NCBI GenBank assembly: GCA_965644265.1
Contig: OZ286460.1
Coordinates: forward strand, 98,952,001 to 99,016,000
Reading direction: 5' to 3'
Length of the DNA: 64,000 bases
From: Glycera tridactyla
Lineage: Eukaryota
Shown here: positions 1 to 64,000 of the stretch, piece by piece
Position numbering within the stretch: position 1 is the first letter of the stretch
Layout of the letters: every line of letters begins with the position of its first letter
The notes under the pieces: generated by a model
Databases searched by the model: none
The model's input: the letters and a program-made list of their open reading frames with translations, nothing else
What the model was told of the DNA's origin: nothing
Translations under genes and position numbers: made by a program

Positions 1-273
1 GAGACAAAATGTTACAAAACGTTAGCAACCGTTGGCTGCAACTAAACAGCCTGCTGGTCCACATTCAAATCATATACTGTTTGTGTTTAGTGTCTTGGAA
101 TTGATTTAGACTGGCAAATATAAGCATATGCTGCAGTGTGTCCAGTTGCAGCTTACAATACCTAACATTTTCTAACGGAAACAGGGTCCCCATATTTTTC
201 TGACAAACTTGAGATAAAGAATATTTGCTCGGGGATAACAATTTCTCGGTTAGCTCAACTGAACAGCCTGCTG
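1..273. mobile_element. Family R1 MITE-like copies (partial 1-56; full about 133-273)
   Basis: Element of about 145 bp with terminal inverted repeats of consensus cagcaggctgttcagttg(c)agctaaca...tgttagctcaactgaacagcctgctg; recurs many times in the window. Confidence 0.7.
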
Positions 274-1443
274 GTGCTTCCAAGCTGGCTCATCTTCCTA
301 TCTCAGCTGGCATTTCAATTTTGCAATTTATACTACTACTCAGGCATAAATTGGTATCCTTGCTTCTATAACAATAGTATACTATATTGTGCTGTATGTA
401 TATAATTCTTCTCATGATATTGCCATTCATGGATTTTGTGATACTACAAAGAAATGATTACAAATGACTGATGAAATTTTACGAAGATCATGGAAGGCTA
501 CATTTTGCCTAATTTGTATCACATCTGTCATATTGATTCTCTTACTATTTCAAAGATGGCTGTCCATACAAAGGAGCAAAGATACAGAAAAATAATACTT
601 TATATGGTTATGTACTATTTAGGCTATTTTGACATTCTTGTGTAGCGAAATTACATATTGCATGAACATGGAATATTTCATCATGCGCTACATTAGCAAA
701 TAAACCTTCCATGAGTGAGATATTACATTGTCCTATGGACTAATCATGTCAGAAGAACTGGCACTGTATAGTATTCCACAAAGACCAAGGTTGTGGAGAG
801 TCACATACAAGCAACAATGCACACAATATTCTACTATACTTCATTCTTTGCATCACTGTCTGAACTGCAGAAGAGAAAGAATGCTCCGGGGGAATGAATT
901 ACTTGTAAATGAATTGACCCAACACCACAGCTTCATATATAAAGACCAAGAGAACATACATTACCAAAAAGACAAAGTACCCTCCCCTTCATGCTAATTT
1001 GTATCAGTAGGCTACTTCACATGATTGAGACCAAACTATTGGATAAATAAGTGACCTCATTTTGACAATACATTGAATGAATTTAGATATCTGATTAATC
1101 AGCTTCTCTGATTATAATAAATAGTCCATCTCCAGAAAATACCAATGGGAAAGCCATGTAAAGATGCCCATCCTGAAGGGAGAAACATATTTGACAAGAG
1201 ACAATGTAAGGTAATAATTGAGGGTAAAAGGACAAGCGACAAGGCAACACAGCGACCTCTTCAAACCTGGAGGGAAGAAAAAGGTGAATTAAAGAACAGG
1301 CGGTGAGATAAGAGACAGCAGGTCTAGTTGTACAATGCAACCAAAACTGCGTCAACTGCACTTTAAACACCCCCGAGTGGCAGGGGTGCCATGCATCGGC
1401 CATCATGCGATGTTGGCTCTTATGACCACCCTCATTACCATAC

Positions 1444-1542
1444 CTCAAAGATGGTATCTTCACAGAAGTTGACAAAGGAGAGCAGCTTTTCTTTCTCTCC
1501 ATCCTCCGTACAGACCTCATGGAGGAAGGCACGTTTGGAGTC
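1444..1542 (-). CDS. RyR: RyR exon 33b (alternative TaF exon) [33 protein letters not shown]
   Basis: 99 nt, tgttgtag| ... GAG|gtatgg, phase 0-0; paralogue of 1615-1713. Confidence 0.93.
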
Positions 1543-1614
1543 CTACAACATCATACACACCCAAACTTGAAAATGAAACTCTTCTCTACAAGTATACAGA
1601 GCATGTTTTCTCAC

Positions 1615-1713
1615 CTCAAAGATTGTGTCTTCACAGAAATTTACAAAGCACTCCAACTTTCCCTTCTCACCACCTTCATTCACGATATTATGAAGGAAAG
1701 TGCGCTTTGACTC
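1615..1713 (-). CDS. RyR: RyR exon 33a (alternative TaF exon) [33 protein letters not shown]
   Basis: 99 nt, ttttttgcag| ... GAG|gtgaga, phase 0-0; matches RyR1 [33 protein letters not shown]. Confidence 0.95.
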
Positions 1714-2553
1714 CTGCAAAAAAGGCCATAGTCATCTCATCCTATCCTTGAAACATTATCACATTAAAAGCATCTCTTCGTATGAAAGGACTGAGCGCTT
1801 ACTTCCTGACATTCAGCTTTCCACTATTTGGCTGAGATTTCAAGCGAATATATTGCAATGATATGGGCAGTAGAAGCTCTTGATATGATAAATGGCAGAA
1901 TGAACTTCATGTGAAGCATCCATCATAAACTGAAGATATAAAGTAATGATGCCTATTGATTAGATTTCGACATCATGATCTTGAAAATGGAGTACAATAA
2001 TTACGTATCATCAAATTTGAAGATTAAGCATTGACCTCAGCCTTATCCATATGTAAGCAGTTGAGACATACTGATGTAACCGTTATCTTCGTGAGCCAAG
2101 TCAAAAAGCAATGTGACAGTGCACATCTACCCATGGGGACCACTCAAGGAAAGTCTGAACCCCACTTACTTTGTCAATGACTCCCCAAGTACTCATGAGC
2201 AGTACATCCCATTTTGGAATGAACATGTAGAAGAGCACCTACACACAGGTATCTGGCAAGAAGTGCATCGGCATGAAATGTCCATCAGATGCCAAAGCAT
2301 GGAAGAGGAATGATATTGCCCAACTACACATGAAGATCTTTCTAAGAAATCTGACTTGGTGCAGCAGTCCTGGAGATACACATGAAGAAATCGGAACTTT
2401 TAGATCAAAGTACAAAAACAAACTGAAGTTAGTTGCATCCTTGCAATATTCTCTGAATACACAGTGGTATGACAAGTATTGAGTAATGAAAACCTTTCTC
2501 CAGCCATAATGCCAGCCCTAATGAGCAGAATGAGTATGGAATGCATGCAATAC

Positions 2554-2710
2554 CTTGATCTGTGGCTTTTCCCATTGATCAATGTGTGTTTGGGTGATTT
2601 CAAAGTAGACCCGCTCAATGCGTCCTGCACCACCCATGATCTCAATGCGACCAAGGTAGGGCTCAAAGTAGTCCAACACACATCTGGCTGTTTCCAAGAA
2701 CCTTTCAAGT
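2554..2710 (-). CDS. RyR: RyR exon 32 (R)[52 protein letters not shown]
   Basis: 157 nt, gttttcag| ... AAG|gtattg, phase 2-0. Confidence 0.97.
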
Positions 2711-2877
2711 CTGAAAACAAAGATAAAAGTGTATAAATGAACAAGAAGAGATGATACAGATCTGCTGTGCACTATTTCCATAAACTGATTCACTAAGCTA
2801 CATCTTACTGGATGAACAAGGACATATTGATGGAAGAAACCTAGCATTATGTTTGATCTGTTGAATATTTGCCAACA

Positions 2878-3090
2878 GCCCTATTCGACTGGTCGGTTTC
2901 GTTGAGTACGGCTGGTCTGTTGACTACGATTCGTATTCGGGTGGTCGCTTAACACTTTTTCGTTGTGTACGATCTCAACGGTCAATTGACTGTGTTGAAC
3001 TCGTTAAATGGAATCTATTCGGCTGGGCTACGGGCGTTGAGTACATATCCGTCAACGCACTTTCAACAAAACCGACCAGTCGAATAGGCC
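2878..3090. mobile_element. CpG-rich MITE-like element with about 26-bp terminal inverted repeats
   Basis: cctattcgactggtcggtttcgttga at 2880 is the reverse complement of tcaacaaaaccgaccagtcgaatagg ending at 3088 (1 mismatch). Confidence 0.75.
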
Positions 3091-3386
3091 TATAGTCCAC
3101 TAGATCCCTCTCAGGTAATGTTCATGTCTGGTATGTCAGTGATGATCAGGATATCTGATTACATCATCTGATATTTACTACTGTTATGGAGGACATGGCA
3201 AATACTGGCTCAATATCTTCAGTATGAGTAGACACTATTAGATGGAAGTGAATGAAGAGAAATATGTTATGAGAACCTCAAAAATATTGAAATCTCATAA
3301 AAACCTCGATAATTCTGATATGGTGAAATATCATATCAATACAATCCAGCAGTGAAGACATTCAAGTGAATGAAGTGAAACTTTAC

Positions 3387-3548
3387 CTTGGCTCATTAGG
3401 CATGTGCTCTGACAGATTGGTGAGCAATACTGCCACATTGAATCCGATATCCTTTGCGGGATTATGGAAACGATCTGTGAACTCATTGAAATCCACCTTG
3501 CCATCCTGGTTAGAATCCACACACATCATGATGTATTCGATCTCCTCA
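3387..3548 (-). CDS. RyR: RyR exon 31, EF-hand 2: EEIEYIMMCVDSNQDGKVDFNEFTDRFHNPAKDIGFNVAVLLTNLSEHMPNEP(R)
   Basis: 162 nt, cccatatag| ... AG|gtaaag, phase 2-2. Confidence 0.97.
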
Positions 3549-4516
3549 CTATATGGGGGAAAAGAGCAAAATATGCATCAAGATCATTCAAACACATGGC
3601 TACTAATGTCTGGAACATCAATAGAAAGTTTCCACATGTGTATATGCGAGGCTTTCCCCATCGCAATTCCAAGCAAAGTAAACTGGGAAAAGTCTAGTTG
3701 TTCTACAATTGTCAGTAATAGTTAACAATCTGACTTCTGGCTGATATCCTCATCAATGTTGACAATCTGCATACATACCTTCGTCGCCGGTCAATGACCA
3801 TCTTGATCAACAAATTGTTACCAATTCCACATGAATATGTTTGGCTGGCAGCTCCACAGCACATACACAGGATCAGCAAATTGCAGGCAATTTGAAAGGG
3901 GCCAAACTAGGTCCTGGTATGATCCTGGATCTTGCATATAATGTATGACCTCCAGTATTTGAAAATAAGAACTCATACACTTGCCACATCTCTGTGGTCT
4001 GGATAAAATTCGCACAAAGATAAAACTGAAACATACCCCAACAAATGAATGGCTGAAAAAAATCAGCAATTTCAAGCTGATCACCCAGGAGATTACTCAG
4101 ATATTAGTTTCTCATCCTTGTGCAAACTATGAGAAGGAGCAAGTAGATGTTTTGGGAGTAAAATGCTATCTACAGAATGAACATCCTGTTTGCTATTATG
4201 CTCGCTTTTATGCCACACTTGGTTAATCAAAGTCATTCATTCGCATGAAATTCAAGAAAAACCCACAAAATACTGGTTGGCAACCATTCTTGTTTTCAAG
4301 CTGCAATGACTGACCCCTCCTCATGCAAAGAGGCATTTTACTGACAATAGATGATTCTTTATGTATACAGGTAGGACGTAGCCATGGTACAGGTTTACTG
4401 CACAAATTTGATCTATAAGCAGTCAAACCAGGGTCTAATTTGCTTTGCTGCTGCTACCTCTTTACCATCATTCTTCATTTCAGTATGTATGTGGAGATAC
4501 ACACATAAGCTATATA

Positions 4517-4676
4517 CAGTCCAACCTCCTCTAAAAACCACTTCACTATAAAGGCCACCCCAAGCTGTGACCTTGGTAATATTTTCAACAGTAAATGACC
4601 TCTCTATAAAGACCACCTCCCTATAAAGGCCACATTTGATGCAACCAAAGGCAGTCTTCATAGAGAGGTTCAACTG
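4517..4676. mobile_element. Family R2 MITE (Tc1/mariner-type, TA target duplication)
   Basis: TA|cagtccaacctc ... gaggttcaactg|TA with internal aaagaccacct repeats; related copies at 10421-10596 and 43619-43779, fragments at 41400-41690. Confidence 0.8.
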
Positions 4677-4970
4677 TATTTCGTGTTACCAAGACATGTC
4701 TGAGCGAAGGCTTTTTATCCCAAAGGTGTACACATACATTTTTTCCACTCACCAACATCTCGTAATCCTTTTCACCAATGAATTCTTGCCTTCCCTCTAT
4801 TAAAGCTATGTTACTTCCTATCACAATGTCACTAAATAACTCCTCTCCAACTATTGGCTGAACACCAATTCTAATCGATTGATGAATTGAAACAATTTCC
4901 GAACGATGGGACTAGTCAATAAGGTCAGGAGTACAACAATAATACTTCATATCCTTATATTAAATGGATT

Positions 4971-5175
4971 GTTTGTTTGTTTAAGTTTAACGTCACTTAA
5001 ACCCACTTGGGTTATATCGGACTGAAAACCTGAAAATGCTGAAGAAAAGAGTCACTGCCTGCCGGGGGCCGTCCCTACTCTTTGCGAAAGACAGCAGTGG
5101 ATCTTTAACGTGCGTCAAGGAAAAGACTCCTATCAGCACGGCCGGCCTTTGATATCCCAGTCGGCATGCACTGGG
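4971..5175 (-). mobile_element. 5'-truncated SINE with (AAAC)n tail and 15-bp TSD, probably Deu/Nin-domain type
   Basis: TSD tatattaaatggatt at 4956-4970 and 5176-5190. The core ttaaagatcc..tttcgcaaagagtaggg..ccccgg resembles the Deu-SINE central domain as I recall it. A second copy lies at about 16097-16280. Confidence 0.65.
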
Positions 5176-6129
5176 TATATTAAATGGATTTATGCTAGGG
5201 TGTGGCATAAAAACCAAGGCATAGTTGTGATGGCACCTTATTTTACTAGGGAGTTGTCCATCAAAAAAAGCAACAATAAAGAATTGAGCATGTTAATATG
5301 AGTACAAGCCATCATAAAATGAACAACACAAGCACTCAGTTAATCTCAATTGACACCCATTAGAGAAGTTCGAGAACCCAGTTAATTCGACTGCACATTT
5401 ATGAAACAGATATGGTCAATATCGCAGTAAAAAAATCTGCAAACACTTGAAAAGACAATTAAATATTAGTGGACATTCATTAAGTGTTCAGTTGAGACCA
5501 AACTACAACTTGGCTTGGCGAAATTACAGCACGAATTAACATCTTTTATCCATGATAACTTTGCTCATACTGTATTTACATGGGTATCCTATTACTGCAA
5601 AAATACAGTCATGTGACATCATTTCATGAACAACATGGATTTTTTTCAGCAGAGTGCCAGGCAACCTCACATAAGAAATTAATTGTATTGGTTGATGATA
5701 TACACAAGACCACATGAGTGTCATGCAGGGCTTCCGAGACCAGCCATACTTCATGGACATGAAAATGCAGTGTGAGCCTCAGAGGGGTGAGTGCCGTGTT
5801 TTTGCATACGAAAACAAATGCCAGTCTACAGAGCCATACATGATGCAAATGTGGGCTTGTTTTTGTCACATAATCATATTAGATATGTAAGATATGATGA
5901 TATATGAATTCGACATGAAATCCATCTTCTCGGATGTGAATAAGCTGAAAAAAGAAAGTGAACAGTTAAGCATACAGTAGGCAGTGGATAATCCAGCCTC
6001 CAATGCTGTCTCTATGGGCCGGATGATTAAGGCTATTAACAATGGTTCCACCCACTGCCATAGGTAGCACTATTCCAGTTGCAATTGTGTCATATTGGGA
6101 CATTTTCCTTTTCAAGAGAATACTCTCCA

Positions 6130-6400
6130 GTGATGATAATCATCACTAACCCTATCATCATTCTTAATTTTACTACTATCATTATTATTATCATATCATT
6201 ATATTACTATTATCAATATTATTATAATCATTATCACCGCAAATATTGCTCCCATTACAGTTTTTACTTTTATTGATGTTCTGATTGTGAATATGATAAT
6301 AATGATGATTATAATAATCATCATTATTATCATTATTTTCAGGAGAATTTCTACCATCATTATCATAATTACCATCATTACCATTATCATCAGCTTGCTA
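6130..6400. repeat. (ATC/ATT/ATA)n low-complexity trinucleotide tract
   Basis: Visible degenerate triplet repeat; it explains the poly-Ile ORFs in the ORF track. Confidence 0.9.
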
Positions 6401-7646
6401 GTGCAATATATATTGAATATCAAAGACAAGATTCCACACAAGCTGCGCATAATTTTGCGATGTGTAAGAATCACAGTGTAATCATAGAAAGGATGTCTGT
6501 GCTTTCTCTGATAATTTGATGGAGTTGAATCCTTGATAGGAATTGCAAAGAGGTTCAAGGTCACATTTATTGACTATTTCAATGGCCCAAAATAAGGCAC
6601 TGGAATAGGGTATATACGAGTCTATGGACTGTTCATTCAGAGTTTGCCAGTTTCACGATTTAGGTTTCAACAACATGCATCAACACAAAGGATCAAGAAT
6701 GTCATGTATCCTTGATCAATCCACTGATATAGAAAAAATCTGAATCATCCTTTCATATATTTATTCTACAGTCTCTCCTGAAATAACTGAGTAACGCTTA
6801 ATGTCTCTTCAACCCAGGCTGGATCACGAGACCTCGTCCTGAAAAAGATGACATATAAAGATGAACTTTTCTCATAATGCTTCGCATTCATAGTGATGCC
6901 ATGGAATATTCAAACACACAGGTTGAGGGTCATACAAACCATCTTGTTAGTAATCTAAGCACACCACACATTAAAAGGTAAGAAGCAGTCCTGACCAATC
7001 AATTGACACAAACTGTTTAAGACTGGGAGTTGACAATCTCTAGAAAGTATTCAGACAAAATCTGACACACTGATGCCACAGATGACTGGTTCTTATTTCA
7101 TCCTAGATATCTCATTCGCTGCTTATGCGATACTATACTGGAACTGAACAGTGTGACACACAATAAAGCAGCTTTCTGATGCGATTCTGAGCGAACATGA
7201 CATCGTATATGCTGGATGAAGGCCATCATGGGCTGAATGCATATTTGTAAATATGTTTTTCTGTGGGATTGAATAAAGACCATTATAGATGGATGGATAA
7301 GGATGGATTGATAAGGATGGATGGTTACCAGTTGTAGCAGGATATCACTAGTTTATGTCAAATACTAGTGCAAAGAGACATGGCTACTCTTTGAATTCAA
7401 CATATCCCAGGAGGCGTTATTGTCTTTGAATTTCATGATGATAAAGGCCATGTGAGATAACCCAGCATTGCTGCGGGCATTGAATAATCTTGATTCTTGC
7501 TTCTCTGTCACATATGCATCACACTGAAAATTAAACATTCCCTGTCATATTCGAAATCATAGACTTTTTTGAATTTTGAGCATTCCTACAGAACTGAATG
7601 CATAGGCACACCTGAGAGTATGAGGGTCCAGACTGTGTATACATAC

Positions 7647-7714
7647 AGAGCTACCCGGCTTTGTGCTTTTGTCAGAGTCAATGATGACATAGAATTCTCA
7701 CTGTCTGTGCAATC
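7647..7714 (-). CDS. RyR: Candidate RyR exon 30e, degenerate EF1 variant DCTDSENSMSSLTLTKAQSRVA(L)
   Basis: 68 nt, ctcac..atttttgctag| ... CT|gtatgt, phase 0-2 like 30a-d, open frame; weak similarity to 30c. Confidence 0.4.
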
Positions 7715-8206
7715 CTAGCAAAAATATGTGAGATCTGTAAGCATAATAGATATGTTCACAAACACTCCCGATGTAAGCCTACGGCCATAGTAACTACAAC
7801 CTACTCAAATGACTTATCTGAATGACTAGTCAGTGATCAGATCATTTTTCTACTCAGGTTGAAACTCGATCAATTATTATCCAACATGTCGGATGTTCAT
7901 GCAATTTCTACCATCGAACACTGAATCGAATACCCGGTTGGTAATTTCATCAGCTTTTGACCCAATGCTTGATGGCAAGAATCAGCACAGCAGACCTGTA
8001 GTGTCTGTTGTCATTAGAACTTTGTTAATTTGGCAACAGCCAGGGTATATCGGATTGTACATGCATGCTGGGAATAATAATGAACAAAATAAGTTCTCCA
8101 TGAAGAAGAGTGAGACCATGTAAGATATGGTTCTTAGTAGTGTTCGTTGATGTTCAGTACAGATACTGCATGCCTTGGCAGAGTGGCCATGTGTTTTGGA
8201 ACTTAC

Positions 8207-8286
8207 TCCGAGTAGATCTTTTGAGCTTCCATTGCTTTCCTGAATTCTTTATGAGAAATAACACCATCCTTGTTGGTGTCAAATTC
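8207..8286 (-). CDS. RyR: RyR exon 30d (EF-hand 1 variant) EFDTNKDGVISHKEFRKAMEAQKIYS(D)
   Basis: 80 nt, ccatgcacag| ... GA|gtaagt, phase 0-2. Confidence 0.95.
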
Positions 8287-8695
8287 CTGTGCATGGAAAA
8301 TAAGGTCAAATGAATAGATATATCAAAGGTAGTTGTATGATCGCGTCCATGATGAGTTGCCGTTTTCACGCAAATGGTTAGGATGAATGAAAGGCAGAAA
8401 GAATGAAGTCAAAAACTTGAAATGAAGTGAAGGTGAATTGGGATAATGAACCAAAATCAATAGATGGATGAACTTGAGTGAGGGTTCCAGGTGTTTCGGT
8501 GCTGGTGGAATCTCTTGACTATCACCTGATGAGAAAAGATTGACCATCACATTGCTGAAATTTATTAGTCCTAGTAAACAAAACACACTATTATAAGTAA
8601 ATATGGATTGGATGAAATAACCTGGATATTACAAAAATAACAAGGTAAAATTGTAACATGCCTAAGGAATGGCTTGAGACTGGTAGGAGACTTAC

Positions 8696-8775
8696 GGTGT
8701 ATACACTTTTTGTGCTTCCATAGCTAGTTTGAACTCTTTATGTGACACAGTGCCATCCTGGTTTGCATCATATTC
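8696..8775 (-). CDS. RyR: RyR exon 30c (EF-hand 1 variant) EYDANQDGTVSHKEFKLAMEAQKVYT(P)
   Basis: 80 nt, atcccaacag| ... CC|gtaagt, phase 0-2. Confidence 0.95.
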
Positions 8776-9364
8776 CTGTTGGGATTGAATGCAAGCAAGA
8801 AAGAAGCAGAGAAAATAAATGAAGGAACACGAAAAAAGGATTGCATGAAAAGAAAAGCCCTGATTGACTAGAAGTGAAGAAAAAATGGGACTGGATGAAG
8901 TATGACACAAGGCTGTATGATTCATCCAAGAAATCATGTACAAAGAGACAGCTGAAATAACTGCATATTCATTTAGCAATGAGAAATGAAGTCAGAAAAA
9001 TAAATAGCATAACATTCATGATAAAGAGAGTTAAAACTCGGCAAATAAATTTAGCAATGAGAAATGGGGTCAGGAAATGAATATCATGATAACGCTCATA
9101 ATATGATGAGCTACCTCACAGATTTCTCAGATAAAAGATCAACCTAGTGGTTCTTCTTTCAAAATGAAAAGGGTGTATGTAAAATATAAATAGTCGGCAT
9201 CAAGATGGAGTTCTTAAAAGTACTTATGTGTATAATGGAATATGAACATCTAGAATAAAAAATGATATTCAATCTGGGGTGGAGATGACTTGACATTTTC
9301 TTCAGAGAAGAAAACACCTAACATGCCGGAATGAGACACGGTATGCCTGCAGGTCATCACTTAC

Positions 9365-9444
9365 GGTGTGTAAGCCTTTAGTTCTTCCAAAGCTAGACTG
9401 AATTCTTTAGGGGAAATAGTTCCATCGAGATTCTCATCATAAGC
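9365..9444 (-). CDS. RyR: RyR exon 30b (EF-hand 1 variant) AYDENLDGTISPKEFSLALEELKAYT(P)
   Basis: 80 nt, ctcacacag| ... CC|gtaagt, phase 0-2. Confidence 0.93.
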
Positions 9445-10036
9445 CTGTGTGAGTGCAAAACAGTACCACCAACAATAGACAACATTGAACCAGTGCAAAT
9501 ACCAATGGCTGCAGATGATATAGAAAAAAATGAGGAAGGAAAGAATCATTAATGATACAGAAACAAGACGTCCATACCAAAAATCAAATAGGTAGCTAAG
9601 TACAAACTAGATGAGTAGTATTACAACAGATGAAAGTACAATATACATATACATACATAAATAAATATAACTAACATCAGCAATGTATCAATCGAAGACA
9701 GAGTCATTATCTTTTATAGACTGATTCCTCCAAATGACCAACCTATTCCTCATAGATGGGAAAATTCCTGAGGTACAGGGATTCTATATCAATGCTCATC
9801 AGCAATGTGTTTAGTTCAATGTCAAATTTGATATGTCTACAGATACTGCAGAATGTTGATGATCATTGTTCACTAACATCATAGCAATTGTTGCTGATGT
9901 TATTTCCATTCATACGATGACTTCATAGATTCAATAGATACAATGTTTGACGGTGTGCAAAGCAAAATATAAAAGACACAGTAAAGATTTACCAACAGCC
10001 AAACAAAGCTCAGCTATGCCACATTTACATACACAC

Positions 10037-10116
10037 CGTTTATACACTTTTTGATTTGCCAGAGCACGCCGAAACTCTTTATACGAAAGTGAACCATCTT
10101 TATTAGTATCAAATTC
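10037..10116 (-). CDS. RyR: RyR exon 30a (EF-hand 1 variant) EFDTNKDGSLSYKEFRRALANQKVYK(R)
   Basis: 80 nt, ctaac..ttattttcag| ... CG|gtgtgt, phase 0-2. Confidence 0.92.
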
Positions 10117-10334
10117 CTGAAAATAAGAGTAGGTTAGACTGAACTACCCTATCGACACTAGTATCAAATTCCTGAAAATAAGAGGAGGTTAGACTGAACT
10201 ACAAGAAGAACTGATGACTATGGGTGATGCATAATTTCATGAAAAATATCTGAAAGCTTGAAGGCCGAGTAAACACAAAGCAATCTCAATCTTCACTGAT
10301 GGATTGATTTTTCAACATCATCATGATGGTAGGG

Positions 10335-10654
10335 TGTCCAGTTGCAGCTAACAATTGCTAACATTTTGTAACGAAAACAGGGTATCCCATCCTTTTTTGA
10401 GACACTTGAAATAGAGAATACAGTCAAAACTCTCTATAAAGACCGCCTTCATTTGCATAAAATGTGGCCTTTATAGGGAGGTGGTCTTTATAGAGAGGTC
10501 ATTTGCTGTTAAAATACTACCACAATCGCAGATCAGGGTGGTCTTTAGAGAAAGGTGGTCTTTATAGAGAGGTGGTCTTTAGAGGAGGTTCGACTATATC
10601 TGATGGGGCATTTTGCAAATGTTTTCTCTGTTAGCTCAACTGAACAGCCTGCAG
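10335..10654. mobile_element. R1 copy interrupted by an R2 MITE (10421-10596)
   Basis: The R1 halves rejoin as gaaTAtctgatgggg; TA is duplicated at 10419-10420 and 10597-10598. Confidence 0.8.
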
Positions 10655-11533
10655 ATAATACACAGTAATCTAATAGCTGAAATCCTCACAGCAAAATGAT
10701 TTCTCCATACATGCCAGTGATTTATGTACACCAGAACCTGCGATGATACTCCCTCACACAATCACTCATGGAAGACCACTTTTCAGACACCCTTTTCTAT
10801 CTAATATCATGTAATACACCTCGGATGAGAAACCACTTTTGTAACACCATATTTTTCATCATATATTGTGGTCGAGTAGGGTGGTAACCAGTCACAGGTT
10901 CTACTGTGTATTGTATAAAAAATTCCCTCAGTGGGTAGATAAAGCAGTACCAACAATACAATGACAGAACTAAAAAATCCTAAGTTTATATCCTAAATAA
11001 TTTTGTATTTTGGTCCCTGGTGTATCTATCCTCTATTCAAGACACTTGAATCCAAACCATATCATTGACTGAATGCAGTGGAAGATAAATAGGGTTCTCT
11101 CAAAATGATACCCCTATTTCTACAACTGTGTAGAATGGTGATCACACCATTGCAGCAACATTTCATCAAATGTCAGGATCATTATTCAGTTGCGAATCTA
11201 AGTCCAGCATTGGGTTCATTATTAGGAAAGATTCATTGAAATCCTAACCAGTACCCTATATCAAATGTGTTAAAAATGACCAGGGAAAATTTCAACTGTC
11301 ATAAATTTTCAGCAATCTGTCATTCGACTGAAGACATATCACTTTCTTAGATCAGGGTATGTGACTGGCATCTTGTTTGAAAAATAGTCAACAATTGATT
11401 GTGAACAATTTCAAAGCCAGCACGCATGAAAGTTCAGTCTCTTTCATTGGTAATATTTGGTTCAATTAACGAACTAGATAAATCAGAACATACATTCCTA
11501 TCTCTGATACAAAGTCAAGAAATCACCTCATAT

Positions 11534-11823
11534 GCAGGCTGTTCGGTTGAGCTAACAGAGTGATCATTTTCCAAATCCCCTATCAAATATCTGCCATCTA
11601 AATTGTGTCATAATAGAATGGAGCCCCTGTTTCCATTACAAAACGTCAGCGATTGTTAGCTGCAACTGGACATCCTGCAGGTTGTTCAGTTGCAGCTAAC
11701 ATTTTGAAGGATTACATTACAGCAAACAGGTCCCCATTCTTTTCCGTTGTACTTAGGATGAAAAATACTTGGTTGGGGATATGGCTGATAATTTCTCTGA
11801 TAGCCAAACTGAAAAGCCTGCTG
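11534..11823. mobile_element. Two abutting, oppositely oriented R1 copies (about 290-bp imperfect palindrome)
   Basis: Copies at 11534-11678 and 11677-11823 join at ctgcag. Confidence 0.7.
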
Positions 11824-13055
11824 ATCCTAATATGTAACATCCCCTAGAAGGAATTATGAACATTAAAGTTTTAATACTATTACTATCACCCATGCATCAG
11901 CAGATGTGCAATTGATTGTCTTGTGTCTTACATGGATCACCATACAGGCATGGTGATGAAAGCTTCCTGGGTTTCACATGACTATATATATATGTGTAGA
12001 ATGCCACCCACATGTGTAACTTCGCTTTTTTTCTCTTCAATGTCATAGTTGGTAGAATCCATGCAAACTTGCTGAATGTATGATCAAGTTCTGGTAAAAA
12101 TTAAAACTGAAAAATCTGCCCAGACCATGACAATTAAATTTGTGGGATTTATCTCGCCAATCACATCTCTGGTTAATGAATGGATGGCGTTCCACACAGA
12201 TTATGATATTTGTTTGAATGGTACATTCTTGGTTCAAGTATGTTCAGATATTCATAGTGGATGGCCTGTAATCATTGCAATTAAATAAAAAAAACAGCTG
12301 TAGCGAGATTCCAGAGACAGACAAACAAACAGAAACCTAATGGCAGAGGTCAACATATTGCTTGGAAGTGTTTCAACAAAGACCTGCAGAGTGATCGGTA
12401 GCAGCTGATATTCCCTTGAACCCTCTTATTTTTCATGATAGAAATGTGGTCATTCTAGAGAACTTAGGAAGAAAATTGATTGGGATTTGACCAATGTTTT
12501 CTCCAGCCACTTAACTGAACACTCAGCAGTCTTATACACAATATAAATACAGACATTTTGTGCAGACATTTTGCTATTTTTCACAAACTAAATAATTGAT
12601 ATGCTTCATGACATTCAATGTATATATATGCCCTCTTTAGAATTTCATTCCTTAGTCGGCACTTAAGACCATAAGAATGGGCTTCTTCTCCCTAGATTTT
12701 CCTGGTAAGAATTTTGATGCCTCTCTTTAAAGAGAAAATCATATTTGATAAGACTAAGCTGGTGATGATATTGACCATTTTAAAAGTTAGAACTTTAGGA
12801 CTGACGATGGATCTTCAACATTTTGTAACTCTGATAGAAATGAGCCTGCTGAGTCTCATGAAGACTGGCATATTACAATTCATATTTATCCTGCCAGGCA
12901 ATAACAAAAAGAGTGACGTGAATCAAGCATTCTGGCATCATGATAAAATCATTCAGCACTGAATACATTAAAAATATATGTGATTCAACGCTTGTGATCA
13001 ACTTATCATCCCATACTATGGAGGGAATTTGAAGTCCTGGAAAACTCCCACTCAC

Positions 13056-13121
13056 CATGAATGCCTCGGATGACGTCAGATCTTTCATCTTCAGGAAAAT
13101 GTCAAAGAACTTCAGGATCAT
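13056..13121 (-). CDS. RyR: RyR exon 29 MILKFFDIFLKMKDLTSSEAFM
   Basis: 66 nt, ttctttcag| ... ATG|gtgagt, phase 0-0. Confidence 0.97.
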
Positions 13122-13408
13122 CTGAAAGAAATTGTTGAAAGTGAAGGCATGTAAACAAATAAGAAAAACATCACTCAGTTGTGTAGAAAAAAAGGCCAAA
13201 TATAGCGAAGTTTGAAAATTGCTGATGTCAATAATGTATATAAAAACTATGCATGAGGTATATCGCTATTCTGTCAGTGTTATTATTTTTAAATACTCAT
13301 TTTTGGAAGCAGTCTGAGTCTCAGAATCCGCAGAAAATGTGAAAGCCAATCAGCAATAGGAATATAGATACCAAATCGATTTAGATAATGAGCCCGAAAT
13401 ATACATAC

Positions 13409-13479
13409 CTCAAAGTTTGCTGATGACTCCACCAAGGTGTCTACCATCTGCTTACCAATAGGTCCATTCATCACATTAC
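13409..13479 (-). CDS. RyR: RyR exon 28 (G)NVMNGPIGKQMVDTLVESSANFE
   Basis: 71 nt, phase 1-0, GAG|gtatgt. Confidence 0.97.
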
Positions 13480-13559
13480 CTGGGAACAGACATGCCACAA
13501 GATTCGATGGATAGATATTGATAGATTGATGGATGTGTGGAAGGATGGATAGGCAGACA

Positions 13560-13690
13560 GATGAATGGATGAGCTCCATATGCGATATAGATGGATAGAT
13601 AGATAGATTGCTGGATGGACAGACTGAGACAGAGAGACAGACAGAAAGACAGATAGATAGATGGGTAGGTAGGTAGATAGATAGATTCAT
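13560..13690. repeat. (GATA/GACA/GGAT)n microsatellite
   Basis: Visible tetranucleotide repeats. Confidence 0.9.
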
Positions 13691-14481
13691 GAATAGAGTT
13701 AAATCTGTGAGAGATCCACTGATGAGACCACCTCTGATGGGTGACAACTTTCTCAGGGAAGCTTTTCTATTCAACATAGTCGATAGACAATAGACAGAAC
13801 TTTATTGAAAACAGGCGAGTGCAGTACAGTGATATAGCATGTAATTGTAATATATTTCAAACGATGATTGTTAGGCAAGAGGCCTGATCTAACACTGTTA
13901 CCTGTATACAAAATGATCAATTTGTGATTTCTAGTATGTTGGTTGACTATGATAATCCTAGGTCTCTTTCAAGTACAAGAACTATTGTGAACGATGGGTA
14001 GTAACATGGAATTGCTATTGGAGGTTTCAAACATGCATCCATACTTTGTTCCTGGATATTTTCAAATCAGGTCAAATATACCTCTGACAAAAAACCACTT
14101 TTCACTGACATTTAGGATGGTCTCCCATCACATGTTTCACCGTAAATAGGATTATATGAGACATTTAACAATATAGAGTGGATAATAGATGAAAAAAAAA
14201 GTATAAGTTTCATATATGGGGATCCAGGGCAACTAGTCATGTCATACAGTGGTTGATGATTGATTGATTGATCAAGTAATACCTATCATATCATATTTAT
14301 TTTGAACTGAAGCAATTGGTTAGTTCTCAAACATATGGTCGAGTCAATACTTTGATCGTGAATAATATACTAGTGATACTGCATGAGTACCATTTTTGGA
14401 GAGATATTGAGGGATTCAATCAGTCTTGCGTGTGGGTGCACATGAGAGTCTTGTTCATTGATTGACATAATTCTTCCATAC

Positions 14482-14563
14482 CTTCCAACATTGAGAGCAA
14501 CATGATCATCATTTCCTTTTGAAGGTTCATGAAGTTTCGCAACAGCTCCAGCTGATCAGGATC
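14482..14563 (-). CDS. RyR: RyR exon 27 DPDQLELLRNFMNLQKEMMIMLLSMLE(G)
   Basis: 82 nt, phase 0-1, G|gtatgg. Confidence 0.97.
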
Positions 14564-15068
14564 CTATGGCATATATAAATGAGAAAAAAATGAAAAATGG
14601 GTACATACACTAATCATCGGTAGTGCAATTTGTTGCAGTTTAGTGTCCCCATCCACAGGTGGAATATGTGAATTACAGAAACCTAGACTGAAAAACATCA
14701 TTTCTCAGTTTCTATATTGTGGGAAATGACACCATGCAGCTCTTACAAAGGAGACTGTTTAATAAGTCTTGTTTGAAAGTGATGATGAATCACAGATCAT
14801 AAATCAAAATATCCAAAGCAGATATTCACAGATGAATAACACATAACTGGACAATCTACAATGATCATGATTGTACTTTTACTGAGAGTATGAATCCAGT
14901 CATGATGAACAATGGTGACCCGAGAAGAGGAGTTGAAAACTAATGACCATAATGAAAGCACTGGATATAGCTATGGATTTTTAGTGATGAAAAATGCTCC
15001 TAACAAATGTTCAACATGTGCGCAATATCCTGAAAGGAGAATGTACAAATCATATTCATAACACTGAC

Positions 15069-15173
15069 CTTGGACAGTTTGTCTTGCATATGAGCAAAGA
15101 TGTAGAGGAATCCACCAACTGCATCCCACAACCTACTGTGTGCCAGTGCCAACTGGTTACCAGCACAAGGACC
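15069..15173 (-). CDS. RyR: RyR exon 26 [35 protein letters not shown]
   Basis: 105 nt, phase 0-0, AAG|gtcagt. Confidence 0.98.
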
Positions 15174-15583
15174 CTGAAAGTTACAAATCATAGCTGTGAG
15201 AATAGCTGGCACATATATACGCACAGAAGATACGCTGCAACAGATGTAGGACACAAACCAAGACCATAGATATGTAGCTGAGATCAAGTATGTATATTAC
15301 CCATTTCATCTCCCTTTTGAAATCCTGAGTTACTGAGTGAGGAATAAGCAGTGGCTACACCACCCTTTCAGATTCGAAGACGCACAACAGAATTTCAAAA
15401 TCCTACTGGTTACTGTGTATGAAATAATGATTCATTGCACCACACTATCAAATATACAGGATCACAGCAAATTGCGAAAGTGGGTGTAGCGGCAGCACAG
15501 AGGCAGTGGTTTATCAATTAGGTTTTTCCTTATGTGTCATGATTCTGCAGAGAATCTATTCCAGCTTCTACACCATTGCTCAC

Positions 15584-15801
15584 CTGGATGTACTCAGTGA
15601 TACTTCTGAACAGTTGTGCAGCAACATTGATGGCTCGGATGAAGCTATCTTTACCAGCAGGATCAATTGTTTCTTTCCCTGAGTAGTGCCAGTAGAAGTC
15701 CATGATAGATTCTTGTAGACGAAGCAAGTAGTCAACAGTCGAGATGATCAAGTTGATTGTTGTTGTGTTACCAGCTTGTGTACGCAAATAGTTCTGGAAT
15801 T
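15584..15801 (-). CDS. RyR: RyR exon 25 (E)[11 protein letters not shown]...SITEYIQ (includes the equivalent of the RyR1 Ca2+ ligand E3967)
   Basis: 218 nt, phase 1-0, CAG|gtgagc. Confidence 0.98.
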
Positions 15802-16096
15802 CTGCAAATGGGAAAGGCCTCCAATGAATTGAAATCATGATAAAACAATCAAAAAAGCTAGAAAGATATACAATAAAACCTGTGATGAAAGCCTATTCCA
15901 AATGTGTCCAGAAAGTGTCTCAGAATATCTCGTCTCTCAGTCGAGATATGGGGGACTCATAGCAGGTTCAATGTACTCATATGAGTTGTGTAAATCATTG
16001 GCAAAGGTAATTGTCATATTATCATTAGAGATAAAAACATGAACTATAGCAGCTATCAAATGAATTACAGAGGTGTCTTCTGTGTGAGAAATGTAT

Positions 16097-16280
16097 CCAC
16101 TAGCACATTGGTCCACTGAGTACACGAACCCAGTGCATGCCAACTGGGATATCAATGGCCAGCGGTATGTATGGGAGTCTTTTTCTGTATGCATGTTAAA
16201 GAACCACTGGTGTCCTTTGCAAAAAGTAGGAACAGCCCCTTTTCTTCAGCATTTTCAGTCTGATATAAGCCAATAAGTTT
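16097..16280 (+). mobile_element. Older copy of the SINE at 4971-5175
   Basis: Shares cccagtgcatgcc(a/g)actgggatatcaa and ttcttcagcattttcag. Confidence 0.7.
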
Positions 16281-16330
16281 TTTTTGAGCCTCCATATGGA
16301 GCACCAGCAGATTGATAACTTGGCACTGAC

Positions 16331-16559
16331 CTAAGTTGTGGCCCTCACAAAGCAGCTGCAAGAATCGGAAGAGCTTGATTACATGCTCAGCATCATTGAG
16401 ATTCTTTGATGACTTGGAACCTTCAGCTACGCCTAAGCCTTCTGCTTTGTTGCACCTCTCAAATGCATCAAGGTCGAGTACACTGCACTGCTGCATCAAT
16501 CCAGCCATGGATGTGAAGAAACCAATGTCCTTCTTGTCTTTCAGATGAGCCAACATCCT
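16331..16559 (-). CDS. RyR: RyR exon 24 [15 protein letters not shown]...[11 protein letters not shown] (includes the equivalent of the RyR1 Ca2+ ligand E3893)
   Basis: 229 nt, phase 0-1, G|gtcagt. Confidence 0.98.
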
Positions 16560-16956
16560 CTGAAATCAAAAAAAGTATAGTTTGATAAGCATAATTGGGG
16601 ATAGCGTTCATCCCTTGAAGTCCGATCAAGACACACAATAGATATAATAGCATGATGAAACAAAACAAAATTGCTTCTTGAGTTCCCATGACTCAAATAA
16701 ACATGAACAGATTCCCAGTATGATTCCTGCTATTCGTTATTACTCTCTGGTCGACCAGACATGTGACCGAGATGAAAATTTTCACATAATAACGGGGATT
16801 TAAAGCATATTCTGTAGACTAATTTGTCCATTTGCCACCATGAAAAATCCTGGTGGTATACCACCCCATACATGCTCGACATGAGAAAACTTTCCAGTGA
16901 TACTGACATGCCTGATTGCCTTAAACATTCAGATAGATCCTGTTGATTATACGCAC

Positions 16957-17036
16957 CTTTTGTACATCCACATTACCACCTCGCAGAATGGAGATACCAA
17001 GCTCAATGGTGGAAATCACCATAGGACTCCACTGAC
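16957..17036 (-). CDS. RyR: RyR exon 23 (G)QWSPMVISTIELGISILRGGNVDVQK
   Basis: 80 nt, phase 1-0, AAG|gtgcgt. Confidence 0.96.
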
Positions 17037-17423
17037 CTGATCAACAACATAAATTCAGTCAACATAATAAGGAATATCAAGCACTCTAACCCTACAACAA
17101 CATGGATCATAAATTAGTGTCTCATATCAGTTTCGAGGTCATTTGACTAATCTTATGATGAATGAATTATGCTATTGCTTGGCATTATCACAATACCACA
17201 TGAAAATCTCTATTTCAAATACATTGAGAGGGTATTCCCAAGTTCATATCTAAAAGATTCATACATTATGATGAATAGTAGCTGCCAAACACTGTTCCAT
17301 GCTCCATCTCAACACAGAATACGTCCCGGAACACTGGTTAACATACTGGGGTTTCGAGGCACTGAAAGGATAGATCTCCAATCGCAATTTGATGTAAAAA
17401 TGACCTAAGAAAGAATCACAAAC

Positions 17424-17523
17424 CTTTACTGGCACTGATATACATGAGTGCCATTTCAGCAGCTCCACGGTCAGCAAGGCGAGCCTGCTCTGATAGTAAC
17501 TTCTGCTTCTCCATTTCTTGCTC
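17424..17523 (-). CDS. RyR: RyR exon 22 [33 protein letters not shown](G)
   Basis: 100 nt, phase 0-1, G|gtttgt. Confidence 0.96.
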
Positions 17524-19064
17524 CTGTTAAAGCCATGAGCATATTATGAAACTGAATGAACTGGCATGGGTCAATCTTCCGGACTGATAATCCAATCCTC
17601 TTTTCACATAAGATTATCCGTTTTGTATTATCACATCCATACATTATGATGATGAAGAAATTAGACCAATGACCAAAATGCAATGTACTCATCCACACAA
17701 ATGGATAACACTGCTCACCAATCCCAACTCAATTTGAAAACAGTGAGCACACAAAAGAACAGACAATAGGGATTCATCAAATGTCATCTACTGTTGGCAG
17801 AAGCCAATGCCCTCCCACTGGACACATAACTCATGGAAGAATTATCATGGATATCACACCTAACAATGCTATTCCTAACTACACCCATATCAGTTTACTG
17901 TACATACGAACAAATAATTCAACTTTATATACATATAATTAACCCTGACTCTCCTCTTAAAAATTTAATTTGACATACATATAATCAACCCCTGACTCTC
18001 CTCTCAAAGAGCAAGATTTTGGATGATGTCCCAAGCTTGAGGCATCACTCAACATGCAATTCTGTAGTTCCAACTAGCCTAAAAAAAATCGTATCCGACG
18101 GAATAATCTTTTTTTGCAACTCTGTGGCAATGTGTATTACAACCTGAATGTCCACTCCTCTCAAATTCAAACATTTCCTTAGTTCCATTGCTTCCGTCAA
18201 GTTCCAGGCCATTTTACATGAAGTGAACAAAGCCTCTGTCTCCTGATATACATGTATTGTTTTTCGTGATACCAATTTTGATCAATGGCTAGATGGTATC
18301 AATGGGCATGTCAACATCCAGAATACAATCAAATACAGAAAAATGCAATGATATCATGATGAAAATTGAAAAATAAAATGAAAGGATTAATTACATCTAG
18401 ATCATCCAGAGATGAATACATATTTCAAATGAACAGAATTATATGTCACATGGTAAACTAGGGAAAGAGAATCAAAGGTTCACACAGGGTTCTACAACAA
18501 TACTGATTCAGTAAGAAACATTACCCAATATAAATATAATTCAGAAAAAGGGTCATGAAATATTTCTCAAAACACGACATGAGGCACATCAGTTTTGTAT
18601 TATTAAAGAGTGTTATGAGTGATGAGATTTGGCAGAAAGCCAGAGATTCTCATCAATGTGGAGAGGATTTCCATATATCACACATGTCAGAGAGCAATCA
18701 GGAGTTCATGAAGTTATCATGCAATTTATCAATATCCTATGTCACTATTCCATATTGACATCATATTGAATGGAAATAGTCGATGAAATATATTACATCA
18801 ATAAAAGTAAACGATTTCATTGAAATTCATAAAAAAATCCCAATGTAATGATCGCAGAAAATGTTGGTGCCCAGATGGCTATATGGATGGAAATTTAGAA
18901 ATAAACTCAAAGTTTGTTGCAACACCAACATGCAAGATATGGATTATAACTTGTGAAAAATGAAGTTCTGTTATATTGGGCAGCTATGTTCGATACAACA
19001 GACAGTATATGCATGCACAGTACTGAAACAATGAAAACATTCACAAATAGGTGTATTATGCAAA

Positions 19065-19068
<4 letters not shown>

Positions 19069-19138
<70 letters not shown>
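19069..19138. repeat. (TG)n microsatellite
   Basis: About 35 TG units. Confidence 0.98.
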
Positions 19139-19140
<2 letters not shown>

Positions 19141-20065
19141 TGGTTGCATGTGCATTTGTTAGTGTGTATGTGTAGTATTGTATATGTGTGCATTCTACTT
19201 TTTCGATTTAATAAGGTGGACAGTACAACAATTAGAAGCTGAAATATACCCTTAAAATATCTCCTGCCAGCTGGTGGAAACACAGGAGAAAGAGAACCAT
19301 GATGTGTTTTTTTCAGTTTTAGGATGTTAACAATAAAATCATAAATTCAAATTCCTAACTATCGAAGTTAAGAATGATGCCTGGGTCCTGTTCATACATC
19401 AGCTGAATCTTTCACATGGTTGTACCAACCAACCGAGTGTCCAGTGTGTTTCATTTCAATGGTGTTTTGGTCAAAATTTATCATGTACAACATATGTCAC
19501 TCAGTGGTGAAACCATCTGAAGCCTATCCAAACAATTGCATGAGAAAATGGCGCATATTCTATTAAGATAAGATTTTTGAAGGGTTTCATACACAAAGAT
19601 GAGATCCAGCCTTGATGGTTTATTGGATTGCAACTGCCATGAACTGACTGCCATCTGGGACAAGTTTGGCTGGGTGACAATTGTAGCAAACTGTTGACAA
19701 TCTCGTGTCCGACTTGTGACTATGTTGACAAATTGTTAACAATTCGCGGACATACCCGCAAGGTTGTCTTTGCCTGTCGATGATGTCACCTCTATCATTT
19801 ACTGAAGGCAGTGATCATCCCACCACCTGAATCGTCAAGTTTGCTACAATTGTAAGCTCATACCCCCGAAACGCACGTGTGGGATAAACAAGATTGCAAC
19901 AATTTAGACCAGCCAAAATTCTCCCTGGCAGAGTAACTTTGTTGACAAATGCAAGCGACACCTCACAGAAATGTTCAACCATGGTGCCATCCAATGTTAA
20001 CCACTGCACTCATCCATGAACTATTCTACCAATGAATTGACTTGACATTGCAGGTAGATACATAC

Positions 20066-20134
20066 CTGGAGCGAAGCACCTGCATCTCCTTCCTCACCCT
20101 CTTCTTCCTCCTCATCATCTTGGCCATGACAGCT
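20066..20134 (-). CDS. RyR: RyR exon 21 SCHGQDDEEEEEGEEGDAGASLQ
   Basis: 69 nt, phase 0-0, CAG|gtatgt. Confidence 0.94.
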
Positions 20135-20697
20135 CTACAAATATATCCAATAATAACAGTGACATAGTCTGAAAAACCATTCAAATTGTTAGGATTGAGA
20201 TGGCAAAAGTGGTACATTTTTCAACTAAATATCTGTATGTTTTGATTTCAGTATCACTCGCTATTGGATGTGAACATGCTTCAAGCAATACGACTGAAGA
20301 TGTAAATCAATGAAGTGATCCATTCTTACCTAAAATAATATTGTAATAAAATAATGGGTAATAAACCCCAAAAGTAGATAGATGAGTATGTCCTGCTATA
20401 GCCAATATCAGACTGGAACTTTCATGAGGGGGAATAAAGCCATTTTCCTGCAAGCACCATCCTGAATTCAATTAGTAGGGACTGCTCAGTTCATACACAT
20501 CCCAACTCACATGAAACATTGCAACTGACTGAACGTCAAGACATGGAATGGAATAAGTCATTATCAGCTTTGGATGACAATTTACTCGATTGAATGCATG
20601 ATATCTGCTTTCACTTGTAACCCTTTCCAGAAATTTGTCAGACATGTTTGAATTGGAAGACTTCACTGAGTTTCTGCTTCCATAGAAAAAGACTCAC

Positions 20698-20874
20698 CTG
20701 TCCCATGATATCTGCATATGTGATGTATAGGAAATCCTTCTCCAGAACCTCGAGTTGTTCAATGGTAGCTGCGCGACTGAATGCTGTGATCAGCTGACCA
20801 AGTGGTTTGGGCTCTTCAGGAGCATCAGGATTTGGCTCTTCGGCTCCCTCTTCTTCTTCCTCTCCTCCACCTCC
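20698..20874 (-). CDS. RyR: RyR exon 20 GGGGEEEEEG...PKPLGQLITAFSRAAT...YADIMGQ
   Basis: 177 nt, phase 0-0, CAG|gtgagt. Confidence 0.96.
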
Positions 20875-21800
20875 CTGGGAATGCAATCAGAGGGTTAACA
20901 ATGAATTATTGCAGATACAGTATGTATGAACCCTTTGACAAGCAGTGGAAGAAATGATGCTAGAATTTGCTTGCATGATACAGGAGTTCCCTCACTGTGG
21001 ACATACCAATTTATTGTGAGAAGGTTACTATCAATATCAAAGAAACTGAGGATTTTTCAACCTAATATTGGTTTAGTTACTCTTCTAAATATCCAGGATT
21101 TGAGCCTCCTCTATAATATTATATATCTCATCTGTCGTAGGGCATCATTTAGGGTGGGGATGTAGTACTAGTATCTTTACATATGTGAAAAAGTAAATGG
21201 ACTGCCACTGCAGCTGGTTAAGGGACAGGTGATCGATCATAAGGGAGGTGTGAGGACAGCTAGCTTGTGTGCTGTATCCACGAAGCCAATCTAGCTTGCG
21301 GAATATTTGCCAGGTCTGTCTACCTAACCCCCCCCCCCCACCCCATCATTATTGAGGTGAAACTACAAATCAGGTGCAAGCTGTACATCACCAGGGCTGC
21401 TGATGGTGTGACCAGCTGATTATGACCACAGAACAAAGGTTCCATGTGATGCTGGACATATGCACAAACAAGTATAAGGAATATCCCTCCTCAGCATATA
21501 CAGTCAAACAGAGGTGGAAATTCATGCCTCGCCAAGACTTTGATCCTAGTGTAGTGATGGCACCTTGAACACAAACAAGTCACCATGATATATCTCCTCG
21601 GAATACTTGGCATGCAAGCACAAGAGGTGCATAACAAGATTCAATGACTGTTCGGAATGTACCCGACCAAGATATGACTCTCAATCCCAAAACAGCGGGA
21701 TTGAGTAGCTCAGAACATTGTGGGCCCTGACAGTGTTCCTGGTCTGAAATGAATCCATCAGTTGAAGAACGCCATACAAATGAAAATCCTATCCACATAC

Positions 21801-21894
21801 CGTGATATCTGCAATGAGATTGTAATGCCCAGGATGCTCTCTCATCAACCACTGATTTTTGTATCCACCGATGAAGAGGTTGATAGCACGATGT
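21801..21894 (-). CDS. RyR: RyR exon 19 (R)HRAINLFIGGYKNQWLMREHPGHYNLIADIT
   Basis: 94 nt, phase 2-0, ACG|gtatgt. Confidence 0.95.
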
Positions 21895-22535
21895 CTGCAA
21901 TATGTGAAGGGAAACAGTAACAAGATAGTAAATCAGAGTCCCCACAGGATTCGGTAAGTGAGATTTTATGGCTTTTGGCCGACCTGAATCTCATTTTTAC
22001 TGACCTTCCACATAATTGCACAATTCATTCACTAGTCCACCTCCATCATCTCATATTGTTATCATTTTGCAGTGTTGGCATACATTTTATATGCAGACGT
22101 CATCAAAATACCAACTTTTTATCGATCCATAAGGGCCAAAGAAATACCTAATGTAGATTCACTGCCTCAGGATAATCCGCACTGAAGGAGAATAATCATG
22201 TACACATAATTTTTGAGGCAGACATAGTATTTTCTGCGAAGTTAGTATAACATTCAAATGACTCTTTAGAATGCCATAAACTACTCCAGTAGGCTGTAAG
22301 GTTGCAGCTAGCAGTTTTGAAATATGTAGTAATGGAAACAATATTCCCTTCTGTTTTACACACTAAAGATTGAGAATATTTGTCTAATGTTTTTTCTACT
22401 GCCAATGTTTTTTCTACTGGGAAAACTGAAAAGCCCACTGCTTCTCTATGTAGTTGCCAATTAAATCCAAAATATCCAAAAATTTCACCCAATATTACAT
22501 ACATGGGAATGTCTTGTGTCCCATAAAACACTGAC

Positions 22536-22792
22536 CTTGGGTATGCATGAAGAGGCACCATACGGAAGCATGCCATAACAGCACGTTTACGTTGTGAAGA
22601 TACAACCTTCTTCCAGGCTTGCTTCATTGATGCAGGAGGGTGCTCTACCAAATGAAGTCCATAAAGCACCTTTGCCATAGCAAGCACTCGCTGAATAGAT
22701 GTATCCAATGTATACTCCACCATACCATCTTTTTTGCTGCCGATCTTCTTGTACAGCTGTTTCTGCCAGGCATTGGCACCATCCTCAGTTTC
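22536..22792 (-). CDS. RyR: RyR exon 18 ETEDGANAWQKQLYKK...VEHP..KQAWKKVVSSQRKRAVMACFRMVPLHAYP (calmodulin-binding helix)
   Basis: 257 nt, phase 0-2, AG|gtcagt; matches RyR1 [23 protein letters not shown]. Confidence 0.97.
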
Positions 22793-23087
22793 CTAATGAC
22801 AAAACATTGATCACCTTAATTCCTGATGGAGTTATACTGCGACTGAAAAAACTTCTAAATATTGTCCGAGGTCGATTTGGAGTGGTTGTGATCCGCACCA
22901 TTTGAATCCTGCTGAACACTATCAAAACTTTTGTAACATCCTTTTGAACTCCAGTTGGTTACACATGAGGAGTATAATAGACAGGACATAACAGAATGAG
23001 CTTTAACAAGACAAGTCAATACTCAGGAGATCTGATGCAGGCACCATTGTGGTGGCACATCAGTGATGTCAAATACAACACACTCAC

Positions 23088-23147
23088 CTTCTCTTCTGAC
23101 TGCAGGCTTGCTTTGAGGAATTCCTCGATGTCTCCTTCAGCTTCTCG
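23088..23147 (-). CDS. RyR: RyR exon 17 REAEGDIEEFLKASLQSEEK
   Basis: 60 nt, gattacag| ... AAG|gtgagt, phase 0-0; position of RyR1 KDTDEEVREFL. Confidence 0.9.
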
Positions 23148-23538
23148 CTGTAATCAAAAATATCATTCCGGGCTTATTTTGCAATCAAATTTTCGGAACT
23201 ATTCAACATTGATGCCAGTACATCACTCACACTTGTGGTTACAAAATGAAATATTGGTTACAAAATGAAATACTGGATTGATCTTCAGCTGGCAATTATT
23301 TCTTGGACAGACCACTCAAACATCATTACCTATGATTAAAAAGGTAGCTGTAGAAACATGCTCAATACAGTGTGACCTTGACATAATATGACCAATCGAA
23401 AGATTACAATTCAACATTAATCAATCATATAATCTAAGGATATCATGATCAATGCACAAATAGGATTTATCTAGAAGGGTCCATGATTGCAACTAAAAAG
23501 CGCTATAATTATCAATCAATAAGAATTCAAAAGCTAAA

Positions 23539-23576
23539 AACTATAATACCCCGCTTCGAAGAAAGCGGGGTATAAA
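23539..23576 (+). repeat. Solo 3' hairpin end of the Helentron-like element
   Basis: aactataataccccgcttcgaagaaagcggggtataa closely resembles 48951-48987. Confidence 0.65.
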
Positions 23577-24588
23577 AATACAACAGTAATATAATGATTA
23601 GGATAGTTCATCTTCCCTTCCTGTTTTACTTCACCTTGGAGAGTCCTCACAAGAAGTCCAATATCATGACTATACATTACCTTGAATTTTTAGGAAGAAA
23701 TAGGGACATATGCTTTGAGTATAAACTTCCCAATGATCATTTTTGTATTTCAGCTAAGAAAGCTTAAATGTCGCTTATTGTAAAACCATATGATAGTTGC
23801 TGAACAGCTGCTTTCGATGGGTGAACAAAATTCCCCAGTAACCATCATTATGAAAATTGAGAATATTGGCATTCCGGGTGGTACAGTCTGATCATTGCCC
23901 CAGCCACAATACTAATAGTAAATAACGAGTAACGGAATCCATGCTGTGGATTAACATCAAAACTTGTCCAGTCACATTGAATCTGACAGTTGAAGAACTC
24001 ATTCTATCAACCACACAGAGATAACTGTAACTGTGTCAGAAGTTACTAGGCATCTGAGCCAACAAGATCCATTGTGATGGATTATGGAAAGATAATGGGA
24101 ATTGACCACCAGTTGAATGTATGATAATCAATTGCAAAAACACCTCTCATTCAAGTTTTTCTTACATTGCTGAAGGGAAGCTAGTACACCATTGCTTGAA
24201 AGGTTTTTCAGCAACATTTTCTATTCCATACATGTATATCAGTTACAGCTAGGAAGTCAGATGTCCACAGCAATCATTGGCAACTCAAAAATCTTTTGAT
24301 GCAATTCATCAGGTGAATTCTGAAGTGCCTCCCAATCTCCAATAACAACTACACACATACTGCGGTGATGATTTCAGGAGTGGACTGAATGAGGTTTCAT
24401 AAGTCAGTGTACTGAAGGAAATTGTATGAAATATCCTAACATCATATCATGATAGATAACTTCATTCAATCAAATTAAACACCTGGCTTACCCATATGTA
24501 TACTGTTAAGATGGTAGATTTATTCTATGTCTTACATTTGAATGTAAAATGAATTTCCAAGACTGGGAAGACATCCCAGACAGCTATA

Positions 24589-24737
24589 CAGCAGGCTGTT
24601 CAGTTGAGCTAACAGAGAAAACGTTCGCCAAATCCCCTATCAAATATTCATTATCTCAAGTGTGTCAGAAAAGAAAGGGGACCCTGTTTCCATTACAAAA
24701 CGTTAGGTATTGTTAGCTGCAACTGAACACACTGCTG
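24589..24737. mobile_element. R1 MITE-like copy (the clearest example; others at about 30291-30433, 31050-31210, 37260-37480, 43262-43412, 45054-45345, 50989-51144)
   Basis: TIRs cagcaggctgttcagttgagctaaca / tgttagctgcaactgaacacactgctg. Confidence 0.75.
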
Positions 24738-27700
24738 CTCATCCCAAATTATCAGTACTGATTCATTCATAATAAAATATGTCCATACGACAGTTGTTTG
24801 ATTAAGGGTAATTCACTAGACTGTACTCCACCCCATGCAATAGTCAGATTTCGCATGAAACTGAAGGCATACTTATCACTGTACCATCTGTTTACAATTT
24901 ACAAATCTACTCACGATAGAACATCTTTTCCTCTCTGAACGTCATACAATTACAATCCTGCAATTTCTCTTGGCTAGGGCATGCTTAATTCCTGAATGAC
25001 GAATATACATATGGATGGAAGTCTCCCTAAAGTGGAAAACATTGTATTTGGATGTTGTAACCAGCAGTCAAGGTAAGGTTCAAGGGATCTGGTTGGAGGT
25101 AGCGGTATTATCTTGAAACCATGCAGTATCTTATCTAAAGGGTTTGCAGGTTAGAGATATGAAGCAAATCATCCGGCCATATGACCAATCAACAAATGGC
25201 AAATAAATCCATGATTTTGATGTCAATTATTTTCACCTTACTGAAGATAATATGCATGTAGATGATCCGAAACTCAAATTCCGATAATACTAGACTAGGA
25301 AAGTAATACTCTGGGAAATTCCATAGATGTCATATCAAAACAACTGAAAAGAACACCCTTTCTGTGTGACAGAACATCCAATTTGACACATACTGAATTT
25401 CAGAAGTTCAATTCAACTGTGTAGCTTATGATAACCTGGGCATACTCCCTCACCAGTCATAAAGAGCTGCAACAAATACAGATATATCATGGTGACTTGT
25501 TTGTGTTCAAGGTGCCATCACCCTAAATATGAGGCAAGAGTCACAACCTACCGAAGCATGATTCCAGATTATCCTGCTCTATTGTCAGGTAGAGTCAAAA
25601 GATGTTTGATATTCTATATTCTGTGTGAAGTAATTTCAATGTGGTCAAAACAATCATTAGGTACCAGAAGGACTCACCAAAATTGAATCATCACAGACTG
25701 ATGAATAGAGTCAGTGAAAGAACCGATGCAATTTCCCATGATAATACATGCCACAAATTGCATTATCACAATGCGCAACACCACAGTTATATGGCCTTGC
25801 CCCCAGAGTAGATCATAGGTTTAACAACTTGCATTCTATGACACTTCCATTTATGGTAGAATGATAATCACAAGTCAAAATAATGGTTTACAATACATTT
25901 ATGTAAAGATATTCCATAAATTTTATGTGCAAGTGGAAAGCGAGCTAATAATTTTCAGACATTTAAAAATTGCACAAATGAGCAAGTGAAGCAAATCAAA
26001 CTGAGAGCAGGACGGTTATTCCTTCCCAACTATCACCAATAAAATAGATTCAACACTACCTCCACTAGTATCGAGAATGAATTCGGTGGGGTTGATACAC
26101 TTCATGAATGGACAACAAAGTCATATATGCAATGGCTGTTAAGGCGTGTTTCAAAGGGAAACTGAACTGGGAGTAGATAAATCACAAGTCTGGATCAAAC
26201 CTCCCACCACTAACCAAACATAGATGAATGAAGATTACATTGAATACATGACTGACTGGAACTCAGCAATGTAACCAATCTCCATATCATCAGAATTAGT
26301 CCTATTCAAGGACTCATACATCATGAGATCTATATTAGCAAAATATTGCAATATTAATCGGTCCCAATCATTGGTTGCAGCTAGATTATGTTTGCGGGAT
26401 TACACTGCATCAACTGACAGTCAAACATACAAAATCAATGTTCATTCAATCCACAGTATGAATCATTATATCTCCTTGATCTAAATTGTGATCAAGATAA
26501 TGCACCTCATGATAATGCACTAGAACTGAATTACACCAAAATAAAATGCAACAGATATGAGGTGAATGAGTGCAAAACTAAATATTGTAGTGCCAAGAGA
26601 GTGGAATTGACCCAAACCATACTAAGTGACAGAGCAAATGAATTCATGACACTTTCACATTGGAGCATTCAATGAGTTTTGATGATGATATATCACCGGA
26701 AACTCTGCCATTGTCCACACCAAAAAAGGAGAATGACGAAAATGATGCAGGGTTCTCTCTATAGAATATCATTTCAGCTACAGCTAATTGGTGAAGTCAA
26801 ATGCTGAAGACAAATTTGATTGGGACTAATCAGTTTCATTTCTGATGGTACAGAAGTGGTGGTGATGGCTCCTAATTTCATTTTTTCCTGGTGAAAAAAT
26901 GCAATAGAAATCAATAAGGCATGGCAATGCCATTCATTTTCCATCATATTTGACTGAATCAATGAAATGCCTACTGATTTCAACAAAATTATTTCCATCT
27001 TTCTAAAAGGATTTTCATCCTAGAGGGTATCCAGATATTGATCATCAATCGAACACAGAAATGGGAAATGCTGGTCAGTCAATAGACCAGCATGTTTGTT
27101 CTGTATGACTCCTAAAAACTATCATCCTTCCAGTTGATCCCTATTTTCAGCAATTTCTGGTAGACAGGCACTCATGTTTGACAATAATCTATTGTTCTAT
27201 ATAATATACCAGTAGAGTGATGAATTCTAGAGCTGAGGCACAAGCTTGATGAGAATAAGTTATTGCAGGAAAAGTCAACAGAAGGCTGGTGACGCAACAG
27301 AATGAAATCACATGAATGAAAAGAATGCTGACTGATGAAGAACTTCATTTGTTGTACCTTTTCTTCTTAAAATTGTATTTGTCATGATGGTGCACATTCC
27401 ACCCCAATCCTCAAAACACTGCATGAAGTTTGACTGTCTGGTCAATGCAGATTGGAAGCAAATCAGGGAACAAAAGCAATAGATGGTGATGACACTATGC
27501 CAATACTACCAAACTCAGGGCAAACGCAGCTAGTTATCTATTGTGTACATCATAAAACACATTCTAATCACACGTCAAAGTCTAATAGTCAGTAAAACTA
27601 CCAAAGAAAATCACTCAATCAAATTATGGTTCTCTCTTGCAGTCATAACTATCATCTGTTTCAATGCCAGCCTCTTGTGACTATTCAATCAACCATATTT

Positions 27701-30562
27701 GTTTGTACTACAAATAGAACCCTGAAGAATATTGTACCCAGGAGGAAGAAATGATAGAACATAACCAAAAAACCTAAAATTTATCATCTATTTTGTCTCA
27801 CTGAATCTCATGATTTGCAAATAATATGCATTTTAATATGATTCAGATTTATTCTGTAATGGATTCAATTCAGAAACTGGAGGTTATGGCTTCATTTAGC
27901 AAAATTCAGTACATCCATTACAAATTGGTGAGGAAATTCAGTGGATGATCACCTTAAAATGTTTTGTTCCATGAAAAATATGATTTACAGGAGAGCATTT
28001 TTGAACAGAATTCAGTCACAGCATTGAAATATCACATTGAAACCTGATGAATACCAATCGGGGATAAGTGTGATACTAGGATATCATGGGGCTTCTCTGT
28101 CAACTAAAGGCATGGCAGATGGCATTGGCTGGCGTACACTTTTTGAAGATATGACAAATGTTGGAGTTACATACAATCAAAGATTAGATTCACATGCCCC
28201 ATATACCCCAGGCAAAATGTTCAGGATCATTACCCATCATTCCATGAACAGATAATTGCTATAATATCATAATAGTCAAAAGCTTCTCTAGGCACCTATT
28301 TCTGAATGGCAATGAAAGCAACAATAAAAACCGCCGCTGACATGAACTGCCTTCATTTGGCTCCAAGAGCACTTGTGCAATGGTCGATATACATGGTATC
28401 AGAGACATGAATGATGAAAACACTGAAAGCATTAGCATACATAACTGATTGTTCATTGATTCAAACAGTTTAGCAACACAGCATCACTACTTGAAGCTTA
28501 TAGTAAATGATGATGGAAGACAGTTCGTTTCGTCTACATTCAAGCACATTCCCAAAACAGTTGCAAAATCTGGACAGGCAAAGTATACTTCTATTTGCCA
28601 TAGCAACTAAAATATCATGAATCTATCAACTGCCAACTACAGCAAACTAGAACTATCAAATCATTGATTCTGCAGGCATGCTTCCTCTGCTGGTCATCAT
28701 CCCTCCATAACCAGCATAATAATACTTGATACATGCACTTGAAAATTAGATCATTCTGTAATGATGGTAGAAAAATGTCATGGCTACCAGGACAAGATGG
28801 AGTTAAAGTCAGAGCCAATTGAGCAAAGCTTGCTTGAAATATTCATGAGCCGAAAACAAGCATGCCATCAATACAATTGACTTCTCATGGACAAGGCAAG
28901 CTTCAACCATATATGTTGATTCTGTATGGCCAAGGGTAAATCCAGTTGCATTGCTGCGACTATCAAGGGATAGTCTTCAAGCCCATGAATGATAATCATC
29001 ACTTTGACATTGTCTAAATTGATGCCCCACTGCTGTACAAATGTGCATGGTCCTCCATGTGTGAAATGGCGGGAGACATCACCTTGGGTGTGTGAATTAT
29101 TGCATGTGATTTTCAGCACTATTTGAAGTGATACTAATTGCACAGATCACTTCTTAGATCACTGGAAATATCACATTCTGTAGGACCCATTATAAATGAC
29201 ACATAACAACCATATTGGTCCGAATAGACATTTGGGAGTTTTGGTCTATAAGCCTACGCAAATCATTCATAGTGTAGTCTGGCAGTTGAGATTCGAAAAG
29301 CCAGTCCAATGCATCTGAGAATAGGGACAGGAAAATGAAATCTCGGGGTTTAAAATGGTGCATCTGGGTCATAAATCAACAGTCAAGGTGAAATAAAGAC
29401 AGGGGCTATGTTGGTTCAATAGTGGTCTAACACCGGTCTGTCAGATGTTGCCCTTGCGTTGAATGAAAATTTTGATACTGTTGAGTTGTATGAAACCTAT
29501 CACAAAGATAAAAATGGAAAAAAATTGATGACAACAATTCATGTAGGAGTTTGTATCAATAAGTAAATGGAAGGATGATGTGTTGTGTTACAAAGCAGAT
29601 AACTACTCCTTCTCCCTCTCAAGCTATGTTCATAGCATAAATGGTTAAATGGAAACAAACCAAATTTGGGTTGTCAGGGCAACATAAAACATACCTGTAA
29701 CAGTTTTAAACCACCCTAGAATAATCAAGGGTCATAAATGATAAAGTGAATACCTCAACTGCTTGCAATACTCACATTTCTAACTTCATTCTAAAAATCA
29801 CATCAATGGCCATGACAATTAAAACGTATCGACAACTGCTAACATTGTAATTTGAATTCAACTGACTCGTGAAGCAACAGGCTGAATACATTCATAAATG
29901 AAATATCAGAATAAAAAATATATGAAATCATTTAGAATACAAATTCCAATTGGGGACCTCACAAATGGAACACGGAAATGCAAAACATGGACATTGTGAT
30001 GCGAACATGGACACTGCTAAGTGCATACCAGAGATAGGTGATATTTTTGCAAATCAACAAACAATGACACAGCATGCCGAAGGCTATCTGCAATGGGATA
30101 TATGACTGGTATAATTCATAGCAGAATACTGCTGCTATGGGAAGAATCTAACATCTCCAATGTTCGGCTAATGTTCACCAAAATCATGAAACTACAGCAG
30201 TCTCCATACATACACTTCGAAGGCAATCCCTGATATTCTTCTCAATCATCTACATACAGCAGATTATCCAAATACTTCATATCAAACATTCAGGCTGTTT
30301 GATTTGGTTAACAGAGAGGATCTTTGCAAAATCTCCCACCAACTATTCAAGTCTGACAAAAGAGAATAGCGACCCATTCTCCATCACAAAATTTTACAAA
30401 AATTAGCAACCGTAAGCTGTGACTTAACAGCCTAGGACAGTTTGGCTACCGCTTGATTGTAGAAATATTGTCAATCCAGTACATGCCTTGTGGAGGATAA
30501 GTCAAAAGATCCAATTTGTCTTTCTAGGTGGCAGGACTATCACTGACCATAAGAAAGCAATA

Positions 30563-30856
30563 GGGATGACGTCATCAACAGGCGGATACGAATCGCAGGT
30601 GTGTATGCAGATTGTTGAGACTTTGTCAACGAGGTCACGAGCCGAGCACAAGATCGTCGATAATCTGCTACAATTGTCACTCAGCTGAATGCTACAATTG
30701 TCACTTAGCTGAAATCGCTCAGGGGGAGTGTTCAGCTGATAGATAATAGTAGCAGACGGTTGACAATCTAGCATTCAGCTTGTGACCTTGTTGACAGATT
30801 ATCGTCAATCCATGGGCATACTCGCAAGTTGTCCTCGCCTGTCGATGATGTCACCC
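30563..30856. mobile_element. Family R3 MITE-like element with about 45-bp TIRs (fragments at about 3705-3830, 19670-19790, 37050-37230, 44170-44250, 44545-44670)
   Basis: gggatgacgtcatcaacaggcg at the left end matches the reverse complement of cgcctgtcgatgatgtcaccc at the right end; there is a short internal tandem duplication. Confidence 0.7.
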
Positions 30857-33800
30857 AAATCACTTGGTTAGGTCCGGGATATGCCCGCAATCTGGATCAG
30901 AGGAACTGTTGATAATATTATACTAAACAAGTTTGGCTAATTGATACCTCCACAGCACATCTGCAGGATAATCAGAATAGAAACAATTGAGACAGCTGAG
31001 CCCATCCCTGATGGTCAGACTCAATTTCTGCATTCTAATTACTTCATTCCAGCAGGCTTTCCAGTTGCAGCCCCTTGCCTGAAGCTTTTTTTAACTGTTT
31101 GTGATGAAAATAGGGTCCACATACTTTTTTTTGACACACTCGAGATAGAGAATATTTGGTAGGGGATTCAGTGATTGCATTCTTCACTAGCCAAACATAT
31201 TAGCCTGCAGGTAGAGAATGCCATCCTTGTAACATCCTCATATGAATCTCAAGTAAACAATGTTTACTACTGCTGTTAAAGATCTAATATTTGTTTTTTT
31301 CAGTATGAACACTTGAAGCATTTCTGTCACCAGAACTATGAAATGTTTCAGCCATAAGTATCTACTTCACACACCTGTTCCAAGTTGTCTATTCTGTAGA
31401 TAAAGAAGCTATGGAGAGAACATGAAACTCTCCTTGATACAAGTGGAGAATAACCGAGTGAATCCGAATTACACTCAGTAAATTGCCCCTGACCAGACCT
31501 GATCAATCATCTTGCTATCTGCAAAATCCCCCCATAAGCATGGTTGGGATACATCAATTATGATATGAGCTGTATCATAAGATATCAATAAAATAGCATG
31601 CTTGCAGGAAGGGTCTGGGCGAAGACATTACTGCTTCACCACGGCATCATAGCTGTCATTGACAGAATACCACTTTTTTCTGCTGATCAAAACTGGTGAA
31701 TGCATATTGTAAGACTTATCATGACATTGATCACTGCCAAGATATATCGTATAATTGAATGATACATCGAGCATTTGATTGCATAATGAAAGTGAACAGA
31801 ATGCAAAAACATTCATCAGAAAGTCGGTAACCTGCAAAAAAAATCAACCGTATTGAAGATGAGTGAATGGTTCCCCTCTCGATTACACACTCCCATAACA
31901 GTGAGATCATTTTCAGTCTGTTGAAGCTATTAACTCAGGACTTACATACACTTATGCATATGAGTAGGTCATATGCAGCCCTTTCGACAGCATAAACCAG
32001 GCATGACTTACAATAGCTAATTGTTATATCTATGCAACCAAAATAAAACAACATAGGCAGCCTCTAAAATTATTCTTGTCAGCAGTAGCAACATCATATG
32101 ATTAGTGTTTAATTTGAGATTCATAGCTGTTCTGTCCATTATAGCTCTATATATGTTGGAGACAGCTGTAAAAACTGACAAGTATGATGGAACTGTGGAT
32201 CAGCATTTGGGTGGATAGACCTCTCATTGCGTGGATCATGACAACTGAGACACCACAATCTTTTTGACTACAGGAAATGGATGGAATGATTTAGGACATC
32301 AATTTACATAATCTCACCCCAAACCTCTGAAGTCATCATGATTTACCTGATGACTGCAATGTTATGGTCCGCTTAAAACATAACAAGGGTCATCGGTGAC
32401 TAGCCGCTTGAAACCATGTGGCATTTCATTGCCATGATGCAATATTTCAGAACTTTGGATAGGGATGAACACCCTGGATAAGTACACCCAAATGCTGTCC
32501 AAGAGAAGGCACAGACAAACAAATGGTGATCTGAGCAGCATTATTTGCACCATCACTACATGCAAAGCGTGAGCCAGTTCATAGTCATATTATGATTCAA
32601 CTCCATTCAAAATCTGAATTAAAAATGAAATGGGATGTACACTGTGAGACAAGCATACAAATGAGATATCCTAGCACATACCAATGTTAATTATTCAATA
32701 CTGAAATATTTATCAATTTCTGTAATTTTGAATAGAGTTTTTGTAACAGTGTATCATCTTTTGAGTGTATTTGAAACAATTGTACAAATTCAAAATTGAA
32801 GGAAGCTAAAAAAATCGATCGTATATCAGTGTTCCTAATTGATCTATTGCACTGACCCCGGAAATAGATTTGATCCAAGGTCTTGGTAATGGTCAGCTTG
32901 GACCGACAATAATAAAGGAATTGTTGACAGAAAGAAGAAACGTTCTTATCTCATAATCAGCTCTTATAGTATATTGTCTTACCAAAATTATAAGCAGAAA
33001 TCAAGAAAACTCTCGAATGTGTGAGAACAAACATCATGGTAATATCAGGTGGGATCAGAACCTATGGTAAAATCCAGAGAATTACACAAAGCTCACATGC
33101 CCTCCGGTTGATGCATGTATGTGCCACCCCCTTACAGAGAATGCATCAATGTGCTGCATGGTTTAATCAGAACAGAAATGTTCTTACACTCATTTCTGGT
33201 GACTGATATGGTCAATGACCATTGCATAATTCTTTGGAATTTCGAATATAAAGAAATAATAACTAGGTTAAAACACAATTGGAAAGAAAGGAAATACAAA
33301 TAAAAAGATCAAAATTGATCTGAATGCTCCAGTACTGAAGCAACACATACTCTCCAATTGGATAATATTGGGATTGGGCCGATTCTCAAATATCGTTTGG
33401 ACCCTGGATATCGGGCCCAAATTGCATGAGCAGTCTTTTATGCAAATGACCACTGTATGATAGGATTACAGTTTTATGTCTTTTCAGACATAAAATAAAA
33501 TTTTTGATCACAGTATTGACTCACGACTCAATCAATTGACCATTTATGTCCCTTACAGCATGGATGTGTATGAGTGTTCCCAAAAGTTTATATGATTGGT
33601 TGGTTGGTTCTGGTTTAACGTCACATCAGCAACATCTGAGGTATATTGTGATACCCATGCATGTGCATGCATGGATATAGCTATGTATTTGAGTGTATTG
33701 TTCATTACAGTCCCCTAAAAATAGTGAGGGAATAAATTTTCATCATATACGGAATAGATGATGTGATTATCCCAAACATGATTTTTATTACTGGCAGAGG

Positions 33801-36800
33801 CAGTCATATACTCATGCAACAAGTGTGCATGGCTGAAGTTCGAATGCACACTGGCAAAATTCACCTACAAAAATTTATATGGGTTACAACATTGATAAAC
33901 ATTTAACATGATCCCAAGATCGCATCTCTACAGAAGCCATCTGCCCACAAAGGCCACTTTCCACATGACTGGTAGTCATTTGTGTCACAAATATCATTGA
34001 AGCATTCTGTCTACAAACCTCCTATGAATAAATTTGACCTTTCTAGACAGGTTTGATTCTGAATAGCTCCAGGTTTGTTTATTCTAAAATATGTGGAGTT
34101 GTTAACATTTTTCAACATTTGGAATAACTCTTGTTCAGTCATGTCAATGTAGGCTCATAGATATTAGTAAGATCATTTGTTGTAGCCTGGAATATCAATG
34201 CAATGCCCAGTGCTAAGCAGTTACATTAGTTGGCTATGACCGAAGAAGTCCGACTAATAGCAGGCAAGAGTCAACTGCCAATCACAGGTAACTGGGGCCA
34301 GGCAATATCAATTAATGAATAGCCAAAAGACCAGCAAGACAACCCTTGATCTAAAACATTAGACACTCATGGTTACGTATTTAGTTGGATAGAAAATATA
34401 ACAAGATGGATTTGGCTTCGACATGCTTGCTTGCAATGAATACAAGTCTCAACTACTCTGCATCTTGCAGAATAATCGAATATTGACACCCTGACTTGCG
34501 GATGAGCAACATGTTGCAAGCCTATTAAAATATTTCACTCCTAAATCATTGCAATCAAATTTCCTTTTGAATCTGACAAATTCAGCCTCAACTGAAGTGT
34601 ATAGTGTGAACTATCATCAAGCAAACATGATCGAAAAAAATAAAAAAAGGCAAGAGAATTGTCAGTGAAATCGGTGAAGAAATGGTGAGCTGACCTATTC
34701 ACTGAAGTTGATCATGGCAGTGCATCTCAAAACTCAATACAATTCTTTTGACGTTTATGATTGTTTTATAACAGTTCAGATATTCACCAGCCATTGGTCC
34801 TTACGGAATGGGCATCACAAGCTAGACACAAAATGTCTCATGGGAAACCTTTGTCCACATTCCCTAAATTTAGAGCAAATCATGACAAGTGGGTTATTCC
34901 CCCCCCCCCCCAAGGAGTAATACATATGGCAATCAGCAGTCCCCTCCCACATTTATTCTATAATTAGGAACATGAGAAATCTCTATGAATGTTTGGTGAA
35001 CAAATCATGGCACAAGAAATAACTGTCAGACTAACAAGCTAACAGTTAACATTCAACCAAAATATATATCTTATCATAACTCATTCCTCAAAAATATTTC
35101 ATAACTATTCCAATATTCAGGTGGGATTCGGGGGTGAAACTAGTAAATTTTCATGAATGACAAAAAGGTTGTATAAAGAATGTACACAGATAGAAATGAC
35201 CTGCAGTACATTGCTCTTCTGACAAGACAGGGTTGGCAAGCATTAACTTAGCTAGAAAAAAAGTGCGCAGGAGGCGCAACATCAGCTCAACTCATCTCAC
35301 AGATGTAAGATAGATAGATAGATAGATAGATAGAGTGAACGCAGCGGTATGTGAATGAAAACAGGGAACACTAAAGTAAGCACATCGGAACGATTCTTGC
35401 ATGAAAGATTTGTGTCGGCAGACATTCTTCCTGGTCATAGCGCTGAAAAAGAAAATGAACAAAGCTCACGTCAAGAAACAATATCTACACTCAGGCACAT
35501 AAATTGGGGTGAGGAAAGTGTTAGGAATAGCCCGGGGAGATCAGGAAAAAGTCAGCAGGTGTTCGAAAGCTGAGATGGAATTCTGCCCATTTTGATTAAT
35601 CTGACAGGCCATACTTGACAAATCACTGAAAGCTGAAAAACCGCAGGGATGGATTGATTCCAATTGATATGGAATCACACTTCTGATAGTCCTGGTTCCA
35701 ATAATTATGGAGTCACACTCCAGACAGTCTTAGTTCCATAATTCCAGAGATGATATCAGGACTGTAATGTCTATGTGAGTGACAGTAAAATATGTGCATG
35801 AGGAGGGTAGCAATCTCCTGAATAGATGCAGACTTATAATCAGTCAAAATGGCAGTGTGATATAATGGTTCTGACTTTCGACAAGACGTCCTTGCAAAAT
35901 TGGGGGCCATGCTACGATGATATATGGGCAATGTATAGTGAGTAATGATGAAGGATATAAGAGTCTTTCCAATCATGGCTCTACGGTGAACACAGAGTCT
36001 AGAGTTTACTATGTGATTATAGTCTAATGTCTCCTATGTGATTATAATTCGGTATTAGGTTAAAATTAGGGGATTTTCACTAATATTCACATGGAAATGA
36101 TCTGGCAATTTGGTGTATGATAAGAACAGTATGTCCTTCATGTACTTTAACAATGATGACCATGGAAGCTAATGCTGAATGCCTGCTTCACATAAAAAAT
36201 ACTGACCCAAATCTATGTAGACTTACCACCCACAGCATTGAGTTATGATATAGTACATGGGTGGGTTGACTGGTTATATTCCATTGTATCAGCACCATCT
36301 GGGCTATACTGAGATGTGAATGAATTGGGCATGTGTGTGGGGTCATTCAAGGCTCTCCATTCATCTCTGATAGATGAAATTTATCAAATATACAGACAGT
36401 CCTGGCTGAAATCCAATCTGAGGTTCTTCAAAGCTCACAATTAATTTTTTGCTTTAAGTAAAATGACAGAGTCATGGGTAACAGACATTTCCATTCAATT
36501 TGTCACGAAGAATTGATCCCTATTCATGAATGGCATATGCTGACTTCATATCAAAGGCTTTGTAATAAATCATCTACATTTTATTGTGGAATGTCTAAAT
36601 ATATATAACATAATGAGGCTGAATCAAGTGGGCAATGAGCCATGGACCATTATTGCATAGATAACCTATCTATGAAGCTATATCTCATATCATGGACCAT
36701 GTTTGACTGCTAAAAAGTTATCAGTCCACTCTGGAGTCACCAACTAAATGTAATTACAAAGAATTGGTAACAATAGCCTTCAAAATTGTGGTTCTTTACC

Positions 36801-39038
36801 TGGTCTAAGTAAGTGACAGGATTAAATTATTGACAAGAGAAGATGAGCAATGGGCCAAGTTTGGCTGCCTCAATATTGAAACTATGCATGCTTCGGGCCA
36901 ACAGGTGGAGGCATATGACCTGAGCATCCCAATACATCAATCCACAGGAATCCCATATCTGCAAGATAGTAGGGACATGAGCTGACAAATTTGTGAATCA
37001 AGATGGTGGGCCCTTCGCTGATCTAAGAATGTGATAGGGATTATGTCATCAACGAGCTTGAGAGCATGTCTGCAGACTGTTGATAATCCATCGACATGGT
37101 CAACAGCCGAATATCAGATTGTTACAAATGGCCAACAATTGTCATTCAGTCAAACTTGTTTCCACAGATTATCAAAAATCTATTGACATGGTTACCAGCT
37201 GAAAATCGCGGACAACTGTTGGACAGTTGAACTTCTCCATAGAATATATAGGATGTACGATAGCACCTAACATTTGCTATCTTTTGTAATGGGGTTCCTA
37301 CTCACTTTTGACACACTCTGAAATTCATGATACACGGCAGAGTATTTGATGAACATTTCCTTTGCCAAGCCAAACTTTTTGTAATGTTAATAGTCCTTAC
37401 TCACATTTGACACACTGAGGTATAGAATACTTGGTAGAATATAAGATGAACATTTCCTTTGCCAAGCCAAATATTCTGCAGGTGTACTTCCTAGAAATTG
37501 TGATTGGAAGGTCAGGTTTTTCGACTGGCTCAATCAATAGAGACATTTGTCAACTTTGTGTAATGGAATCAAAAGCTCTGTCATTTCGAAACACTATATA
37601 AAGATGACTCATTTGGGATTTGATGAACATCACTTAAATTGCTAGATTTCATCATTGAGTTGATAAAACACATCTGAGTGAGCCAGCTCATTTGAATGAA
37701 TAGGCCCTTTTACGGCTCATAAACCCAAGAATTGAGGAGATGGATGAAGTGTATAAAATTCAGCCATCATGTACCAAATCTGATGGGCATTCCACATTAG
37801 AATCTACACTTGATATTCAAATGTTAAATCACCTTAGATATGTTACTGAAGCCCATTTTCCATCTCTGATTGGAGCATTGACTATTCGAATGAAAATCAT
37901 GTGAATGACAATGATCATACACCTGCAGGCGGTTCACTTGCACTTATTGGTCGCTGATGTTTTGTACAATTTTGTAACAGAAAACACTTCACCATTCTTT
38001 TTGGTCAGACTAAAGAAACTTCATAGGGAATTTGGCTAACTTTTCCTCTGTTAGCCAAACTGGAGAGCCTGCTGCTGAATGTGAATATTTGACCCATGTG
38101 GTCTAGCTGAATATAGTATTGGGTGAATGACTGAATTCAGTTCCATGATAACCACAAAATCGTCCCTCATATATGTACATAGATAAGTTCTTGTAGTAAT
38201 ACATTCTTTGGAAAAGCATCTATGGAGAATCATGATATGATGACAATCCTATATTTGGATGAATTTTAATCAGCACATCAATTACATCAGCTGTATGTGT
38301 AGGCTAATTGATCATGATATACTTGTGTATGACTTATATTCACATGAGTTTCATTGACTTAACTGTGAAAATGGTTGATGCAGCTCTGATGAGTTGCAGG
38401 AAGGATTTGGATGATGTTCTTGGATGCAAGGTCTTTTCCCAAATGATGGGCCATGATCAACAATCAATTATACAGCAAATGGATGAGAATGGAGGATGCG
38501 CATGGGCTTTTGCATTGCAACATCTTATCATGCTGAATGTAAATTGCCCCAAAATGCTTGTTCTGTGAATGCAATTACAACACAAAACACAGGAGTATTA
38601 CATAATGGGGTTGATGGTGCAAACACATATGACAATTGTTATTACAAGACAAACACATACATACAGAGAGTATGGGACACTGTTACCATTAATATAGCAA
38701 ACACATGAGCTAACACAAACAGTTATAAGATCAAGACATCTACTGATGGTTATTGAAAGACACAATTTATTATCCACCATGTGAAAATGCAAAATGCCGT
38801 TATACTATGCTAATAAGCGATAGGTATGCTTGAAAGTATTCACTGTCAAAAATAAAAAATATATATCGCCATCCTGTTGCTCTTACAATTGACATATATA
38901 AGAGAAATACATAGAAAATAGCAATCAAAGTATGAAAAACATGACAATAAACAGTATGTTGAAAGAAATCACTGATAAAGTGGCTGTACAACTACGATGG
39001 ATATATCAAGCACAGCACAAGGACAGTAAATTAATTAC

Positions 39039-39184
39039 CTCAATGAGACGACCCTTCGCCTGTTGAACAAGTTCCTGCTCCTGGCCACCAAACATATTCA
39101 GGCCAATAGGTAGCAATCGTTTCAAGCTAGCAACATTCAGACTTGTCAACGACTGTGAAGCTGGCTTCGGCTTTCTACGAGCTC
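39039..39184 (-). CDS. RyR: RyR exon 16 (G)[48 protein letters not shown]
   Basis: 146 nt, phase 1-0, GAG|gtaatt; an alternative in-frame acceptor would start the exon at 39214. Confidence 0.93.
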
Positions 39185-39837
39185 CTGTGGAAGTAACACC
39201 AAATTCAAAACTTGCTGTCAAGAGGTTGCCCACCGCAGTTAATCATAGTGCACTGGTAATAGAGACAATTATAGGGTTGATATCTGTGAAAGTCTGTATA
39301 TACATACGGAATATTTTTTTCTAGGCAACTCTGGATGCACTATTCTCAAGACATTATTTGGACTCCTCTCACCTTCCTGGATACACTTCATCCAATGTAT
39401 AGTGACCTGATTTCAGTAACACTCATCCTTCACTTTCGACTAGCCTCACTAGGAGGGTTGGCATCATGGTGACATGTGCAAAGGGGACTAAAAATCACCT
39501 GAAAGGCTGCCATGAAGTTCACAGTTGATGACTGAATAGCTGGTTGAGCATTACCAACTCACGCTACAATTCTTAGCACTCAGTAGCCTTGAAAGCATCG
39601 ACTTAGCTATTGAGATATGTCACAACCTGGTTGTATGTGAGGTATATCAGAGCATATAGCCAGTGCCATGTGACAACGTCTATGCATAGGTATTCAGGGA
39701 ATGTGAAAGTGATAATTGCAGGGGACAAGTCACCAAACTTTTCATGAATATGGGATACGTGTACATGTTTCTATGTTTTGAAAATACTGGCATTGAACTA
39801 ATCAACATTTCTTGAAGGATCTTCATCACATACTAAC

Positions 39838-39985
39838 CCTTGGCTTCACGTTTCGGTTCTGCAGGTTCATCCTTTGGTTCAACTGGAGATGAGGACACCG
39901 CATTTTTGTCTTGACTAGGCATGATGAGTGCCATATTGTCAATCTCATTGCCACACACAAAGTTCTGCTCTTCTTTTTTGAACAA
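39838..39985 (-). CDS. RyR: RyR exon 15 LFKKEEQNFVCGNEIDNMALIMP...PKREAK
   Basis: 148 nt, phase 0-1, G|gttagt. Confidence 0.95.
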
Positions 39986-40303
39986 CTATGAGAGAGAAAA
40001 CAGAAAGCTCATATGAGATTCATCACTGTCATAGAAATCAATGTCTTTGATGGGAAGATGCTTTATAACACACACACACGTACATACATCCATCCTTCCG
40101 CTCACATTTCATGAAATAACTTTGGATTGGCTGGCCCAATTTTCATAAAACTTCATAACTGTAATCTGTGTGAAAATTGTATTATCTTAGAATTTAAGTT
40201 ATGTCCCTAAAGATCTTATTTTATACTCTGACCCATTTCCTCAATGGTACACACAGTATATCAATGATGATGTAAACATGATAATGTAAATAATGTAACT
40301 CAC

Positions 40304-40462
40304 GTGAGATTTTGACCAGAGATTGAAGACATCTGCGACACAGAGGTACAACAATTCCGTATCAAGTGATGGATGTTTCAACCAGTGTGAGCGATGGAGA
40401 TCCACATATTTGATGAGCAATGGATAGAAGGCATACATGTCACGCACCAAGATTTGGAAAGA
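40304..40462 (-). CDS. RyR: RyR exon 14 [21 protein letters not shown]...FNLWSKSH
   Basis: 159 nt, phase 0-0, CAC|gtgagt. Confidence 0.97.
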
Positions 40463-40642
40463 CTGGAAAACGAAGACAAATATAATCATAAATTACAAAT
40501 CTACTACATACCATATTTTCGAAAGGCAAGGTATATCCTTCGATAAACAACTCAACATGTCCAACAAATGACCTGCAGTACTATGTATGTTCTTATCAAG
40601 TGCGTAGACCTTAGAGCTGAATGTATACAGTATACTACCCTA

Positions 40643-40729
40643 GAGTGCTGGGCTGCCATCTGCCCCATGTGTGCAGGTGACGCCAGCCTGGGGGTCGCCA
40701 TTACTGGGAGGTGAGGGGCAAGAGTCTGC
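40643..40729. mobile_element. 87-bp GC-rich insertion with 11-bp direct flanking repeat
   Basis: atactacccta at 40632-40642 and 40730-40740; a related inverted copy lies near 41810-41890. Confidence 0.55.
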
Positions 40730-42076
40730 ATACTACCCTACACATACCCCTCAACTCCAATAGACTGCCCATGTATATCCTTAATTGAACACTCGTCTAA
40801 TCAATCATCATTATCCTTATGCAAACAAATATAGATGCATGTATATCAGGACATTGCCATCTTCATAGAAATGGTGAGATGATTTATTGAAATCCAGTGT
40901 GGAGCAATTTATTGATTCTTGAATAAAATCATTTTGGTCAGTTCATAGCGATGAGAGATTGTTTTCATGAACAACCAGTTGAGTACATTTTCGTCTGTAT
41001 GTGTTCATCCAGATCTTCAGGTATTTGGCATTTACTCCTTCCATTACCTGGGATAAATTTTGACAGCTATCTTATTTTTTACATCAAGTAGAGGGTTCCT
41101 TGCTATTACAACCTCTGAATGCATCACTTTCCTCATGGAAACAAATGATAAACAGCCTTTATGCAAAGACAATGCTGACAGATGCTCTTTCATCAGTTGA
41201 CACCGGTATGATTATCTTCCACCTTGATTTGTATTTTGCTTGAGGGTGGTTGTTTGTTTGTTTGTTTGAGGTTTAATGGAATGTATCAACCCACAGGATT
41301 ATGTATGCCCTGTGTCGCTGGTAATTGAAAGTTTCCTCTGCCAACATTACTCTCACAAACCCTAAACAAAACCTGAAAGGTTGTCAAGTGGCAGTAGCTA
41401 CTTTATAGGGAGGTGGTTTTTATGGAGAGTTGGTCTTTATAGAGGAGATTTGACATTCAACTGTATATAGTTTCCATTTTAATTTCACATCATTGATATC
41501 AGGCTTGAGTGTTAGCTTCCAGCCAGCTACTTAGTTAGATATGCCACCGACAGGTTCATTAAATTCATGTTTAGGAATTAAAGACCAACTTTCCATAAAG
41601 ACCACCTCCATATAAAGGCCACCCCAAGCTGTGACCATGGTATTATTTACAACAGAAAATGGCCTCTGTATAACAACCACCTCCTTATAACAGGGTAGGA
41701 TGACAAGGCCTCATGAGGGGATGATTTTTATACAGTGAAACCTCTTTTCCGAGACCACTCTTTTCGGTCACATTTCTAAGAATATGAAGACATACATACG
41801 GGGTCACTCCCCCACTCTACACTTCTGCCCCTCAGCCAGGCATAATGGCTGCCACCATGCCGGTGTCACCCCGGGGAGGGGAGCCCAGCCCTCTCCCTCA
41901 TCTAACTCTATGGTGTAGACCAACAGAAATACCTAAAATGACAAGCAAAATTTTTCCAAATATTCACAATCATGTTTCCCATATACTGATGAAGATCATA
42001 TCAGCTGTTGAGTTGTATCTCCATCAAAGTGGACATCATTTTTTTCAAATATCACTGGTAAAATCTGATAACTCAC

Positions 42077-42249
42077 CTCTTGAATTTTGGATTCACCCTC
42101 TTCAGCTGTGCGTCGCCTTTTCTCAATCAAGTACTGTGCCTCTTCCTGCTCAAGACATTTTGCCCGGTCTTTCAATTTCTCAGCCACTGGCAAGATGTGG
42201 TCCTTGAGCATTTCAGCAGTAGCATTCACAATAATTGGTTGTGTACGAG
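42077..42249 (-). CDS. RyR: RyR exon 13 (T)RTQPIIVNATAEMLKDHILPVAEKL...ESKIQE
   Basis: 173 nt, phase 1-0, GAG|gtgagt. Confidence 0.95.
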
Positions 42250-42618
42250 CTGCAAAAAGAGAAAAAAATACAATATATCGAGAGAGGCAGACATTGTAGG
42301 ATCCTGGAAATTCTTATCATATTATGGCCACGTTGTCCATGCAGAGTGCACAACTTTATGCTACTTTTGCATATCTTATTTCCTTGATGCTTACAGTTGT
42401 GGTCGTTCAGATACTTCTTGTACTCATATAAACTTATGTCTCATAGAGGCATATTGTTGGGTCTCTACTTTTTGCTTTTTGCTTGTACATGTGTTATTTG
42501 TTCTTCTGTTTGTATTGTTTACTCTTAGAGGAAAGATATAGTCTTTAGTATATACCTCCCTGTCTAGCGTGAAATGAAGCATTTTCAATCGATCAGTTAA
42601 TCAATCTGGATAACCTAC

Positions 42619-42734
42619 TGGCAATACGTGTCATCCATGGTGCCTCCTCTGTTCCAATATTATTGCGGATCAATTGTAGTACATTTCCAAGCACGCTGTT
42701 CATCAATTCTGCTGTGACTGATGTGACATGCTTC
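42619..42734 (-). CDS. RyR: RyR exon 12 (E)KHVTSVTAELMNSVLGNVLQLIRNNIGTEEAPWMTRIA
   Basis: 116 nt, phase 2-1, A|gtaggt. Confidence 0.96.
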
Positions 42735-43476
42735 CTGAAATGAGATACAAATGAGCTGCTGTCATAAGCAGTGATGACTGGAAAACAGCTTGAGATTACA
42801 ATTCAAATAATTACAAAGCATAGTACAATGATATTTCCCCTTGACAACTTTCAATAGGATGCAAATGTTTCTGTCCTATGGGAAACCATAGCATAAAAAC
42901 TTGTGCATTACTCCAATATCTATCAAAACATCACAGAGGATGCAAACTTCATAAGATACATTATGAGGAACAGATTGAGTAGCAGATGTGGTGTTGCTAC
43001 TAAGTAAATAAAAATGATCTTGTAATGCCAGTACATGAGCTATAACATGATACTTACGATGAGAAGATATTCTCTCCTGATCACCTCATTTCTGACATGA
43101 TATGTGCATTCTGAGAGTACAATTACTGTAAGTGTACTTTGCTTCAACCGCAAAGATTGTTTCCCTTGATCATAATTGTGATAAATCCTACAAATGTTTC
43201 CTGCATTGGCCAAGGCAAACAGATGATCATTTGTTGGTCTAAAAATAGATACTGTAAAATAGAGGCTGTTAAGATGCTGCTAATGGTCGCTATCGTTTTG
43301 TGACATTCTGTTATGGGAAACAGGTCCCCATTCTTTTTCATCACAATTAAAGTAGGCAATACTTGGTAGGGAATCAGGCTAACATTTTCTCAATTAGCTA
43401 AACTGAACAGCCGTCATCTGTGATGTTATCCTGTCATCATGAGTTGCCTTTGATGGATGCAAAAAGAGTCACTTAC

Positions 43477-43533
43477 TCTGCCTCAGGCTCTGGAACATTG
43501 TCTGGACCTTGGCTCCACCAGAATGGCAGATAA
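43477..43533 (-). CDS. RyR: RyR exon 11 (S)YLPFWWSQGPDNVPEPEA
   Basis: 57 nt, phase 2-2, GA|gtaagt. Confidence 0.95.
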
Positions 43534-43618
43534 CTAAAAAGCAGAACGAACGAAAGTGAAAGCAAGAATATCAGTAGTATTCATTCAATCAGGCAAGTTT
43601 GAAATCAGATACGTAGTA

Positions 43619-43779
43619 CAGTCAAACTTTCTCCAAAGACCACCTCCCTATAAATACCACCATGAGCTGCGACTGTGGCAGTATTTTCAACAGTAAATGA
43701 CCTCTCTCTAAAGACCACCTCCCTATGAAGGACACTTTTTGATATGACCGAAGGCGGTCTTTATAGGGAGGTTCGAGTG
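43619..43779. mobile_element. R2 MITE copy
   Basis: TA|cagtcaaact ... gttcgagtg|TA. Confidence 0.75.
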
Positions 43780-44339
43780 TATATCAAGAACATTGATGAA
43801 TATCTATCCCATCTGGTGGCAGTGATGCTGGTTGGATTTTAGGATGAGTGCATCTAAGGACACATCTACATGAGGACAGCTACTGTGCCATTAGTACCAT
43901 CATCATTTTCTCACACTATGATGGGATACCACATGAACACCACATGAGATGAATGTGAGAGCTGGAGCAAGAATCGGAAACTTCATTCTCCTGCCAGATA
44001 GCAATCATAAGTCTAAACAATGTAACAAGCGGGAAGATGACACTCGAGCCTGATGGCACTGCTCACATTTTCAGTGAAAACAATCACGCTGAAATGGTAC
44101 TTGCTCTATTGAAGATGATACATTAGCCCAATATAGGAGTCCTTGGATTGTTTCTGATGCAACTCTCTGTCACAACCAAAATTTGTTGTACCTGCTGACA
44201 GTTCCGGCAACATTGTCGGCTATCATCAGAACTTGTCAACAGGTATGAACAAAATTTGGAAGTGAAAAGAGTTTCTCATCTAAAACAATGTCAGAGTGAT
44301 GATGGAAACTGACACTGAAATTTAGGGTTGCATTCTCAC

Positions 44340-44475
44340 CTGCAAAGCATGGGCAATGTGACTTCAATGACATGTGGTGCCTCATTGTAGTTGCCTCCAG
44401 ATTCAGCCAGCTCTCCTATCTCGTCGACAATCTTTTCCAGTGGTGGTATGGTCTCTGCAATCTGGTCCATGACCT
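44340..44475 (-). CDS. RyR: RyR exon 10 (E)VMDQIAETIPPLEKIVDEIGELAESGGNYNEAPHVIEVTLPMLC
   Basis: 136 nt, phase 1-2, AG|gtgaga. Confidence 0.97.
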
Positions 44476-45360
44476 CTGAATATGAGAAAAAGAAATCATC
44501 AAATTTTACTCCGCTGCTCACTACCTGTGAAGCAAATGATCACCCGGGACAATTTTGGCTCAGTGACAATTGTCAACAATCTAGCATTTGGCTTGTAACC
44601 TCATTGACAAGGTCAGGAGTCAAACGCTAGACTGTCGACAATCTGCTACAATTGTCACACAGCTGTACCTGTCCTAGGTAAATTCACAAAATATATAATA
44701 ATGAATATTTTACAATGTATTCTTCTCCATAAGCATAAATCATCTATGTACAACTACATGGCTCAACAAATACAACCTGTGCAATTATGCCAATATTAAG
44801 ATTGATTACTTTCTACATAAGCCAAAGAGCGATAGTTGCCCAACATAAACAGATTATATGGGAGTTTGCCAAAGCTTTTCACCAATCAACACTTGCTACA
44901 TACCTCAATATAAAAGTATGGCAGCATCAAAGTTATAAAACTGTTCCCAATGCTATGACAAGGTGTTGATAGGGATTCATGGGAGTAATCCGGATAAATT
45001 CCAATTTGAGGTACTAGTCTGGGGATAGGAGGTTGACTGAGTAATTTATAGCTGCAGGTATATCAGTTACAGCTAACAGTTGCCAGCATTTTGTAGCCGA
45101 AAACAGGTCCCCACCTTCTTTGTCACACTTAAGATATAGAATACTTGGTGGGGGATTTGACAAACATTTTCTCAGTTGGCCAAACTGAACAGCCTGCTGA
45201 TATGCAAACCAGCAAGATGTTATTTGCAGCTAATGTTTGCTGACATTTTGTAACAGAAATGGGGTCACCAATCCTTTTTGATTTATTTGAGGTAATGAAT
45301 ACTTCGTAAGAGGTTTGGTTAACAGTTTCTGTGTCAGCCAACTGTTCCTCTGATTCTTAC

Positions 45361-45512
45361 CTTTGGCTTCAAGGGAGTGTGCAGCGATGCGATCCTCAGG
45401 TATTCCAAAAAGTATGGAGTGTTTGTTGTAGGTGGTGAGCTGAGGCTCAAGGAATGCAACAGGGAAAGTGCTGGCAAATGTTGCAACACATTCACCTAGT
45501 GCTGGACGATGC
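45361..45512 (-). CDS. RyR: RyR exon 9 (R)[25 protein letters not shown]...HSLEAK
   Basis: 152 nt, phase 2-1, G|gtaaga. Confidence 0.97.
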
Positions 45513-45643
45513 CTTCATTATCAAGCAAAACAAATAAATATAGTATTCATCTGAATCCGGTAAGTTGGCACTATACGAGAAAGTAGACTTTCAAACAATA
45601 TTGGGGATGTACACTTATTCGGAAACAGTGGAGAAAATCAATC

Positions 45644-45649
<6 letters not shown>

Positions 45650-45700
<51 letters not shown>
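45650..45700. repeat. (TA)n microsatellite
   Basis: Visible. Confidence 0.98.
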
Positions 45701-45701
<1 letters not shown>

Positions 45702-46918
45702 CCTAGTCACTTGAAGATTCAAAATGATTCATGAAAATAACGTTGTACCTGTAACGGGGAAGATCTATGATTTCAAACATCTTTCGCTCCTATCCTTGAA
45801 CTAATGAGAGGTTACAATTTCATACAATTGAGAGCATGAAAAACCATAAAAGAATATACTTTCATCATTATGTTAGCAACCATCAATAAAACTTTGGTAA
45901 ATCATAAAATTTTCATCTTAACACTAATGCACGCTAATGCAACCTGGATGGATTATAATTTGTCTTGACTTCTGAATGATATTCACTCTTCAAACATATG
46001 AGTTAATATAATAGGTGATTCAAGTTGGCTTGTTAATGATGATCTATTTGAGGCATGATACGACTATCATAATATCAATTTCTTGATCCTACCTGGACGT
46101 ACAGAAGAAACCTCCCCCGTGCCAAAGACAATTCCTTGATTGGGCGAAATTTCTAATGCAATATATTCCAATCCAGAATGTTTATGAAAGTTATCTTCCA
46201 CATTGGATAAAATGTGTCATGCAAAAGTCTATTCTACAGCAACAGGCTGTTGACAAGCCAAGAGCTGCCCTACAATACCCGTAACATGTTCAAATTTGCT
46301 CCAGCGGAATCCATGCATACTATGAAAACTATGTGTGAAGCAGAAAACTTCACTCGGAACTAAATGAATAAAAATGCATTTTCCTAGCAAGACACTGCTA
46401 ATACAGCCACCTGAACTTTATGCAGCCACTAACAGTCGGATTATGACCATGATCAGCACATGGAAACCTAGATCAGTTCCCTATTATCTGACATTCACAG
46501 ATGATGATCTCTCCGAGGTGACATGTGCATGTATACAATATTTACTGACAAAGATTTGAGGTGAATATTGGTGGAAATTGCGTGTTGAAGTGGAAATTCT
46601 TTGAAATTCACTCTGCAAACATCAATTCAATAATGAGAAGAGGCAGAGTGGAAATTTCTTGGATCCTCATATTGAATGATCAACAATCATGTATTATATT
46701 GACACATGACATGGAATTATCTGGAAACTAATTGAGAAAGTTACAGCAGTAAATTACAGTAAAGTCGACCCAAGAGGGTGAGTACGAACCTTGACAAACT
46801 AAACACAAACTTTATTCTAGTCCAGCTTATGTGATATTCAACACCATGATCATAAGATTGCATGAGGATTTGGCAATCTTGTCACCCCCAACCTCTCCCC
46901 CTCTCTGTCTCTCTCTGA

Positions 46919-46980
46919 CACACACACACACACCCACACCCACACCCACACCAACACACACACACACACACACACACATA
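46919..46980. repeat. (CA)n/(CACACC)n microsatellite
   Basis: Visible. Confidence 0.95.
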
Positions 46981-47676
46981 TGCATGCAATGTGGTTCTGT
47001 TGATAATGATTAAAACACATGAATCCTCTCATGTAGTACCGTAGAGTAAATCTATGTGTTAATGGATGCCTGTTCAAATCCTTCACTTGAACAACATAAG
47101 AGTCAAAAAAAATAACATCAAAGATTTTTGGACAGTCAGTGGGTTAGAAGCGTTCCAAATGTCTCCAGTATAGATTCATGAACCTTTTGAAATATTAGTG
47201 TGAGTATTATCTGAGAAATCACAAACAAATTCGGATCTTGGTGTCAGTACCATATGAGAAGTCAACACATTTTCTGATCGATCTGAAATATTTGAGAGGT
47301 GTTATAAGTCTGAGACATTATATCAAGTACCAGGGAAAGACACAAGGGGAACAAAGATAGCTGGCACTGATCCATGAAGTGTTATTATGTCTATGGTCGT
47401 GAAAACATCGAGCACATAAGGATTCCCGCTCTATTTTATGTACCATCCACAGGATTCTAGCATCTCGGCAAGTACAATGTATGTAGTTAGTGCAATATCT
47501 GCATGATCAGTACATATCATTCACTGGTAAAGTATGAAACTATATTAAATTTGTTTGTTTTTTATGGGAAAATCTGGCTAGAGTGGGTATCTGCAGCAAT
47601 TTCATCCATGCTAATGAAAACATATGTTCACATAATACTGATCATTTCGAGAGAATGAACACAAACAATATTTTTA

Positions 47677-48988
47677 AACAAGGCCACAGAGGGGCAAGAT
47701 ACTCCGCACATGGGAGCACAGTGGGTAACCCATATCGCACACGGGAACACAGTGGGTAACCCATATTGGAAAAGGTCATTGACATGTTTGGTTGGCTATG
47801 TAATAAGTCACTGACCTATGACTTAGGATCACATGCATGGTAAGGGAGATGTTGTAACATTGCTCGATCATCCCAGATCAGTTTGATCTTCATCTAACAA
47901 TGCTAGCCTGAGTTATTGTGTGAAATGCGGAAATCTAAAAATAGCTCCTGTGGCCTTGACCTTTGACCCAGGGTCACATGCATCGAATGGGAGATATCTC
48001 ACAATAGGCTCATTACTCTGTGGAACTTCGGTGCATATCGATCGATGCAAATTTGAGCTAGAGTGTAAAATGAGAAAATTTATGAATAGCTCCTGTGACC
48101 TTGACCTTAGACCTAGGGTCACATGCATCAAAAGGGAGGTGGTCCACCATCAGGTCATTATGTTGTGTAAGTTTGGTGCATATCCATCAAGGCTAGTTTG
48201 AGTTAGAGTGTAAAATGAGAAAATTTATGAGTAGCTCCTGTGACCTTGACCTTTGACCTGAGGTGACATGCATCGGAAGGGAGATATCTCACCATTGGGT
48301 AATTACTCTGTGTAAGATTGGTGCATTTCCATTGAAGCTAGCTTGAGTTAGAGTGTGAAATAAGAAAATCTAGCTCCTGTGACCTTGACCTTTGACCTGG
48401 GGTCACCTGCATCGAAAAAGGGGTGGCCCACCATTGGGTCATTACTTTGTGTAAGTTTGGTGCATATCCATCGAGGCTAGCTTGAGTTACAGTGTAAAAT
48501 AAGAAAATCTATGAATAGCTCCTGTGACCTTGACCTTCGACCCAGGGTCACATGCATCGGAAGGGCAGTGGCCCACCATTGGCTCATTACTTTGTGTTAG
48601 TATGGTGCAAATCCATCGAAGCTAGCTTGAGTTACAGTGTAAAATGACCTTGACCTTTGACCTAGGGTCACATTCATCGAAAGGGAGGTGGCCTACCATT
48701 GGGTCATCACTTTGTGTAACTTATCCATTGAGGCTACCTTGAGTTAGAGTGTAGAATAAGAAAATCTTTAAATAGCTCCTGTGACCTTGACCTTTGATCT
48801 TTGGGTACGAAAATCAAATTCTGGAATACTATTTTACATAGATCACAGTTTTGAAGTTTTATGGAAATCGGACCAGCCAATTCAAAGTTATTGCATGATA
48901 TGTCAGCGGACGTATGTACGTACGTACATACGTACGGACCCCGAAGGTGAAACTATAATACCCCGCTTTTTCAAGAGCAGGGTATAAA
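47677..48988 (+). mobile_element. Helentron-associated (HINE/DINE-1-like) non-autonomous element carrying an array of about 145-bp repeats
   Basis: Units tagctcctgtgaccttgacc at 47942, 48087, 48232, 48371, 48516 and 48773 (one deleted unit in between), then (cgta)n and a terminal hairpin followed by an A-run; the element starts tttttaaacaagg. Confidence 0.65.
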
Positions 48989-51186
48989 AATTGGGGAATG
49001 TTATCTATCAATTGTTTCAGCTTGCTGTTGATGCTTAAATCCATATGGATATGTTATACATATGGAATTCATCAACCCGTCAGTAAAGCGTTCTTGTCTT
49101 TGCATGGTTTATATGAAAACAGGACCAATTCTTAACATCAGGTTCACAAACAATGCATGTATAAGGGGGAGGAGGAAGAGGGGGAATAAGCAAGTGAGTG
49201 CGAGACGACCAAATTGCTGGAATATTCCAACATAAAGTTGCTCATCCTCAACCATATCATACAATTAGAAATTATTCAGATTAGTGGTTAATAATGTAGG
49301 GAAATATGTAGCAGAAAGGACTCCATTTCACATTTTATAACTCATGCATGAACATTAGTAAAGCTATCACTCAACTCCTTGTTCAGTGACTGATTATCGC
49401 AACTTTTTATGGAATCAAGACAAAAACAGCTCTCCGTAAGTGATGTTCAAGAGTCCAGTAATATGGGTCAGCACTGTATTTGTGCACATGAACATTTGCC
49501 GGGTGTCAACAGTTCCGTCAGGGTCTAGAACCTCGGTGGTCTTAACATATCAAAGTATTCTCATACACACCTCATGGACAGTGTATATGATTTCATGCCA
49601 TGCAGTAAAAAGGGAGTCCACATTAAAATGCATCTGTAATGTGGGCCCTGGGTGAGAATGACAAATAACTTCCATGTTAGTTGCAATGGATTACATATTG
49701 GAGCAAAGACTACACACACTGGGGCAACTTCCATATCATAATAATTACCTCTCCAGCTCAGACATTATGGAAGCCCTGTTGCCGAAAAAAAATCATTAGC
49801 AGAAGAAAGAATATACTTGTATTTTCACTCATACACTTTCTCTTCATCTTTTATGCAGGAACTTTTGTGAATGAGGATGACTCGGGATTGAACTCACTTC
49901 ATGCACACCTGTGCTCACTGAACCAACTTGATCAACCAAGATGACCAAGTTTTCCAATATGCAGTCAACCTGGTTAATATCTCATTTTTCTTATCGTTAT
50001 CTGAGATTCATCTCATACCAGATGCTCTGCTTTCTCAAATATCTTTTTTCAAGTAGTAGTATCACCTTGAGACACTTTGTGCCTTTTAGAGTGAAAATTC
50101 ATGAAATTTTAAGAGTCACGCCAGTGGAGATCAGAATCTAATCGACGTTGAAGGTCAAAGGATGCCTTATCACTTGGAATTAGTGGGTTGAAACCTAAAA
50201 GCTGCAAATGACATTCTCTACCTGTCTGCGTTACTATCACCCACAAAGTATCGCTATATATTACTCATTCTAAATTCACATCTTCAGCTTCTTCAAACAA
50301 CACATTAGAGTGAGTATTCGATGCTTTATGCAGAGAAAATGGCAAACAGAACATAGCAAACTCAGCTCAAACATGCTGAAACCCTATTTCTGCATACTGT
50401 TCGACTTTTGGTGAGGGTTGATTATATCTATTGATATAATATCTGATTGGATGTACGTATAATTTCCAACATCCCATCATCCCATAAGCACAAGCAAACA
50501 CCCAAAGCTATCCATGGCACTCCCCATGAATCACATATTGAATTTTGCCTTTGAATTATTGCATGACTGAAACTGAGCAAAAATAACGGCATACATCCAG
50601 GAAATGATACTGATACAACCTTTGCAACCCTTTTCAAATACATCCTGATTCATCTATGTAACCGTAAATGGGAGAAAAATATTGAGAGGAGAAATCAAAC
50701 AGCAACAAGTTCTCAAATCTACCAAAGTAGCTATTGTAAGTTGCACTCCAACCATATGGCAACGTTGTGTCCATAGCGCACATTGCAGCCCTATTCTTTT
50801 TAAAGTACTTACTGCATATGCGATAACCGTATATCAGTTGGGAGCCTTATGGAAGTCTCATCCTTCCCATCCTTTGATGGCCTGTATACAATGTGTACCA
50901 TCATTCTCAAAATCTCTCTCAATGAAGTTCAAAGGGCATGCTGCTTTCTTAGTACGTTGAATTTCAGCTTGGAGAATTTGCATCTACGAGCAAGGGGGCC
51001 AGTTGCAGCAAACATCCATGTTCATTCACTAACCTTACATGATAGAAATGGGGTCCCTGTCATTTATTACACATGTAGGATGTGGAATGCTTGGTAAGGA
51101 TTTGGTGAATGGATTTTTTGTACACTGAACTGAAAACCCTGCTGGATATATATACATACACAGGCGAACACCAATACCCACCCACC

Positions 51187-51320
51187 NNNNNNNNNNNNNN
51201 NNNNNNNNNNNNNNNNNNNNNNNNNNNNNNNNNNNNNNNNNNNNNNNNNNNNNNNNNNNNNNNNNNNNNNNNNNNNNNNNNNNNNNNNNNNNNNNNNNNN
51301 NNNNNNNNNNNNNNNNNNNT
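51187..51320. other. Assembly gap (N)
   Basis: N run. Confidence 1.
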
Positions 51321-51853
51321 GTGTTCATAAAAATGCGATACTTCTGACTCCTTTTTTTTAAATTGCTCCTAAATGACATAGTCACCAAATGATGGCAACT
51401 CTATCGAAGATTGAATCTCACTGTCTTCATGTTTCAGAACGAACTTTTCGAAGAACGTGGTAATCATCCTTTGGAGCAATCAACTAATATCATCTGTATT
51501 TTGGATTTTCTGGAAATATTGTTCAATTCTCAGAAGATATGACTAAACAAGATCACCCATTTTATTACCAAAAAACTAACATGGACGATACTCAGATTTC
51601 TATACTAATATACCTGTACATAATTCTACATACACAGATACCAACAGAAATATAAATTCAGTGTCTATTGGTCCCAGTGATCACGAAGCATGCTGTTCAA
51701 ACTTCTCTCATATCTGCTCCACTAACTCTATGTCAAACTAGATGTATTGTAAAAATTAAACAGCATACATTATATACCAGCAAGAATAATTTCAGCCTAC
51801 AGAGCACTGCAACTAATATTTGTAACTATGAGAATTTATGAGAAAGTACTGAC

Positions 51854-51935
51854 CTTTGGACGAATGTGGAACTGCTGGTCCCCAATGCATACAGGGCATT
51901 CAGGACACGGTAACAGCAGAGTTGGATATCACCAA
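51854..51935 (-). CDS. RyR: RyR exon 8 (V)GDIQLCCYRVLNALYALGTSSSTFVQ(R)
   Basis: 82 nt, phase 1-2, AG|gtcagt. Confidence 0.96.
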
Positions 51936-52731
51936 CTACAAACAGAAAGACACACCAAATTAAAAACTATCACATGTGTTGCCTCAACTTTCGATACTCA
52001 CAATTTCAATATTCCAAATCATTTAGAAAATTGGTTTTTGAACATTCATCAAGAACGGTCAATAATCTTTCAATTTCTGATGATTCTTCTTTATTATTTG
52101 TAAAATATCACATGCATGGGCATACCTTCTCTCGTTACCAAACCTGGGGTGGAATAAATGGTATTTAACAAGGAAAAGGTAACATAGAAACTTTCTTGGG
52201 AGAATGTTTCACAGGAGGTGCAGTCAGATTAGAAAGAATGACATCTGTATATCCGACCACCCATTTTCTGTGAAAGTGTTCATCAGCATTTCATCAAAAA
52301 CCACAATGACAGAAAATCCCTACACACCCTTGCAAGACAGCCAGTTAGACATCACGGAAATATCCATGTTGCTGAATCAAAAATAGGATTCGCAAAGTGA
52401 TTTTAATACAGGGGATACAATCTCATAGATAATGGTGTTCTGATTTCATGCATGACCCCAAAACAAATGTGAATGTGACCATCCTCAAAATGATCATGAG
52501 AAAAAAGATGACACCACAACCATCAAGCACAATAACTAGATCAGTAGAACCGTGAACAACCGCAGCAGAGTTAGGCAGGTCATCGCTGAAATACCACCTC
52601 AGGGTTTCGGGCACTTTAAATCTCAGACCCCTGAAGAAGGGAGACCTGGCGGCCCAGCTAAGATTGAAGGAATCTTGACTCCTGTCCAACTCCAACCACA
52701 GCTCCTGGAAGACAGCCTCAAAATGACTTAC

Positions 52732-52970
52732 CAAGGAGTTCTGATCCAAATCGGTTGCGTCCCAAATGTTCAAACATGGATGTCATAACAGGTAACAGTA
52801 CCATATGGACATAGTTGAGACTTGTCGCACCACGCACTATAGTTCCTTTCACGTGACTGAACCGACCAATCTTGAGATTGCTGACTGTTTGTGTGAGATC
52901 ATCAGCGGCATGATTGAAGAGGGGTAACAATGACCCACGCACAATCTCCGGACTGTTACGCACCACCGCT
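52732..52970 (-). CDS. RyR: RyR exon 7 (R)AVVRNSPEIVRGSLLPLFNHAADDL...FGSELL
   Basis: 239 nt, phase 2-1, G|gtaagt. Confidence 0.96.
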
Positions 52971-53191
52971 CTGTGAGGCAAGACAAAGTTGGAGTGAAAA
53001 GACACAACTTTCATGTGGTAAAACTGACAAGAGCAGGCAATAAATCATAAACAATATTTACTTTCTTTTCAGTAATAGTGGATAGGGAATGGTTCCTCTC
53101 TGAAATAAACTTTTTTTTGGGAGAGATTCGTATTGATCACCCACAGCCATTTATGATGTTATCCACACACACACAACACACACAGACAAAC

Positions 53192-53607
53192 ATGGCGGGT
53201 AAGTTTCGCACACTAAGTTCGCCATTTCTTGTCCAATTTGAGTTCTAATGGCATGAATGAATTATATAGGTCTCTCAGCGATTGTCAAACCCTAATTTGA
53301 ATACTCTGCTTGCATTTGAAGAGGAGGCGCCATTGTTTTTTTTCCCATTTTTACAGCAAATTTGGCGGCATTAACGACCGGTCTTCCTTATGTGAAACAA
53401 TGGAGATATGGCCACGGCTTAAGCTGTAGTGTGGAATCAACATATCTGGCTTGCTGGGGTGAGTTTCAGATAAACCAATGCAAATTGACAATGCTAACGT
53501 ATATTTAACTTGACTGACTTCACCCATTATGACCACTGAGGGTGGTATGTGATGGGGAAAGATTTGGTTGTGCAGCAGTTAAGGTTACTGGAAGCATGTT
53601 GCTGGCT
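53192..53607 (+). CDS. Candidate nested antisense spliced mini-gene (exons 53192-53198, 53357-53458, 53576-53607+), product unknown
   Basis: aaacATGGCGG|gtaagt; tttttacag|..TGGG|gtgagt; tgtgcag|..GCT|gtaagt; open and phase-compatible. Confidence 0.35.
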
Positions 53608-53944
53608 GTAAGTGCCTCATTCAGGACTCAGGGTTCCAACCTCCATGAGAAACAAAAAAAATTAAAGTTGATACATGTATGGATGTGTTGCTTGTGCATC
53701 AAGTCTGCATGAATGAAATAAGCCAGTATGTATGTGTGTGTGTGTGTGATGTACACATATGGATGTGTAACTAAGCCTGCCATATAAGGGCACATATTCG
53801 ATGAAACAAAGCCAGAATTCGTACATATCAAGCTTTTAACTGATTTCACACTCATATATATAATCAACATTCTTGAAACCATCACCCACTGGCTAATACC
53901 AAAGTTATATTACCTCCCAACTTTGAAAACATTGTCATACTTAC

Positions 53945-54055
53945 CTGGCATCAATTGCTTGTACAAGAGTCTGAAGACATCGCACAGATATCTGTACATC
54001 ATGACCAAATGCTGTGATCCGCTGCCTCAACAACAAGGCTAATTTGCTGAACAAG
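53945..54055 (-). CDS. RyR: RyR exon 6 (C)[36 protein letters not shown](R)
   Basis: 111 nt, phase 2-2, AG|gtaagt. Confidence 0.96.
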
Positions 54056-54288
54056 CTGGAAAAAACAAATTACCAATTCATGAAGAATTTATTTTGTGCA
54101 AAATGACATCCCTCTCATCACAATGATTTTTCATTCTTACATGAATCACATCAATTCAAAAGATTTGGGAATCAACTTTTATGAAAAAATGTAGCATGTT
54201 GATTCCACCATTATCTGACAACCAGTGACTAATATGGACAGATCCATAAATTCAAAATAAAAAGAAGACTTTTTAGAAGTGGATGTAA

Positions 54289-54858
54289 GTAGTGAGCAGC
54301 ATGTTCACTTCCACTAACTGGAGTTGAATGTTTGCCTGATGTAGTAGGCAGCATGGTCCGTTCCACTAACTGAAATTGAATGTTTGCCTGATGTAGTGAG
54401 CAGCATGTTCAGTTCCACTACCTGAAGTTGAATGTTTGCCTGACGTAGTGAGCAGCATGTTCAGTTCCACTACCTGGAGTTGCAGGTTTGCCTGATGTAG
54501 TGAGTAGCATGTTTAGTTCCACCAATGGAAGTCGGATATTTGTGTGATGTAGTGAGTAGCATGTATAGTTCAACTAAATGAAATTGGATGTTTGCCTGAT
54601 GAAGTGAGCAGCATGTTCAGTTCCACTAACTGAAGTTGGATATTTGCTTGATGAGGTGAGCAGCATGTCCAGTTCCACAAACTGAAGTTGAAGGTTTGCC
54701 TGATGTAGTGAGCAGCATGTTCAGTTCCACAAACTGAAGTTGAAGGTTTGCCTGATGTAGTGAGCAGCATGTTCAGTTTCATCAACTGAAGTTGAAGGTT
54801 TGCCTGATGTAGTGAGCAGCATGTCCAGTTCCACTAACTGAAGTTGAAGGTTTGCCTA
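54289..54858. repeat. 52-bp minisatellite, about 11 copies
   Basis: gtagtgagcagcatgttcagttccactaactgaagttgaatgtttgcctgat starting at 54289, 54341, 54393 ... 54809. Confidence 0.95.
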
Positions 54859-55008
54859 ATCCCTAACAAATATTGTTTGTGTGATAACAAATTTTGATAC
54901 AAATTTGAAGAAAGTTAAGATCAAGTTAACTCTGCTGCTGCTGCCGCTGCTTTTTCTCCCATGATAATGTTCATGCTTAGAACAAAGCGGATGAAAGAAG
55001 GCACTTAC

Positions 55009-55124
55009 CATGTTGTCATCTCCTTCTCTTTCACTGAGGCACTACCTGACCCTGGGAGGCTTGGATTGGTGATGAAGTAACTCTTGTGTGCTCGGAAGTA
55101 ACGTTCAACCAATGGCAACACAAC
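55009..55124 (-). CDS. RyR: RyR exon 5 VVLPLVERYFRAHKSYFITNPSLPGSGSASVKEKEMTT(C)
   Basis: 116 nt, phase 0-2, TG|gtaagt. Confidence 0.96.
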
Positions 55125-55516
55125 CTATTAATATAAGAATACATTATCTTGGATACAGCTGAATTCCAGTTTGGTGGTTTATATAAAGAATCAGATTCCT
55201 CATCAAGCAATCACACTGGAAATTTGAAAAACAGTTTTCAAGCGAAAAAATCTGAGGCAAATGTACCTCATCAAATTCTACACCACATCCTACGTCATTC
55301 ATGTCATATACGAGCCCTTTTTGCCTGGATCATATACTGCAGATAATTCCTCCAATAGGCATTAGATTCCTGCATATCTTATCTATCGTCTCAATATGCA
55401 ATACATTTTGAGTATCATAATTGGGTAGCAATTTTTTTCTGGTTCTTGAATGAGTGACCGCTTTGAAGGGTCTTGAGCTATCTCAAGAAAAAGGTTCGAA
55501 AAGACATTACGGTGCA

Positions 55517-55601
55517 GTCCACATGGCTCAGCATATGAGACAATTTGCTCCTTCACAGGCTAGGCAGTTGGTGACATCCTGGAGATCCAGGTTCAAGTCC
55601 A
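55517..55601 (+). mobile_element. Degenerate tRNA-derived SINE head
   Basis: A-box-like tggctcagc and B-box ggttcaagtcc. Confidence 0.4.
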
Positions 55602-55764
55602 AAAGAAATTGGATGATGTCTGAGAATATAATTTTTGCATTGGAATGGTGTATTGTGAAACATAGTTCCATTCTAACAATACTGAACGGTCACGATATGT
55701 TTGTATAACTTGTATAAAGTGTACCATGTTGAGTAAGATGAACATTTCTTATCTTAATACATAC

Positions 55765-56011
55765 CTTTCCAAAGAATTTGACATCCTCGGTTGCAGTTGA
55801 ATAGCTGAGTCTCCTACTGTAGCGAGTAGCAGGGCGAGTCTGCTTCATGTTCAATGCAGCTTTGTCGACGTACTCGAGTAGCTTCTCCAGCAGGCTGTAG
55901 GCAAATCTTTTCTCCATGCTCGACACACCTACACCACTATCTGTTTCCGAATCTTTGCTCTGCCGAGATATAGGCTCCTTCTTCGTGCTCATACCATGAC
56001 GTGCAGCACTA
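55765..56011 (-). CDS. RyR: RyR exon 4 SAARHG...EKRFAYSLLEKLLEYVD...SRRLSYSTATEDVKFFGK
   Basis: 247 nt, phase 2-0, AAG|gtatgt. Confidence 0.96.
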
Positions 56012-56456
56012 CTGCAAACAAAATGTTGGAAGTGTGAGTACAAAGTCTTTGGGTCTGTTACCACTCCTTCCCATTGGGGGACTATCTTCACTGTATGACT
56101 GTTGACAATTTGCGGAAATATCACTGAATTAATCTTTGCCCCTCAATTCGTCATCCTAGTGCTCCACATCGCCTTTTTTCTTGACTTTTTTCTTCAGCTG
56201 TCCTTTGGGCGGCTGTCAAACTCCATGCTTCCACATGCCCACAAGAGTGGGAGAGTGGTGTGTCTTTGTTATTCAAGTACAATTCATGCAGAATGGTAGT
56301 AAAGACTGAACTCACACAATACAAATTCAAAAATTTCTGAAAGGGGGCCATTAACCACCCAAACATAGGATGTTCATACTGAAATGTGATATGATTCATA
56401 ACTGAAAGAAACAAAGCTACTGAAAATGTAAGAGATAAAATCACTGCTAAAGAGAA

Positions 56457-56888
56457 NNNNNNNNNNNNNNNNNNNNNNNNNNNNNNNNNNNNNNNNNNNN
56501 NNNNNNNNNNNNNNNNNNNNNNNNNNNNNNNNNNNNNNNNNNNNNNNNNNNNNNNNNNNNNNNNNNNNNNNNNNNNNNNNNNNNNNNNNNNNNNNNNNNN
56601 NNNNNNNNNNNNNNNNNNNNNNNNNNNNNNNNNNNNNNNNNNNNNNNNNNNNNNNNNNNNNNNNNNNNNNNNNNNNNNNNNNNNNNNNNNNNNNNNNNNN
56701 NNNNNNNNNNNNNNNNNNNNNNNNNNNNNNNNNNNNNNNNNNNNNNNNNNNNNNNNNNNNNNNNNNNNNNNNNNNNNNNNNNNNNNNNNNNNNNNNNNNN
56801 NNNNNNNNNNNNNNNNNNNNNNNNNNNNNNNNNNNNNNNNNNNNNNNNNNNNNNNNNNNNNNNNNNNNNNNNNNNNNNNNNNNNNNNN
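56457..56888. other. Assembly gap (N)
   Basis: N run. Confidence 1.
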
Positions 56889-57651
56889 GGGTAGGGGACA
56901 AGAGCGTCGGCAGTTTGTTGCTGGCGAGGGTGCCAAACTGGAAGGTTGATGGTTCAAATCCCATACAAGCCAAAAAATAATTTGGGCATTTGGAACACAT
57001 TTCATGGACCTGTTGCCAGTACAATCTGGAAATATGTCTCTGACATGATTTCTATCACTAAAAAAATGTGTGTGAATGTGAGTGCCAGGTTTCGTGATAC
57101 ATTGACCTCTGGGGGTAACACACTGCCAGCGCTCTGGCTTAACTGCGTCCATTGCAGATCCATTCCAGTGGATCGGCCGTGGGGTAGGGGACAAGAGCGT
57201 CGGCAGTTTGTTGCTGGCGAGGGTGCCAAACTGGAAGGTTGATGGTTCAAATCCCATACAAGCCAAAAAATAATTTGGGCATTTGGAACACATTTCATGG
57301 ACCTGTTGCCAGTACAATCTGGAAATATGTCTCTGACATGATTTCTATCACTAAAAAAATGTGTGTGAATGTGAGTGCCAGGTTTCGTGATACATTGACC
57401 TCTGGGGGTAACACACTGCCAGCGCTCTGGCTTAACTGCGTCCATTGCAGATCCATTCCAGTGGATCGGCCGTGGGGTAGGGGACAAGAGCGTCGGCAGT
57501 TTGTTGCTGGCGAGGGTGCCAAACTGGAAGGTTGATGGTTCAAATCCCATACAAGCCAAAAAATAATTTGGGCATTTGGAACACATTTCATGGACCTGTT
57601 GCCAGTACAATCTGGAAATATGTCTCTGACATGATTTCTATCACTAAAAAA

Positions 57652-57714
<63 letters not shown>
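56889..57714. repeat. 293-bp tandem repeat (at least 2.6 apparently identical copies) with a tRNA-SINE-like B box, ending in (TG)n at 57653-57714
   Basis: ggggtaggggacaag at 57181 and 57474; ggttcaaatccc in each unit. Confidence 0.9.
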
Positions 57715-57716
<2 letters not shown>

Positions 57717-57797
57717 CAAAAGCACAGAATCATCAAGTTGTATGATTCAAATACTATATCATACAGAAGCATCAATATGAACTATAACATTTCTTAC

Positions 57798-57921
57798 CTG
57801 TGCACCCGGAAACCACTCATCTGGAGATATCGCAGCAGATCTTGTGCACGGTCACGATCCTTCCGCCGCTCACGATCAGTCAGAGTGGTGTAAGCACAAA
57901 GCTGAGGGTGAATACCTCCAC
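57798..57921 (-). CDS. RyR: RyR exon 3 (G)GGIHPQLCAYTTLTDRERRKDRDRAQDLLRYLQMSGFRVH
   Basis: 124 nt, phase 1-2; RyR repeat 4. Confidence 0.97.
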
Positions 57922-58931
57922 CTGTCAAAACAGAATTTGAAAACTTTTCAGATGATGCAATTATACATTCGTTCAACGCCTAGAACATCTTGAATTTGTA
58001 TTTGAATTGGAATTTGGAACCTTATTTTCAACCTACTGGTTAGGTCTGAAAAACTATATTCTTCCCATTTGTGTCCAAAAACAAACATTTTCACAGAGAT
58101 ACATAAGTAGACAAGTACAAACATCAGAGTATTATACCATGAGTCAGGTTGGTTCAGGAGAGGAGTTGCGGGGCACCACTTCAAGACCTGTGCCCAATAC
58201 GGACCGCAGGAGCCAGTGGCTAATGGAGGAATGTGGATGCATTTTGAAATCATCAACCAAGGATCTTTTACTGTGAGTAACATGATATTTCCTGTCCCTC
58301 AAGATATGATTATATACATGTATGAATGGATACAGGAAATGAGTTTGTTGGTGAGTTGGTGAGTGAGTGGAACCATTCTTGCATACACTGTTTTATAATT
58401 AGACATCTCTCTATAGGAGAGTTGATTCTCTTCCACATAACACACTTATTTATTATGGTGAGTCAATACATGATTCACCACTACTAAAGACTGTATACAT
58501 GGCACACCCATATATCACCTGAGTGACACTCATACCTTCTAATTAGGTATAATATTCAGTCATCACAGTGGCTACTGGCTATTTTAGCTACATGTTGGTC
58601 CACATGACTTGGAGTGTACCAATGATCAGAAAATAGCAGAAATTCTGCAGAACAAATAACCACACCAGCATAGTTTTATACTATATACCATGGCCTTATC
58701 TCAATAAATAATCGACTGGGTAGCTTCACTGCCCCTGAAGGCTTTTGACACCCTTTTCGATGTTTTCTAGTTTGCAAATGTCTTAAATATCAATCCAGTA
58801 GCAAGCACTTCTGACAAAGGAATTCCTCTTACAGAAAATCAGGATCATTCTAGGTACTTTAGCCAGGTCTAGGTCCATACAATTTTCCCCATGTTTAGTT
58901 GTATCTCCAGTAATTGATGATATATACATAC

Positions 58932-59007
58932 CAAGATGCTCAAGTTCTTCCTTCTTGCTCCTAGCCCACACATCATGAGTATTCTCAGCAATCTTCTCCG
59001 CCATATT
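58932..59007 (-). CDS. RyR: RyR exon 2 NMAEKIAENTHDVWARSKKEELEHL(G)
   Basis: 76 nt, phase 0-1; RyR repeat 4. Confidence 0.97.
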
Positions 59008-59553
59008 CTAGAAAATGAAGGGTCAGTTATAGAAGTGGCCTTCCTTGTCTAAACATGATGAAAACAGTGAGATTATGTTCCACCTACATATATATTGGAA
59101 GGTTGTATATCCATCAAATTGATCCAATCACAAAGGGTCCCTACATAATTATCTTACAACAAATCACATCATTCATCTCCAGCAGTCATGACAATAAATG
59201 AAATGAATTGATATGATGTGCATATCCTTCGAGTCCAATTTCACACAGCCATACACCACAATGCTAAGCCGGACCTCCAATGTGATATCCTTCTCGAGAG
59301 TGTGCACATCCCTATTCCTATTCACTTTTTGAGTATCATAACATTGCAAGTTTTGCCATATTTCCTAACAGTGGGAGCAGAAAAACACATCTTTACTGAT
59401 AACTATTATGAGCTACCATGAATTTGGCAATGCTCTCGAAGCCACAAGTCTCTGTCCTAGGAGATTTGAGCCGCAATGAAATAATGAAAGAGAGCTTGCG
59501 CCACTGCACATAGGAGATATGTTCGTTGTATTAAATGAAGAGCATACACTCAC

Positions 59554-59613
59554 CAAATTCTCTCTCGTCAGAGTAACGTTCCTGAGATCTGCCGGGCGTG
59601 GTGTGTAGTCACC
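59554..59613 (-). CDS. RyR: RyR exon 1 of this window GDYTPRPADLRNVTLTRENL
   Basis: 60 nt, cctttccag| ... TTG|gtgagt; matches RyR2 GYSPRAIDMSNVTLSRDL. Confidence 0.94.
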
Positions 59614-59638
59614 CTGGAAAGGAATTGATAACAAATTA

Positions 59639-59877
59639 NNNNNNNNNNNNNNNNNNNNNNNNNNNNNNNNNNNNNNNNNNNNNNNNNNNNNNNNNNNNNN
59701 NNNNNNNNNNNNNNNNNNNNNNNNNNNNNNNNNNNNNNNNNNNNNNNNNNNNNNNNNNNNNNNNNNNNNNNNNNNNNNNNNNNNNNNNNNNNNNNNNNNN
59801 NNNNNNNNNNNNNNNNNNNNNNNNNNNNNNNNNNNNNNNNNNNNNNNNNNNNNNNNNCACAACCTGTTATCCAAGAG
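59639..59877. other. Assembly gap (N); may hide an upstream RyR exon
   Basis: N run starting about 25 bp from the exon-1 acceptor. Confidence 1.
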
Positions 59878-61331
59878 AAACTTGATCTCAATATTTTGTC
59901 TACAATGGTTTTTCAAAAATAAAAGTTGAAATATAAATATTTGTCTGACCCTGTAACAACTGATAATTCATCTCCATCTCTGCAACATATATTATTTCCC
60001 AGTAACTAATCTGCTACACCAATGAATATGATCGATCTTCCTTCAAGGCTGGTTAACCTGGCTTTGAAATTCATAACTCAAAGTTTGAGTTTGAGGCTTT
60101 TATTGAATGTAATCACATCAAAATGAACTACTCTGAGTACTCTATCTAGGAGATACAATGTACATGTTAGGGACAGCATACTTTTAATAATGACTTCACA
60201 ATTCTTCACTGGGAAGAATCCATACACACAGTTACTTTTGGGAATTCTTTTTGAAAATTTCCCATGATTACTCATAGTTAAGAATGGCATATACAGACAC
60301 AGAAACGAGTGTGTGATAATATACCATGATGTGATTGTGGCAATCATATCAGTGTATATAACAAAATCGAGAATCCAGCAAATGTATGATGACCATCAGC
60401 TCAGCCAAAATCAATCAGTAGAAGCCTTCGCATTTGGAATCGACCATTTCATGCTAATGGCAAAAGCATTGATTAGACTCAACTCCTACTATCTATACCC
60501 CCTCCCTGCAAAAATAGCTTCGCAGCAAGTCATTTGAGCAAATTGCTCATTACATCTAATAAGCATGCTCACTAATTTCATCTGAGATCAAACAAATCTC
60601 AATATACCACTTCATTCATTAGTGATTTCTATGACTGACTAGTTTCTTCTACTTCAACGCAGTTCACTGCAAGGTTGACATTGGAATTGCATCATTAGTC
60701 TTAGCATCATGCGGTCACATTTGACAAGCCAACCATTTTGAGTGAAAAATGAATTCCTGTTGGAGCTGAATACAAGTGGAAACTCCCATCATTCAGGTAT
60801 TCTGATTTTATTATACCCCAAGGCCATTGATTCTCCAGATATGCATGTATTGTGAATTTAGGGATTTTGTCACAAGTAAAGTACAGATAATCTACGGCAA
60901 TAAGCTGATATTCAGTGAGGTCCATCAATATTTGCCAATTTCCCATTGCACAATGTCTCTGGATTGAGTGAAATTTGATAATGCTGAATTTGGTGTGCGC
61001 GACTGAACACTACAGTTATCACTTTTTTCTATTGTGAGGAAGCACTCAAAATTCAAGGCATATTAGTTAATCCCAGAGTCCAATCTAAGTTATAGGCAAT
61101 AGCTCAAAAAATTCATGTACTCAATGATGCTTGATCTGTAACTGAATAGCCCTGGTTAGTTTATAAGTGATCCACTCAATCTAATCAAGACTGGCCTACA
61201 TTTTCTTCTGACTCATGATGCACAATTCTCAACCAATTCCAGTGCAATCCATTCAAGAATCCCACTTTCAAATGAAGCAACACACTCTATCCAGCTATCC
61301 TCCTAGTACTCTCATATTACTACATTAATAC

Positions 61332-61765
61332 TACAGTTGGTAATGCCATTCCAATGGGATTCATGGGTTCAAGGTCGCCACCATCCTGATCATCATACTG
61401 AGTTTATGAAAAGCCATTTAAGAATGGGTGATTCCATATATTTCTGGTACCTCTGATCCTGCTATATTGATAGTACAGTCGGTAATAACATTCCACTAGG
61501 ATTCAATCCGGTCAAGGTTCATCACCAATTTGACAATAACACTGTGAGGGGGCCCACAGAGTTCACAGAAAGTCATCCAATAATCAGTGATTCCATATGA
61601 TTCTGGTACCTCGGATACTGCAACATTGATAGTACAGTCGGCAATACCATTCCATTGGGATTCATGGGTTCAAGGTCCACCACCATCCTGACCATTACAC
61701 TATGAGGGGACCACAGCATTCAAGAGAAGCCATCCAAGGATTGATGATTCCATATGATCATGTCC
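61332..61765. repeat. Three diverged tandem copies of a 142-159-bp unit
   Basis: tacagt(t/c)gg(t/c)aat..cattcca starts at 61332, 61474 and 61633. Confidence 0.8.
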
Positions 61766-63744
61766 ACGAAATTTGGTAATGGTGCATGTATCACAATTTG
61801 ATGTCATTATCATCATTTGACTGCAATCCAGTCACTGTGTGGAAATTAAAGTTTACCTATGGGTTTCCCATTTCCAAAATATTCTTTCATCAACTCTATC
61901 AGAGGAGAAATTTAGAAGAATCACTCGCAAAAATGAATACTCTCCCAAATTTGTGAAAGTTTGAGAAGTAAAATGAGCTGAAACTAGGCTTTCTGATCAA
62001 CTGACAAATCTACAATCTCTTGTCGGGTAAAATAAGTTTGAGCTTTTCACTCTCTCAAAATCCATTCCACTCTCCCAGGGATTAGGGCGTGTGGCTAAAT
62101 TCAAAGCAATCAGTCCTGACACAGTTCTTTCATTTGCTGAATACACTGTAAAGCTCAGCAGTGGATGGGGGGGGGGGAGTAGTTCATATTGCAATGAATC
62201 GTGTCTAAATATCTTCCATAATTTCGGACGCATACGCCTGAATCCAGAATCTCACCATACACGCGATACACATCATACAGTAAATGGACTATGAGCAAAG
62301 CCATACACCTTGATTCAGAATATCTGCCTACATATCCCTAGCATTCACCTAAAGGCACTGTTCTAGATATCTATGTGGTTGAAATGTGATATACTTACTT
62401 GGCCCAGTTGCTATAATTTTTTTAGATGATGACAAAAATACATAAGTCAATATGATTCAGGCCACTATCTTAGTGTTCAACTCATTACTGATATCTTATG
62501 TTCAAATCATGGCCTATTGGGGATTGTCTGGGAAACAATGATAAAAGTGGAATATCTGACTCATATTCCTCTCGATTTACACAGAATTTTCTAACAAATA
62601 TTCGATAACTGAAGTCCAATCTGCTAATAACAGATCAACCCCTCCCATGTCCCACAATTCCAAAAATTGGACATAACAAATTTCCTCATAAGACTGCTTC
62701 CAAGATATCATACAGTATCATAGATATTGGTTGACCAGAAATACTACAGATTCATGAGTATGCTGGAAACTCTATGATGATAGATATCAGATCCAAGCAG
62801 TTGACTCATGACTCAAATGCAGAATAAGATTTAGTACTTGTCAATTAATTTCATGATCAAATGAATGAGTGATTTATGAACAGATAAATATATACAGATA
62901 ACAAATATACTACTTTCGAGAATCGAGAATACTGCAAAAGGTCATGATGAAAGTGGAATGAACGGTAATCATTGTAGTAGAAATAAAACCAATTATTCTC
63001 TGTCACAGCTGATGCTTTCCAGTCCATACATATAATGTCCCAATCAATTGAATCAATCCCAGTTGTTTTATGTATGATTGCTATATACCGGTATCTGGAA
63101 ATATCAATGACAATGCCATCTATTTTGGATCACACCCAAAAAGTGAAATCAATTTCACTTCATGAATCAATGAATACAGGGCTAAAATATTGATTTCAAA
63201 ACCGTATTTCCTATGCATGGCAGCTAAGCCAGTGCCATGGCTTCCATTAAAAAATGAGAATTCTCCCATGAAAAAGAATCTCTTAAGATCATAAAAACTT
63301 GCATTGACCAGAAGAAGAAATATTCTGGCATATTAGTCATATTGTGGACACATTTCTGTCAAACACCTATTGGAGTTATGACTACAGAAGCTCTAAGTTA
63401 TGACACGCTCATACTACTTACTGATGGAACAATCTGAAAAGACGTTGGAAGAAACATGAATGTGGAGTACAATAAGTTGGAAGCCAGGATATAATGATGG
63501 TCGTCATGCTCTTGTATTTGTCTCTCGTATAAATGATCGCTGGATGTCAAATTCCAGTTGAGAATGATTCCTTTTTTTTCATAAATATCTATACTTGCTG
63601 GAACACCTTCATAAATGCATTCTGATTGGTCAACTGCACTTATTAGATTACAAGATATCAGCCAATCAGCATGTCCATATGAACAGATCATCATTCACTT
63701 TTCTTGAATGTCTGATATCCTTAATGTAGTCAGTATCATAATCA

Positions 63745-64000
63745 CCAAGAACGAATAATTTCCTGACACTAGTCACATCAAAATCACCAAGAATTTATTA
63801 TTTTCGAGGACCCCCTATTCAGAATCAGTAAGAATTTTCCAGCAAAAGTCAGAATGATAATCCCGCATATGCCTTATTTTCTAGCTCTAGTCACAATCAG
63901 AATCACCTAGAACCCCTAAATTTCTTGCACTAGTCGAAATCAAATCACCACGAACCCCTAACTTTTTGACACTAGTCAGGACGATAATCACCAATAATTT
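63745..64000. repeat. Degenerate tandem repeat of about 40-45 bp
   Basis: Recurrent ctagtca..aatcacc..gaacccct. Confidence 0.6.

What the first reader, a model, noticed from the sequence alone, without database searches (positions are those of the whole stretch)
1444..13121. A combinatorial splice code over RyR's ligand-sensing core (at least 4 x 2 = 8 subunit types)
The only duplicated exons I found among 33 positions both fall in the Ca2+/ATP/caffeine-sensing core, two constitutive exons apart. The primary Ca2+-site residues (LCEGHN, TEYIQ) stay in constitutive exons. With a tetrameric channel, mixed assembly would enlarge the repertoire further. Inference: this is an isoform-diversification system for a Ca2+-release channel, possibly with coupled choice of exons 30 and 33.
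Basis: inference. Interest (0 to 1): 0.72.

Follow-up and report, generated by a model that had tools for sequence, protein, structure and literature searches.

The report
Either-or exons in annelid RyR
A worm's calcium-release channel (ryanodine receptor) gene holds four interchangeable copies of the exon for its first EF-hand calcium loop and two copies of the exon at its ATP/caffeine site. This is a larger version of an either/or exon switch shared with molluscs, brachiopods and ribbon worms, but RNA showed only one EF-hand copy, so the proposed eight-type "code" is unproven.

Summary
On the minus strand lies part of a ryanodine receptor (RyR) gene of an annelid-clade animal.

- **EF-hand 1:** four tandem 80-nt exons (A-D).
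- **TaF segment:** two tandem 99-nt exons (X1/X2) for the part that carries ATP and caffeine contacts.
- These are the only duplicated exons among 32 exon loci in the window.
- All six copies are intact, have AG/GT splice sites and keep the ligand residues.
- For EF-hand 1 the reading frame allows exactly one copy per mRNA.

The EF-hand 1 switch is not unique to this genome. RefSeq isoforms of molluscs and a ribbon worm carry two versions. Lingula has three genomic copies and Biomphalaria two. Four copies is an expansion. The TaF pair was not seen outside the annelid clade.

Spliced contigs from four runs in two studies join exon 29 to D only, with no coverage of A, B or C. X1/X2 usage in this species could not be tested. 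Eight subunit types, coupled choice and mixed tetramers are therefore unsupported.

I found no paper describing alternative exons at either RyR site. The scan has noted similar exon arrays in other genes of this genome (SERCA, a GlyR-like gene), but not this one elsewhere.

The parts
13056..13121 (-). Constitutive exon before the EF-hand 1 cluster (MILKFFDIFLKMKDLTSSEAFM). It ends in phase 0. The E of SSEAF corresponds to rabbit RyR1 E4075.
   Evidence: RNA contigs join 13056 to 8286.
10104..10200 (-). A 42-nt direct repeat (41/42 identical, 55 nt apart) that duplicates the branch-point-like TCTAAC, the pyrimidine tract, the AG and the first 13 nt of exon A. The upstream copy is a decoy acceptor at 10172/10171 whose use would run into an in-frame TGA.
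   Evidence: Read from the sequence. Partial tblastn/tblastx hits. TRF did not score it.
10037..10116 (-). EF-hand 1 alternative exon A, 80 nt: EFDTNKDGSLSYKEFRRALANQKVYK(R). The donor GTGTGT is weak.
   Evidence: The same ...AAACG|GTGTGT exon end is found in Lingula copy 1. No RNA coverage in 4 runs.
9365..9444 (-). EF-hand 1 alternative exon B, 80 nt: AYDENLDGTISPKEFSLALEELKAYT(P). It is the most divergent copy. Position 1 is Ala where RyR1 has D4079.
   Evidence: No RNA coverage.
8696..8775 (-). EF-hand 1 alternative exon C, 80 nt: EYDANQDGTVSHKEFKLAMEAQKVYT(P). It is the sister copy of B.
   Evidence: No RNA coverage.
8207..8286 (-). EF-hand 1 alternative exon D, 80 nt: EFDTNKDGVISHKEFRKAMEAQKIYS(D). 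This is the canonical, default copy.
   Evidence: It is 24/26 identical to Biomphalaria EF-hand 1. Long spliced contigs in 4 runs join exon 29 to D to exon 31.
8169..8173 (-). GCAUG (as GGCAUG) 34 nt into the intron after D. Equivalent motifs lie at 8657-8661 (after C, +35) and 9322-9326 (after B, +39).
   Evidence: In one search, 7 of 98 GTRAG sites on this strand (B, C and D among them) have GCATG at +30..+45, giving P(at least 3 of 4) of about 1e-3.
3387..3548 (-). Constitutive exon for EF-hand 2 (EEIEYIMMCVDSNQDGKVDFNEF...), RyR1 4106-4159. Its first base completes the codon that each EF-hand 1 exon leaves open.
   Evidence: The loose end of the X4 contig after 8207 reads into this exon.
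2554..2710 (-). Constitutive exon ([26 protein letters not shown]...WEKPQIK). It ends in phase 0, and its last K corresponds to RyR1 K4211.
1615..1713 (-). TaF alternative exon X1, 99 nt: [33 protein letters not shown], RyR1 4212-4244. It keeps K4214, R4215 and E4239.
   Evidence: It is 31/33 identical to the annelid-clade transcript P0196.
1543..1614 (-). The 72-nt intron between X1 and X2. The other intervals I measured between exons of this gene are over 300 nt. The acceptor of X2 is G/T-rich and poor in pyrimidines.
   Evidence: No significant RNA structure (z = -1.16).
1444..1542 (-). TaF alternative exon X2, 99 nt: [33 protein letters not shown]. It has the same ligand residues as X1. 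GCATG lies at +36 and +50 downstream (1404-1408, 1390-1394).
15584..15805 (-). Single-copy exon ending in TEYIQ (RyR1 3898-3970, with Ca2+-site residues E3967 and Q3970).
16332..16559 (-). Single-copy exon ending in LLCEGHN (RyR1 up to 3896, with Ca2+-site residues E3893 and H3895).

Best explanation
The window holds the central part of the RyR gene of an annelid-clade animal. It contains two clusters of alternative exons, each built so that one copy is used per mRNA.

**Cluster 1: EF-hand 1 (shown unless marked).** It offers four versions of the 26-residue segment that forms the last turn of the entering helix, the whole 12-residue Ca2+ loop and the exiting helix of EF-hand 1 (rabbit RyR1 4079-4104). 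Each exon is 80 nt. Skipping all copies, or including two, shifts the frame into a stop, so only one-of-four mRNAs are productive. D, the 3'-most and most canonical copy, is the default. Inferred: A, B and C are minor or cell-type-specific choices. A GCAUG (Rbfox-type) element about 35 nt downstream of B, C and D, and the weak donor plus decoy acceptor of A, would provide the regulation.

**Cluster 2: TaF (shown unless marked).** It offers two versions of the segment RyR1 4212-4244. The ATP-phosphate contacts (K4214, R4215) and the caffeine contact (E4239) are the same in both versions. The about 20 residues between them differ. Inferred: exclusivity would have to come from the unusually short 72-nt intron and the weak X2 acceptor, because 99 nt is a multiple of 3.

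**Functional inference.** In mammalian RyR1 the EF-hand domain docks on the S2-S3 loop of the neighbouring subunit and sets Ca2+/Mg2+-dependent inhibition. The EF-hand 1 variants would therefore most likely tune the inactivation threshold and the inter-subunit coupling. The TaF variants would tune how ATP and Ca2+ binding is passed to the gate.

**Evolution.** The EF-hand 1 cluster is an expansion, to four copies, of a two- or three-exon switch that is old in Lophotrochozoa.
For: **Anatomy.**
- Equal length, equal phase, AG/GT at every copy, no stops.
- Only single inclusion of an EF-hand 1 exon is in frame.

**Selection.**
- Exon nucleotide identity is 59-72%. The 80-nt flanks are at 15-41% ungapped identity.
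- dN/dS is 0.14-0.41 where dS could be calculated, and dS is saturated for the other pairs.
- Eleven of 26 positions are invariant, and they are the EF-hand pattern D-x-N-x-D-G-x-h-S-x-K-E-F.

**RNA.**
- Spliced contigs of 5-17 kb in 4 runs from 2 studies join 13056|8286 with GT..AG ends and continue into exon 31.

**Conservation.**
- Two EF-hand 1 versions occur among RefSeq isoforms of oysters, abalone, octopus, mussels, clams, Biomphalaria, Pomacea and Lineus. Both versions also occur in assembled transcripts of an octopus relative.
- Tandem 80-nt genomic copies: Lingula has 3 and Biomphalaria has 2.
- The canonical copy is always the last in the array.
- A shares its ...KR end and its GTGTGT donor with Lingula copy 1.

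**Residue mapping.**
-, with PMC10832476, PMC11096358 and PMC9168041 for the roles of E4075, D4079, K4101, K4211/K4214/R4215 and E4239.

**Placement.**
- The window groups with Capitella teleta and two unnamed transcripts at SH-aLRT 100 in a quick tree.
Against: - No contig of the 4 runs covers A, B or C, although D sits in contigs of depth 45-220.
- Usage of X1 versus X2 in this species was not tested.
- A profile of B plus C found nothing in the protein collection (weak because of the length filter).
- B and C have no clear counterpart in other phyla.
- The TaF exon is single in Biomphalaria and shows no alternative in any mollusc or nemertean isoform set. The only hint that X2 is older than this species is P0195, which is ambiguous: 24/33 identical to X2 against 22/33 to X1.
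- No docking or selector RNA structure was found.
- All functional consequences are inferred from mammalian RyR1.
Confidence: 0.7

Rival explanations
1. Only D (and probably X1) is a working exon. A, B, C and/or X2 are leftover duplicates that the spliceosome ignores or that only yield rare, unproductive transcripts. The gene then makes essentially one protein in this region.
For: - There is zero contig depth on A, B and C in 4 runs from 2 studies, while D is always used.
- A has a weak GTGTGT donor and a decoy acceptor in front of it.
- X2 has a poor acceptor tract.
- B is the most divergent copy, at most 16/26 identical to any other RyR EF-hand 1.
- The B plus C profile search was blank.
Against: - All copies keep exact length, frame, splice sites and every EF-hand or ligand residue, while their flanks have randomised.
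- dN/dS is well below 1.
- GCAUG is kept at the same distance behind B, C and D.
- In relatives both EF-hand 1 versions are annotated, and both are assembled from RNA.
- Logan contigs drop rare variants, and the tissues of the runs are unknown.
Confidence: 0.2
2. One reading: all 4 x 2 combinations are made, the choice at the two clusters is coupled, and mixed tetramers multiply the repertoire into a splice code for Ca2+ release.
For: - The two clusters lie in one gene, two exons apart, in the same structural module.
- GCAUG elements follow B, C, D and X2 and could give common regulation.
- Other genes of this genome are reported by earlier scan notes to carry exon arrays (not checked here).
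Against: - There is no RNA evidence for more than one EF-hand 1 choice and none at all on TaF choice or on linkage.
- In C. elegans unc-68 only 6 of 16 possible combinations were detected (PMC7644089).
- Heteromeric assembly is pure inference.
Confidence: 0.1
3. The repeated exons are an assembly artefact, such as collapsed or duplicated haplotypes.
For: None found. The window has N gaps, but these lie elsewhere (51187-59857).
Against: - The copies differ at 28-41% of bases and sit in unrelated intron sequence.
- Independent RNA contigs match D and its junctions exactly.
- The same arrangement exists in Lingula and Biomphalaria.
Confidence: 0.01

Closest known systems
EF-hand 1 alternative exons of lophotrochozoan RyR genes, visible in RefSeq isoform sets (oysters, Haliotis, Octopus, Mytilus, Mercenaria/Ruditapes, Biomphalaria, Pomacea, Lineus) and as tandem genomic exons in Lingula and Biomphalaria
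   Same: - Same position, after ...SSEAF(L/M).
- Same 80-nt size, same phase and tandem order, with the canonical copy last.
- In each mollusc checked, one of the two versions ends in R (mostly ...SR or ...TR), while the other usually ends in E, D or another non-basic residue.
   Different: - This gene has four copies instead of two or three. B and C (ending ...YTP) have no evident counterpart outside this gene.
- I found no paper that describes the switch in any of these animals.
Insect RyR mutually exclusive exon pair a/b in the second SPRY domain (Troczka et al. 2018, PMC6026295)
   Same: One RyR gene per genome is diversified by a conserved pair of mutually exclusive exons.
   Different: The insect pair sits in a different domain (N-terminal SPRY2, not the EF-hand or TaF core) and has two copies only. 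The paper never mentions EF-hand.
C. elegans unc-68 alternative first exons and DR2 cassette exons (Marques et al. 2020, PMC7644089)
   Same: Tissue-specific RyR isoforms come from a single gene, and combinations are fewer than theoretically possible (6 of 16).
   Different: These are cassette exons and alternative promoters in divergent region 2, not homologous substitution exons in the ligand-sensing core.
CaV2.1 (CACNA1A) exons 37a/37b, mutually exclusive exons in the EF-hand-like region of a Ca2+ channel (own knowledge; papers listed were not read)
   Same: An either/or exon swaps an EF-hand-type module of a Ca2+ channel and changes its Ca2+-dependent regulation.
   Different: It is an unrelated channel family at the plasma membrane, with two copies, and it is a vertebrate example.
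Mammalian RyR1 EF-hand domain / S2-S3 loop inhibition module (PMC10832476, PMC11096358)
   Same: The alternative exon covers RyR1 D4079 to T4104, including K4101. The contacts E4075 and K4101 are present in every version.
   Different: Mammals vary this module between paralogous genes (RyR1 versus RyR2), not by splicing. The invertebrate EF-hand 1 loops are canonical DxNxDG...E loops, unlike the degenerate RyR1 loop.

Membership tests
Ryanodine receptor (RyR) | Sequence homology along the central/core solenoid, EF-hand pair and TaF region | tested here: met
   32 colinear tblastn exon loci match RyRs of many phyla. PDB hits to RyR1/2/3 have E-values of 1e-29 to 1e-9.
Ryanodine receptor (RyR) | Ca2+-activation site residues (RyR1 E3893, H3895, E3967, Q3970) | tested here: met
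   LLCEGHN and TEYIQ align to those positions. The residue list comes from PMC9168041. T5001 lies outside the window.
Ryanodine receptor (RyR) | ATP triphosphate contacts K4211/K4214/R4215 and caffeine contact E4239 | tested here: met
   ...PQIK|(E/D)SKR... and FCEDTIFE are present in both X1 and X2.
Ryanodine receptor (RyR) | Six-helix pore domain and C-terminal domain | not testable with these tools
   The gene runs off the low end of the window after X2.
Mutually exclusive exon cluster | Tandem homologous exons of the same length and phase, each with its own splice sites | tested here: met
Mutually exclusive exon cluster | A mechanism that forbids zero or several copies | tested here: met
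   EF-hand 1: 80 nt, so skipping or double inclusion gives stops. For X1/X2 (99 nt) the frame does not enforce it. Only the 72-nt intron and the weak acceptor are suggestive, so the pair is inconclusive on this point.
Mutually exclusive exon cluster | Each variant seen in mRNA, one per molecule | tested here: inconclusive
   D alone is seen in 4 runs, with zero depth on A-C. Contigs hide rare forms.
Mutually exclusive exon cluster | Variants kept by selection or conserved in other species | tested here: met
   dN/dS is below 1 and the flanks have decayed. The EF-hand 1 switch is present in Mollusca, Nemertea and Brachiopoda. For B, C and X2 specifically, cross-species conservation is not shown.
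Canonical Ca2+-binding EF-hand loop | 12-residue loop with D(1), N/D(3), D(5), G(6), hydrophobic(8), E(12) | tested here: met
   All four copies read D-x-N-x-D-G-x-(L/I/V)-S-x-K-E. The best PDB matches of D are CaBP1, centrin and calmodulin loops. Ion binding itself is not testable here.
Rbfox-regulated exon | (U)GCAUG in the proximal downstream intron, and dependence on Rbfox | tested here: inconclusive
   GCAUG lies at +34, +35 and +39 after D, C and B, and at +36 and +50 after X2, with a chance of about 1e-3. The motif is GGCAUG rather than UGCAUG at the EF-hand 1 exons. Binding and regulation are not testable.

The most novel reading that the evidence does not exclude
The four EF-hand 1 versions and the two TaF versions give RyR subunits with different Ca2+/Mg2+ inactivation thresholds and different ATP/Ca2+ coupling. 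They are chosen cell type by cell type through GCAUG-binding (Rbfox-like) factors, possibly in a coordinated way at the two sites. This would be a splicing-based counterpart of the RyR1/RyR2/RyR3 gene family in an animal with a single RyR gene.
Probability: 0.15. Interest if true: 0.75.

Novelty: new variant of a known kind. Interest (0 to 1): 0.45.

Why it matters
Vertebrates set the Ca2+/Mg2+ inhibition of RyR differently in skeletal and cardiac muscle by using different genes. Part of that difference maps to the EF-hand domain (PMC10832476).

Here a single invertebrate gene swaps exactly that module by splicing. The swap is conserved across several lophotrochozoan phyla and is enlarged to four versions in this worm. 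That gives naturally selected, ready-made variant sets of EF-hand 1, and in annelids of the TaF segment between the ATP and caffeine contacts. These could be placed into expressible RyRs to ask what these segments do.

It also shows that an apparently undescribed RyR splice site is already sitting in public isoform annotations.

Tried and rejected
- **The species' own full-length RyR protein** was not in the protein collection, so isoforms of this species could not be listed.
- **A profile of the B and C exons** (extended into the intron ORFs to pass the length filter) found nothing. The result is uninformative rather than negative.
- **Genomic loci.** Ostrea and Mytilus could not be fetched because only the longest product is indexed. 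The Lingula contig ends or mis-joins after the EF-hand 1 copies, so its TaF exon was not seen. Two metagenome RyR contigs (L001, L002) have intron-poor genes and no alternative copies.
- **Docking/selector RNA pairing.** The inverted-repeat scan of 7900-13200 shows only SINE-like repeat pairs and short, probably chance arms. Folding of the X1-X2 region is not better than shuffles (z = -1.16).
- **P0195 as proof that X2 is used in a relative.** I first read it that way and rejected this after counting: 24/33 against 22/33.
- **Assembly artefact.** Rejected.


Full report
**What is in the window**

The window has about 38% G+C, long introns and dispersed repeats. tblastn with full-length RyRs gives 32 colinear exon loci on the minus strand, from 59007 down to 1441. 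They correspond to residues of about 2950-4350 in a roughly 5100-residue RyR. The gene leaves the window at its low end.

I stitched the window's exons, aligned them with 29 RyRs and built a quick maximum-likelihood tree. The window falls in a clade with Capitella teleta and two unnamed metatranscriptome proteins (P0195, P0196) at SH-aLRT 100. This clade lies inside Lophotrochozoa, next to Lingula and Lineus. Only the quick tree finished; the careful search did not. This agrees with earlier scan notes that call this genome annelid.

**Check of the observation**

Self-tblastx of the first 20 kb finds two sets of paralogous exons. Reading the sequence fixes their boundaries.

| Exon | Coordinates (minus strand) | Length | Donor |
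|---|---|---|---|
| A | 10116..10037 | 80 nt | GTGTGT |
| B | 9444..9365 | 80 nt | GTAAGT |
| C | 8775..8696 | 80 nt | GTAAGT |
| D | 8286..8207 | 80 nt | GTAAGT |
| X1 | 1713..1615 | 99 nt | GTGAGA |
| X2 | 1542..1444 | 99 nt | GTATGG |

- Every copy follows an AG and none has a stop codon.
- A sensitive tblastn of each exon peptide against the whole window shows no second copy of any other exon.
- The flanking constitutive exons are 13121..13056 (...SSEAFM), 3548..3387 (EF-hand 2) and 2710..2554 (...WEKPQIK).
- The Ca2+-site motifs LCEGHN and TEYIQ align to RyR1 E3893/H3895 and E3967/Q3970. Both lie in single-copy exons (residue roles from PMC9168041).

**What the alternative exons encode**

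I numbered residues by aligning the flanking exons to rabbit RyR1 and counting across, assuming no gap. I cross-checked this against the rabbit RyR1 sequence from memory.

- The 80-nt exon corresponds to RyR1 4079-4104. That is the end of the entering helix, the 12-residue EF-hand 1 loop and the exiting helix.
- All four copies keep the canonical loop D-x-N-x-D-G-x-(L/I/V)-S-x-K-E.
- All four also keep the Lys that corresponds to K4101.
- The copies differ at position 1 (Ala in B where RyR1 has D4079), at loop positions 2, 4, 7 and 10, along the exiting helix, and at the last two residues (KR, TP, TP, SD).
- In rabbit RyR1, K4101-D4730 and E4075/Q4078/D4079-R4736 link the EF-hand domain to the S2-S3 loop of the neighbouring subunit. 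K4101 mutations weaken Ca2+/Mg2+ inhibition (PMC10832476; PMC11096358).
- The 99-nt exon corresponds to RyR1 4212-4244. K4214, R4215 and E4239 are the same in X1 and X2. The stretch between them differs ([18 protein letters not shown] versus [18 protein letters not shown]).

**Are the copies built to be used one at a time?**

- *EF-hand 1:* yes, by frame. Exon 29 ends in phase 0, each copy leaves two bases over, and exon 31 supplies the third. Skipping all copies gives an immediate stop, and every double inclusion gives a stop within the second copy or in the next exon.
- *X1/X2:* the frame does not help, because 99 is 3 x 33. The intron between them is only 72 nt, while the other intervals I measured between exons of this gene are over 300 nt. 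X2 also has a G/T-rich acceptor. This is compatible with steric exclusion but does not prove it.
- I found no docking/selector pairing and no significant local structure.

**Are the copies under selection?**

- Exon nucleotide identity between copies is 59-72%. The 80 nt on either side are at 15-41% ungapped identity, which is essentially random.
- Nei-Gojobori dN is 0.21-0.42. dS is 1.0-2.9 or saturated, giving dN/dS of 0.14-0.41 where it could be calculated.
- The intron after B, C and D keeps a GGCATG at +39, +35 and +34. X2 has GCATG at +36 and +50, and A has none.
- 7 of 98 GTRAG sites on this strand, including B, C and D themselves, have GCATG at +30..+45. With that rate, three or more of four has a probability of about 1e-3.
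It fits a GCAUG (Rbfox-type) downstream enhancer, but nothing here tests binding.

**RNA evidence**

- A search with 1400-10200 found four runs that hold only 6% of its words. A search with one exon found the same study and a second one holding 69% of the exon's words. That is the pattern expected of RNA.
- Laying three runs of study P1 and one of study P7 on 7900-13200 shows one long contig in each (5.0-16.9 kb, depth 45-222). It joins 13056 to 8286, skipping 4769 nt with GT..AG ends on the minus strand.
- In run X4 the contig then runs on into the start of exon 31.
- The bins that contain A, B and C have zero depth in all four runs.
- D is therefore the expressed default. Contigs can drop rare variants and the tissues are unknown, so this is not proof that A-C are silent. 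It is, however, the only expression evidence, and it does not support a four-way choice.

**Comparison with other animals**

Two protein searches gave RyRs of many phyla. Cluster members gave their annotated isoforms.

- *Two EF-hand 1 versions within one species:* Ostrea/Magallana, Haliotis, Octopus, Mytilus, Mercenaria/Ruditapes, Biomphalaria, Pomacea and the nemertean Lineus. Both versions also occur among Logan transcript assemblies of an octopus relative.
- *No EF-hand 1 alternative in the isoforms read:* Ptychodera (15), Antedon (9), sea urchins, Asterias, Schistosoma (11), ticks and a spider.
- *Genomic DNA:* tandem 80-nt EF-hand 1 exons, three in Lingula anatina and two in Biomphalaria pfeifferi.
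- In each case the copy most like D is the last one in the array.
- Lingula copy 1 ends ...AAACG|GTGTGT exactly like A. In each mollusc checked, one version ends in R as A does; where the genomic order is known (Biomphalaria) that is the upstream copy.
- A and D thus look like the two old types. B and C (sister copies, both ending YTP) look like later additions. D is 24/26 identical to Biomphalaria, A and C reach at most 20/26 against any other RyR, and B at most 16/26.
- *TaF exon:* it is single in Biomphalaria, and no isoform set shows an alternative. Within the annelid clade, P0196 carries an X1-type exon (31/33). P0195 carries a divergent exon that shares D1, A5, E9 and E18 with X2 but is only 24/33 identical to X2 against 22/33 to X1. 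Capitella has a third variant. The age of the X1/X2 pair is therefore open.

**Literature**

Full-text searches found RyR mutually exclusive exons only in the second SPRY domain of insects (PMC6026295). They also found alternative first exons and DR2 cassette exons in C. elegans unc-68, where 6 of 16 combinations were seen (PMC7644089). No paper in the library connects RyR alternative exons with the EF-hand or TaF region, or with molluscs or annelids. The library lacks most subscription journals, so this is not proof of absence.

**Verdict**

The thing itself is two clusters of substitution exons in the Ca2+/ATP-sensing core of an annelid RyR.

- The EF-hand 1 cluster is a four-copy expansion of a switch that is old in Lophotrochozoa and already visible in public isoform annotations.
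- The TaF pair is so far seen only here.
- The most likely role is tuning of Ca2+/Mg2+ inhibition and inter-subunit coupling (EF-hand 1) and of ligand-to-gate coupling (TaF). This is inferred from mammalian RyR1.
- The combinatorial and coupled "code" of eight or more subunit types is not supported by any data I could obtain.

Noticed in passing
window 10104-10200 (minus strand): A 42-nt direct repeat, 41/42 identical and 55 nt apart, duplicates the TCTAAC branch-like site, the pyrimidine tract, the AG and the first 13 nt of exon A. Use of the upstream (decoy) acceptor would read EFDTSVDRVVQSNLLLFSGI and then hit a stop. It looks like a recent small duplication that could lower productive use of A.
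   Followed up: partly
window 10331-10656 and 11530-11701; also 127-271, 4511-4710, 5064-5176, 16128-16240: Copies of a SINE-like dispersed repeat lie in both orientations inside RyR introns. The pair upstream of exon A forms 57-61 nt inverted arms at 84-86% complementarity. RNA contigs that match this repeat at 90-95% pile up to summed depths of about 8,000-43,000, so the family is abundant in transcripts.
   Followed up: partly
proteins P0231-P0246, P0224-P0237, P0455-P0468 (Macrobrachium RyR isoforms): In two prawn species the annotated RyR isoforms do not alternate EF-hand 1. They alternate the segment just before it (…DLTSSTTFQ versus …EVTSSASFQ), which corresponds to the exon holding RyR1 E4075. 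A second lineage seems to vary the same EF-hand entry helix by a different exon.
   Followed up: no
L004 (Lingula anatina LFEI02001085.1) 52074-59653: The Lingula RyR gene model stops at the second of three EF-hand 1 exon copies, and an OATP gene follows on the other strand. Yet the deposited protein continues through EF-hand 2, TaF and the pore. The contig or the model is probably mis-joined there.
   Followed up: no
window 19058-19217: A long (CA/TG)n microsatellite lies in an RyR intron.
   Followed up: no
window 55011-55124 versus 40304-40477: Two different constitutive exons share weak similarity ([20 protein letters not shown] against PLVERYFRAHKSYFITNPSL, E = 0.006-0.04). They lie about 15 kb apart at different positions of the protein. 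This looks like an internal repeat of the RyR helical domain, not alternative exons.
   Followed up: no

What the first reader, a model, noticed from the sequence alone, without database searches (positions are those of the whole stretch)
1444..1713. Second duplicated exon pair swaps the TaF segment (ATP/caffeine site)
Seen: two 99-nt phase 0-0 paralogous exons separated by a 72-nt intron: [33 protein letters not shown] and [33 protein letters not shown]. Known: by alignment this is rabbit RyR1 4212-4244, containing K4214/R4215 (ATP phosphates) and E4239 (caffeine site). Both copies keep these residues, but the linker differs (NIVNEGG vs EVCTEDG; GKLEC vs EKLLS), including a relocated Cys. Inference: these are mutually exclusive exons that tune nucleotide, caffeine or redox sensitivity. 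The frame does not force exclusivity.
Basis: partly seen in the sequence, partly recalled or inferred. Interest (0 to 1): 0.8.

Follow-up and report, generated by a model that had tools for sequence, protein, structure and literature searches.

The report
Alternative exon pair in worm calcium-release channel
This worm's calcium-release channel gene (a ryanodine receptor) has two old, well-kept copies of the short exon that helps bind ATP and caffeine; the RNA seen here uses only the second copy, so the first is probably a rarely used swap-in version.

Summary
On the minus strand, two 99-nt exons (33a 1713-1615, 33b 1542-1444) lie 72 nt apart. Both have AG/GT borders and both align end to end with rabbit RyR1 4212-4244.

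New evidence:
- **RNA:** in four RNA-like runs of one study, the long RyR contigs join exon 32 directly to 33b and then to an exon 34 that lies outside the window. 33a is skipped.
- **Conservation:** the same a-then-b pair occurs in six other unlabelled, probably annelid, genomes, with introns of 61-364 nt. Three positions tell a from b in all seven: T/G vs A, I/M vs a small residue, and G vs E.
- **Selection:** between species almost every third codon position varies while the proteins are kept, so both exons are translated somewhere.
- **Distribution:** annotated mollusc and ribbon-worm isoforms carry one type only. One annelid-like lineage has a single a-like exon and uses it in every transcript found.

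Verdict: this is an old tandem-exon substitution module, not described in the papers searched. 33b is the major form and 33a a conserved minor one. No transcript containing 33a was seen in any species that has both exons, so strict mutual exclusivity and any effect on ATP, caffeine or redox sensing remain inferences. The scan had already followed up the EF-hand exon cluster of this same gene.

The parts
3387..3548 (-). Exon 31 (EF-hand 2 region), constitutive upstream exon
   Evidence: Contig pieces in all four runs cover it, with joint 2710->3387. blastx gives 93% identity to P0191 4196-4250.
2554..2710 (-). Exon 32. It ends in ...WEKPQIK, and the last codon is the equivalent of RyR1 K4211.
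   Evidence: Joints 2710->3387 and 1541->2553 (cut +1) were seen in X1-X4. Sequence read, translation.
1714..2553 (-). Intron between exon 32 and exon 33a. It begins GUAUUGCAUGCAU, so a UGCAUG sits at +5.
1615..1713 (-). Exon 33a, the a-type TaF exon (motifs ..FLHNIVNE.., ..KGKLEC..). It is skipped in all contigs laid here.
   Evidence: for sequence and RyR alignment. Depth was 0 in bin 1601-1800 in four runs. Orthologues exist in six other genomes, with pN 0.04-0.11 and saturated synonymous sites.
1543..1614 (-). 72-nt intron between 33a and 33b. It has a weak G/U-rich tract before its AG, a possible branch point UUUCAU about 41 nt from the 5' splice site, and ends in an in-frame TAG.
   Evidence: No stable fold was found (z -0.39).
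1444..1542 (-). Exon 33b, the b-type TaF exon (motifs DSKRAFLHE.., ..KEKL..). It is the form present in the RNA contigs.
   Evidence: It is joined to exon 32 in X1-X4, and the loose end beyond 1444 reads MQHATSISAE, which is exon 34.
1390..1395 (-). UGCAUG (Rbfox-type motif) 49 nt downstream of 33b, with a GCAUG at +36. This is a candidate splicing enhancer and is tentative.
   Evidence: The motif lies within 120 nt downstream of b in 4 of 7 species (shuffle P about 0.002). It is not enriched in the window as a whole.
1..1443 (-). Start of the intron downstream of 33b. Exon 34 lies beyond the window's left end, and there is no third TaF copy here.
   Evidence: The loose end at 1444. tblastn of a and b found only the two exons.

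Best explanation
The two exons are an old tandem duplication of the TaF exon of the single ryanodine receptor gene of an annelid. They work as a substitution module: a transcript carries one TaF version.

- **33b** (E at exon position 18, A at 5, a small residue at 10) is the major form in bulk RNA.
- **33a** (G at 18, T at 5, I at 10) is a conserved alternative, presumably confined to a cell type or stage that is rare in the samples available.

Both versions keep the residues that touch the ATP phosphates (K4214, R4215) and caffeine (E4239). Any functional difference would therefore be indirect. It would come from the helix face next to R4215 and from the turn and start of the second TaF helix, which grips the C-terminal domain and couples ligand binding to the gate.

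Shown: the duplication, its age, purifying selection on both copies, skipping of 33a, and use of 33b.

Inferred: that 33a is used at all in this species, that a and b are never joined, that the choice is regulated (possibly through UGCAUG/Rbfox sites), and that the two versions differ in gating.
For: - **Anatomy and RyR alignment:**
- **Transcripts:** the exon 32 to 33b joint and the 33b to exon 34 loose end appear in four runs, with no coverage of 33a. A relative's transcripts are also b-only: L017 is 97/99 nt identical to exon b of L001, and L037 agrees.
- **Conserved pair:** a-then-b pairs occur in L001/2, L004, L006, L007, L008 and L012-14, all 99 nt with AG/GT borders.
- **Coding signature:** variable sites by codon position are 8/4/31 for a and 9/6/31 for b. 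Between species pS is 0.6-1.3 against pN 0.04-0.19.
- **Grouping by type:** exons group by type rather than by species, with one label change, support 90/86, in 99% of bootstrap trees. Positions 5, 10 and 18 are diagnostic in 7/7 species.
- **a-type works alone:** an a-like exon is the only TaF exon in 14-17 kb contigs of another lineage (L040-42). It is in all TaF-bearing transcripts of cluster P0192.
- **Role of the region:** PMC9168041 and PMC8609856.
Against: - No transcript with 33a was found in any species that has both exons. All the RNA evidence is assembled contigs from one study. Contigs drop rare variants, and the tool warns that a dip in depth is no finding.
- The runs are only guessed to be RNA, and their tissue is unknown.
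- The a-b intron is 171-364 nt in four relatives, and no docking-type RNA structure was found. No mechanism that would enforce exclusivity has been identified.
- The ligand-contact residues do not differ between a and b.
Confidence: 0.65

Rival explanations
1. 33a is a relic in this species. 33b has become the constitutive exon and 33a is no longer spliced in, although it may still be used in other annelids.
For: All four runs, and the transcripts of a relative, contain only b. No a-containing transcript was found in any pair-bearing species.
Against: 33a has an intact frame, canonical AG/GT borders and a better polypyrimidine tract than 33b. It is 31/33 identical to orthologues whose synonymous sites are saturated, and it has no lineage-specific odd substitutions. 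A dead exon would not keep this coding signature.
Confidence: 0.15
2. The exons are alternative, but the two TaF versions are functionally equivalent. The choice would be splicing noise or a neutral division of expression between the two copies.
For: The ATP and caffeine contact residues are identical in a and b. b-type exons vary considerably among species (pN up to 0.19).
Against: Type-specific residues (G vs E at 18, T/G vs A at 5, I/M vs small at 10) are held in 7/7 lineages across saturated synonymous divergence. That pattern is not expected for interchangeable copies.
Confidence: 0.12
3. 33a is a cassette exon that is added in front of 33b in some transcripts, giving a channel with a doubled 66-residue TaF segment.
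For: Both exons are 99 nt and phase 0-0, so double inclusion keeps the reading frame. In four relatives the a-b intron (171-364 nt) is long enough to be spliced normally.
Against: No protein or contig with a spliced to b was seen among 173 hits and 25 metagenome loci. A doubled helical hairpin at the clamp on the C-terminal domain is structurally implausible (inference from published RyR structures). Homologous tandem exons normally substitute for one another.
Confidence: 0.05

Closest known systems
Mutually exclusive exon pair in the SPRY2 domain of insect ryanodine receptors (exons a/b; PMC6026295, PMC3342285)
   Same: Both are single invertebrate RyR genes diversified by a tandem pair of homologous exons, conserved across many species, with one version more common.
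   Different: The location is different: N-terminal SPRY2 in insects versus the TaF segment of the central activation core here. The phylum is different. In insects both isoforms have been cloned as cDNA, whereas here only b has been seen in RNA.
Four-way EF-hand 1 exon cluster of this same gene (earlier scan finding s1-314052, window 8207-10116)
   Same: Same gene and same principle: tandem homologous exons in the Ca2+/ligand-sensing core. Together they could give combinatorial subunit types.
   Different: The TaF pair was not found in the annotated mollusc or Lineus isoforms checked here and looks annelid-restricted. I did not re-test the EF1 cluster.
Alternative exons of C. elegans unc-68 (PMC7644089) and vertebrate RyR splice variants
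   Same: Tissue-specific isoforms of one RyR gene made by alternative exon use.
   Different: The unc-68 events are alternative first exons and cassette or length variants in divergent region 2. They are not homologous-exon substitution and not in the TaF domain.
Steric-hindrance mutually exclusive exons (alpha-tropomyosin exons 2/3 type)
   Same: The intron between the two exons is very short here (72 nt) and in two relatives (61 and 71 nt). The candidate branch point lies about 40 nt from the upstream 5' splice site.
   Different: Four relatives have 171-364 nt introns, so shortness is not a conserved requirement. The minimal spliceable intron of this animal is unknown.

Membership tests
Ryanodine receptor gene (TaF segment) | Sequence aligns with the TaF segment of solved RyRs and carries the ATP-phosphate residues (K4214, R4215) and the caffeine residue (E4239) | tested here: met
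   full-length alignment to RyR1 4212-4244 and RyR2 4167-4199. The residues are invariant in all 14 exons. Their roles are taken from PMC9168041 and PMC8609856.
Ryanodine receptor gene (TaF segment) | Neighbouring exons encode adjacent RyR segments in the correct order | tested here: met
   blastx of the window's minus strand gives collinear matches to P0191 residues 2968-4347. Exons 31-32-33b-34 are joined in contigs.
Mutually exclusive tandem-duplicated exons | Adjacent homologous exons of the same length and phase with their own canonical splice sites | tested here: met
Mutually exclusive tandem-duplicated exons | Both copies maintained by purifying selection, with orthologous copies in other species | tested here: met
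Mutually exclusive tandem-duplicated exons | Transcripts carry one copy, never both | tested here: inconclusive
   All contigs and transcripts seen carry b alone and none carries a+b. The data are assembled contigs, which can hide rare forms.
Mutually exclusive tandem-duplicated exons | Each copy is used in some transcripts of the same species | tested here: not met
   No a-containing transcript was found in any pair-bearing species. a-like exons were seen only in transcripts of a single-copy lineage. The search was limited: one study for this species and capped tools.
Steric-hindrance type of exclusivity | Intron between the copies too short for the two splice sites to be used together, and conserved as such | tested here: inconclusive
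   The intron is 72, 61 and 71 nt in three lineages but 171-364 nt in four. The branch point has not been mapped.
Docking/selector RNA-pairing type of exclusivity (Dscam type) | Conserved complementary intronic elements that pair in competition | tested here: inconclusive
   Only weak inverted repeats (75-85% over 14-20 nt) were found in 1200-2700. Folds of the short introns were not better than shuffles. The relatives' contigs are too short to test conservation.
Insect RyR SPRY2 a/b exon pair | Alternative pair located in the second SPRY domain | tested here: not met
   The present pair maps to RyR1 4212-4244, the TaF segment. The insect site is in SPRY2 (PMC6026295).

The most novel reading that the evidence does not exclude
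The a/b choice defines two physiologically distinct channel classes. They would differ in ATP, Mg2+ and Ca2+ activation or caffeine sensitivity, through the TaF clamp on the C-terminal domain. The choice would be set cell-type-specifically by an Rbfox-like factor acting on UGCAUG sites. It would combine with the four-way EF-hand 1 cluster of the same gene to give up to eight subunit types from a single annelid RyR gene, a splice-based equivalent of the vertebrate RyR1/2/3 paralogues.
Probability: 0.2. Interest if true: 0.75.

Novelty: new variant of a known kind. Interest (0 to 1): 0.5.

Why it matters
Invertebrates have a single RyR gene, and how it serves muscle, neurons and other cells is an open question. 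Known invertebrate RyR splice diversity lies in peripheral regions: SPRY2 in insects, and divergent region 2 and the N-terminus in nematodes.

An anciently conserved swap of the TaF segment would place natural variation inside the ligand-to-gate coupling core. This segment supplies the ATP-phosphate and caffeine contacts and grips the C-terminal domain. The three diagnostic positions, equivalent to RyR1 4216, 4221 and 4229, are ready-made, evolution-tested substitutions that could be tried in mammalian RyR constructs.

The finding also gives annotators a concrete pattern that current annelid gene models are likely to miss or to merge.

Tried and rejected
1. **a-type transcripts in protein collections.**
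   - The profile search, the two region searches with full-length RyRs and the fragment search found no spliced a-type fragment from a pair-bearing species.
   - The window species' own long transcripts are not in that collection.
2. **Pair in molluscs or ribbon worms.** Up to 15 listed members per cluster were checked for Haliotis, oysters, Octopus, Mercenaria/Ruditapes, Mytilus, Biomphalaria, Pomacea and Lineus. Each species shows one TaF type only.
3. **RNA structure enforcing exclusivity.** The 301-nt region has z -1.74. The short introns of three species have z -0.39, +0.92 and -0.42. Inverted repeats are weak. No support.
4. **Steric hindrance as a general mechanism.** Rejected as universal, because four relatives have 171-364 nt introns.
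5. **Redox switch through a relocated Cys.** The cysteines are not fixed within either type.
6. **UGCAUG.**
   - Enriched around the pair across species: 12 observed against 2.8 expected.
   - Not enriched in the window overall: 86 against 82.
   - One GC-rich locus contributes five of the twelve, so this is kept only as a lead.
7. **Third TaF copy downstream of 33b within the window.** None.
8. **Vertebrate-type loci.**
   - The metagenome scan also returned vertebrate-type RyR contigs: L024-L031, L035, L036, L038, L039. Some may be human.
   - They appeared only in one automatic motif listing. I then set them aside and did not compare them or search for more.
9. **Taxon names for the unlabelled contigs.** These could not be obtained with the tools. 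'Annelid' rests on earlier scan notes and on the window's RyR being closest to Capitella among named proteins.

Full report
**1. What is in the sequence**

The gene lies on the minus strand. Exon 33a occupies 1713..1615 and exon 33b occupies 1542..1444. Both are 99 nt and phase 0-0.

33a is preceded by a good pyrimidine tract plus AG and followed by GTGAGA. 33b is preceded by a G/T-rich tract plus AG and followed by GTATGG. The intron between them is 72 nt, and its last in-frame codon is TAG.

The copies share 23/33 residues and 70/99 bases but only 16/33 third codon positions, so the duplication is old.

Each exon aligns from end to end with RyR1 4212-4244 and RyR2 4167-4199 among solved structures (E 2.8e-10 for a and 4.5e-7 for b against RyR2).

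blastx of the window's minus strand gives a collinear series of RyR exons covering residues 2968-4347 of the closest full-length relative, P0191. Among named proteins, Capitella teleta is the closest at 70% identity, against 61-64% for molluscs. This fits the earlier scan notes that the genome is an annelid's.

**2. RNA evidence**

That is about the exonic share of the stretch.

Laid on 1-6000, each run has one long contig (2.5-17 kb). In it, exon 31 (3548..3387) is joined to exon 32 (2710..2554). Exon 32 is joined directly to 33b (1542..1444).

Beyond 1444 the contig runs on into sequence that reads MQHATSISAE. This is the start of exon 34, which is not in the window. Depth over 1601-1800, which holds 33a, is zero in all four runs.

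So the dominant transcript contains 33b only. 'Both exons always included' is excluded for the major form.

Caveats:
- These are assembled contigs, which drop rare variants.
- They come from one study of unknown tissue.
- The runs are only guessed to be RNA, although the spliced joints show that they are.
- The tool warns that dips in depth are not findings.

**3. Is 33a a real exon?**

A profile of the two exons was searched against 1.84 billion representative proteins. It gave 173 hits, many of them ORF fragments called on genomic contigs of unlabelled animals.

Fetching those contigs showed the same arrangement in six further lineages. An a-like exon is followed by a b-like exon, each 99 nt with AG/GT borders.

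| Locus | Intron between a and b (nt) |
|---|---|
| L001/L002 | 61 |
| L006 | 71 |
| L008 | 171 |
| L004 | 292 |
| L012-L014 | 307-364 |
| L007 | 350 |

In every case the upstream copy is the reciprocal best match of 33a and the downstream copy of 33b.

Across the seven lineages three positions are fully diagnostic.

| Exon position | a-type | b-type | RyR1 equivalent |
|---|---|---|---|
| 5 | T or G | A | 4216 |
| 10 | I or M | V, C, T or A | 4221 |
| 18 | G | E | 4229 |

In a tree the exons separate by type, not by species. One label change is needed, with support 90/86, in 99% of bootstrap trees. There are only 33 columns, so the finer branching is unresolved.

Variable sites by codon position are 8/4/31 for a and 9/6/31 for b. 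Pairwise synonymous differences between species are saturated (pS 0.6-1.3), while pN is 0.04-0.11 for a and 0.04-0.19 for b.

This is the signature of translated sequence under purifying selection, and it is at least as strong for a as for b. 33a in the window carries no unusual substitutions and is 31/33 identical to two orthologues.

**4. Distribution and which form is expressed elsewhere**

*Single-type species.* Annotated isoform sets show one TaF type per species. This holds for Haliotis, oysters, Octopus, Mercenaria/Ruditapes, Mytilus, Biomphalaria, Pomacea and the ribbon worm Lineus. By this evidence, and unlike the EF-hand 1 cluster reported earlier for this gene, the TaF pair is not shared with molluscs or ribbon worms.

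*Single-copy annelid-like lineage.* One lineage has a single, a-like exon (G18, I10, C22, but A5) in genomic contigs of 14-17 kb. These contigs span from the EF-hand exon to the transmembrane region (L040-L042). All seven TaF-bearing transcripts of cluster P0192 carry that exon. An a-type TaF is therefore sufficient as the only version.

*Another single-copy lineage.* A lineage with the 'NEKIE' motif is also single-copy within 1-2 kb contigs.

*Transcripts from pair-bearing or b-type lineages.* All of these are b.
- The window species.
- L017 and L037. L017 is 97/99 nt identical to exon b of L001 and is spliced to exons 32 and 34.
- P0191, L015 and L016.

No a+b product was seen anywhere.

**5. 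How it most likely works**

*Shown:* an old tandem duplication, both copies kept as coding sequence, 33a skipped and 33b used in the RNA available.

*Inferred:* 33a replaces 33b in a minority cell type or stage.

The ligand-contact residues are invariant in all 14 exons:
- K4211, the last codon of exon 32.
- K4214 and R4215, exon positions 3 and 4. The triple K-to-S/R-to-S mutant loses ATP activation (PMC8609856).
- E4239, exon position 28, the caffeine contact (PMC9168041).

The type-specific differences lie next to R4215 (position 5), one and a half helical turns further along the first helix (positions 9 and 10), and at the turn and start of the second helix (position 18, Gly against Glu). 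That placement rests on published RyR structures and was not modelled here.

The plausible effect is therefore on how the TaF hairpin grips the C-terminal domain. That would change how strongly ATP, Ca2+ or caffeine binding is passed to the gate, rather than changing binding itself.

**6. What enforces the choice is unknown**

In the window, 33a has the better 3' splice site yet is skipped. This argues for active regulation.

The 72-nt intron has a candidate branch point about 41 nt from the 5' splice site, which would fit steric exclusion. However, four relatives have introns of 171-364 nt.

No convincing RNA pairing was found.

UGCAUG occurs 49 nt downstream of 33b (1390-1395) and within 120 nt downstream of b in 4/7 lineages. 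Twelve copies lie in the a-b introns plus 150 nt downstream of b, against 2.8 expected (P about 2e-4). The motif is not enriched in the window as a whole, and one locus contributes five copies. An Rbfox-type regulator is a lead only.

**7. Comparison with what is known, and novelty**

Homologous-exon substitution in RyR is known from insects, but there it lies in SPRY2 (PMC6026295). C. elegans unc-68 varies in its first exon and in divergent region 2 (PMC7644089).

Three paper searches combining RyR with mutually exclusive exons, tandem exon duplication or annelids returned nothing on the TaF segment.

I therefore class this as a new variant of a known kind. It is a real, conserved exon pair in a functionally central place, with its alternative use only half demonstrated.

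**8. Housekeeping**

The metagenome scan also returned vertebrate-type RyR contigs (L024-L031, L035, L036, L038, L039), some possibly human. After one automatic motif listing they were set aside and not analysed further.

Noticed in passing
window 4400-5200 (also 2877-3100): Summed contig depth is very high (up to about 28,000) in all four runs. Dozens of contigs at 90-95% similarity lie here, with many loose ends. This is an abundant, transcribed interspersed repeat inside a RyR intron. It has no Rfam family or tRNA match.
   Followed up: partly
window 2544-2549 (minus strand): A UGCAUG sits at +5 of the intron that follows exon 32 (GUAUUGCAUGCAU), directly at the 5' splice site that must choose between 33a and 33b.
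   Followed up: no
L040:3500-13800, L041, L042: These are genomic contigs of 14-17 kb from unlabelled samples. They carry a compact RyR 3' half (EF-hand exon to TM4-6) with a single a-like TaF exon. They could serve as a single-copy comparison genome for the duplication.
   Followed up: partly
P0001 (93-aa ORF fragment, mollusc-type exon): Directly after a mollusc-type TaF exon, the intron reads through a partial second copy of the ..F.N.CED.IF motif. It may be a remnant of an independent partial duplication in another lineage.
   Followed up: no
P0175 (Capitella teleta RyR model), TaF region: The deposited model has V in place of the first residue of the TaF exon and V in place of the M that starts exon 34. 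This suggests mis-set splice sites. The Capitella locus should be re-examined for a second TaF exon.
   Followed up: no
window 1302-1451: A depth-2 contig in run X1 runs unspliced across the 5' splice site of 33b into the downstream intron. This shows that very low-depth contigs are retained in these assemblies, which makes the complete lack of 33a coverage somewhat more meaningful.
   Followed up: no

Follow-up and report, generated by a model that had tools for sequence, protein, structure and literature searches.

Four tandem, apparently mutually exclusive exons for EF-hand 1 in a lophotrochozoan ryanodine receptor gene

Mutually exclusive tandem exons are a known device, and within the ryanodine receptor (RyR) family the closest described case is the mutually exclusive exon pair a/b (ASI/IASI) of the insect genes, which falls in the SPRY2 domain and is used in a stage- and tissue-dependent manner (PMC3342285, PMC3989282, PMC3787966, PMC6026295). 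Insect RyRs also have alternative sites close to the calmodulin site and in the stretch from RyR repeat 3 to repeat 4, and in C. elegans unc-68 the promoter and the DR2 region vary. A survey of tandem exon substitution includes RYR3, fly RyR and unc-68, with positions not given; it also describes, citing Waites et al. 1992, an exon swap in the first EF-hand of alpha-actinin (ACTN1/ACTN4) that alters calcium behaviour (PMC9741552). EF-hand splicing is not mentioned in a 2026 scallop RyR paper, and our search of the open-access full-text literature turned up no RyR for which an array of EF-hand 1 exons had been described, and mutually exclusive RyR exons only in insect SPRY2. EF-hand 1 isoforms are nonetheless already listed for other species by the automatic annotation of RefSeq, such that the first-pass annotation of the locus analysed here, which knew of no prior description, was right as far as the open-access papers searched go and not as regards annotated isoforms.

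What the RyR EF-hand pair does is still under debate; mutations in it change inhibition by Ca2+ and Mg2+, not activation. In RyR1, K4101 pairs with D4730, and E4075, Q4078 and D4079 pair with R4736, on the S2-S3 loop of the neighbouring subunit (Chirasani et al., PMC10832476), an inter-subunit contact that the first-pass annotation had named and that the literature bears out (PMC10832476, PMC12119028). Mutations of K4101 lower the affinity for Ca2+/Mg2+-dependent inhibition and raise the IC50 for both ions (PMC10832476). Additionally, the inhibitory divalent-ion site has been assigned to the EF1/EF2 loops (PMC12119028), and the difference in inactivation between RyR1 and RyR2 has been attributed, in part, to the interaction of the EF-hands with the S2-S3 loop (PMC10832476, PMC12119028).

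The window, by which we mean the whole stretch of DNA analysed (64,000 nucleotides), holds on its minus strand part of a ryanodine receptor gene, amounting to ~1,400 codons. When compared by tblastn, full-length RyRs yield 22-33 collinear minus-strand exons that run from 59007 to 1441 and cover residues ~2950-4350 of ~5100, the collinear matches taking in the RyR central, RIH-associated, EF-hand and U-motif regions; the S2-S3 loop of the gene falls outside the window. Among named proteins, the best match across the aligned exons is to the RyR of the annelid Capitella teleta (70.8%), followed in identity by the RyR of the brachiopod Lingula (68.7%) and those of molluscs and a nemertean (62-65%). 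One JGI transcript is 72.6% identical to the window's RyR exons, and the SSEAFM that ends exon 29 is common to Capitella and annelid-like transcripts; the source is accordingly most likely an annelid. The exons of interest, in order of transcription, are these:

13121-13056, minus strand: constitutive exon 29, 66 nt, encoding MILKFFDIFLKMKDLTSSEAFM, the incoming helix of EF-hand 1
10116-10037, minus strand: exon 30a, 80 nt, encoding EFDTNKDGSLSYKEFRRALANQKVYK plus CG (Arg when joined to exon 31)
9444-9365, minus strand: exon 30b, 80 nt, encoding AYDENLDGTISPKEFSLALEELKAYT plus CC (Pro)
8775-8696, minus strand: exon 30c, 80 nt, encoding EYDANQDGTVSHKEFKLAMEAQKVYT plus CC (Pro)
8286-8207, minus strand: exon 30d, 80 nt, encoding EFDTNKDGVISHKEFRKAMEAQKIYS plus GA (Asp)
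3548-3387, minus strand: constitutive exon 31, 162 nt, starting T GAG GAG (phase 2) and encoding EF-hand 2 and a further segment

Exon 29 ends in phase 0 (ATG/GTGAGT), and the coordinates and translations first given for the four 80-nt GT-AG exons between it and the phase 2 exon 31 proved exact. The four have the make-up of a tandem exon cluster, being homologous, of the same length and phase, equipped with their own AG and GT sites, and placed between exons 29 and 31. A pyrimidine-rich tract and AG stand upstream of every copy, and the donor is GTAAGT in 30b, 30c and 30d and the non-consensus GTGTGT in 30a, the first exon of the array and one of the class that we call R-type (see below). Introns of 592, 589 and 409 nt separate the copies, and the flanking introns measure 2,939 and 4,658 nt. 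When a profile of the four copies was run against the six frames of the window, the four were recovered at E 1e-17 to 1e-20; the runner-up had E 0.18, and neither a fifth nor a decayed copy emerged.

Each copy encodes the Ca2+-binding loop of EF-hand 1, its exiting helix and a linker. The loop follows D-x-N-x-D-G-x-[LIV]-S-x-K-E in all four, with every Ca2+-ligand position intact, and 11 of the 26 positions are invariant (D3, N5, D7, G8, S11, K13, E14, F15, A18, K23 and Y25); the alignment thus agrees with the earlier reading that D-x-N-x-D-G-x-x-S-x-K-E-F and K23 are kept throughout. Variation is found at the non-ligand loop positions 2, 4, 7 and 10, at exposed positions of the exiting helix and at two linker residues. 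At the protein level the copies are 46-65% identical, and recomputation returned the values first reported both for shared residues (17/26 for a/d, 17/26 for c/d and 16/26 for b/c) and for net charge, which is +2 in 30a, -4 in 30b, -2 in 30c and 0 in 30d. The most divergent copy is 30b, which carries Ala at the position equivalent to D4079.

Splicing all subsets of the four exons in silico left the frame open through exon 31 for each single exon 30x, placed a TGA directly after exon 29 when all four were skipped, and gave a premature stop in all 11 combinations of two to four exons (TAG for a+b and for b+c; TGA in exon 31 for c+d). Because each exon is 80 nt long, a productive mRNA can hold only a single exon 30x, and by the logic of the frame exactly one of them would be used per channel-coding mRNA; the first-pass annotation had argued for single use from the same TGA, TAG and TGA stops. 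Products with none or several of the exons would presumably be removed by nonsense-mediated decay. Isoforms of nine other species in RefSeq also carry one version each, and the frame here allows only single inclusion.

Among the mechanisms by which exclusivity might be imposed, steric hindrance is ruled out by inter-copy introns of 409-592 nt, and U2/U12 incompatibility by the finding that every site is GT-AG of the U2 type. In a search for docking/selector pairing of the Dscam or 14-3-3 xi type, no 10-mer of a flanking intron had its reverse complement in at least two other introns, as judged by an exact-match test of low sensitivity; each inverted repeat found there is either a lone pair or one copy of a dispersed element. 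A degenerate-pattern scan for 29/30 junctions in JGI contigs returned 17 loci, all of them chance matches in unrelated genes, and the exon-31 product of this genome had no exact match in the protein collections.

The divergence of the copies speaks to their age. Their nucleotide identity is 59-72% and their introns cannot be aligned; between copies, pS lies at 0.56-0.90, near saturation, versus a pN of 0.19-0.32, and the synonymous excess is significant in five of the six pairs (Fisher p 3e-6 to 4e-3), the b-d pair giving p 0.09. With pS this close to saturation and pN low, the copies are long-standing duplicates maintained by purifying selection. By these measures the four copies are ancient and constrained, unlike decaying pseudo-exons, and the substitution rates uphold the first-pass view of purifying selection rather than decay.

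The same swap is annotated in bivalves, gastropods, an octopus and a nemertean. We compared RefSeq isoform sets, taken as members of 90%-identity clusters, in which the Gnomon isoforms have the status of models and do not represent full-length cDNA sequences. Within a species, the isoforms differ in exactly the 27-residue exon-30 block and are identical in its flanks. Two versions each occur in Mercenaria, in Magallana, Ostrea and Crassostrea angulata, in Mytilus and in the nemertean Lineus, as well as in Biomphalaria, Haliotis, Pomacea and Octopus; Ruditapes has three. All listed isoforms of Ptychodera and Antedon hold a single version, as do the nematode sequences examined, and the exon-30 swap is absent from the arthropod and nematode sequences examined. 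Three genomic loci of relatives were also read. L001, whose exon 31 is 94% identical to that described here, consists of exon 29, an a-like exon (CG/gtgtgt), a d-like exon (GA/gtaagt) and exon 31; the mollusc-like L002 has an a-like and d-like pair as in L001; and L003 has a single exon 30 copy.

R-type exons share a terminal Arg, made by a split codon that begins CG, and a loop position 10 occupied by a residue that is small or aromatic; where genomic order is known, they stand first in the array with a non-consensus donor. They are present in bivalves, gastropods, octopus, L001 and L002, and are represented here by 30a. Of the remaining copies, 30d is identical at 24/26 residues to the major gastropod version (Littorina) and 30c at 20/26 to the major octopus version. 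In a tree built from the 26-residue segments, exons labelled R-type are clustered, requiring 4 changes versus 12.6 in shuffles; 26 columns are too short to settle the history, and a single R-type origin is compatible with the data (AU p 0.485), not demonstrated. Neither the loci of relatives nor a search of 5.8 billion proteins with a profile of the four exon-bearing frames yielded orthologues of 30b or 30c; hits of the profile search were limited to fragments of rotifer RyRs, a single genomic fragment of R-type (P0480) and generic EF-hand proteins. Among the relatives, counterparts were thus found for 30a and 30d, in L001 and L002, and not for 30b and 30c. Because of the RefSeq swaps and the a-like/d-like pair of L001, the locus is best described as a conserved lophotrochozoan array that has been expanded to four here, and the exon-30 array is, on this comparative evidence, a conserved lophotrochozoan feature. 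The mollusc and nemertean isoforms also support the proposal, made at the outset, that splicing diversifies the EF-hand module of a single-gene RyR.

Placement in the channel follows from alignment. The exon-30 profile matches the EF-hands of KChIP and neurocalcin in addition to RyR3 3918-3943, the last end to end, ungapped and immediately ahead of the stretch of RyR3 that exon 31 matches; exon 31 itself matches the RyR1/2/3 chains at E 5e-17, aligning to rabbit RyR1 4106-4159 and human RyR2 4061-4114. From the RyR3 and exon 31 alignments, residues 1-26 of exon 30 are equivalent to RyR1 4079-4104, with 4105 as the split codon, which confirms the segment named by the first-pass annotation and its equation of K23 with K4101. 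Residue 1 of exon 30 is accordingly D4079 and the invariant K23 is K4101, and, in the constitutive exon 29, the E and M of its end align with E4075 and Q4078. Together with the RyR1 studies, this residue mapping means that the swapped exon holds the EF1 loop and two known contact residues, D4079 and K4101. In spiralian S2-S3 loops aligned to human RyR2, the acidic residue that pairs with K4101 is retained, in a strongly acidic patch EQY[DE]Y[DE], and the equivalent of R4736 is Q, A, E or S; because the latter position differs, the mammalian interface carries over only in part.

As the exon covers the D4079 and K4101 contacts, the best inference is that swapping it would tune the Ca2+/Mg2+ inactivation of the channel. 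All four versions should bind Ca2+, and the exiting helix, with its charge of +2 to -4, would face the acidic S2-S3 patch of the neighbouring subunit. The versions would then set different Ca2+ affinities, a different coupling of the EF-hand to S2-S3, or both, giving different thresholds of Ca2+/Mg2+ inactivation. Graded inter-subunit coupling is predicted because the helix charges differ and the S2-S3 patch is acidic; 30a would be the version most easily inhibited and 30b the least, although loop affinity may shift too.

How one exon is chosen may be signalled in the introns. Rbfox proteins promote the inclusion of an exon that has (U)GCAUG downstream, and three such motifs follow copies of exon 30:

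9322-9326, minus strand: GCAUG (as GGCAUG), +39 from the 30b donor, a candidate Rbfox-type intronic enhancer
8657-8661, minus strand: GCAUG (as GGCAUG), +35 from the 30c donor
8169-8173, minus strand: GCAUG (as GGCAUGC), +34 from the 30d donor

No GCAUG follows 30a, exon 29 or exon 31 within 300 nt, against a background of 1.3 per kb on the minus strand and with a distance window that was picked after seeing the data. In L001, UGCAUG stands at +29 of the d-like exon and none is found near the a-like exon. For 30b-d, then, the motif lies in the proximal downstream intron, and at the d-like exon it is conserved between species, both being marks of Rbfox-regulated exons; this suggests Rbfox-type control of 30b-d, and not of 30a. 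Under such control 30a, with its weak donor and no GCAUG, would be the default choice, and 30b-d, with their consensus donors and GCAUG, would be favoured in certain tissues through an Rbfox-type factor.

Against such control, the presence of GCAUG behind three paralogous exons could be partly inherited with the duplication.

We consider it probable, at roughly three chances in four, that this single lophotrochozoan RyR gene carries four mutually exclusive tandem exons, of which one is selected through Rbfox-type control, with decay of aberrant mRNAs and graded inactivation as consequences. A graded change (in affinity, kinetics or surface charge) rather than an on/off change is to be expected because all four copies keep their ligands. 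More tentatively, and at appreciably worse than even odds, the EF-hand 1 swap may be an ancient, splice-coded switch of the inactivation sensor, in which an R-type and an 'ISHKEF...YSE/D' type predate the annelid/mollusc split, are tissue-specific under Rbfox-type control and differ in their Ca2+/Mg2+ shut-off, with four settings here and a second swappable pair in the ATP/caffeine region. If that were true, the RyR EF-hand domain would have a physiologically tuned role across a superphylum.

Several other readings of the locus have to be weighed against the four-way array. Perhaps 30a and 30d, the anciently shared pair, are the only copies that enter mRNA, with 30b and 30c being lineage-specific pseudo-exons that are silent or rarely used. 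That would fit the presence of only a-like and d-like exons in L001 and of one copy in L003, the lack of any b/c-like fragment in the protein collection, and the peculiarities of 30b, namely its long branch (0.54), its unusual residues A1, L6 and P12, and the p of 0.09 for purifying selection in the b-d comparison. Yet both exons have an open frame, full EF-hand ligands, strong AG acceptors and perfect GTAAGT donors; they are followed by GCAUG at a 30d-like distance; b versus c gives a pS of 0.58 and a pN of 0.20 (p 0.004) at 72% nucleotide identity; and 30c matches the major octopus version at 20/26. We regard this reading as unlikely, if the most serious of the rivals.

Far less probable is that the array serves mainly to control quantity, double inclusion or skipping producing mRNAs that are degraded and so lowering RyR output, while the differences between copies matter little. 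It is true that every non-single combination gives a premature stop and that 30a is preceded, 55 nt upstream, by a duplicated decoy acceptor, and a 98-nt inverted repeat that flanks the whole cluster could loop out the array; however, that repeat is a dispersed element found in four places in the window. Poison exons, moreover, need no conserved coding, whereas here the protein is conserved across phyla (30d shares 24/26 residues with a gastropod) and nonsynonymous changes have been held down. The suggestion that the copies are an assembly artefact, through haplotypes that were collapsed or expanded or a repeat that was mis-joined, is scarcely credible. It has in its favour the general possibility only, the window's three N runs all being far from the array, and against it stand the 59-72% nucleotide identity of the copies, the unalignable introns of 409-592 nt and the independent assemblies of other species with the same arrangement. 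We exclude it because the copies are so divergent, which was also the ground on which the first-pass annotation had thought it improbable.

The reading of four mutually exclusive exons places the locus beside several known systems. With the insect a/b pair it shares the gene family, tandem homologous exons of which one, here by the logic of the frame, would enter each mRNA, and the production of isoforms from a single-gene invertebrate RyR. The insect pair, however, lies at residues ~1135-1170 in the SPRY2 protein-interaction domain and consists of two copies of 31-33 codons, whereas the exon-30 array is placed ~3000 residues further downstream, within EF-hand 1 of the module for Ca2+/Mg2+ inhibition, comprises four copies, has its exclusivity enforced by frame (80 nt), and is lophotrochozoan. 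Closer in position is a swap in RefSeq isoforms of the decapod Macrobrachium, in which, among model isoforms, the incoming helix of EF-hand 1 is exchanged (SNVELILRYFDMFLKLRDLTSSTTFQ versus SNVEMIVRFFNLFLRLKEVTSSASFQ) next to the segment swapped here; because it affects another exon (the equivalent of exon 29) in another phylum, it is taken to be of independent origin. The alpha-actinins resemble the present case in that the substitution of tandem duplicated exons replaces an EF-hand motif, but they belong to another protein family and one of their versions lacks the calcium ligands, giving a Ca2+-sensitive and an insensitive form, whereas exons 30a-d all have canonical ligands.

Retained over hundreds of millions of years and swapping EF-hand 1 alone, such an array would indicate that evolution treats this module as adjustable, and its natural variants, with charges from +2 to -4 and intact ligands, could be used directly in binding and gating assays. 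There is also a practical side, for exons of 80 nt are easily merged or dropped in annotation, and several deposited models carry one arbitrary version. In vertebrates, the same segment differs between RyR1, RyR2 and RyR3, isoforms with different Ca2+/Mg2+ inactivation, but the vertebrate EF1 loops are degenerate (VTDPRGLISKKD, DPDGKGVISKRD) and those of exons 30a-d canonical; and vertebrate diversity arose by gene duplication, whereas here it comes from exon duplication and splicing in one gene. The swap would fill the role that paralogue differences between RyR1 and RyR2 play in vertebrates, and a single gene could, through splicing, also give rise to mixed tetramers. Animals with a single RyR gene can, on this reading, gain isoform diversity in the regulatory core of the channel, beyond the SPRY2 domain and the divergent regions.

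Copy number of the exon encoding EF-hand 1 varies among relatives: one copy is present in the genomic locus L003 (9193-10300), a compact gene in which exons 29, 30 and 31 lie inside ~1 kb; two are present in the locus L001 (7704-10200), inside 2.3 kb; and four, exons 30a-d, are present in the window, where they span 9.7 kb. An inverted repeat and a tandem duplication lie at the four-exon cluster:

4583-4680 and 10417-10514, the two arms of a 98-nt inverted repeat enclosing the entire 30a-d cluster
10134-10188, a 55-nt tandem duplication, a copy of the 30a acceptor and the first 14 coding bases

The arms of the inverted repeat are 89% complementary, one lying in each of the introns flanking 30a-d. 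The 17-nt unit (GGTGGTCTTTATAGAGA) that makes them up belongs to a dispersed element, which recurs near 41.5 kb and 43.7 kb of the window. Pairing of the arms in the pre-mRNA could loop out 30a-d, resulting in skipping or back-splicing. Through the tandem duplication, the 30a acceptor is preceded at a distance of 55 nt by a decoy 3' splice site, and splicing at this decoy would yield a 135-nt exon carrying an in-frame stop.

Elsewhere in the RyR introns, a 432-nt run of N is adjoined by microsatellites and a tandem unit:

19.0-19.2 kb, 46.8-47.1 kb and 57.3-57.7 kb, long microsatellites of the (CA)n/(TG)n type
around 56.9-57.6 kb, a tandemly repeated unit of ~290 nt

The gene also carries a second duplicated exon pair:

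1713-1615 and 1542-1444, minus strand, homologous 99-nt exons

The peptides encoded by these copies match at 23 of 33 residues, and the intron between them is only 72 nt long. Because 99 nt is divisible by three, the reading frame is unable to enforce exclusivity of this pair; the intron, by its shortness, might do so. Mollusc, nemertean and hemichordate isoforms displayed one version only of the corresponding segment, with no second version seen.

Among the Macrobrachium RefSeq RyR isoforms (P0193-P0207), the varying part is the segment preceding EF-hand 1, equivalent to exon 29, and not the exon encoding the EF-hand 1 loop. The decapod variation looks like an alternative exon of independent origin, situated in the helix neighbouring that loop.
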